Virus record (IMG/VR): IMGVR_UViG_3300037048_000222
Location: 1 to 33,258 of that record
From: a virus
Lineage: Duplodnaviria > Caudoviricetes
DNA: 33,258 bases
Strand: one strand, 5' to 3'
Under the pieces are notes generated by a model. The model was not told the origin of the DNA. It did not search any database and worked only from the letters and a program-made list of their open reading frames with translations. Made by a program: the position numbers and the translations under genes. Below, piece after piece: positions 1-33,258 of this stretch (position 1 is its first letter; the number at the start of each line of letters is the position of its first letter).

Positions 1-256
1 TTTCTGGCCGGCTGCCGGCAATAGAGAGCGTATTCTGATCGATACTGATCGTAAAATCCCCGTCACTCATTCCAGCAATTTCAACTCTGACGATAATTTT
101 ATCTTCAACTTCATAGAGATCTGTTGGCGGGCGCCATACTCGAGGCCGTCCACTTGCCCGCCAGCTTACAATGCCGGAAACCAGGAAAGGATTGTCCTGG
201 TTGTTTGGATGTCGATTCGGATTTGGATACACTTTTACAGATATCATAAGGTTCAC
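1..256 (-). CDS. Hsp20/alpha-crystallin family small heat-shock protein, partial (runs off left edge)
   Basis: Not in the ORF track; translated by hand. AAGGAG RBS at 261-266, then GTG at 256 (alternative ATG 247). Reads ...WRPPTDLYEVEDKIIVRVEIAGMSDGDFTISIDQNTLSIAGSRPE, matching the start of an alpha-crystallin domain. Probably a host gene. Confidence 0.85.
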   Translation of the reverse strand, partial: MNLMISVKVYPNPNRHPNNQDNPFLVSGIVSWRASGRPRVWRPPTDLYEVEDKIIVRVEIAGMSDGDFTISIDQNTLSIAGSRPE

Positions 257-431
257 CTATCTCCTTGCCTGGCATTAAAAACAAACATGCTGCCAATCAT
301 TGCAAAGCGAATCATATGCTGGCGGGCAGCATGTTTTGTTACACCTTCTCGGGGTCTCGCCCGAGTTTTGCTATAAAATGCTTTATGAATTGCTCGGTCA
401 CCTTCAATCATTGCATCCCCAAGACATCGAG

Positions 432-504
432 TACCCCTGGTGAGATTCGAACTCACAACCATCGGATTAGAAGTCCGGTGCTCTGTCCATTGAGCTACAG
501 GGGC
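432..504 (-). tRNA. tRNA-Arg (anticodon TCT)
   Basis: Cloverleaf on the reverse strand: acceptor GCCCCTG/CAGGGGT plus discriminator A, D arm GCTC-AATGGACA-GAGC, anticodon arm CCGGA-CTTCTAA-TCCGA, T arm GTGAG-TTCGAAT-CTCAC. CCA is not encoded. Confidence 0.95.
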
Positions 505-560
505 ACGAAACCACCATACCTGGGGGTGTTGACCCCCGTATCACCGCCACATGTACGTAA

Positions 561-697
561 GCCGTCGGACATGAAAAGATTAAGTCCGGTGGCCTACATT
601 TTGTGACTTGTTCTTTTAACATTTACACGTCCGGTGGCTTTAGCTATACAACACGCTTTGTTAACATTCAGAGTGCTAGATCTCACGACCGTCGGAC
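561..697. repeat. Four copies of a 10-bp motif RCCRYCGGAC in mixed orientation; candidate integrase arm-type or other protein-binding sites
   Basis: GCCGTCGGAC 561-570 (+), GCCACCGGAC 584-593 (-), GCCACCGGAC 629-638 (-), ACCGTCGGAC 688-697 (+). Confidence 0.6.
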
Positions 698-707
698 AAT
701 TGTTTAT

Positions 708-716
708 ATTATAGCA
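708..716 (-). promoter_or_regulatory. Extended -10 promoter element (TGCTATAAT) facing the tRNA
   Basis: Exact TGnTATAAT on the minus strand about 200 nt upstream of the tRNA 5' end; no good -35. Confidence 0.5.
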
Positions 717-941
717 CAGGCATTCGCGAGGGAAAGATTTTTCCGGCGCCGAAAACTAGAAGTCAGGTTCCAGTTGATTGTGTCTGACCACGTTCAAATT
801 AACTCTATCCTGTCATTTAATACAACAAAGGTTTTTCTGTTGAATCAAAACTGTTGAATAGGTTACGAAGCTGTATAGTCTAATGACGCATCGTTATTGT
901 ATAATCGATATACACCTTTTTTTACAATGTAGGGGAGATAC

Positions 942-1367
942 ATGATGAAGCGCTTGCTAATCGCCTTTGTACTCATGCTACTGTTTCTTGGCGGCTGCAG
1001 CGAAGAGGAGATGTCAGAAAGATGTCAGCCGGCCAGTGAAAAGCAAATAGACAACATCAGGTCGGCGATTCAGGATGACACTCCAGGAAATAGTGTAACT
1101 AATCTCTACGCCGTCAAATCTCAAGACTTTGAAAGAGTTTATATGGTCGGCGGAAACATTACGGGGGATGGAATAGAGCCCGGTCAAGCTATCGGTGTAT
1201 GGGCTGTGAGCGGCGCCCCCGAGAACCCTGGAGTTTTTTATTCAGTCAATCATATGGCCCTAAATTTCTCTGATATGGGGCTCGGATCAAAAACAAAGTT
1301 TGGCATCTCTATGAGCGATGACGGCGCTGAAGAAGTCAAAGAATGCGTTCGCATTAGCTTGAAGTAA
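942..1367 (+). CDS. Putative lipoprotein of unknown function
   Basis: GGGGAG RBS, basic N-terminus, hydrophobic stretch and lipobox LGGC; 141 aa. Confidence 0.8.
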   Translation: MMKRLLIAFVLMLLFLGGCSEEEMSERCQPASEKQIDNIRSAIQDDTPGNSVTNLYAVKSQDFERVYMVGGNITGDGIEPGQAIGVWAVSGAPENPGVFYSVNHMALNFSDMGLGSKTKFGISMSDDGAEEVKECVRISLK

Positions 1368-1394
1368 AAACACTTGAAGGAGTACAGGCATTCA

Positions 1395-2066
1395 ATGGAA
1401 ATCCTTTATATCCTGCTTGGGGCAATCCTGTCTATCGTAACTACAATTTTCATCGAGGAGAAAAGAAAGCCCTCTCTTTCCTTGGAAATCCAGGCTAATG
1501 AAGAAATAGCCAACTACCCAGAGAATACTCGTCCAGCAAAAAAGGCTAAATTCTTATATATAGATGTTCGTAATCAAGAACTCCCATGGGCTCTCAAGTG
1601 GTTAACGAGAAATGCCGCTTTTCAGTGTCATGGAACCGTGACCTTTCATCATTTAGATGGGACGCGAGTATTTACAAATTCGATGCCAATAAGATGGACT
1701 TCGCTGCCAAATCCAGAAGGCCAAGCGTCAATTATTGATAATAAAGTGGCCGTGCTTTACGATATCAATAAAATAAATCACGACTCCAGAATTGATATAT
1801 ATCCAGGTTTTAAAGAAAGCATCAATATAGCTGCCCGATTTGATGATGATGAGGAATGCTACGGATGGACCAACAAGAACTTTTTTTCGGCCCCGATGTG
1901 GAGAAATCCGGATTGGAAATTGCCGAACGGGCGGTTTTTAGTAAAAGTGGTTATAAGTTCATCAGTTGTCAAATGCGAGGGGATTTTCAGGCTAGTGAAT
2001 GATGTGGGAATGAAGGATTTTCGCCTTGAAAAAGCACTGGAAGAGGATAAGATTTACCATTCCTGA
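1395..2066 (+). CDS. Hypothetical protein with N-terminal membrane anchor
   Basis: Long AT-rich ORF. AAGGAG at 1377-1382 favours ATG 1395. N-terminal TM segment ILYILLGAILSIVTTIFI, then a beta-rich soluble domain. Confidence 0.7.
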   Translation: MEILYILLGAILSIVTTIFIEEKRKPSLSLEIQANEEIANYPENTRPAKKAKFLYIDVRNQELPWALKWLTRNAAFQCHGTVTFHHLDGTRVFTNSMPIRWTSLPNPEGQASIIDNKVAVLYDINKINHDSRIDIYPGFKESINIAARFDDDEECYGWTNKNFFSAPMWRNPDWKLPNGRFLVKVVISSSVVKCEGIFRLVNDVGMKDFRLEKALEEDKIYHS

Positions 2067-2205
2067 AGCCTCTTGTTGAACATTAATCAGAACTGTAATC
2101 GGTCATTATCCGTTTGTTTCCTAATTCTCTTTAACTAATCTCTCATCCAAAAAAACGCCTCCAGGATTGTAAAAACTCAAGAAGGTCGACACGGAAAAAA
2201 GAAAA

Positions 2206-2733
2206 ATGTCAAATATTAAAAATGGCGGGGAGATGAAGTTTTCTGCGTTTCTCCAACAAATCCAGAGTTGTGCTAACCAAAAATTATATTATGTAGCAAT
2301 TATGACTTCTCTTGCAGTACCAGATATAGGCGGAGCAATCGACTCAAACGATGGAAAGGCTAATAAGAAAAAGTACATAAACTGGTTTGATGGTTACGCT
2401 GCTCCGAAATTTATACCAAGTGGGCGAAACTTGACCGGGGAAGAGTGTTATTACCTTCGGTGTTCAATGGTTCACCAGGGCAGGGTTCAACCTACAAAGT
2501 TGAAAAGGTATTCCGATATTATCCTTTGCGAATTTCCTCAATCAGACGCACCTATTAATCCCTTATTCCTGACTACCAAAAATGTTCTTCTTATCGAACC
2601 TAAAACCTTCATTAACAACATAGTGAATGCTGCTTATGATTGGTTAGAAGAAAAGTATGACGATGAACATTTCAAAGTAAATACGGAAAAATTGCTAACT
2701 ATATTTTCTCTATCATTTCCGGATGTACCTTGA
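2206..2733 (+). CDS. HEPN-like domain protein (putative RNase or anti-phage moron)
   Basis: Predicted helical protein with an N-terminal YYVAIMTSLAVPDIGG helix, a Y..WF motif and an Rx4H motif (RCSMVH, 2458-2475). Alternative start ATG 2233. Confidence 0.65.
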   Translation: MSNIKNGGEMKFSAFLQQIQSCANQKLYYVAIMTSLAVPDIGGAIDSNDGKANKKKYINWFDGYAAPKFIPSGRNLTGEECYYLRCSMVHQGRVQPTKLKRYSDIILCEFPQSDAPINPLFLTTKNVLLIEPKTFINNIVNAAYDWLEEKYDDEHFKVNTEKLLTIFSLSFPDVP

Positions 2734-2978
2734 GAAATATATACAAACATCTACTGCCGCTTTAATGGGCTCCGTCAAAGGCATGCGTGTACTGCTGTTG
2801 CATTAGCTAGATTTCGGTTATGCCATCAGGAAAGTACACGGACTTGCCTGACTTCTCAGTATTCACGCTTATATGCCCACAATTCTTTTATTACGCAATG
2901 TATCCCTAGCATGGTTGGCAATAATAAATCTCTGCAAGTGAAAATTATTGAGATTGACACTGTTTCCGACACCGGAAA

Positions 2979-3371
2979 CTACTTCAGCATCACAAATAAC
3001 AAACCCCCTATTTCTGCCAGCACGATCCCAATCACCAGCCGGGTCAACCACTTACGCTCGTCTTTCATTTCAGCTGTCCATTTCTTCAAACTGTGAATAT
3101 CGCCAATTAACCCCGGCTCATCTGCCCGACCACGTAAGGCGAGGGTCAGGTCAGCCATCGCTTCAGCTGCTTTTGTTACCTTGGCAGTAATGCCAATATC
3201 GCCGTTTGTGCCGCGTAAGGCTCGATCATGGATGCCTACCATCTCGATTAATGGTTCCATCCGGGTCTTGATTGTGGATACATCGACCGCGATCTGCGAG
3301 ACTTCTTCTCCGATCTTATCCACGGCTCCTTCGAGCCGTTCAATGCGGTCTTTCTGCGAGCATGGTTCCAT
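2979..3371 (-). CDS. Coiled-coil protein with C-terminal TM helix (XhlA/holin-like architecture)
   Basis: Heptad-like N-terminus, internal ALRG..G repeat and C-terminal LVIGIVLAEIGGLLFVML; last gene of the tail operon. Confidence 0.6.
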   Translation of the reverse strand: MEPCSQKDRIERLEGAVDKIGEEVSQIAVDVSTIKTRMEPLIEMVGIHDRALRGTNGDIGITAKVTKAAEAMADLTLALRGRADEPGLIGDIHSLKKWTAEMKDERKWLTRLVIGIVLAEIGGLLFVMLK

Positions 3372-3372
3372 C

Positions 3373-4053
3373 TCAATCTCCTGTTCTTCTCACGGTGATG
3401 AACGGCGCATATTCCGATAAAGCGATATTGAGCCCCGATCCGGTGGTCTGATACATCTCGCACTTCAATACGTCTCCGGCCTTCATCCGGCGCGTGGCGA
3501 ACAGTGCGGTTCGCCAAGTGCCCGAAGATGTAGGGGCCATCCGGTGTGATGTGAAACCAGTTCCGTTGTGGTTGAAGCGAGCCATGCGAATGCCGGCGAT
3601 GTTAGCAACGAACTCTACGCACGCCTCGATGGTGTAGAGACCACTTATCCGGATGTTAATATTTGCCACATCGGCCATCCCATGCGTATCGGTAATAACC
3701 GTGTTCCAGTTGATCGCGGTAACGGTGTCGGTCGGGCACGCCTGGCCGCTGGGCCTGGTCGCGTGAAACTCTACAACCAGCGGCGAGGCGTAGCCCTGGG
3801 TTTGCTCTACGATGCTTTGCGTCATCGTCTTGTAGGCTATCACCACCGGCCTGCCTTCCCTCCATATTATGTCCACCACATCGCCACTTTGAAGCAGGGC
3901 AGGTGTGCCAAGTACCTCCACGTTTCGAATAAGCGTAGGCATATCCCCGAATTGGAGGTTGACGCGATCACCGTCTACGGAATTGACTACGGCGCGCGTG
4001 GTCTCTCTCAGGGATTCCTTTACGGCATTGGTGAGGCGTCCCTGCTTTTTCAC
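3373..4053 (-). CDS. Minor tail or receptor-binding protein with C-terminal C1q/TNF-like beta-sandwich
   Basis: GTG start overlaps the upstream TGA (GTGA). N-terminal OB-fold-like segment (LQSGDVVDI). C-terminal pattern ISGLYTIEACVEF...MKAGDVLKCEMYQ. Confidence 0.6.
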   Translation of the reverse strand: MKKQGRLTNAVKESLRETTRAVVNSVDGDRVNLQFGDMPTLIRNVEVLGTPALLQSGDVVDIIWREGRPVVIAYKTMTQSIVEQTQGYASPLVVEFHATRPSGQACPTDTVTAINWNTVITDTHGMADVANINIRISGLYTIEACVEFVANIAGIRMARFNHNGTGFTSHRMAPTSSGTWRTALFATRRMKAGDVLKCEMYQTTGSGLNIALSEYAPFITVRRTGD

Positions 4054-7000
4054 AGAATGCCTCCTATCCCTATGAGGGTCATGTCGCACTGTACGGCGTC
4101 CTGGTTCACGACCATATCAAAGTTGATACTGTCAACGATCAACGGCGTCACGCCCTCAGGCAGCCCGGTAGGGAAATTGGGGTCTCCCCGGTCTGGCAGT
4201 TCCACATAGATAATATCCTGAGGTTCAATGCGCCAATCCGCCGCGCCGGTGAGTTCCCGCCGGCTGTACTCATTGGCGGCATCCTCCAGCATGATGCCAG
4301 TGAAGTAGCCCACATCTTCCCAGTTGTTGATCTCCGGGATATGCGCCATCGTGAACACGTTGCCATGCTTCCATATGGCGCTTGAAATGGTTTCATACAC
4401 CTCGCCGCCCTCAATGCGGATACGAGTGGCGATGGGAATGTCTGTCTCCACTTTGCCCGTTGAGACCGCCAGACGGTAGGGCGCAGCGAGATTTACTTCG
4501 GTGCGGCTGCGGAACAGGCGAATACTGCCATCGATGGTTTCGGTGAAGAAGATCTTTCGCCTTCCAGCCAGGTCATTCAGCAGGGCGGTTCCCTTCTTGC
4601 CGTTGTCCATGATGAAGTTGTCGATGCGCTGGCAGGCATAGGGAATATGAAAGCTGATATCCTGGCCGGTTGTGTTGGAGATGTACAGGTAGTTATCGAA
4701 AACCGTCGTGCGCCTGTCATCGTCGGTTAGCTGGAAACTATGTATCAGCCGGTCGCAGTTCCAGAAAGAAACCGTATTGTCGTAAAAGGACACCCGCACT
4801 TTACCATTTAAAGGTTCGCTCAATGGAAAGCTCTCGCGAAGAATGTAATAAGGGGTCACATTGTGCCGCTTTAGATACTCGATCCGGTCGGCGTAGACAT
4901 CGAAATAGGGCGTGTACTGGTCGGTCAATGTCTGGGCGGTCAGCCACGGGCTGAAGCGAATGGTACCCGTGGAGTGGTTTCCGATATCGTAAACACCGAT
5001 CAGCTCGCCGCGCTGGACATAAAAGCCGGTGGCGTGAGGCAAAGGCGCCGCCCTCATCTCGTCCGTCACCACCTTCACGCCAGCTTTTCCGGCGATCTCA
5101 GTTGCAACGTCTGCCAGCGTCATATCAATGTCGGTCGAGTAGAACTCCACTTTGTGAATGAGCAGGGCAGGCCTGGGCGAATAGACCGAGACAATCCCCG
5201 CCGTCTGTGCGGTGGCAGTCGTGCCGTAAGCTCCCCGCACGGTGGGCGTGAGCGTTGTGCGCCCGACGAAACCGGCAGTGGTATAAGGATATGCCAGGTC
5301 ATACCACTGGCTGAAGTCCGCCGACAGCCGCATGAGCGTCTCGTATGTTCCGGTGACTGTGCGAATGGATGCTGCCTGGGTGGTAATATCATAAACGGTG
5401 TCTCGGATCTTAACCTTCGAAAAAGTCCCGTTCAAGGCATGGCTGCTGCGCAGCCGGATATGCGGGTTGCTCAGGATGGCATCGGATGAACTGGCGAGTT
5501 TGGTGTAGGTTGTTTTGTAGGCCAGCAGGTTGGCCTCGTGCAGATCCACTTTATAATGGTTCGTCGTGGAGGCTGACCCCAGGTTGGAGATATACAGGGT
5601 GGAGCTGTTTAGAAGCACGACCGGCGTTGGGAAACGCACGGTGACCCATCTGGATTTCTCGCTGAATTCGTCAGGCAGGATATCGACACTTTGAACGGAA
5701 ACGCCACTGCCATTCTTGACCCCGATCCGGATACTGCCCGCCGGGCTGCCGACCTTTTTGACCGAGAACGACAGCGTTTCGACCACAAAGTAGCCACTGA
5801 CGCCGAAGGTTCTTGAACCGGTTTGCCATTCGGGGTATTTACCCATATCGAAGTACGTGCCCCCAGACTTGTTCTCGCTGGATAAATCGCCAGTCAGCTT
5901 GAAGGTCGCTCCGCCGTATTCGACCCCTCCCAGCACGCCACCATGCTTGATCAGCTCGCTGTTCACCTCCAGGGTTTCAGATACCGGAAACACAGACGGG
6001 TCCGCCGCGATGATGCCGCCGTCGGATGTAAAGCCCGGCGTGTAGCTCCATTGTGAATAGTTCTCGCAAAAGATAGCCGCCCGGCCCACCCCGTCCGCTC
6101 GCCACGGGTAGGTCGAGTAGGTGGGGACAACGTCCATCACGGTCGTCCAACTGGTGGCTGTATCCAGCCGGTACCGCACTGTCACCCGCCCGGCTCGAAA
6201 CAAAGCCTGGACCCAGTATTTGGAACCCGCTGCTAAGCTAACATTGGCAGAGATCGGCGTCCCATTATCCGCTAAGGTTGTAAATACATCGTTGACCACC
6301 TGCTGAATGGTGAATACTCCGTTATCATACATCACGAATAAACCGTTGCTAAACGCCTCGCCCTCTTTCAGATCGGAGAGGCTCTTCTCGAGCCGGGCGG
6401 CCGCATCATACTTGCCCTCGAAATGGTAGTACATCCCCAACCCAAAACGGAATGAAGTCCCAGCAAATGGCGTGATCGAAGCCCGCACAATGCCGCTGGT
6501 GCAGGATTTTGCAGCCAGGTATAAAAACCCTGGCTTGTTCATCCTGTCCAGGTAGAGGGCATTGTCCTGCTCTTTCCAGTTTCCGCTCACTCGAATGACT
6601 TTCGTGAGGTCGGCGGCGTTGGCGGAGAGCTTGGTCTGCGACCAGAAATCATACGGCGTATCGCTTTCCCACTGGTCAAGCTTCTTGATGCCGTGCGAGC
6701 GCGCCACGATCGAAACCTTTTGCCCGGCTGCGTCCCTTGGCCTGGCAACCACATCGACATTGAAGGTGCCAACCTTTTGAAACACCCCGCCGATGTTCAC
6801 TTCCAGCTCGCACAGCGCCCCCGGCACTATTGGGTTTGGGTAATTCCAGTTGGTGGTAACCGTATCGCTGGTCCTTATTTCTGCCTGAAGCACCGCCGCC
6901 TGGTTAGCGGTCATGGCAACCCGCACGGAAAGCGGCCCCACGATTCGCTCACGGGTTGGAATAGATACCCCGAACATATTCGCATACGCGCCTGTGGAGT

Positions 7001-7862
7001 AGTACTGCCTGGACCTGTAATAGAGGGCGGTGTAGTTCAGATACACCTTGCCTGGCCAGTTCCTGCTGATGTAAGGATAAGTCGTGGTGGTTGGCGTTGC
7101 ACCGATGACCATTTCGCGGCCCATCGCCACCTTCTCAGGTCCAATAAACATGACATGCAGCTTTTTGTCGAGGTTCTTACGCTTCAATAGGCCGGTGATG
7201 TAAACCTGTCCGTTGATCTCGCTTGCCCCGCCGAGTTCGAAAGATGTAAGGTCGTCCACAACATCCATGGGGATCAGCAGCCTCGGCTCGCTGAAGCGCC
7301 CGTTCTCATGCTTGACATAATAGGTGCGCTTGCCGATCCAGTCATATATGTAGATGTACCCAACCCCATTGACCTTTACCGCGTCGGATTGCCACGAATT
7401 GTAGACGCGATCCATGGCGCTTTGCGTTTGGAGGGTCTCGGTATTGGCGTAGGTGACTATTCCGCCTGAGGTAGAATAGGTTTCCGTCATGCTGACCGGA
7501 ATTCCGGCCCCCGTGTAAGAGGAGACGACCGGCGCTTCGAAAGTACTGCCGTCCCACCTGGCCCTGGTCCAGTACCCGTCCGGATTGGTATAAAACACGT
7601 AGCCGTCGTACATGCCCCATACCGGAACGCCGCTCTTAACCGGGTGAGAAGCATAGGTAACCCAGCTCGTCCCAACACGGCGCGCCAGGCTGCCCCACTC
7701 GTTCTTCACCATGATAAAAGCGCCGTTGCCCCCTGTTCCCGCCGTATCATAATCCACCTCGGACGCGGTCAGCGTTCCCTTCCAGTTTGGCCGGTAGTTG
7801 GTAAATTTCAGCCGCGCTTGCGTCAGGCGGATCAAATCTCCGTTAAATGCCAGGTCTCTCAT
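4050..7862 (-). CDS. Large tail-tip/baseplate hub-type protein (1270 aa)
   Basis: ATG at 7862 overlaps the upstream stop (ATGA). Rich in Thr/Tyr/Gly and beta-strand patterns. Position two genes after the tape measure. Hub-like segments GTFNVD and DWRIEPQDIIYV. Confidence 0.75.
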   Translation of the reverse strand: MRDLAFNGDLIRLTQARLKFTNYRPNWKGTLTASEVDYDTAGTGGNGAFIMVKNEWGSLARRVGTSWVTYASHPVKSGVPVWGMYDGYVFYTNPDGYWTRARWDGSTFEAPVVSSYTGAGIPVSMTETYSTSGGIVTYANTETLQTQSAMDRVYNSWQSDAVKVNGVGYIYIYDWIGKRTYYVKHENGRFSEPRLLIPMDVVDDLTSFELGGASEINGQVYITGLLKRKNLDKKLHVMFIGPEKVAMGREMVIGATPTTTTYPYISRNWPGKVYLNYTALYYRSRQYYSTGAYANMFGVSIPTRERIVGPLSVRVAMTANQAAVLQAEIRTSDTVTTNWNYPNPIVPGALCELEVNIGGVFQKVGTFNVDVVARPRDAAGQKVSIVARSHGIKKLDQWESDTPYDFWSQTKLSANAADLTKVIRVSGNWKEQDNALYLDRMNKPGFLYLAAKSCTSGIVRASITPFAGTSFRFGLGMYYHFEGKYDAAARLEKSLSDLKEGEAFSNGLFVMYDNGVFTIQQVVNDVFTTLADNGTPISANVSLAAGSKYWVQALFRAGRVTVRYRLDTATSWTTVMDVVPTYSTYPWRADGVGRAAIFCENYSQWSYTPGFTSDGGIIAADPSVFPVSETLEVNSELIKHGGVLGGVEYGGATFKLTGDLSSENKSGGTYFDMGKYPEWQTGSRTFGVSGYFVVETLSFSVKKVGSPAGSIRIGVKNGSGVSVQSVDILPDEFSEKSRWVTVRFPTPVVLLNSSTLYISNLGSASTTNHYKVDLHEANLLAYKTTYTKLASSSDAILSNPHIRLRSSHALNGTFSKVKIRDTVYDITTQAASIRTVTGTYETLMRLSADFSQWYDLAYPYTTAGFVGRTTLTPTVRGAYGTTATAQTAGIVSVYSPRPALLIHKVEFYSTDIDMTLADVATEIAGKAGVKVVTDEMRAAPLPHATGFYVQRGELIGVYDIGNHSTGTIRFSPWLTAQTLTDQYTPYFDVYADRIEYLKRHNVTPYYILRESFPLSEPLNGKVRVSFYDNTVSFWNCDRLIHSFQLTDDDRRTTVFDNYLYISNTTGQDISFHIPYACQRIDNFIMDNGKKGTALLNDLAGRRKIFFTETIDGSIRLFRSRTEVNLAAPYRLAVSTGKVETDIPIATRIRIEGGEVYETISSAIWKHGNVFTMAHIPEINNWEDVGYFTGIMLEDAANEYSRRELTGAADWRIEPQDIIYVELPDRGDPNFPTGLPEGVTPLIVDSINFDMVVNQDAVQCDMTLIGIGGIL

Positions 7863-8242
7863 GCGGCCTCCACATGCTTCGTCAATAGGAGCGGGACGTA
7901 AAAGGCATTGGATGCCGCATCCCACATGTTTGTCAGCGAGCGCATCCCGCCCGGCCCGCTGAGGTGCACGCTGCACGCGGTTCCATAGTGGTCGACAAAG
8001 GGTATAACGCCCATCGTCTCAATGGCAGCCATCAGGTCGCTGATCGTGCCCCACTCCGCAGACGGGACTTCCACCAGCGCCTTGACCTCTCCCGACCAGC
8101 CGTGCACAATATTCGGCCCATAGGTGGCGTCCGTTTCACCCAGCAGGGTCTGCCGGACCACCATCGGCTTGACGAAGGTCTGCGTCCAGGTCTTTGCCAG
8201 TGTCACGTACTGCTTGCCGTTCAAGACGACATATTTATTCAT
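7859..8242 (-). CDS. Putative distal-tail (Dit-position) protein
   Basis: 127 aa, translationally coupled between the tape measure and hub genes; call rests on synteny. Confidence 0.55.
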   Translation of the reverse strand: MNKYVVLNGKQYVTLAKTWTQTFVKPMVVRQTLLGETDATYGPNIVHGWSGEVKALVEVPSAEWGTISDLMAAIETMGVIPFVDHYGTACSVHLSGPGGMRSLTNMWDAASNAFYVPLLLTKHVEAA

Positions 8243-11200
8243 CAGGGCGCTCCCATCTCTGCCATCGCCGCGGCAATGGCCCGGATTCGCATCGGATCCA
8301 GGCTCCCGATCTCTTTCATCAGCTCGCCGATGTTGTAAATCGTGTAGTAATTGACCTTCGACATGCCCTCCGCCATGCTGGCCAGGGCATTCAGCATCTG
8401 GAAGGTGGTGTCATACTTCTGCAACTGTTCGTAGACGCCGGAGAGCTTGCCCATGCGTTCGCCTTCCACCAGCAGGCTTTCGTTGTACAGGTCCTGGGCC
8501 TTGGCTACCTCCGCCTGCGCTCCGAGCGAGGCTTTTTGAAGCTGGAGCTGTTCGTACTGGTACTCGCGCGACAGGATCTGCAGCTCGTCCTGCAGTTTTT
8601 TCTGCTGCTCGTACTCTTCCATCTTGCGGGAGAGCTGTTCGCGGTCCATCTTGTAGCCGGTTTCGCGCTGTTTTACGCCCTGGTCGAAGCTTTCCTTGTC
8701 CAGCCGCTGCAGCTCGAGCGTGTAGTCACGCTGCTTCTGGTAGCGCTCGTCTTCCTGCGACCACTGTGTTTCCTGCCGCTCGCGCTGGGTGTCGATCTGC
8801 TGGCCCTCCAGGTTGTGCATGAGCGCCGCCCGGTCCTGCTGCCGGATGGCTTTGCGGCGGTCCCGCCCGGAGGAATAGCGCACCGCTTCATCCATGTCTT
8901 CCATCTGCCAGCCGAACTGCGCTTCACGGGTGGTATCCTGAAACTGCCAGTCTTCCCGCGTCCACCCGCGCTGCTGGAGGCCCTGGGCGTAGCTGGTGTC
9001 CATCGACCACAGGTTGTAGGCGTTGGACACGTTCATGCGCTGCCCCTGGTTTCCCTCCCGCCGGATGGAGAAGCGGTTGGAGAGATCCATGCGCTTGCCC
9101 TGATCGGAGAAGTCTGCCAGCTGCGAGGAATGCTGCAGTTGCCGCATGCGGTTCTCGATGTCCCACGAAGAGCCGGTGGTGGGGGTATCCCATGTTCCGC
9201 CGTCTTGCGCTCCCCAGTAGAACTGTTCGGTCAGGGCGATCCCTGCAAAGGCGATGCCTAAAGATGCATCGCGTGCCTCCCTGGACTTCTGCCGGGCCAG
9301 CTTCTGAACGCCCTGCCGTCCATTGTCCAGGTAAGCCGTGATCATCTGCGACTGCATGGCATTCGGCGTGCCCTCGACCCCCAGCATCCACCCGGCTTTT
9401 GCCTCATCAGTTCCCAGGCCGGGAAATCCATCTAGAGCCGCGCCTGGACCCAGGAATGCCCCCACCACCTGATCAAAGTGCTCGCTGCTGGTGGTGAGGG
9501 GCTCGATATTATCGACGTTCGACCAGAACGAGGCAACGTTCACCGCCCCGCGGCCGCTCGTCTCTGAAATGGGATTGCCGGCCCGATCAAAGAAGCGCCG
9601 CCCAAGATCCTGGCCGGTCTGCCATGACTGAAATGAAGCGGCCCGGCTGTCTCCACCCAAAATAGCGCCCGCCAGCTGCATCTGGCTGGGATCGATGTCC
9701 ATCCGCGCCGCGATTTCGCCAACTGCAATGCTGTCGGCGCCAATCGCCCCTGCAGAGCCTGCCAGGCTGGCGACCATGCCTCTCATGTGCGGTTTGGCGA
9801 GCGATGCGGTTCTGGCGATCGCCGTGTACTCCGGGCTGCTCAGGCGTCCCATGTACTGCTGGGCGGTCGATGTAAGCGACTGCACCAGGGGCATCTGGTC
9901 AGGGCTCAGGTCGTACTTCCTGACCAGGTCAACGCCCATGTTCTCGTACATCTCGTCGGAGGGCATGGTGGCCTGCATCTGGCTGCCCAAAGCGGAGATG
10001 CGCCCGGCGCGATACTCTCCTGTTTCCCGGCCGCGGTTGTCCTGGCCCACATACCAGTTGAAGGCCGTATCGAATGCCGCAGATCCGGTCTTGAAGCCCA
10101 TCGTCTTGGCGTAGTTTTCTGCGCCTTGCGCCAGCGTTTTCGTGCCCAGCCCGCTCTTCCGGGCGATGGCTCCGAAGCTGTCTGTATCGAACTCGTCACC
10201 GAACAGCTGCCGCAGCCTTCTGCCAGCCGCAGATGCTTCTTCCTCTGTCTCATATGCTGAGATTGCGAGGGCAGATATAAACTGCCTGGATTTCTCAACG
10301 TCTCCGTCTGCGCCGCTCTGGCGGTTGGAGACGGCTGTGACGATGGCCTTCTCCTCGCGGTTCATGTGCGCCCAGGCATTTTCGCCTGTGGCAGGGAATA
10401 CGAGCGGCGCCCATGCGCCTGGATTTTGCTCCAGATATTCCTGCTTGGCGCGGAATGTTGAGGAGACATACGCCCCGGTGGCCAGCGCATTCTGGACCAG
10501 GTTGCCGGGCGTAACCACCGGCCGGCCCTGGTATGCGGCCTGGTTGATGCCTTCCATCAGCGCAGCGGAACCAAGCACGCCCCCGGCAAGAACCAGGCCG
10601 GCTGGCCCTGCCGCAGCGGCGGTGGTGGGACTGATCATGTTCATCGAGGCCGCGATCTGGGCACCCATGAAGCCGCCGCCGGCGATGCCGCCCGCCAGGC
10701 CAAGATAATGCCCGGCCCGGCCTACCAGGCCGTTGCCGATGCCGCTGGTCATGTATCCGATATCGGAAAAGCCGCCGTAGATATCGGCGGCAGCTTTGCC
10801 GCCCCGCTCAGCCCCCACGGACCGGCGCGACGCCATTGCGGTGCCGCCCTCGCTGTAGTCGCTGCCAATGGCTGCCATCGTCTCGAACTCATGCCCGAGG
10901 CCGTCCATGTATTTCTCGCTTGCCATGACACCGGGCTGCGCCGACATGGACCACAGGCGCTTGAAGAGGTAGGCGCCATACAACGCTTTGCCCACCTTGC
11001 CGCCCCACATGTTGCCGTTCCGGTTCTCGCCGTCATAGCCGTCGCCGCCGAAGGCAAACGACTTGCCATCCGAGGTGGTCAGGATGGTTTTCTGCTTGTT
11101 GGTGGCCAGCTCTTCCGGCGTCTTGCCCATCTCGGCCATTTTCGTGGCAATCTCGGCGTACTGTGGGTCAGCCGCCATGGCCCTGGCGGTCTCAGGACTA

Positions 11201-14200
11201 CGGACCTGCACCGAGCCAAAGCGGATGCTGTCGGGCATCTCGGCGTCGATCGATGCGCCGCGCGCCACTGCATCCTGCTCAAGCTCGCCGATCACATGCC
11301 GCTTGGCAGCGTAGATGGCCTTCTTGGCAATATCATCCCGGAAGTTGGCAACCGTCTTTGCCAGTTCTGGAGAAATGCCGGACTGTTCAAGCTCCTGGGT
11401 GACCGCTTTCTTCTTGCGGTTCAGCCCGTCGCTGACGCGCTGCTCGAAGGTCGCCACGGCTTCTTCCGGATGGGTTGGCAGCGGCTCGCTCAATGCTTCT
11501 TCAACGGCCTGCTGCCCTGCACCTACCGCCTGGAGAAAATGGCCTGACGGCAAAACCTCTTCACCATTTTTAAAAATAGAGTAGCTGCCGTCCCGGTTCA
11601 TGCGCGCGCTGCCCCTGAGGGCGCTCGAGTATCCGGCGGCCCGCTCGGGGGTGACCTGGGCTTTGGCCTGCCTGGCCAGATCCGCCCGGTTGTAGCGCGG
11701 CTGGCCGCGCCCGCCAGTGCCGGATATGGTGGGATCGTAGTTCTCGTTGACGGGCGCGCCGTTCCAGTAGGGCGTACGGCTCTTTTCCTCCAGCACGCTC
11801 TCCGCCAGCGCCTCAACCGATGGCTCGTCTAGTTCGGGAAATGCCCCGCCGATGATCTCGATGGCCCGCTCGCGTGTGAGGCGCGTGTCCGCTCCCAGAA
11901 AATTCCAGGTATGGGCGATTTCCCGGTTGAAATCGTTCGGGCTTCCCCCCGGCTGGGAGTGAGCCGACCGTAAAGCCGGGTTAGAGCCGGCCAGCATGTA
12001 GAAGGCGTTGAAGCCGCGGTGGCCCTCCTGCCGCAAAGCTTCCGGCATGCCGTTTGTGATGCGCAGCGATCCAAACTGCCTTTGGGAACGGGCGGCACCC
12101 CGGCTGCCAACCGGGACGCCGACGCTGGGTGGCACGCCCCGCTCCACGTCCGCTTTTACCTCATCGCCTTTGGTGAACAGTTGGTATTCGTCATAGGTGG
12201 ATTTATGCAGCACCTTGCCTTCGGGGCTATAGAGCGTGCCGTAGCCGGGGTCCTGGATCTTATCGCCTGTGCTGCGGTACTCGCCCATCGGGTTGGTGGT
12301 CTGGATGGCGTACCAGCCCGGCCCTTCTGCGGCCTGGTCGCTCTCCGTGTAAACCGCATACGTTTCACGTTTGGCGCGCTTGTCCAGATACGACATGCGC
12401 TCCCCTTCGTGGAATTCGGTCGGGCGCTGCTCGAAACGCTCGCGCGGCGTCTGGCTGCGCCGGGGCGTGCTCATAGGCGGCTCGTTGTCGAAAGCCAGCG
12501 GCGGGGCTTCTGGCGGCTGGTTTCCGTTACCGGAACCACCGGAAGCGCGTACCGGATCAAACTGAATGGCCCGCTCCAGCCGGCTGGCCGCGCCACGCCG
12601 GGAGCCGGGGATCAGGTCACTGCCGCTGTTGTCCACGCCGGCAAACTCGTCCATGGAGCGCACATTGCCCGTCCTGGCCTGCCCGCGCGGGCGGTCTTCC
12701 GGATGCGACCTGAACCAGGCGGCCCGGTCCTCTGGAGACAGGCGGCTGATGGCGATGGCGCGCCCCCGGCTCTCAACTTCAGACTGGGGTGGGGGAAGCG
12801 CTTCACCTGGCTGGGGTGTGGTGGGTGCAGGGCGCTTGCCGGAGTACTTGGCCCGCTGGGTGGCTTGAAAGGTGGCGATGGACATGCGCGTTTCAATGTC
12901 GCTCGCCACGGTCCGTGAGTTTTTGCGCGTTTCTTTCTTTTCCAAAAGCTCTCGCCCGACGCGCACCGAGAGGTCGTTGGCGGAAACCAGATCGTCTACC
13001 GAAGCATAAGCGGCCTGCTGCAGGTGGCTCAGCGCCATATCGGAACTGCTTTCGACATCGACCTCGTTGGGGCTCTGCTCCAGCCTGATCTGGTCATTGG
13101 CGCGCCGCTTTGCCAGCACCGGGTCGTTTTTAGGATCGTAGTTCACCGCGTTCACGCTCAATACATGGCTGCGGTCGTACTGGTCGGGATAGGGCGTTTG
13201 CCTGCCGTACAGCGGCAGTTTTTTAACGACCTGCTGGCCCTGCTGGTTCACGCCGTACACAACGCCGGTGCGGTGCGTGCCTGCTGCGCTGCCAACTTTG
13301 CGCTCCCACCAGTTCGGTGACTGGTCTGGGACATGCACACTCGCCCTGGCGCTGCGTGCGAGCACATCTTTGTCAACTGCGTTCACCCCGCCGATATAGC
13401 CATCTGTGCGGGGCTGGTCGCCGGCTGCAAATTCCCACAGTTCGGCGTCGCTGCCCAAAACGGAGTTATCGCTGTCTGAAGGGTTGTACTGCCCAGAGGC
13501 GGGCTGGATGCGGTTCTCGCGTATATCGGCCTGCAGCCGCCGCAGCGGGGTGTCATTTCGGGCGAGAACATTCTGGTGCCTTTGAGACACGCCCTTGTGC
13601 AGGGTAACATGCAAACCCTGGCCGACCGGCTCGTAATCCTGCGGCAGGCTGGATACCCACGCGTCAAATTCACCTGACTGGCTGACTTCATCGCGGTAGT
13701 CGCGCTCGCCCAGCCCGCCTTCTTCGCGTGCCAGGTCGGTGATGGTCTGCTCGCGCAGCGGGCGCGGCATATATGGGCCGGCCTGAATTTTGACCAGCCG
13801 CTGCTGAAAGCGCTCGGAGAAAACGCCGTTCGGATCTGCGCTTGCCCCAACCGGCTCGGCAAACAGCATATTGATCGTCCCGCCGCCCTCTAAGGTATCG
13901 GCGGCGTCCGCCACCGCATTGCCATACCCTTCTTCTATCACATCGTTGAAGCCCAGCGCCACCCAGCCGCTGCGCACCCCCGCTTTATACAGCGGGCTTT
14001 CCGGATTGATTTCCGATATCTGAAGCGATGCGCTGCCAAACTGCCCGTATTTGCCCCAACTGCCACGCAGGCCCAGCTGCTGCATGGCAAAGTCGTTTTG
14101 GGTGTGGGGCTGGTAGATGGGCGGGTTTGAATACGGCGCGCCGGCAATCTCGCTGATATCCGGCTCGCGCCCACCGTTATCGACATCGCTTTCCCAGCTC

Positions 14201-14973
14201 TTGCCCTTGAGACCGGTCTGGATCAGCTCCTGCTGCATGTAGTCGTGCGTGGCGGTGAAGGCCTTGCGGGAAGCCCAATCCTGGTACTGCAGCGTGCGCT
14301 CGACGCCGCTGCTGTCCACGAATTTAGGCCGGTACTCAGGCATGGTCGCCAGGTGGTTGAGGCGCATGTGCTGCAGGACATCGGCCTTGTCCTGCCCGAG
14401 CTTGCCCAGCGCCACCGAGCGTTCGATGAAGCCCGGATCGACGGTTGAGACCAGGAAGTTGGCTGCATCGCGCGCGCTGCGCACCTGGGTCAGCTCGGGA
14501 TACAGCTCGCCGACCTGCTTGCCTTCCACCACCTGGCGGGTGAGGTTATCGAAATTGAGCGGCTGGCCGAGTACCATGCCAACGGCCTGCGGGTATTTCG
14601 TATAGTATTGGTCTTTGGTGAGCAGCGTGCCGTCCGGCTGCTTGCCGGCCCGGATGGCACCCGCGCGCGCCTGGCTGGTGAACAGGTCCGCCAGCACCCC
14701 GCCCACGTAATTTTGCAAAGCGGTCGGGACGCTCCGGCCGAACTGCAGTGCTTCGGCAAAGGAGTACTCTAAAACGCCATACTCCTTATCGAAGTTGGCT
14801 TCTTCGAGCACGCTTTCAGCCCGGTGGGAGGCCTTGAAGTAATCGGAACCCGCCGACTGAAAGCGAAAAGTCTCGTCGCGGAATTTGGGATTGGAGCGGT
14901 GGTCGCGGCCATGCAGGTCCACTTCCTGCTTCCACTGGTCCATGAATTTCTGCAGCCGGGGGTCGCGCGCCAT
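8242..14973 (-). CDS. Tape-measure-like protein with very large N-terminal extension (~2243 aa)
   Basis: Directly follows the frameshifted tail chaperone. GAGGA RBS favours ATG 14973. Gly/Ala-rich hydrophobic helices and a long Q/E/R-rich coiled coil in the C-terminal half. Confidence 0.8.
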   Translation of the reverse strand: MARDPRLQKFMDQWKQEVDLHGRDHRSNPKFRDETFRFQSAGSDYFKASHRAESVLEEANFDKEYGVLEYSFAEALQFGRSVPTALQNYVGGVLADLFTSQARAGAIRAGKQPDGTLLTKDQYYTKYPQAVGMVLGQPLNFDNLTRQVVEGKQVGELYPELTQVRSARDAANFLVSTVDPGFIERSVALGKLGQDKADVLQHMRLNHLATMPEYRPKFVDSSGVERTLQYQDWASRKAFTATHDYMQQELIQTGLKGKSWESDVDNGGREPDISEIAGAPYSNPPIYQPHTQNDFAMQQLGLRGSWGKYGQFGSASLQISEINPESPLYKAGVRSGWVALGFNDVIEEGYGNAVADAADTLEGGGTINMLFAEPVGASADPNGVFSERFQQRLVKIQAGPYMPRPLREQTITDLAREEGGLGERDYRDEVSQSGEFDAWVSSLPQDYEPVGQGLHVTLHKGVSQRHQNVLARNDTPLRRLQADIRENRIQPASGQYNPSDSDNSVLGSDAELWEFAAGDQPRTDGYIGGVNAVDKDVLARSARASVHVPDQSPNWWERKVGSAAGTHRTGVVYGVNQQGQQVVKKLPLYGRQTPYPDQYDRSHVLSVNAVNYDPKNDPVLAKRRANDQIRLEQSPNEVDVESSSDMALSHLQQAAYASVDDLVSANDLSVRVGRELLEKKETRKNSRTVASDIETRMSIATFQATQRAKYSGKRPAPTTPQPGEALPPPQSEVESRGRAIAISRLSPEDRAAWFRSHPEDRPRGQARTGNVRSMDEFAGVDNSGSDLIPGSRRGAASRLERAIQFDPVRASGGSGNGNQPPEAPPLAFDNEPPMSTPRRSQTPRERFEQRPTEFHEGERMSYLDKRAKRETYAVYTESDQAAEGPGWYAIQTTNPMGEYRSTGDKIQDPGYGTLYSPEGKVLHKSTYDEYQLFTKGDEVKADVERGVPPSVGVPVGSRGAARSQRQFGSLRITNGMPEALRQEGHRGFNAFYMLAGSNPALRSAHSQPGGSPNDFNREIAHTWNFLGADTRLTRERAIEIIGGAFPELDEPSVEALAESVLEEKSRTPYWNGAPVNENYDPTISGTGGRGQPRYNRADLARQAKAQVTPERAAGYSSALRGSARMNRDGSYSIFKNGEEVLPSGHFLQAVGAGQQAVEEALSEPLPTHPEEAVATFEQRVSDGLNRKKKAVTQELEQSGISPELAKTVANFRDDIAKKAIYAAKRHVIGELEQDAVARGASIDAEMPDSIRFGSVQVRSPETARAMAADPQYAEIATKMAEMGKTPEELATNKQKTILTTSDGKSFAFGGDGYDGENRNGNMWGGKVGKALYGAYLFKRLWSMSAQPGVMASEKYMDGLGHEFETMAAIGSDYSEGGTAMASRRSVGAERGGKAAADIYGGFSDIGYMTSGIGNGLVGRAGHYLGLAGGIAGGGFMGAQIAASMNMISPTTAAAAGPAGLVLAGGVLGSAALMEGINQAAYQGRPVVTPGNLVQNALATGAYVSSTFRAKQEYLEQNPGAWAPLVFPATGENAWAHMNREEKAIVTAVSNRQSGADGDVEKSRQFISALAISAYETEEEASAAGRRLRQLFGDEFDTDSFGAIARKSGLGTKTLAQGAENYAKTMGFKTGSAAFDTAFNWYVGQDNRGRETGEYRAGRISALGSQMQATMPSDEMYENMGVDLVRKYDLSPDQMPLVQSLTSTAQQYMGRLSSPEYTAIARTASLAKPHMRGMVASLAGSAGAIGADSIAVGEIAARMDIDPSQMQLAGAILGGDSRAASFQSWQTGQDLGRRFFDRAGNPISETSGRGAVNVASFWSNVDNIEPLTTSSEHFDQVVGAFLGPGAALDGFPGLGTDEAKAGWMLGVEGTPNAMQSQMITAYLDNGRQGVQKLARQKSREARDASLGIAFAGIALTEQFYWGAQDGGTWDTPTTGSSWDIENRMRQLQHSSQLADFSDQGKRMDLSNRFSIRREGNQGQRMNVSNAYNLWSMDTSYAQGLQQRGWTREDWQFQDTTREAQFGWQMEDMDEAVRYSSGRDRRKAIRQQDRAALMHNLEGQQIDTQRERQETQWSQEDERYQKQRDYTLELQRLDKESFDQGVKQRETGYKMDREQLSRKMEEYEQQKKLQDELQILSREYQYEQLQLQKASLGAQAEVAKAQDLYNESLLVEGERMGKLSGVYEQLQKYDTTFQMLNALASMAEGMSKVNYYTIYNIGELMKEIGSLDPMRIRAIAAAMAEMGAP

Positions 14974-15026
14974 GGGTCCTCGCTTTTGTCTAAGGCGGAT
15001 GGGGCCGGAGGCGAACCCCACCCACC

Positions 15027-15260
15027 TTATTTGGTTGCTGCCGCCTCGCTGCGTTCCCGCAAGCCCTCGATCACCCAGTTCTTGAAGAACTTCCGGTAAA
15101 AGGCCGGCTCTTCCAGCAGCGTCGCGAAAAGGGGCCGGCCGTCGTTGAGTGAGGCGATGGTGATCTCAAGCAAGCCCTGCAGGATCGGATCGTCGCTTTC
15201 GCCGGTCAGCACGGCGTCTTTGACGATATCCGCTAGCTGGTCGAGGTCTTCACTTTTGGG
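15027..15260 (-). CDS. Tail assembly chaperone C-terminal extension (gpT-like), reached by -1 frameshift
   Basis: ORF lies in the -1 frame relative to 15233-15667 and is entered at C-CCA-AAA, continuing PKSEDLDQLADIVK... Confidence 0.8.
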   Translation of the reverse strand, partial: PKSEDLDQLADIVKDAVLTGESDDPILQGLLEITIASLNDGRPLFATLLEEPAFYRKFFKNWVIEGLRERSEAAATK

Positions 15261-15667
15261 CGGACCGGCCCCCAGGTGGGGATCGCATCCCCAACGGCGT
15301 CCCACAGCTCTTTGATCATTTCATGGGTCATGCAGCTCAACACGGCCTCGATCTCGGTCGTGCTGGCCCCAGCCTTGATAATGGGTTCACCGCCGTCTTC
15401 CACCGGGCTCTCGTCATCCACGGGAATATTGGTCCCGCCGAAGGTCAGGGCGATCTCGCGAAACGCCACTTCGGTGGATGTGGGCGGGTATTCACGCTGC
15501 ACGCCGTCTGCGCCGACCTGCACGCGCCCGTTCACCATGAAGCGCTGCATCTCCAGCTCATTGCCCGAGGTGGGCGGAGCGATCTTCCACCACCAGCCTT
15601 CTTCCTGTTTAAAGTGATACGTAACCGGCACGATCACGGCATATTTGCCGAATGTCTTACGAGCCAT
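15233..15667 (-). CDS. Tail assembly chaperone (gpG-like)
   Basis: 144 aa between major tail and tape measure genes, GGAGG RBS, slippery site near the 3' end. Confidence 0.8.
   Translation of the reverse strand: MARKTFGKYAVIVPVTYHFKQEEGWWWKIAPPTSGNELEMQRFMVNGRVQVGADGVQREYPPTSTEVAFREIALTFGGTNIPVDDESPVEDGGEPIIKAGASTTEIEAVLSCMTHEMIKELWDAVGDAIPTWGPVRPKVKTSTS
15254..15260 (-). other. Programmed -1 ribosomal frameshift slippery site CCCAAAA
   Basis: X-XXY-YYZ heptamer correctly phased (CGC CCA AAA GTG) just before the chaperone stop, in the canonical lambda G/GT position. Confidence 0.85.
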
Positions 15668-15686
15668 GCTGCGCCTCCGAATTGCC

Positions 15687-16709
15687 TTAGTAGCTTGCTT
15701 CTGTATTGGTAAGGGTGGCGGTGATGGGTGCGGTTTCCGATGCCAGAAACACCCCGTTCACGGCCATGACAATTTGACCGCCGGCGCGCGACCCGACCGG
15801 GGATGCGCTCCACACGATGTTGGCTCCCGAGCCTGTCTCGCCGTTGGCCTGGATCGAGAGCTTGTAGGGCACTCCCGTATCGGCTTCGATATCGGAGACA
15901 AATTCCAGCTTGATGTTGGCCTCTCGAAACAGCGAAGCGGTCCAGGCATTGCCCGCCGCCGGGTCGTACATCATCTTTTTATAGAGCGTGGCATCGGCGA
16001 TCTTGACCAGCAGCTGCAGGGCAAAGGCGCGCTGCACGATATCCATGGCGTGCGGGCTGTACGAGCCGATCACCCACTGCTCTTCCAGCGGGATGGCCAT
16101 GCCGGCTGAGAAGCTGCCCGACAGCACCGCCGTGGCGCTGCCGGAGGGCAGCTCGATGGTGGAAACGGGCGAGATGAACTGCGGCCCGCCGTCCACCTGG
16201 GCCGCCGCATTCCAGGATGTGGTCACGACCGGCGTAGGCAGCCCGCCGATAAAGCCCACCGACGAGCGCACGAAGTTCGCGCCGCGGAATTCCAGCGACA
16301 GGGCATTCACGCGCACGTCCTGCAGCTGCTCGCCCCACATATTGCCTGGCGCGGAGCGCACCGTGAAGTAGGGGGCGGCGAACTGGTCCGTGCCCAGCTT
16401 GAAGGCGTGGTCGTAGGCTAATCCGTTGGGGATGGTGGTCACGTCGCCGAAAGCGCCCAGCAGGAAAAGCCCGAGCGAATTGGGGCGCGGCACCATTTCC
16501 ACCCCGCCGCCGGAAGTGACGCCCATCTTCTTCATATCCCTGAGCATGGCCCCGCCGCCGACCTCGGGTTCGAGTGGCAGGACAACGTTATTGGGAGCGA
16601 CGCCGCCGTTGGCAAACAGGATGTACTTAAAGGCCGCATCCGAGACCATGGGGATCCCTTTTACTGCTTGTTTGGCGAAACCGAGCAGTGAGGCATTTGC
16701 AGAGGTCAT
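15687..16709 (-). CDS. Major tail tube protein
   Basis: 340 aa, beta-rich, with N-terminal LLGFAKQ...G, central LGLFLLGAFG...YDHAF and C-terminal ITATLTNTEASY patterns typical of tail tube proteins; synteny agrees. Confidence 0.8.
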   Translation of the reverse strand: MTSANASLLGFAKQAVKGIPMVSDAAFKYILFANGGVAPNNVVLPLEPEVGGGAMLRDMKKMGVTSGGGVEMVPRPNSLGLFLLGAFGDVTTIPNGLAYDHAFKLGTDQFAAPYFTVRSAPGNMWGEQLQDVRVNALSLEFRGANFVRSSVGFIGGLPTPVVTTSWNAAAQVDGGPQFISPVSTIELPSGSATAVLSGSFSAGMAIPLEEQWVIGSYSPHAMDIVQRAFALQLLVKIADATLYKKMMYDPAAGNAWTASLFREANIKLEFVSDIEADTGVPYKLSIQANGETGSGANIVWSASPVGSRAGGQIVMAVNGVFLASETAPITATLTNTEASY

Positions 16710-17260
16710 TGTGAACCTACTCTTTCAGTCGTAAGGACTTCAAAACGGATTTTGATGTGAAAGTCGTATGCGCCCGGCCCACCCGCCTGGGCGACAACGC
16801 CCCGCAGGTTCTCGGATAGGACGCCGCGCGAGACATACTCATCCTCGGTGCGGATATCGGCGAAGCGGGCAGCCAGCAGCGCCCTTTCGATCCTGGAACG
16901 CACCACGGAGGCGATTGTATGCGCATCTGAAAGCTCTTCCTGCGTGCCCTCCAGCAGGCAGCGGCATTTGGCGGTAAAGCGCCGCTTCCAGGTGATGGTC
17001 GTGCCGATCTCGATTTCATCGACCCGGTCCTCCCACGGTTCGGGATCGTTTCCGATACCGGAACCTTTGATGGCACGGTCGGGGTCGTTGTAGTAGAGCT
17101 CGACCGAGATGCGCGCCGTATCCGGATCCGGGTCGCCCTGCAAGGGGCCGATCTTCACCACACCGGCGCGCGCTGGATCTTCCGCATCGATGCTCGTGAT
17201 CAATACCTCTTCCAGCGTTTCGGCGATGCGGTCTAAGATGGGCTTGTGGATTCCGCTCAC
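16706..17260 (-). CDS. Putative tail terminator/completion protein
   Basis: 184 aa, acidic, immediately before the major tail gene with overlapping start and stop; call rests on synteny. Confidence 0.6.
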   Translation of the reverse strand: MSGIHKPILDRIAETLEEVLITSIDAEDPARAGVVKIGPLQGDPDPDTARISVELYYNDPDRAIKGSGIGNDPEPWEDRVDEIEIGTTITWKRRFTAKCRCLLEGTQEELSDAHTIASVVRSRIERALLAARFADIRTEDEYVSRGVLSENLRGVVAQAGGPGAYDFHIKIRFEVLTTERVGSQ

Positions 17261-17898
17261 CGGCGTGCTCCCATGCGGTACAGCACGATCATGCCGCCGT
17301 GGATGCGCTCTGCAATGCCGCGCTCGTAGTCGCGCATCAGGTCGGCCACTTCCGGCTCGAGCGGGTTGTCATCCCGCCCGCCGGTGGGCTTGAAGCGGTC
17401 CAGGGCGGACTGCTTGGAGCGCATCTGGCTGTAGGCTTTGGCCTTTACGTATAAACGGATCAGCTCCAGATCGGTGTCCGGAACGGTGAGCGTACATTCG
17501 GCATCCGCAGTGGGCGGAACGGCATGGGCAGAGAAATAGGTCAGAAGCACCGGCTGCTCAGTGGCTGCGTTGAGATACAGCCGCCCGCCCATGCAGTAGT
17601 AGGTGACCACTTTGGGCCGCTTGGGCTTGCGTGTGCCTGGGCGGACCTCTTTCCGTTCCAGATAGGTGTCTGCGGGACATTCGACGTAAATATCCTGGAT
17701 AAAGTCGATTGGCAGCATGTACCCATCGCCATCGGGGACCAGCTGCGTGCGGTCGACACGCTTGGGGAACCACATCGAATAATCCCGCAGGCCGTCCTTT
17801 GCATACAGGTGCAGCAGGTCATCCGACCAGCGCTTCGTGGCAGCGGTGTCCTGCAGGTCGTATCTGATATCGGAAAGAAGCTCCGCCCAGGTGCTCAT
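17257..17898 (-). CDS. Head-tail adaptor/neck protein
   Basis: Follows the capsid gene. N-terminus MSTWAELLSDIRYDLQD...RWSDDLL has the helical pattern of head-completion adaptors. Confidence 0.65.
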   Translation of the reverse strand: MSTWAELLSDIRYDLQDTAATKRWSDDLLHLYAKDGLRDYSMWFPKRVDRTQLVPDGDGYMLPIDFIQDIYVECPADTYLERKEVRPGTRKPKRPKVVTYYCMGGRLYLNAATEQPVLLTYFSAHAVPPTADAECTLTVPDTDLELIRLYVKAKAYSQMRSKQSALDRFKPTGGRDDNPLEPEVADLMRDYERGIAERIHGGMIVLYRMGARR

Positions 17899-17901
17899 GG
17901 C

Positions 17902-19170
17902 TCAGTCCGTCGAACCGGCAGTGAAATGCACTTCGATGAACTCGGGCCGGAATTGCTGGAACTTCAGGAAGCCGCGCCAGCCGTAGCGGTTGATCATCTG
18001 CAGGTCGTCGATCTTGGGCGGGAAGATGGGGGTGGGGCGCTCGCCGCAGCCCACCACGACCGCCGGCCCGCCGATAAAGATCGAGCCGTGCAGGTCGATG
18101 CCGTTGGTGACCAGGTCGCCCGCGGCGTGCGTTTTAAGCAGCGGCTTTTCAAATACCAGCCGGTTCTGGCCCACGTCAATGGCGACGATGCGCCGTGTTT
18201 CCTGCTCGCCGTCGCTCTCGATGGGCGGGTTGCCGGCCCCGGATACGCCCACGTTGTGAATGGTGACGGACTGCCCGACCGTAAAGCCGGTCACGCTGGC
18301 AACTGCCACATAGCGCACGGAGTTGGCCTGGCCGACGATGTAGACCTGGTCCACGGATGCCGCCGAACCCTGGCCGGGGACGGTGGGTGAAGCCAGCGTG
18401 GTTTGGGTGATGACCGCTCCGTGATTTTTGAGCACCTGGCGGTTGGTGCGCACGTAGCGCACGCCGGCCCAGGTGCCGACTTCATTGGTGAATTTGCGAC
18501 CGGAGGCGTGGTAGTTCTGCACCTCCAGCCAGCCGGAGCCGGCTGCGGTACGGATATCGTGGATCACGCGCGGCGTGGTGATGCATACGATGGCTCCACC
18601 CTCGCCGTCCTGCACCCCGATAATGCCGGGCACTTCGGCTTCTTCCAGGTGGGTGCGGGCCAGCTCGCCCAGGTCCGGGTCGAACAGGTCCGCCTGCGTG
18701 ATGGCGATGCGGCTGGCGCGCTGCCCGCCGGCGTAGATCGGATAGGGGTGGGACAGGAAAGCGTTGCGAGCCAGGATATCCAGCATGTCGCGCATGTTCT
18801 GCCCGATCTTATCCTTGACCAGGCCCTTAATATCGCCGCGGTTGACGTACTGCACGATATCGGCGTAATCCGAGAACTTCAGCGTGTCGCCGTGCACTTC
18901 CAGCCCGATCTGCACCGAGCGGCTGTCCAGGTGCGCGCCGCGCAGCCACAGGTCCTGCTCGGAGAGCGGGTTGTAGTTGGGGTCGGTATCGAACACTTCG
19001 GTATAGTTGATAATGCCGGTATCCTTGGCGCGGAAATCCTCTTTCCACACGCAGAACGGCACCATAATAGACTTCACCCGCAGCGTCTCCAGCAGCACGC
19101 TTTCGTAGTACGTGCGCTGCCAGGCCGGCAGGCTGGTCGAATACATTACTCCAGACTGGTACTCAGCCAT
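17902..19170 (-). CDS. Major capsid protein (N4-gp56-like family, HK97 fold)
   Basis: 422 aa after the scaffold gene. Motifs include TYYESVLLETLR, CITTPRVIHDIR, NEVGTWAGVRYVRT and C-terminal IDDLQMINRYGW. Confidence 0.85.
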   Translation of the reverse strand: MAEYQSGVMYSTSLPAWQRTYYESVLLETLRVKSIMVPFCVWKEDFRAKDTGIINYTEVFDTDPNYNPLSEQDLWLRGAHLDSRSVQIGLEVHGDTLKFSDYADIVQYVNRGDIKGLVKDKIGQNMRDMLDILARNAFLSHPYPIYAGGQRASRIAITQADLFDPDLGELARTHLEEAEVPGIIGVQDGEGGAIVCITTPRVIHDIRTAAGSGWLEVQNYHASGRKFTNEVGTWAGVRYVRTNRQVLKNHGAVITQTTLASPTVPGQGSAASVDQVYIVGQANSVRYVAVASVTGFTVGQSVTIHNVGVSGAGNPPIESDGEQETRRIVAIDVGQNRLVFEKPLLKTHAAGDLVTNGIDLHGSIFIGGPAVVVGCGERPTPIFPPKIDDLQMINRYGWRGFLKFQQFRPEFIEVHFTAGSTD

Positions 19171-19186
19171 TCATCACCTCATCAGG

Positions 19187-19816
19187 CTATTTGTTCTTGC
19201 TCTCCAGGAACTTGTAGTAGTCGTCCCACGCCTTGCTTCGTTCGGTGGAGCCGAGCGGCAGGCTTTCGATGTGCCGGTTCCAATCCGCTTCGTTGGCGGG
19301 GGCGCTGGCGATCTTGGTCTGGAGAGAGGACGTTCCAGGGGTTGCCCCGGCGAGCAGCTGCTTCTCGCGCTCGGTCACTGCGGCGTCTGCAAAGCCGGCA
19401 AACTCTTTAAGGACGGTCTCCAGCGCTTCCCCGTCGGTCAGGTTGGGGATGCTGTCGATGATCCTGAGCAGGTCGGGCCGGTTCAGCTTCCTGGCGGTCT
19501 CGACCTTAAGCTTCAAGGCCCGCAGTGCGTTCAGTTCAGCCTCAGCTGCCGATGCAGTTTGCACAGCGCTTTGCAGCTGCTTGTCTCGCTCGCTGATGGC
19601 GACCGTTTTTTCGGTGTCCTTCAGGGACAGTTGCGCCTTTAGCTGCTCGATTTCCGAGGACTTCAGGGCAAGCTGGTCTGTCAGGCCACGGTTCGCCAGC
19701 GTGAGCTGCTCGACCTTCTGGACCATGCCAGTAAAGCGAGCCTGTTCTACATACCCAGTGGGCGCCTGCTGGTGAGAGGTGTCCTGCTCATCAGGGGTGA
19801 TCGGGGTGTCTGTCAT
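19187..19816 (-). CDS. Capsid scaffolding protein
   Basis: GGAGG RBS before ATG 19816; long coiled coil; lies between portal and capsid genes. Confidence 0.75.
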   Translation of the reverse strand: MTDTPITPDEQDTSHQQAPTGYVEQARFTGMVQKVEQLTLANRGLTDQLALKSSEIEQLKAQLSLKDTEKTVAISERDKQLQSAVQTASAAEAELNALRALKLKVETARKLNRPDLLRIIDSIPNLTDGEALETVLKEFAGFADAAVTEREKQLLAGATPGTSSLQTKIASAPANEADWNRHIESLPLGSTERSKAWDDYYKFLESKNK

Positions 19817-19817
19817 T

Positions 19818-19967
19818 TCATTCCTCCGCCTGTTTTGCAACAAGCTGCGCCAACGCAAATACCGCCTGGTTGGTCTGTTCCAGTAAGGCTTGAATTTCGA
19901 CGAGCTTGCGCTCGATCTCGTTTAGGCCGCGGTCGCACTCAACGCAGTTCTTGCTCGATGGCTGCAT
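19818..19967 (-). CDS. Small hypothetical protein (49 aa, CxxC plus coiled coil)
   Basis: Below the ORF-track cutoff. AAGGA RBS, MQPSSKNCVECDRGLNEIERKLVEIQALLEQTNQAVFALAQLVAKQAEE; stop lies 1 nt before the scaffold ATG. Confidence 0.6.
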   Translation of the reverse strand: MQPSSKNCVECDRGLNEIERKLVEIQALLEQTNQAVFALAQLVAKQAEE

Positions 19968-20091
19968 TCTTTTCCTTTGGGTGTTGGCGTTTCCGGTACC
20001 GGATACGGTCGTACCTGGACCAGTCCAGGCTTATTCCGGGATAAGTGAGCTCATCACTTTTTTCTGGTAAATGTTGGGACCGGGTTTTCAT
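19939..20091 (-). CDS. Small basic hypothetical protein (50 aa)
   Basis: ATG overlaps the portal stop (ATGA). MKTRSQHLPEKSDELTYPGISLDWSRYDRIRYRKRQHPKEKNAAIEQELR fills the gap. Confidence 0.4.
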   Translation of the reverse strand: MKTRSQHLPEKSDELTYPGISLDWSRYDRIRYRKRQHPKEKNAAIEQELR

Positions 20092-21587
20092 TCGGCCTTC
20101 TTTGTCGTTTGCGGCGTCAGCTTGCCGGCCTGTGCTTCCTGCACGTCGCTTGAGGACTGCTGGAACTCCTTGAGCGCTTTCATCAATTCTTCGTCCTGCA
20201 GCATGGCTTTGATGCGCTCGACCTCACCTGGCCCGCGCCCCAGGATCTTCTGGGATGTTTCCAGGGAGATGGCGGGTGGAGTGGTGGAGAGCAGCTTGAC
20301 CACTTCATCCACCGTTGCCTGGTGGTCGCGCGGCAGCACCGGCGCGAAGGAGGGGATCACGCGCCGCTCGATGATGCTCTTGACCGCCCGGGCGGGAATG
20401 TCGGAGAAGTTCTTCTGCTGCAGGATCCTGGCGGACATCCACAAGGCACGCGCAATGCCGCTGCCCATATAAGCCCGCATGCGCCGGGTGGCTTTGATCA
20501 GCGGCCACATGCGGATCTCTAAAGTGGAGCCCGAGCGCTGCGAGCCTTCATCCTCGCCAAAGGAGATGGGCGGGGCAAAAGAAGAAGTGCGCGCCCAGTC
20601 GTACAGGAAAGAGACGTGCTTGTGCGCCCCTTCGCCGGTGGCGGCCTTGGCCTCCAGCAGGCCCACTTCCGGGGGCGGGGTGCTGCCGATCTGCCGGCCC
20701 AAATCCCACAGGGCATTGGGCCCGAGCGGGAAGTGGCGGGCGTTAAAGCTGCGCGGCAGGTTGCGGCCCCAACGCACGGGGTGGGCGTTGTAGTTGAGCG
20801 CTTCCCCGATATCCGCCACGCGCGCGTTCAGCTCGTCCTGCACCGAGATGATGTCTTCGGTGAGCGCATCGCCCCACCAGTTGGTCGAGCGCAGGCGCGG
20901 GATGAAGACGAAGGGCACGAACCCCCACGGGTTGACGCCCGAGTAGGCTTCGATGCGCGTGCCGTCGACTTTGTTCTCATAGCTGCTGCGGGTCCAGTGC
21001 TCGACCCGGTAGATGATCTCGCCTGAACTGGAGACGCCGTATGCGCCTTGCGCCTGCTCGGAGGTCATGGGGGTGACCACGTACACTTCCAGCAGGATAT
21101 CGGCGTCGTCCGGGTCCCACACCGGGAAGAAATTCTGGATCGGCACGTGATACCACTGGATGTGGCCGGGTTTGGACAGGTTGGGCGTGACCTTGACCAC
21201 ACCGCCGCCGTAGATGTTCATATCCAGCGCCACTTCCCACAGCATGGTGTCGCCGTTGGAGGAGCGCAGGATCTCAGCGGACAGCTCGATGGCCTGCCGG
21301 ATGGGGTCATCCACTGCCACGTCCTTGCGGGCCTCGAAGGAGATAATCTGGTCTTCCCATTCGCCGAACAGGCTATCGGTCTGGGCTAGGCACAGCATCT
21401 TGACCAGGTTGATGCCCACCGGGTACATCAGGGGCGCATCTTCGCCGGCCTCGTCTGGGATGTGTTCGGAGAAGACCAGCCCGTCATAGTAGCGGGCGTA
21501 CTTCTCTCGTAACGCAATTTCGCTCTCCCAGGCGAGAGAGCTGACGGAAGAGACGCTGCCCAGGTCTGACCACTGCGGAAAGTGCAT
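20088..21587 (-). CDS. Portal protein (SPP1 gp6-like)
   Basis: 499 aa with RYYDG, INLVK...DSLFGE, NPWGFVPFVFIP, IISVQDELN, SGSTLEIRMWPL and ISLET motifs. Confidence 0.9.
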   Translation of the reverse strand: MHFPQWSDLGSVSSVSSLAWESEIALREKYARYYDGLVFSEHIPDEAGEDAPLMYPVGINLVKMLCLAQTDSLFGEWEDQIISFEARKDVAVDDPIRQAIELSAEILRSSNGDTMLWEVALDMNIYGGGVVKVTPNLSKPGHIQWYHVPIQNFFPVWDPDDADILLEVYVVTPMTSEQAQGAYGVSSSGEIIYRVEHWTRSSYENKVDGTRIEAYSGVNPWGFVPFVFIPRLRSTNWWGDALTEDIISVQDELNARVADIGEALNYNAHPVRWGRNLPRSFNARHFPLGPNALWDLGRQIGSTPPPEVGLLEAKAATGEGAHKHVSFLYDWARTSSFAPPISFGEDEGSQRSGSTLEIRMWPLIKATRRMRAYMGSGIARALWMSARILQQKNFSDIPARAVKSIIERRVIPSFAPVLPRDHQATVDEVVKLLSTTPPAISLETSQKILGRGPGEVERIKAMLQDEELMKALKEFQQSSSDVQEAQAGKLTPQTTKKAE

Positions 21588-21601
21588 GGACCACCTTGTA
21601 G

Positions 21602-21639
21602 AAACAAAAAGAGGGCTGAGAATTTGTCTCTCAGCCCTC
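21602..21639 (-). terminator. Intrinsic terminator inside the late operon, just upstream of portal
   Basis: Perfect 11-bp stem GAGGGCTGAGA/TCTCAGCCCTC, 7-nt loop, followed by UUUUUGUUU on the minus strand. Confidence 0.85.
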
Positions 21640-21642
21640 CGG

Positions 21643-21927
21643 TTATTCGGTCGGGAACTTGATCTTCTTGCGGCACTTGAAGCCGTTTAGTTTTTGGTCC
21701 ACCTGGGCGATGGTCGGGCTGCCTTCGTGGACGTGCAGGATCGAGATGTACTGCAGCCCGTTCCTGATCTCGCAGATCAAAGAGCGCTCCGCGCCGTTGA
21801 TCTCCATCACATGGGTGACTTCCCCGGCGCTGATCTCCATACCGTACAGCTCGCCGAACTTCAGCGCCCGCAGCGTTTGGAGGAGCCGGGCTTCATTGTC
21901 CGTTACTGCTACCTGGTATCGTATCAT
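21643..21927 (-). CDS. Tandem DUF2292/YezD-like small protein (putative transcription antiterminator)
   Basis: Two similar halves, EARLLQTLRALKFGELYGMEISAGEV and ERSLICEIRNGLQYISILHVHEGSP...KKIKF, resembling the DUF2292 pattern L..I.FG.V.I.VHDG.....EKIRF. Confidence 0.6.
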   Translation of the reverse strand: MIRYQVAVTDNEARLLQTLRALKFGELYGMEISAGEVTHVMEINGAERSLICEIRNGLQYISILHVHEGSPTIAQVDQKLNGFKCRKKIKFPTE

Positions 21928-21940
21928 GTTCGCTCCGCGC

Positions 21941-21978
21941 TGTCAAGTATAAATTCCATTTGGAATGTGTAAATTGCA
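21941..21978 (-). promoter_or_regulatory. Internal sigma70-type promoter overlapped by a tandem operator
   Basis: TTTACA (21973-21968), 16 bp, TATACT (21951-21946). Operator units TGCAATT-TACA-CATTCCA and TGGAATT-TATA-CTTGACA, separated by 2 bp. Confidence 0.65.
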
Positions 21979-22200
21979 AGCCATGCAGGGGCAGCCTTTC
22001 TGCTGGTAGTTCTGGCAGTACCGCCGGCCGTCTTTAGGAGCGACGATCGTCTTGCCGGTCAGCGCGCAGCGTTCCAGCTCGTTCTTGTTGTGGATGGCCT
22101 TGTAATAGACCAGCCGGTGTCTGCACCAGGTGCAGTCGTTGTGGTGGATGATGCGCTCGAGCTTGTTCCACTGGAAGATGTTTCCGGTACCGGAAGTCAC
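21943..22200 (-). CDS. Cys-rich putative zinc-binding protein (85 aa)
   Basis: CTWC...C...C...CPCMAC; start overlaps the terminase stop (GTGA). Confidence 0.65.
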   Translation of the reverse strand: MTSGTGNIFQWNKLERIIHHNDCTWCRHRLVYYKAIHNKNELERCALTGKTIVAPKDGRRYCQNYQQKGCPCMACNLHIPNGIYT

Positions 22201-23690
22201 CGCCGCCTGCGCCGGTTGGTGCGGATATCGCGGTTGCGGAAGTTGGCTCGCTCGGCGTTGACGTTCTGCTCCTCTTCCTGCTGCGGAATATACCTGGATA
22301 AAAAGGCCACTTCGGCCAGCGCCATGACGATATCCTGGGGAACCTTGTTATCGGTCTCGCGCGTGTAAGAGCCCATCTGCCGTTGAATACCGCGGATCAC
22401 TGGCCATGAAATCGAGTGGTCGGCCACAGCCGTGATCAGTGAATTGATCATGGCATTCTTGTCCCGCCCAAAGTTGATCCCGTCCACGGATATGCCGTGG
22501 TTTTCGAAGGCCAGCTCGTCGATCGCCTTCTGCGTGCCGGTGGTATCCACGCCTTTCAAGACTGGGCGGTACTTGTTGATGGCATACTTGTACGAAAGCA
22601 GGAAAGGTGTATAAGCGCCCCTGCCATCGATCCAGTGGAAATACACGATCTGGTTGGGCTGTTTGGACACATCCAAAACGGCCACAACCGGGGCGTTGCG
22701 GCGGGGCGGGCCGTCCGTGCCTGGGTCGCCGCCCATGACATACACGCCTTTCGGATCCGCCGGCAGTTCAAATAAAGTCACGCCGTAGCGGGGATGCTCC
22801 TCCATGCGGTAGCCTGGTTTGGGCTTGCCGCTTTCCGGCCTGAGCCCCAGTTCCACCGCGTCGTTCAGGGACTGGTCCGTGCAGGCTTCGACATGCACCG
22901 AGGGGAACATCGACATGCCGTAGTCGGGGAAGAAGCCGCGCAGCTCCACGTCGATCATGTCGTCCGAGTACTCTTCTTCCATCAGGCGGATGGTATTCGG
23001 CGTCAGGCGAATATTGTCATAGGTGGCGATGCGCATCGAGAAGAAGTCGTTCAGGCTGGCTTCTGGGTTTTGCTTCCAACCCTTGAGAAAACGTTCCTTG
23101 AGCCAGGCGGTTGCGGTGGGGGAGGTGGTCATATCCAGGCGGTTCATGCGCTGCGTGCCATCCGGGCGCACGCCTCTCAGGCGGCCTCTCAAGACCTTCA
23201 CGGTCTCTCCGACCACATCCAGCCCGGCTTCGTCGTAGTTGATGCGGTCAAACTCCTGGCCGCGAATAAAGCGCCCATCTTTGCCGGCGGTCCGGAAGAT
23301 CCACTCGGCGTAGTTCTTAAAGCGAATCGTGGGATAGGGCCGCAGCACGATGTCGTCGATCAGATGCTCCAGCCTGGGGTTGCCTTCGATCCAGGGCATG
23401 ACCATCTCAAACGGCAGCTCGGCCTGCTTGGCAGTGACGGACGTGTTCAGGCAGCGAAAGAAGGGGGTGGTGATGCAGTCCATCATGTAAGAGGCCGCCA
23501 CAGATGTGGTTTTCCCCGTAGCGATGCCGGCGATGAAAGTGGTGTTGGGGATCATGGACTGGTGGAACATGTACTGGTACCAGATCGGCTCCCAGCCGCG
23601 CAGGTACCACTGCGTGGCGATGTGAAACTCGCCGTGCTGGCGCAGGGCGCGCGGCAGCATCTCCAGGTCGCCGTCCGTCAGCAGGCTCAT
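22197..23690 (-). CDS. terL: Terminase large subunit
   Basis: Walker A AGIATGKT, IRGQEFD, Walker B INYDEAG, coupling motif TTSP, TYDN; nuclease domain with GGDPG, GVDTTG and QDIVMALA. Confidence 0.93.
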   Translation of the reverse strand: MSLLTDGDLEMLPRALRQHGEFHIATQWYLRGWEPIWYQYMFHQSMIPNTTFIAGIATGKTTSVAASYMMDCITTPFFRCLNTSVTAKQAELPFEMVMPWIEGNPRLEHLIDDIVLRPYPTIRFKNYAEWIFRTAGKDGRFIRGQEFDRINYDEAGLDVVGETVKVLRGRLRGVRPDGTQRMNRLDMTTSPTATAWLKERFLKGWKQNPEASLNDFFSMRIATYDNIRLTPNTIRLMEEEYSDDMIDVELRGFFPDYGMSMFPSVHVEACTDQSLNDAVELGLRPESGKPKPGYRMEEHPRYGVTLFELPADPKGVYVMGGDPGTDGPPRRNAPVVAVLDVSKQPNQIVYFHWIDGRGAYTPFLLSYKYAINKYRPVLKGVDTTGTQKAIDELAFENHGISVDGINFGRDKNAMINSLITAVADHSISWPVIRGIQRQMGSYTRETDNKVPQDIVMALAEVAFLSRYIPQQEEEQNVNAERANFRNRDIRTNRRRRR

Positions 23691-23932
23691 TCGGTTTCCG
23701 GTATCTGAAACGTCCAGCGCCCGCCGTACACGAAGAGGTTGCGCGTGCCTTTGCGCCGGATTTTCTTGAAGCGCACCAGTTCATCGATGTAGAATTTCGC
23801 CATCGACTTGGAGCTGATCTTCGCCCCTGCCAGGATCTCATCTAAGGATGGCGAAGCCCCGTCATTTTCTCGCTTGTAGTGCAGGATAAAATCGAACACG
23901 CGCTGGGCGCGCTCGCTAAGCGTGTTTTTCAA
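23687..23932 (-). CDS. LexA N-terminal-type winged-HTH DNA-binding protein lacking the peptidase domain
   Basis: LSERAQRVFDFILHYKRENDGASPSLDEILAGAKISSKSMAKFYIDELVRFKKIRR matches the LexA DNA-binding-domain pattern; only 81 aa; GGAGG RBS. Confidence 0.85.
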   Translation of the reverse strand: MKNTLSERAQRVFDFILHYKRENDGASPSLDEILAGAKISSKSMAKFYIDELVRFKKIRRKGTRNLFVYGGRWTFQIPETE

Positions 23933-23946
23933 TAAAGCCTCCCATT

Positions 23947-24660
23947 TTATAAGCTGTCTGCCACTTGCCTGACCAGCGCCACGGCCTGCTCGAGCAGACC
24001 CTTGTTATTGACTACCGTCCCGCCCACTTCGACCAGGCTGAGATACGTCACGGTCCCTTCCCGGATGCAGACCCAGGTATCAAAGGGATACAGCTGCGCC
24101 CAATCGCCGGATACTTTTGAGACTTCTACTTGCGTCCCAACTGGCAGGCCGGGGCCAATGCGCGAAAAGCTCTTGCCCGGCCCGCTGCGGACGGCCAGGC
24201 CCAGGCTGTTGAGCACGGTTCCCTTGAATTTAATATCCGCCGGGTTGGTGAGAAACGGCCAGGGGTCAATGGCATTGTTGTTGAGCCGCAGCTCGAAGTG
24301 CAAATGCGCTCCATTGGGACCGGGTGGGCGGCAGTTGCCCGAATAGCCGGACAGCCCGACCAACTGGCCGGTGGTGACGAGGTCATTCACTTTGACTTTG
24401 ATCTCGCTCAGGTGTCCGTTGATGGTCAGGTAGCCGCCGCCGTGGTCGATCCTGACCTGGTTACCGTACCCAGCCGCATCCAGCCCATCGGCGCGCACCA
24501 CCTTGCCTGGAGCGGGGGCCAGAATTTGGGTGCCGGTGTTAACCGCCCAATCCACCCCGCCGTTATACGAGGCCAGGTTGTTGGCAATGCGGTAGTCTAC
24601 GTGCTGCTGGTAGGTGAACGACACCCGTGATGTTTTTGGTACTGGGAAAGCCAGCTTCAT
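23947..24660 (-). CDS. Endolysin: M23 peptidase plus SH3b-like cell-wall binding domain
   Basis: NGGVDW, APAPGKV, GYGNQVRIDH, GHL, GLSGYSG and HLHFELR motifs, then LAVRSGPGKSFSRIG (SH3b). Confidence 0.9.
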   Translation of the reverse strand: MKLAFPVPKTSRVSFTYQQHVDYRIANNLASYNGGVDWAVNTGTQILAPAPGKVVRADGLDAAGYGNQVRIDHGGGYLTINGHLSEIKVKVNDLVTTGQLVGLSGYSGNCRPPGPNGAHLHFELRLNNNAIDPWPFLTNPADIKFKGTVLNSLGLAVRSGPGKSFSRIGPGLPVGTQVEVSKVSGDWAQLYPFDTWVCIREGTVTYLSLVEVGGTVVNNKGLLEQAVALVRQVADSL

Positions 24661-24663
24661 CTT

Positions 24664-24957
24664 TTACTCCGTTTCCGATATCGGATAGCCGTACAGGGCA
24701 TTCAAAATAGACTGGAGGACAGCTGCCGGTATTTTGCGCGCCTGGGCTTCATCATGGTGCTTGCGGCACAGCGTGATCAAATTCTCTTTGGTGTCTGCCC
24801 CGCCGGCCCCTTTAAAGTGGATGTGATGCGGATCGAGGCCGCCCGAGCACCCATCTCTGCGCCACATCCCATACAGGCATGCCCCATCTCTCACCTGGAC
24901 CACCCATTTCAGTACCTTTTTATCCCTGGTCGTGCCAGGTTTTGCCTTTTCGGTCAA
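24664..24957 (-). CDS. HNH endonuclease
   Basis: RDGAC...C...DPHHIHFKGAGGADTKENLITLCRKHH. Confidence 0.9.
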   Translation of the reverse strand: MTEKAKPGTTRDKKVLKWVVQVRDGACLYGMWRRDGCSGGLDPHHIHFKGAGGADTKENLITLCRKHHDEAQARKIPAAVLQSILNALYGYPISETE

Positions 24958-25430
24958 TAGCGCAGCCGCCGCTCAAAGAGCTCATACGGTTGGTGTAGGT
25001 CAACCACGGGTATCTCATGGCAGGGCGTAAAGCGGGTGGTATTCAATTTAGCCGACAAAATCTCATCTTTCAGCGCATAGCCCAACACCGTGCCGTACTT
25101 GTGCTTCATGTGCACCGCTGCCATTAGCACGATCGGCGCCTTTACCTCTTTCCACACCGGCCACTGCAGGTAGCGGAATGAGACCCTGCTGGTCAGCTGG
25201 GTGGTTTTCACATCCATCTTCACCCCGCCGAAAACCAGGTCCGTGCCGTTGTCGAAACAGGAATGCACTCGCTCCGGTAGGCCCAGGAACCGCCGCGCGA
25301 TAATCTCGCCAGCCACGCCCAACACTTCTATTTCCTCGCCATAGTTGTCGATGTGATTGGCGGTCTTGTTGCGCGCGAGACGGCTCCTGGCAATACTCAG
25401 GATGTAGTCCCAGGAGCCGGTGAGGTCCAT
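24954..25430 (-). CDS. Putative PD-(D/E)xK nuclease-fold protein
   Basis: GVAGEIIARRFL helix, GTDL and MDVKT motifs. Confidence 0.55.
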   Translation of the reverse strand: MDLTGSWDYILSIARSRLARNKTANHIDNYGEEIEVLGVAGEIIARRFLGLPERVHSCFDNGTDLVFGGVKMDVKTTQLTSRVSFRYLQWPVWKEVKAPIVLMAAVHMKHKYGTVLGYALKDEILSAKLNTTRFTPCHEIPVVDLHQPYELFERRLRY

Positions 25431-25431
25431 C

Positions 25432-25800
25432 TTACGAAATCTCCGTGATCAGATCGTATTCCTGCTTCTCGGCCTTCACGATATGGACCGCTTCTTCGAT
25501 CAGCTTGTCAATGTAGGTGTAGTCAAAAGGGAGGTTCTTTTCAGCGGCGTATTTGGTCAGCCAGCCGATGGCGAGCTCTTTCTTCTTGGCAGGGTCGAGC
25601 TCCTCATAGATGGGGCTCTGCTTGAGCGTGCGCACAAACAGGATTGCCATTTCTTTGCCGAGCAGCAGGTTGTTGGCGCCTAAACGGCCTTCCAGGTACG
25701 TCAGCCCCACCGCAGCCAGCCCTTTCACGATATAGACCACCAGGCCAACGAGCGCCAGTGCGATTGCTGAGAAGAGGTTCTGGATCAAAACTGGGTCCAT
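25432..25800 (-). CDS. Holin (LL-H-like family)
   Basis: AAGGAG RBS; one N-terminal TM helix, then KKKELA and IDKLIEEAVH motifs typical of LL-H-type holins. Confidence 0.75.
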   Translation of the reverse strand: MDPVLIQNLFSAIALALVGLVVYIVKGLAAVGLTYLEGRLGANNLLLGKEMAILFVRTLKQSPIYEELDPAKKKELAIGWLTKYAAEKNLPFDYTYIDKLIEEAVHIVKAEKQEYDLITEIS

Positions 25801-25814
25801 GCGTTTCTCCTTTG

Positions 25815-25861
25815 TGGAATTTAGTAATTCCAATTATAATTCTTAAGTTCCAACAAGTCAA
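25815..25861 (-). promoter_or_regulatory. Near-consensus sigma70 promoter of the lysis/packaging operon with tandem operator
   Basis: TTGACT (25861-25856), 17 bp, TATAAT (25838-25833). Operator units TGGAACT-TAAG-AATTATA (25852-25835) and the perfect TGGAATT-ACTA-AATTCCA (25832-25815). Confidence 0.85.
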
Positions 25862-25934
25862 CCGGCAGGTTCGAGTCAATTCGGCTGCAGCGGCAAATGG
25901 ATGAGGCTTAACTACGAGAAAAGGTTTCGAATGA

Positions 25935-26191
25935 ACTACCCACCCCCCTCCCGCGAGTCAGGATGGCTGCGACGCGTGGCACAGCCGAGGGGGTGGATGG
26001 GGGGGTGGCTGTAGTGCAGACCGGGCGGCTCAGGCTGTCCTTCCTGCACAACCATCGCCGCCCGGCCGTCTCGTCCAAACAGGCGGAACAGCGCTGTCTC
26101 TCCCGGCCTAGCTCCTTCCGCCTGTCTGTCCGATCCGGGTGTCCGTGACCGCAGGTGTCTGCATGGTGGTCGGGGCTTGAGCTGAGAGCCC
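25935..26191. other. GC-rich non-coding region with consecutive inverted repeats at the divergence point
   Basis: Stems CCACCCCCC/GGGGGGTGG (25940-26008), CCGGGCGGC/GCCGCCCGG (26021-26065), ACAGGCGGAA/TTCCGCCTGT (26079-26125) and GGGCT/AGCCC (26173-26191). Confidence 0.55.
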
Positions 26192-26230
26192 ACTTCTGCC
26201 CTACCCCAAGGCCGCTGCAGATACCGGGGT

Positions 26231-26247
26231 GTTGGTGCTTCGCCCTA
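26231..26247 (+). repeat. 17-bp direct repeat GTTGGTGCTTCGCCCTA, copy 1
   Basis: Identical to 26865-26881; intergenic, upstream of an RBS. Confidence 0.8.
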
Positions 26248-26296
26248 GTTTATGTAATCAGCAGATCAGCTGAGGACTGAGCTAGGAGGCTCTGGC

Positions 26297-26443
26297 ATGA
26301 AAAAGTGTTTGCGCATCATCGGTATCTTTCTGCTGGTCTTTGTGGCTGTCGCAGCAGCCGAGCATCTGGGCAGCACACAGGCGTCTTTCGGCTATATCGA
26401 GATGATTGCAGCCGTGTTTGGGCTTGCTTTTATCGCTTTGTAG
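26297..26443 (+). CDS. Small two-TM membrane protein (48 aa)
   Basis: Below the ORF-track cutoff. AGGAGG RBS; MKKCLRIIGIFLLVFVAVAAAEHLGSTQASFGYIEMIAAVFGLAFIAL. Confidence 0.7.
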   Translation: MKKCLRIIGIFLLVFVAVAAAEHLGSTQASFGYIEMIAAVFGLAFIAL

Positions 26444-26449
26444 CCATGT

Positions 26450-26538
26450 TGACGGGTAACTGAAGGGTTTGGGGAGGGAATGGGGTGCCATACAGACGGT
26501 ACCCCTCAGGCACTCCAAAAACCCTCAATTACCCGTCA
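26450..26538 (+). other. Long imperfect hairpin (~89 nt); candidate RNase III site or structured RNA
   Basis: Nested stems TGACGGGTAA/TTACCCGTCA, AGGGTTT/AAACCCT, GGAG/CTCC and GGGGTGCC/GGTACCCC. Confidence 0.7.
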
Positions 26539-26596
26539 TTTCACCTCTATTTCACCATCCACTTGGTACACAACCACACCCACAAGGATACGCACA

Positions 26597-26854
26597 ATGA
26601 CTGATCCAACTTTCTATATCGATCATCTGCCCAGTCGTGAGGAAGAAGATCCTCAATTCCGCATTCGCTTCCAGGACAACTTCTGCCTGTATGCCATAGA
26701 CGAGCTTGAGCTCATGTCTAAGAATGCCCGCTTCGCAGGTGGGGTGCTTGAGATTATCTGCGCAGAGCACGGCTGGCAGGAGATCGATGAGTGCTTCCTG
26801 TGTTCGATTTGCGAGTTTGCCAAAGGTAGTCTCTCCGTTTCCGGTATCGGATGA
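26597..26854 (+). CDS. Hypothetical acidic protein (85 aa)
   Basis: AAGGA RBS before ATG 26597; Cys cluster near the C-terminus. Confidence 0.6.
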   Translation: MTDPTFYIDHLPSREEEDPQFRIRFQDNFCLYAIDELELMSKNARFAGGVLEIICAEHGWQEIDECFLCSICEFAKGSLSVSGIG

Positions 26855-26864
26855 AGCCAGGGGA

Positions 26865-26881
26865 GTTGGTGCTTCGCCCTA
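26865..26881 (+). repeat. 17-bp direct repeat GTTGGTGCTTCGCCCTA, copy 2
   Basis: Identical to 26231-26247; followed by a TAAGGAG RBS. Confidence 0.8.
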
Positions 26882-26904
26882 CTGGGTGCATAAGGAGATT
26901 GGAT

Positions 26905-27078
26905 ATGAACGCATACAAGATGAATTGGGAAGGCTGGTATCGCTTCTCATACACACATGCAGGCACTACTGCATTCCTCACCATGCCTTATCTACAGGCC
27001 ATCACGTACTACCACACCAACAAGCCAGGCGCAGGCCCGATTGAGATCCACCGGGACGGCGCCTGGCAGCCTATATAG
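26905..27078 (+). CDS. Small hypothetical protein (57 aa)
   Basis: TAAGGAG RBS before ATG 26905. Confidence 0.6.
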   Translation: MNAYKMNWEGWYRFSYTHAGTTAFLTMPYLQAITYYHTNKPGAGPIEIHRDGAWQPI

Positions 27079-27092
27079 CACAGGAGTCCATC

Positions 27093-27512
27093 ATGAAAAC
27101 ATCACAGCTGAAAGACTTATATGCCGTCGTAGACGGTGGCTGCCTTGGCAATAACCAGAAGGACCTCTCCAAGCGCAAGGCGTATGGATCCTTCAAAGTA
27201 TTCGCTAACGGCAAGCTGGTACGCCACCAGCAGTTTGATCTGCCTGGATGCAAGACATCCTCAGAAGCCGAACTTGGCGCAGCCATCATCTTCCTCCGGT
27301 ACGTAACCGAAGATCCTTGCCGTAAGGGTCTCAAGTGGCTGGTCAAGATGGACAGCCAGTTTGCCCCGATGGCGATCAGCGGCGGGAAGCTGAGCAAGAA
27401 GTACCCGCGCCTGATCGAACTGCGTGAACAGGCGGTCGAGCTGATGGTGAGCAGCCGCTGCAAATTTGAGTACCTCAACGAGAAGGAAGTCAAAGCCATT
27501 CTCGGCCATTAG
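27093..27512 (+). CDS. RNase HI-like protein
   Basis: VVDGGCLGN, TSSEAELGA and MDSQF give the D-E-D catalytic triad pattern; AGGAG RBS. Confidence 0.8.
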   Translation: MKTSQLKDLYAVVDGGCLGNNQKDLSKRKAYGSFKVFANGKLVRHQQFDLPGCKTSSEAELGAAIIFLRYVTEDPCRKGLKWLVKMDSQFAPMAISGGKLSKKYPRLIELREQAVELMVSSRCKFEYLNEKEVKAILGH

Positions 27513-27527
27513 ATTTAGGAGTTTGAG

Positions 27528-27806
27528 ATGATTGAATTTGGTGATTTTGAAATCGCGTTTGATCAGTACCACAAGCCGCGCAATAACGCCATTCAGGTCT
27601 ACGAGGATGGGTGTCCGTTCGACAAGCCTTCCATCAATCCCGATTGCCTGCTGGAAGCGGACGAGGTAGCGATCCACCCGGCTGAGTACCATAAGCCTAC
27701 TGTAAAGGCACTGGTACAGGCTGGAGCGATCAGCAGTAAGCCGCACCGCTTTGTGATTGCCGGCTGCTACACGGTTGCCGTTCACAAGATATTGCGCACC
27801 GAATAG
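27528..27806 (+). CDS. Hypothetical protein (possibly DUF4313-like)
   Basis: AGGAG RBS; AIQVYEDGCPF...SIN...DEVAI...LVQAGAI pattern recalled from small phage proteins. Confidence 0.55.
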   Translation: MIEFGDFEIAFDQYHKPRNNAIQVYEDGCPFDKPSINPDCLLEADEVAIHPAEYHKPTVKALVQAGAISSKPHRFVIAGCYTVAVHKILRTE

Positions 27807-27815
27807 AGGAGGTGA

Positions 27816-28295
27816 TTGATGATTATTTCTGGTTCTGGACACCGTCCTCATAAACTTGGCGGTTACGACGAACGCACCTTTTCTCGCCTGGTGGAGTTGG
27901 CCGCGGCGGCTTTGAAGAAATTCCAACCCGACCAGGTGATCTCAGGCATGGCGCTGGGCTGGGATATGGCCTTGGCGCAGGCGGCCATCCAGCTCGAAGT
28001 GCCGTTCATCGCCGCCGTGCCTTTCAAAGGCCAGGAGAGCCGCTGGCCGGAAGCGTCCCAGGCACAGTACCGCAGCCTGATTGGCTTGGCCAGCGAGGTC
28101 GTCACCGTCAGCGCAGGCGGCTTCTCTACCAATAAGATGCAGCTTCGTAATATTTTCATGGCCGACCGCTCCGATATGGCGCTGGTGCTGTGGGATGGCA
28201 GCAGCGGCGGGACCGGCAATTTCGTGCGGTATGCCAGGTCCAAACCAGGCTTCCAGATGGTCAATCTCTGGAGCAGCTGGCTTCGCTTCAAGTAG
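27816..28295 (+). CDS. SLOG-superfamily YspA/DUF1273-like protein
   Basis: GSGHRP, ISGMALGWD, AAVPFKGQESRW, MQLRNIFMADRSD and WDGSSGGTGNFVRYA motifs. Confidence 0.88.
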   Translation: MMIISGSGHRPHKLGGYDERTFSRLVELAAAALKKFQPDQVISGMALGWDMALAQAAIQLEVPFIAAVPFKGQESRWPEASQAQYRSLIGLASEVVTVSAGGFSTNKMQLRNIFMADRSDMALVLWDGSSGGTGNFVRYARSKPGFQMVNLWSSWLRFK

Positions 28296-28328
28296 CAGCA
28301 CTTTCACATGCGTTTTCGATACCGGATC

Positions 28329-28366
28329 GAGCCGGGAGGTAAAAAGCCTCTCGGCTCTTTTTATTT
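28329..28366 (+). terminator. Intrinsic terminator
   Basis: Stem GAGCCGGGAGG/CCTCTCGGCTC followed by TTTTTATTT. Confidence 0.8.
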
Positions 28367-28389
28367 AATCTCTTGAAAGGACGGAACCA

Positions 28390-28881
28390 ATGGCGATCGT
28401 TTCCCCAAAATCCATGCTTGCTCTTCTGGCAGCCGTGATTGCTGCCCTGTTCCTGCTCACGCTTGCAGAATCTCCCCATTTCAGCACCACCATGGCGGCC
28501 CTTGCCGAAAATGTTTTCTTCACCAGCCGTGAGACACACGCCGATGTGATTCATGGCGCCGATGCTGCCCAGGCTCGCAACACCTGCGAGCAGCACGGTA
28601 TAAAGGGCGTATTTGTGCAGCGTCCCGATTTCAGGGTGCATTTCCTCTGCACGGATCCCTACACCAATACCAGCTACACCTGGTTGGCGGAATGGAACCG
28701 GCTGCTCGGCGAGTGGGAGGAAGTGACCGCGTATAAGCCGCTTTCAGGCGAATACAGCAAGATTGTCGAATATCTGAAAGCCACCAATAAAATCCCCGGC
28801 AAGGGCGGCGCGCATATGAATCCCGGTCAGTTGTGGGAGTACCTGGTCAAGAATGCCCCAAAAGGTTTCATTGGGCGCTAG
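28390..28881 (+). CDS. Hypothetical secreted or membrane-anchored protein
   Basis: AAGGA RBS; N-terminal hydrophobic helix MLALLAAVIAALFLLTLA; 163 aa. Confidence 0.7.
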   Translation: MAIVSPKSMLALLAAVIAALFLLTLAESPHFSTTMAALAENVFFTSRETHADVIHGADAAQARNTCEQHGIKGVFVQRPDFRVHFLCTDPYTNTSYTWLAEWNRLLGEWEEVTAYKPLSGEYSKIVEYLKATNKIPGKGGAHMNPGQLWEYLVKNAPKGFIGR

Positions 28882-28925
28882 ACACAATGGAATTTATAAA
28901 TTACAATTGGAATTCGTAAGTTATA
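28879..28925 (+). promoter_or_regulatory. Sigma70-type promoter upstream of ssb with tandem operator
   Basis: TAGACA (28879-28884), 17 bp, TACAAT (28902-28907). Operator units TGGAATT-TATA-AATTACA (28888-28905) and TGGAATT-CGTA-AGTTATA (28908-28925). Confidence 0.75.
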
Positions 28926-29248
28926 CCCGGCATGCAGCGGCCTGGAAGTTGTGCAAGGAACATGGCCTGAGTCTAAACCTGGCAGTGATCGCAGTCCACA
29001 ATGCCATGGTTGACCTGAATCTGCAGGAGCCAATTTCCCTCCAGCAGTTCTACCAGATCATTTCCTATCTCTTCCAGAAATACGGCTATGGGGCAGTCAT
29101 GCTCATGCAACCTAAGCGAGACCGCTCAAGGCGATGACAGCTGCCAGCAGCCTGTCTGAAAATGCCTGACGGCAGAAAGAAATTGAAGGGGCAAAAAAGC
29201 CCAAACCAACTTAGTTGAGGCGGCCAACCCGCCGAAGGAGAATGTTCA

Positions 29249-29641
29249 ATGGCAAAGCGTGATGCAAATCAACTGACGGTCACCGGCAATCTGGGTGGCG
29301 ATCCTGAAATGCGATTCACCCCATCCGGCAAGAACGTCACCACCTTTTCCGTAGCTTGCAATGACAGCTACACCAACAACGCCGGTGAAGCCGTGCAGGA
29401 AACCGTGTGGGTGCGGATCGAGAGCTGGGGCCGCCTGGCTGAGGTCTGCAACGAATACCTCAAGAAAGGCCGCCAGGTGCTGGTGATGGGACGCTTGAAG
29501 CCGCAGCGCACCTACACCCGCGAAGACGGGACCAAAGACAAGTCCGGCTACGAGATGCGGGCCAGCGAAGTCCATTTCATCGGCAGCAACGGCGCTCAGG
29601 TTGCTGCTGAAGAGGAAGTCGGCGAACAAATCCAGTTCTAG
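29249..29641 (+). CDS. ssb: Single-stranded DNA-binding protein
   Basis: NQLTVTGNLGGDPEMRFTPSG, WGRLAEVCNEYLKKGRQVLVMGRL and an acidic tail ending IQF. Confidence 0.95.
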   Translation: MAKRDANQLTVTGNLGGDPEMRFTPSGKNVTTFSVACNDSYTNNAGEAVQETVWVRIESWGRLAEVCNEYLKKGRQVLVMGRLKPQRTYTREDGTKDKSGYEMRASEVHFIGSNGAQVAAEEEVGEQIQF

Positions 29642-29663
29642 CCCGTTTGGGTCGTGCGTTATC

Positions 29664-29697
29664 AGCCGGTAGGTTCACAGCCTGCCGGCTTTTTTTA
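29664..29697 (+). terminator. Intrinsic terminator after ssb
   Basis: Stem AGCCGGTAGG/CCTGCCGGCT followed by a run of seven T. Confidence 0.8.
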
Positions 29698-29722
29698 TTG
29701 CCGTTTAGGAGGCGGCGTAAAT

Positions 29723-31522
29723 ATGTCTCTCTTCCCGGTTATCGAACGTTTCATTCCGCTGGACGGTGGCAAAACCGCCGGGCTGCCTTACCTGCGTGAA
29801 AAACCGCTTGCCCAGGATATCATCCCGGATGTTGTGACTTCTTCATACCCCGCGCCTTTTGTGCCTTCCAAGAACATATCCTTTGCCACAAATCCATTGG
29901 AATGGGCCAGGACCGCCCTGATCTTCAGCAATGGTTGGGAGGTGTTCGAAGCGCAATTCAACCAGATCTCCCGATCTGCCGGCGGCAATCTCGCCTTTGA
30001 AGCGCTGCTCAAGGATGTTGTAAAGGCTGAGTACGCAGCACAGGCGAAACCAGAGCTGGATCGTATGGTGGCTCGCCTGGTACACTCTGCCGGGCTGGAA
30101 CTTGAGCTGTACGAGACCACCAGTGCTGCCCAGGCCGATGCACGTAAGAAACGCCTCACATTCGATTGGCCGAAAGATGTGCGCCGCCCGGCTGAGATTT
30201 ATCGCTCCTTTGCATCCCCGCTGCGCTTCGCCAAGGCCCAGGGCTATGAAGATGCCGGCCATATCCTGATTGAGCTGGATCTGGCTCAGTCGCTGCCATT
30301 CGATGAGCTGGACCATCCCGGCTGGATCGATTCGTACACCGGCGAGATTGACCTGGAAGAAGAGCGGCCTATGGCGATCAAGGCCAGGCAGATGGTTGTC
30401 GATCCGGCTGAGATTATCATCCCGAAGCGCGGCTACTTCTTCAGAAATGGCAAGAAGGAGTATTTTGACATTACGCCTGAGATGGCCGAAGAACTGCGCA
30501 CCAACTGTGCCGCTGGGTTGAAAGCCTTAGACGGCTTCAATGCGGATGCCGATGAAGAGATCGAGTGGTATGACGAGACCGATATCAACGAGCCGGTCTG
30601 GATGAAGATGGGAACGGATCTGGTTCCGACAGATGAGGTGGCGCAGTTGAAGAAGCGTGGGCGGTCCCGCCTGGAAGCGGCTCAAAAGAAGATCGAGGAG
30701 CTGCACGATCAGGATGCCTTCCGCATCTCCAAAGAGGCTGGCAAGGTCATGGGCTGGCTGCAGGCCGAACTCGATCAACTGGTCCCGGTTCAGGATGTCG
30801 CCCTGATGTTCCTCTCGCTGCAAACCGACTTTGGCTTTGCCGAAGAGGACGCCTTGAACCTGTTTGTAGCTGAGATGGGCGAGCAGAAAGGCTGGCGCAC
30901 GCTCTCGGATTGGCTGGACCATTTCGGCGATGAATTCCTCTCGCAGTTCTTTGGCGAGGGTGGGGTGGACACCGATGAGATCCTGCACTTCCAGGCGTCC
31001 ATGAAAGCCGATGAAATGCGTGCAGATCTCCTGGATGCTTTCTCCAAGCAGACCATCCAGATGTATGCTGCCATGGGCAACGCCAGTTCGAAGGATATCA
31101 ACCAGCATCCGGCTTTCCTAAAAGGCTATTTTGAGGCCATGTGTGGGGCTAAAGATATTGCTGTGCGGGATGAAGACGGCTTTCGGAATTTGGCGGTAGA
31201 GGCTGGCTGGGACGCTTACCGGCAGGATAAGAGCAAAGAGGGCAATCTGGCTTTCTGGGCCGCTAAGAAGTCTGGGGCGGACAACAAGACCGCTATGAAG
31301 GCTTTCTGGCGCATTGCCAATGCCTCGAAGCCCACCATCGTGCAGCCTTTTGAAGGTGGGCTGAAATTATCCACAGGACGGGTCATCAGCTGGCATATCG
31401 CGAAGCTCAAGCTGGAGAAAAACGAGCTGGATATCCCCAAGGAAATGGCTCAACGCCTGCTGGTTGCGCTCAAGGGCAGGGAAGTTGGCCAGGCGATCTG
31501 GCCTTTCCTGGAAGCAATATAG
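29723..31522 (+). CDS. Large acidic hypothetical protein (599 aa)
   Basis: AGGAGG RBS before ATG 29723; long open frame; no family motif recognised. Confidence 0.8.
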   Translation: MSLFPVIERFIPLDGGKTAGLPYLREKPLAQDIIPDVVTSSYPAPFVPSKNISFATNPLEWARTALIFSNGWEVFEAQFNQISRSAGGNLAFEALLKDVVKAEYAAQAKPELDRMVARLVHSAGLELELYETTSAAQADARKKRLTFDWPKDVRRPAEIYRSFASPLRFAKAQGYEDAGHILIELDLAQSLPFDELDHPGWIDSYTGEIDLEEERPMAIKARQMVVDPAEIIIPKRGYFFRNGKKEYFDITPEMAEELRTNCAAGLKALDGFNADADEEIEWYDETDINEPVWMKMGTDLVPTDEVAQLKKRGRSRLEAAQKKIEELHDQDAFRISKEAGKVMGWLQAELDQLVPVQDVALMFLSLQTDFGFAEEDALNLFVAEMGEQKGWRTLSDWLDHFGDEFLSQFFGEGGVDTDEILHFQASMKADEMRADLLDAFSKQTIQMYAAMGNASSKDINQHPAFLKGYFEAMCGAKDIAVRDEDGFRNLAVEAGWDAYRQDKSKEGNLAFWAAKKSGADNKTAMKAFWRIANASKPTIVQPFEGGLKLSTGRVISWHIAKLKLEKNELDIPKEMAQRLLVALKGREVGQAIWPFLEAI

Positions 31523-31572
31523 AACAAGGCCCGGCTGGGGAGTGATCCCTGGTCGGGCCTTGTTTTTGTTTT
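31523..31572 (+). terminator. Intrinsic terminator at the GC-to-AT boundary
   Basis: Long stem AACAAGGCCCGGC...GTCGGGCCTTGTT followed by TTTGTTTT. Confidence 0.85.
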
Positions 31573-31825
31573 CGATATCGGAAAGGATTTATTTTGATTC
31601 AAGCTATGTACATTTTGTTCTACTAATGTTGGAAATCTCTTTTAGGTTTAGTCATCACTACTTCCTATTCGCTTTTTGCCAACGATATAGAATCAAAAAC
31701 TGAAGTAGTGAACAAACATTACAAATGACACATGACACTGGATGTAATTTATATAATAATAATTATGAGGGGGTTATGCTCCTTCAACCTCCAACTTTAT
31801 ATGCACCTCAAAGATACACATATAA

Positions 31826-32893
31826 ATGAAAAACAAGAGTTTATTCATCCCGCTATTCCTATCTCTGTTCTTTGTTTCTCTCCTCCTGCATGCTTGTGCG
31901 GAGACCCCACAAATCGACATAACAATAACACCAACAGAATCAATCACAATGGTTTCCAATCAACGAACTTGTCCTGAGCAGATAGAAATTAATCAAGTAG
32001 AATACCAAAATGATCCCATGTTGGTAATAATTCTGATTGAAAATAGTAAAAAATCCGAAAGTAATATACCTGACGTTCTCAACCAGATAAAAGAACTTGC
32101 ACAATTGGGGTTTAAGCCAGGAGACAGACTGTTAGTGGCTCTGATGGGTAGTATAAAATTAGAGGATGCAGTAATTTTGGATACCAGAGTTGATAGGGTA
32201 GCAACACCTGACATAACTCCCCCTCCGATTAAACCATTAATCACTATAGAAATAAACGATTTATATTCGGGTTTTGAAGTTAATGATAATGAACAAGATG
32301 AAGATATCCCGTTTTTAGTTAAAACAAAACAAGCACGTGACGCTGATTCAGAACTTCAAGAAACCCAGAAAATGTTGGTATTAACTCAAGAAGCCGGTTA
32401 TAAGCAAGCAACAGCTACTGTAAACGAATATAATTGCAAATATGAAGAATGGAAAGCGGAATACAACACTACAATAGCTGCATGGAATGAGGAAAAACAA
32501 GTAGCGATTAAAAAATTTGCTCAGAATGTGGAAGAAAATTTAGATAATGCGGTTATCAACACCTACCTCGATGAAGTATATATTTATGAAGCTCTTTCGA
32601 ATGCAACGAGCTTATTTCACAATGAATGTACCAGTGATAAATTCACTAATTGTTCACTCATAATTTTCTCCAACTCTCATGATTGGAGAAAGAAACCACC
32701 CGAAGACTTATATATAAATTTTTCGAATATAAACGCACTTTTAGTAATCTCCAAATGTAAGTACACATTCCAAGACAGTTGCAAGCCATTGGTTGAATTC
32801 TGGCAAAATAATTTAACCAGTTTTGGTATCGAGCATTTTAAATTGACTAATGAATGGGATACTCATAATTACACAACATTTCTCGGGAGGTAA
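31826..32893 (+). CDS. Putative lipoprotein (possible degenerate vWA-like fold with coiled-coil insert)
   Basis: Signal peptide with lipobox LHAC; LVIILIENS and SLIIFSN strands; AT-rich. Confidence 0.7.
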   Translation: MKNKSLFIPLFLSLFFVSLLLHACAETPQIDITITPTESITMVSNQRTCPEQIEINQVEYQNDPMLVIILIENSKKSESNIPDVLNQIKELAQLGFKPGDRLLVALMGSIKLEDAVILDTRVDRVATPDITPPPIKPLITIEINDLYSGFEVNDNEQDEDIPFLVKTKQARDADSELQETQKMLVLTQEAGYKQATATVNEYNCKYEEWKAEYNTTIAAWNEEKQVAIKKFAQNVEENLDNAVINTYLDEVYIYEALSNATSLFHNECTSDKFTNCSLIIFSNSHDWRKKPPEDLYINFSNINALLVISKCKYTFQDSCKPLVEFWQNNLTSFGIEHFKLTNEWDTHNYTTFLGR

Positions 32894-32895
32894 AA

Positions 32896-33258
32896 ATGGC
32901 TAACGAAGTTTTCCTTTTTATAGAAACGCAAGGTGTAAAAGTAATAATTGCTATTTGGTTAATATTAGCTATCAGCAATCGAAGTAAGAGGAATATATTA
33001 GGAGAAAGATTAGAAAATATTTTGAAGCAGCCGATACTACCGACATTTAGCGAACAAGATAGTACAGCAATTATAAACAATACAGAGCTCGAAGTTATGG
33101 CTAAGAATGTGTACCATAAAGCTGTAGACCCATTAATCAAATTGGATGAAAGTTTAAAAGAAGGGATCAAGAATCAATTTACTGGGATGAGAAAGGAAAT
33201 GGAAAAGCCCGGTAAAGGTTATGGATATATATTACAGTTTATATTGTTGTCACTTTTT
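32896..33258 (+). CDS. Membrane protein, partial (runs off right edge)
   Basis: GGAGG RBS, ATG 32896, open to the window end; hydrophobic segments VIIAIWLILAI and YILQFILLSLF. Confidence 0.65.
   Translation, partial: MANEVFLFIETQGVKVIIAIWLILAISNRSKRNILGERLENILKQPILPTFSEQDSTAIINNTELEVMAKNVYHKAVDPLIKLDESLKEGIKNQFTGMRKEMEKPGKGYGYILQFILLSLF

What the first reader, a model, noticed from the sequence alone, without database searches (positions are those of the whole stretch)
21602..21978. Candidate antitermination switch: DUF2292-like gene, RNA motif and terminator gating all head and tail genes
Seen: a strong intrinsic terminator (11-bp stem plus U tract) sits 15 nt before the portal ATG, leaving no room for a promoter, so about 18.6 kb of structural genes appear to need read-through. 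Seen: the terminator's 5' arm overlaps CCGACCGAATAACCGGAGG (21654-21636), which contains the stop codon of the 94-aa gene and can form a small CCG-AATAAC-CGG hairpin. Seen: that gene has its own operator-covered promoter. Recollection, unverified: DUF2292 (YezD/OscA) genes are often followed by a similar GACCG.A..AC.GGAGG motif. Inference: the protein binds this element in its own transcript and antiterminates, acting as a late-gene activator unrelated to lambda N or Q; here it appears as a tandem-domain fusion.
Basis: partly seen in the sequence, partly recalled or inferred. Interest (0 to 1): 0.85.

Follow-up and report, generated by a model that had tools for sequence, protein, structure and literature searches.

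The report
Tiny antiterminator gates phage virion genes
In front of this uncultured phage's head and tail genes, a strong predicted transcription stop signal shares bases with a small conserved RNA hairpin, and related phages keep or lose that stop signal together with a neighbouring 94-residue gene whose protein likely binds the hairpin to let transcription through, which would reveal an undescribed, widespread family of tiny antiterminators.

Summary
In detail: a 13-pair terminator (21640-21610) precedes portal, and its base overlaps a hairpin (CCC-GA-CCG-loop-CGG-A-GGG) containing the 94-aa gene's stop codon. Among portal-anchored relatives, 45 of 61 carry the gene. A terminator is present in 34 of 39 distinct gene-bearing loci and 0 of 14 gene-less ones. 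The hairpin shows paired changes on both sides and often lies beyond the stop codon. A motif-only scan recovered single-domain DUF2292 genes upstream in 31 of 76 distinct loci. Bacillus yezD genes and an XtrA-bearing phage carry the same element. The 94-aa protein is an internal duplication of DUF2292-like halves; the link is weak for the window protein itself but clear at family level. One correction: the strongest conserved promoter straddles the gene's start codon, so it would make a non-coding leader of about 300 nt. The protein would come from a nested upstream promoter or the lysis-terminase operon. Best model (0.65): a BglG/RAT-like, site-specific antiterminator from an unrelated protein family. 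Binding and read-through are untested. Ten literature searches found no description. This scan noted similar modules on four other genomes.

The parts
21643..21927 (-). 94-aa gene, tandem pair of DUF2292-like halves; predicted RNA-binding antiterminator
   Evidence: ORF; 73 relatives; AlphaFold pLDDT 96.9; halves align to each other at 91-94% probability; 23 of 72 family members score >10 bits on a single-domain profile vs 0 in 10 shuffles
21635..21655 (-). Predicted antiterminator hairpin: 3-bp stem, GA/A internal loop, 3-bp stem, 6-nt loop holding the stop codon
   Evidence: only copy found in the window
21600..21640 (-). Intrinsic terminator, 13 pairs plus U-rich tail; the lower 6 nt of its 5' arm are shared with the hairpin
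21918..21946 (-). P2: near-consensus promoter (-35, 17 nt, extended -10). Its spacer holds the Shine-Dalgarno (21936-21933) and the ATG (21927-21925), so its transcript would start inside the gene
21946..21973 (-). P1: weaker nested promoter whose -10 ends on the first base of P2's -35; would give the protein's mRNA; an inverted repeat (21948-21958 / 21961-21971) lies over it
   Evidence: matching TA in 19 of 40 gene-bearing vs 0 of 10 gene-less loci
21943..22200 (-). 85-aa Cys-rich gene; its stop codon lies inside P2's -35 box
22197..23690 (-). Terminase large subunit, upstream of the gate
   Evidence: PF03237
25833..25861 (-). Promoter-like site (11 of 12) heading the holin-like, HNH, M23 lysin, LexA-like and terminase genes; a possible second source of the antiterminator's mRNA
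20088..21587 (-). Portal, first gene behind the terminator
   Evidence: PF05133; relatives
2979..20088 (-). Rest of the gated block: capsid, adaptor, tail tube, large tail or virion proteins

Best explanation
A small conserved hairpin overlaps the base of a strong predicted terminator in front of the portal gene, and the adjacent 94-residue protein, a tandem pair of DUF2292-like halves, likely binds that hairpin in the nascent RNA and so would stop the terminator from forming, switching on the head and tail genes. Shown: the anatomy, the co-occurrence and co-loss of gene and terminator, the covariation, and the same RNA element behind single-domain DUF2292 genes. Inferred: (1) P2 fires strongly but its start lies inside the gene, giving a non-coding leader of about 300 nt that ends at the terminator. 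(2) The protein is made from P1 or from the upstream lysis-terminase transcript. (3) It binds the GA/A internal-loop hairpin through its basic C-terminal strand and holds six bases of the terminator's 5' arm, leaving only a 7-pair hairpin displaced from the U tract. (4) It thus acts in trans as a delayed late-gene switch, with positive feedback unnecessary. (5) The fusion likely mimics a dimer of the single-domain form.
For: Gene directly before portal in 45 of 61 portal-anchored loci. Terminator in 34 of 39 distinct gene-bearing vs 0 of 14 gene-less loci, 10 of which still got a promoter call. Strict hairpin in 30 of 41 loci (one a miscall) vs 3.4 in shuffles and 0 of 16 gene-less loci. Both-sided changes at 5 of 7 pairs, e.g. 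C-G 17 / U-A 10 with no mismatch, while the unpaired A residues are invariant. The hairpin starts from 31 nt before to 19 nt after the stop, so it is not a coding artefact. Motif-only scan: 15 of 76 distinct loci scored >=13 bits with a DUF2292 profile built beforehand, 31 after iteration, all within the 51 loci having a Watson-Crick stem and a terminator; opposite-strand control at most 3 bits. 9 of 10 such phage ORFs tested match PF10055 at E<=0.1. Genes behind these elements include portal, head protease, terminase small subunit, capsid and sigma factors. Conserved basic residues R55, K84, R86, K87, K88, K90. The terminator state is 10.8 kcal/mol more stable than the hairpin state, so the default is off.
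Against: No binding, expression or read-through data. The window protein itself has no PF10055 match and only 2.1 bits on the single-domain profile. L026 has the gene but neither hairpin nor terminator, and five of 39 lack a terminator by script. 6 of 12 protein-first DUF2292 loci lack the motif. 20 of 51 well-formed motif loci have no such gene within 260 nt; one was found further upstream in 2 of them. The descriptor and alignment rows were chosen from the same loci, two of the five covariation measures did not beat shuffles (285 and 122 of 500), and the loci are related, so the counts overstate independence. A 10.8 kcal/mol gap is large for a small protein to bridge unless folding order during transcription helps.
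Confidence: 0.65

Rival explanations
1. Ribosome-mediated attenuation: a ribosome finishing the 94-aa gene covers the terminator's 5' arm, so translated transcripts (P1 or upstream) read through and untranslated P2 transcripts stop. The protein itself does something else.
For: The stop codon lies 3 nt before the terminator arm in the window and inside the terminator stem in several relatives. The nested promoters would yield one translated and one untranslated transcript.
Against: The stop-to-motif distance varies from -31 to +19 nt in the tandem family and reaches 189-1216 nt for single-domain genes. In phage AP45 another gene lies between XtrA and the motif. Invariant unpaired bases and a conserved basic protein face point to specific recognition.
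Confidence: 0.11
2. Processive antitermination, as in lambda N/nut, HK022 put or conAn: the RNA element with the protein modifies RNA polymerase so that it passes this and later terminators.
For: A small gene followed by an RNA element at the head of a long operon is the conAn layout (PMC8191782, sections read).
Against: The element is about 21 nt and shares bases with one terminator, whereas conAn2 regions are about 260-600 bp. No strong internal terminators lie in the 18.6-kb block.
Confidence: 0.1
3. The protein is a negative regulator, or the hairpin is bound by a host factor; the protein would promote termination, processing or decay rather than read-through.
For: Joint loss of gene and terminator fits either sign of control. 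20 of 51 motif loci lack an adjacent gene.
Against: The terminator is already favoured without any protein, so only a positive factor is needed. The hairpin competes with the terminator and does not add to it.
Confidence: 0.09
4. Q-like or activator action at DNA: the protein loads onto polymerase at P2 or activates a promoter, and the hairpin is only a pause signal.
For: A strong promoter, a short terminated leader and an upstream-made regulator are the lambda pR'/tR'/Q layout (recalled).
Against: The conserved, covarying element is RNA-like and sits at the terminator. P2 is also kept in phages without the gene. No DNA-binding family match.
Confidence: 0.05

Closest known systems
BglG/SacY/LicT/GlcT antiterminators with RAT hairpins
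   Same: Predicted logic: a protein stabilises a short internal-loop hairpin that overlaps and excludes an intrinsic terminator (passage on LicT binding two bulges, PMC7430163; the rest recalled).
   Different: No CAT_RBD or PRD match in Pfam. The model is alpha/beta, whereas CAT is recalled as all-beta. No regulatory domains. One GA/A internal loop. It controls phage virion genes, not sugar operons.
DUF2292 / YezD / OscA (PF10055)
   Same: Each half resembles part of the domain. The same RNA element follows yezD before cysH-sat-cysC in Bacillus mycoides, Bacillus sp. N5-665 and Cytobacillus spongiae (the downstream genes of N5-665 are unannotated in its record).
   Different: Tandem fusion below the Pfam cut-off. 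No function as antiterminator was found in the papers searched. OscA is described only as co-transcribed with a sulfate-binding protein gene (passage, PMC3596284).
PBSX XtrA (PF17356)
   Same: Small gene upstream of a positive-control sigma factor. In AP45 the exact motif and a terminator precede that factor; in PBP180 a different hairpin and a terminator do. One motif-linked ORF hits both PF10055 and PF17356.
   Different: Sequence link is weak (3-8 bits). XtrA's function is not given in the two passages read.
Lambda Q with pR', 6S leader and tR' (recalled)
   Same: Strong promoter, short terminated non-coding leader, regulator made from an upstream transcript, late genes behind.
   Different: Q binds DNA and polymerase and acts processively; here the conserved target is an RNA hairpin at one terminator, and the promoter sits inside the regulator's own start.
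conAn of pLS20 (PMC8191782)
   Same: Small protein gene plus downstream RNA element at the head of a long operon in a mobile element.
   Different: conAn2 is 260-600 bp, antiterminates by itself and works processively in cis. No sequence comparison with ConAn1 was made.

Membership tests
DUF2292 (PF10055) | Match above the curated cut-off of 22 bits | tested here: not met
   Window protein: no match. 12 of 72 family members match at E<=1, best 0.0015.
DUF2292 (PF10055) | Remote homology of each half to the helix-G-strand-DG-strand unit | tested here: met
   hhalign 75.8% (N half) and 85.5% (C half) against the widened single-domain alignment; 23 of 72 members >10 bits vs 0 in 10 shuffles. Against the first, shallow alignment the probabilities were only 5.6-34%.
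DUF2292 (PF10055) | Single domain of about 40-65 residues | tested here: not met
   94 aa with internal duplication.
BglG/SacY/LicT (CAT-RAT) | CAT RNA-binding domain | tested here: not met
   No CAT_RBD match for the protein or among the 25 top-listed families for the 72 members.
BglG/SacY/LicT (CAT-RAT) | CAT fold | tested here: inconclusive
   Not among listed matches; best VIA Z 4.6, rmsd 3.9, 46 aligned, to an unrelated chain.
BglG/SacY/LicT (CAT-RAT) | PRD regulatory domains | tested here: not met
   The whole 94-aa chain is taken up by the two repeats.
BglG/SacY/LicT (CAT-RAT) | Conserved hairpin mutually exclusive with a terminator | tested here: met
   6-12 nt overlap in 29 of 30 descriptor hits, one of them the miscalled site; energies.
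BglG/SacY/LicT (CAT-RAT) | Protein binds the hairpin and causes read-through | not testable with these tools
   Needs binding and reporter assays.
conAn | Large (260-600 bp) cis RNA element after the gene | tested here: not met
   Only 55 nt lie between the stop codon and the portal ATG.
conAn | Homology to ConAn1 | not tested
   No ConAn1 sequence was fetched.
Lambda N or Q systems | Homology to N or Q proteins | tested here: not met
   No such family in Pfam, PHROG or NCBIfam scans of the 72 members.
Lambda N or Q systems | Processive read-through of several terminators | not testable with these tools
   No strong internal terminators were found to require it.
Rfam RNA families | Match to a covariance model | tested here: not met
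   Window at gathering score: a tRNA only. No match at the motif in 7 and 14 further loci at E<=5 and E<=1.
PBSX XtrA (PF17356) | Profile match | tested here: not met
   Not matched by the window protein nor among the 25 top-listed families for the 72 members; a weak bridge only through a single-domain ORF.

The most novel reading that the evidence does not exclude
DUF2292/YezD/OscA, their tandem fusions and probably PBSX XtrA form one unrecognised superfamily of 45-95-residue RNA-binding antiterminators that recognise a GA/A internal-loop hairpin. They gate phage virion operons, late sigma factors and sulfur-assimilation operons across Bacillota, Chloroflexota and other groups. In these Anaerolineae-type phages the regulated promoter is built into the regulator's own start codon, so nested promoters separate the making of the switch protein from the leader it unlocks.
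Probability: 0.5. Interest if true: 0.9.

Novelty: new variant of a known kind. Interest (0 to 1): 0.78.

Why it matters
It would assign a function to a widespread uncharacterised protein family and add a mode of phage late-gene control distinct from N, Q, put, sigma factors and RinA/ArpU-type activators (the comparison set is recalled). The same element lies behind yezD in Bacillus sulfur operons, downstream of a SAM riboswitch, and next to XtrA in PBSX-like elements. The idea is therefore testable in laboratory Bacillus subtilis and E. coli reporters. A protein of about 50 residues with a 21-nt target would also be a compact orthogonal switch for synthetic circuits.

Tried and rejected
L001 from the single-protein virus scan was a chance antisense match. 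The exact window-motif scan gave 23 chance hits and 2 true loci of 25. The ESM Atlas gave acetyltransferase-like look-alikes and a low-confidence model, not used. PDB sequence search found nothing significant (best E 0.25). Foldseek found no match at E<=0.001 and VIA none at Z>=5, which shows neither a new nor a known fold. The viral fold library was not searched. A virus scan with the DUF2292 alignment confirmed none of 16 candidates. The gene was found in 1 of 401 sampled genomes of the host class, the starting genome itself. No RNA holder was listed for the region. No dimer prediction was obtained, so 'fusion equals dimer' is open. A conserved operator palindrome was rejected as unproven. 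Leaderless translation from P2 was rejected for the window (no start codon near the predicted +1) but is possible in 7 of 40 relatives. Alignment A6 held one mis-cut row and was not used for counts. One literature search was swamped by plant OSCA channels.

Full report
Setting. The window is a linear virus record, about 42% complete. Portal relatives are labelled Anaerolineaceae and Bellilinea, and the 94-aa family was found in an Anaerolineaceae assembly, so the host is probably an Anaerolineae bacterium (inference). On the minus strand run a holin-like gene, HNH, an M23 lysin, a LexA-like gene, terminase, an 85-aa Cys-rich gene, the 94-aa gene, and then portal, capsid, adaptor, tail tube and large virion genes.

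Observation. The terminator, the overlapping motif with the stop codon and the short gap to portal are as described, with small corrections. The 18.6-kb block has no promoter-like or terminator-like signal above shuffles. The motif occurs once in the window.

The protein. It has no Pfam, PHROG or NCBIfam match of its own, but 73 relatives at E<=0.001, most of 76-110 aa; 72 sequences were aligned. DUF2292 is the family hit by most members (12 of 72 at E<=1; the next family 3). AlphaFold gives a confident model (pLDDT 96.9): strand-helix-strand-strand followed by helix-strand-strand-strand. The halves align with each other at 91-94% probability. Against a first DUF2292 alignment of 16 sequences the match was weak (5.6% whole, 34% and 14% for the halves; 10 of 72 members over 5 bits vs at most 1 in shuffles). 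Against an alignment widened with phage single-domain ORFs it rose to 75.8% and 85.5%, with 23 of 72 members over 10 bits vs 0 in ten shuffles; the window protein itself scored only 2.1 bits. The N half keeps the helix and glycine; the C half keeps the hairpin and a basic terminal strand (R55, K84, R86, K87, K88, K90 basic in 64-100% of members). Fold searches gave nothing significant.

Gene, hairpin and terminator travel together. Anchoring on portal, not on the gene, gave 63 loci; two partial matches were dropped. 45 of 61 carry the gene 13-513 nt before the portal match. After removing duplicates, a terminator was found in 34 of 39 gene-bearing loci (155-nt search) and 0 of 14 gene-less loci (520-nt search); 10 of those 14 got a promoter call. 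A structural descriptor written from these loci hit 30 of 41 (the 39, the window and L090; one hit was a wrong site), against 3.4 in shuffles and 0 of 16 gene-less loci. For pair counts I used 28 rows: 24 strict hits of equal length and 4 added by eye. Five hits with longer loops and eight loci with a degenerate or no motif were left out. 94.2% of cells pair and 5 of 7 pairs change on both sides; three measures exceeded all 500 shuffles and two did not (285 and 122 of 500). Selection for pairing and shared ancestry inflate these figures. The hairpin starts between 31 nt before and 19 nt after the stop codon, so it is not a by-product of the protein sequence. Against: L026 keeps the gene without hairpin or terminator.

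Independent test from the RNA side. A motif-plus-U-tract pattern based on the Bacillus variant, with no protein information, returned 120 virus loci (the scan stopped at 58 of 64 parts), 76 distinct. With a DUF2292 profile built beforehand, 15 had an upstream ORF at >=13 bits. After iteration 31 had one at >=10 bits, 30 of them by then inside the profile; 237 opposite-strand segments scored at most 3 bits. All 31 fall among the 51 loci with a Watson-Crick stem and a terminator, none among the other 25. About half are close kin. Nine of ten tested match PF10055 at E<=0.1, one at 30 bits. Downstream genes, scanned for part of these loci, include portal, head protease, terminase small subunit, capsid, methyltransferase/ParB and sigma factors. 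From the protein side, 6 of 12 DUF2292/YezD loci with downstream sequence show the element (four by pattern, two variants by eye; two are near-identical) and 6 do not. In Bacillus it lies between yezD and cysH, below a SAM riboswitch. In phage AP45 an XtrA gene lies two genes before the exact motif and terminator that precede a sigma factor; PBP180 has a different hairpin there.

Promoters, the main correction. A near-consensus promoter (P2) was called in 40 of 41 loci. ATG or GTG sits four bases before its -10 box in 37 of 40 and is in frame and open in 32. That triplet is also a promoter feature (8 of 10 gene-less promoters have it), but a Shine-Dalgarno in the spacer appears in 24 of 40 gene-bearing and 0 of 10 gene-less promoters, which argues that it is the real start. 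A second -10-like TA, completed by P2's first T, occurs in 19 of 40 vs 0 of 10, against 8.4% background. In the window this is P1. P2 would therefore start near codon 6 and make a non-coding leader of about 300 nt, and the protein would come from P1 or from the transcript starting near 25833. Seven of 40 relatives have an in-frame ATG near the predicted +1 and could instead be leaderless and self-amplifying. Palindromes were not enriched (21 vs 15.9). The p-values ignore relatedness.

Mechanism. The terminator state (-25.4 kcal/mol) beats the hairpin state (-14.6), so the default is off. The hairpin is transcribed first; a protein holding it would leave a 7-pair stem six bases from the U tract (inference). 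I put site-specific antitermination by the protein at 0.65, ribosome attenuation 0.11, processive action 0.10, negative or host control 0.09 and DNA-level action 0.05.

Comparison and novelty. It works like BglG/LicT-RAT in local logic and like lambda Q in circuit position, but is a member of neither, and no Rfam family covers the RNA. Literature: ten searches found no paper assigning this function. I read the abstract and sections 22, 24 and 31 of PMC8191782 and passages of PMC3596284, PMC7430163, PMC4374763 and PMC8347963; the rest I saw as listings only. No supplements were read. Subscription papers, including the original OscA and PBSX studies, were not seen and could hold a prior description. 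Statements on lambda, HK022 and the CAT fold are recalled. Four earlier unchecked notes of this scan describe similar modules on other genomes; I consulted them after forming this reading, and they are not independent support. None matched this sequence or locus.

Verdict. A real, strongly conserved regulatory module; a new variant of protein-dependent antitermination if the inferred binding holds. The tandem fusion and the promoter built into the start codon are the features particular to this phage group. Interest 0.78.

Noticed in passing
L226 (phage AP45) 948-1010 and L225 (PBP180) 1073-1198: XtrA genes (PF17356, E 3e-23 and 9e-22) lie upstream of positive-control sigma factor genes. AP45 has the exact motif overlapping a terminator; PBP180 has a different hairpin and a terminator.
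   Followed up: partly
L098 2287-2736, L100 2268-2681: Tandem control of Bacillus cysH-sat-cysC: SAM riboswitch, then yezD, then motif plus terminator.
   Followed up: partly
L127, L104, L117, L224 and kin: Related small genes with the motif; L224 is Streptococcus satellite phage Javan375. Several have a partial internal duplication that resembles XtrA.
   Followed up: partly
L145 119-352: A second, apparently independent tandem DUF2292-like protein before the motif.
   Followed up: no
L026/L058 5704-6001: Gene present but hairpin and terminator absent, 13 nt from portal; a possible decay intermediate.
   Followed up: no
L107, L112, L115, L119, L134, L138, L143: Motif plus terminator before capsid, portal, protease or regulator genes with no family gene nearby; possible trans targets.
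   Followed up: partly
window 25833-25810 and 21966-21953: The same 6-7-nt half-site occurs as inverted repeats at both the holin promoter and P1, but in opposite arrangement. An 81-aa LexA-like gene (23932-23687) is a candidate binder.
   Followed up: no
window 21943-22200: Cys-rich 85-aa gene of no known family. Relatives sit before the late promoter in 10 gene-bearing and 4 gene-less loci.
   Followed up: partly
window 33258-20088: Unusual order: lysis genes precede terminase, and the gate falls between terminase and portal.
   Followed up: no
window 432-504 (-): A tRNA gene near the left end.
   Followed up: no
window 28329-28357, 29664-29690, 31521-31566 (+): Three strong terminator-like hairpins within the rightward replication-side genes.
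   Followed up: no
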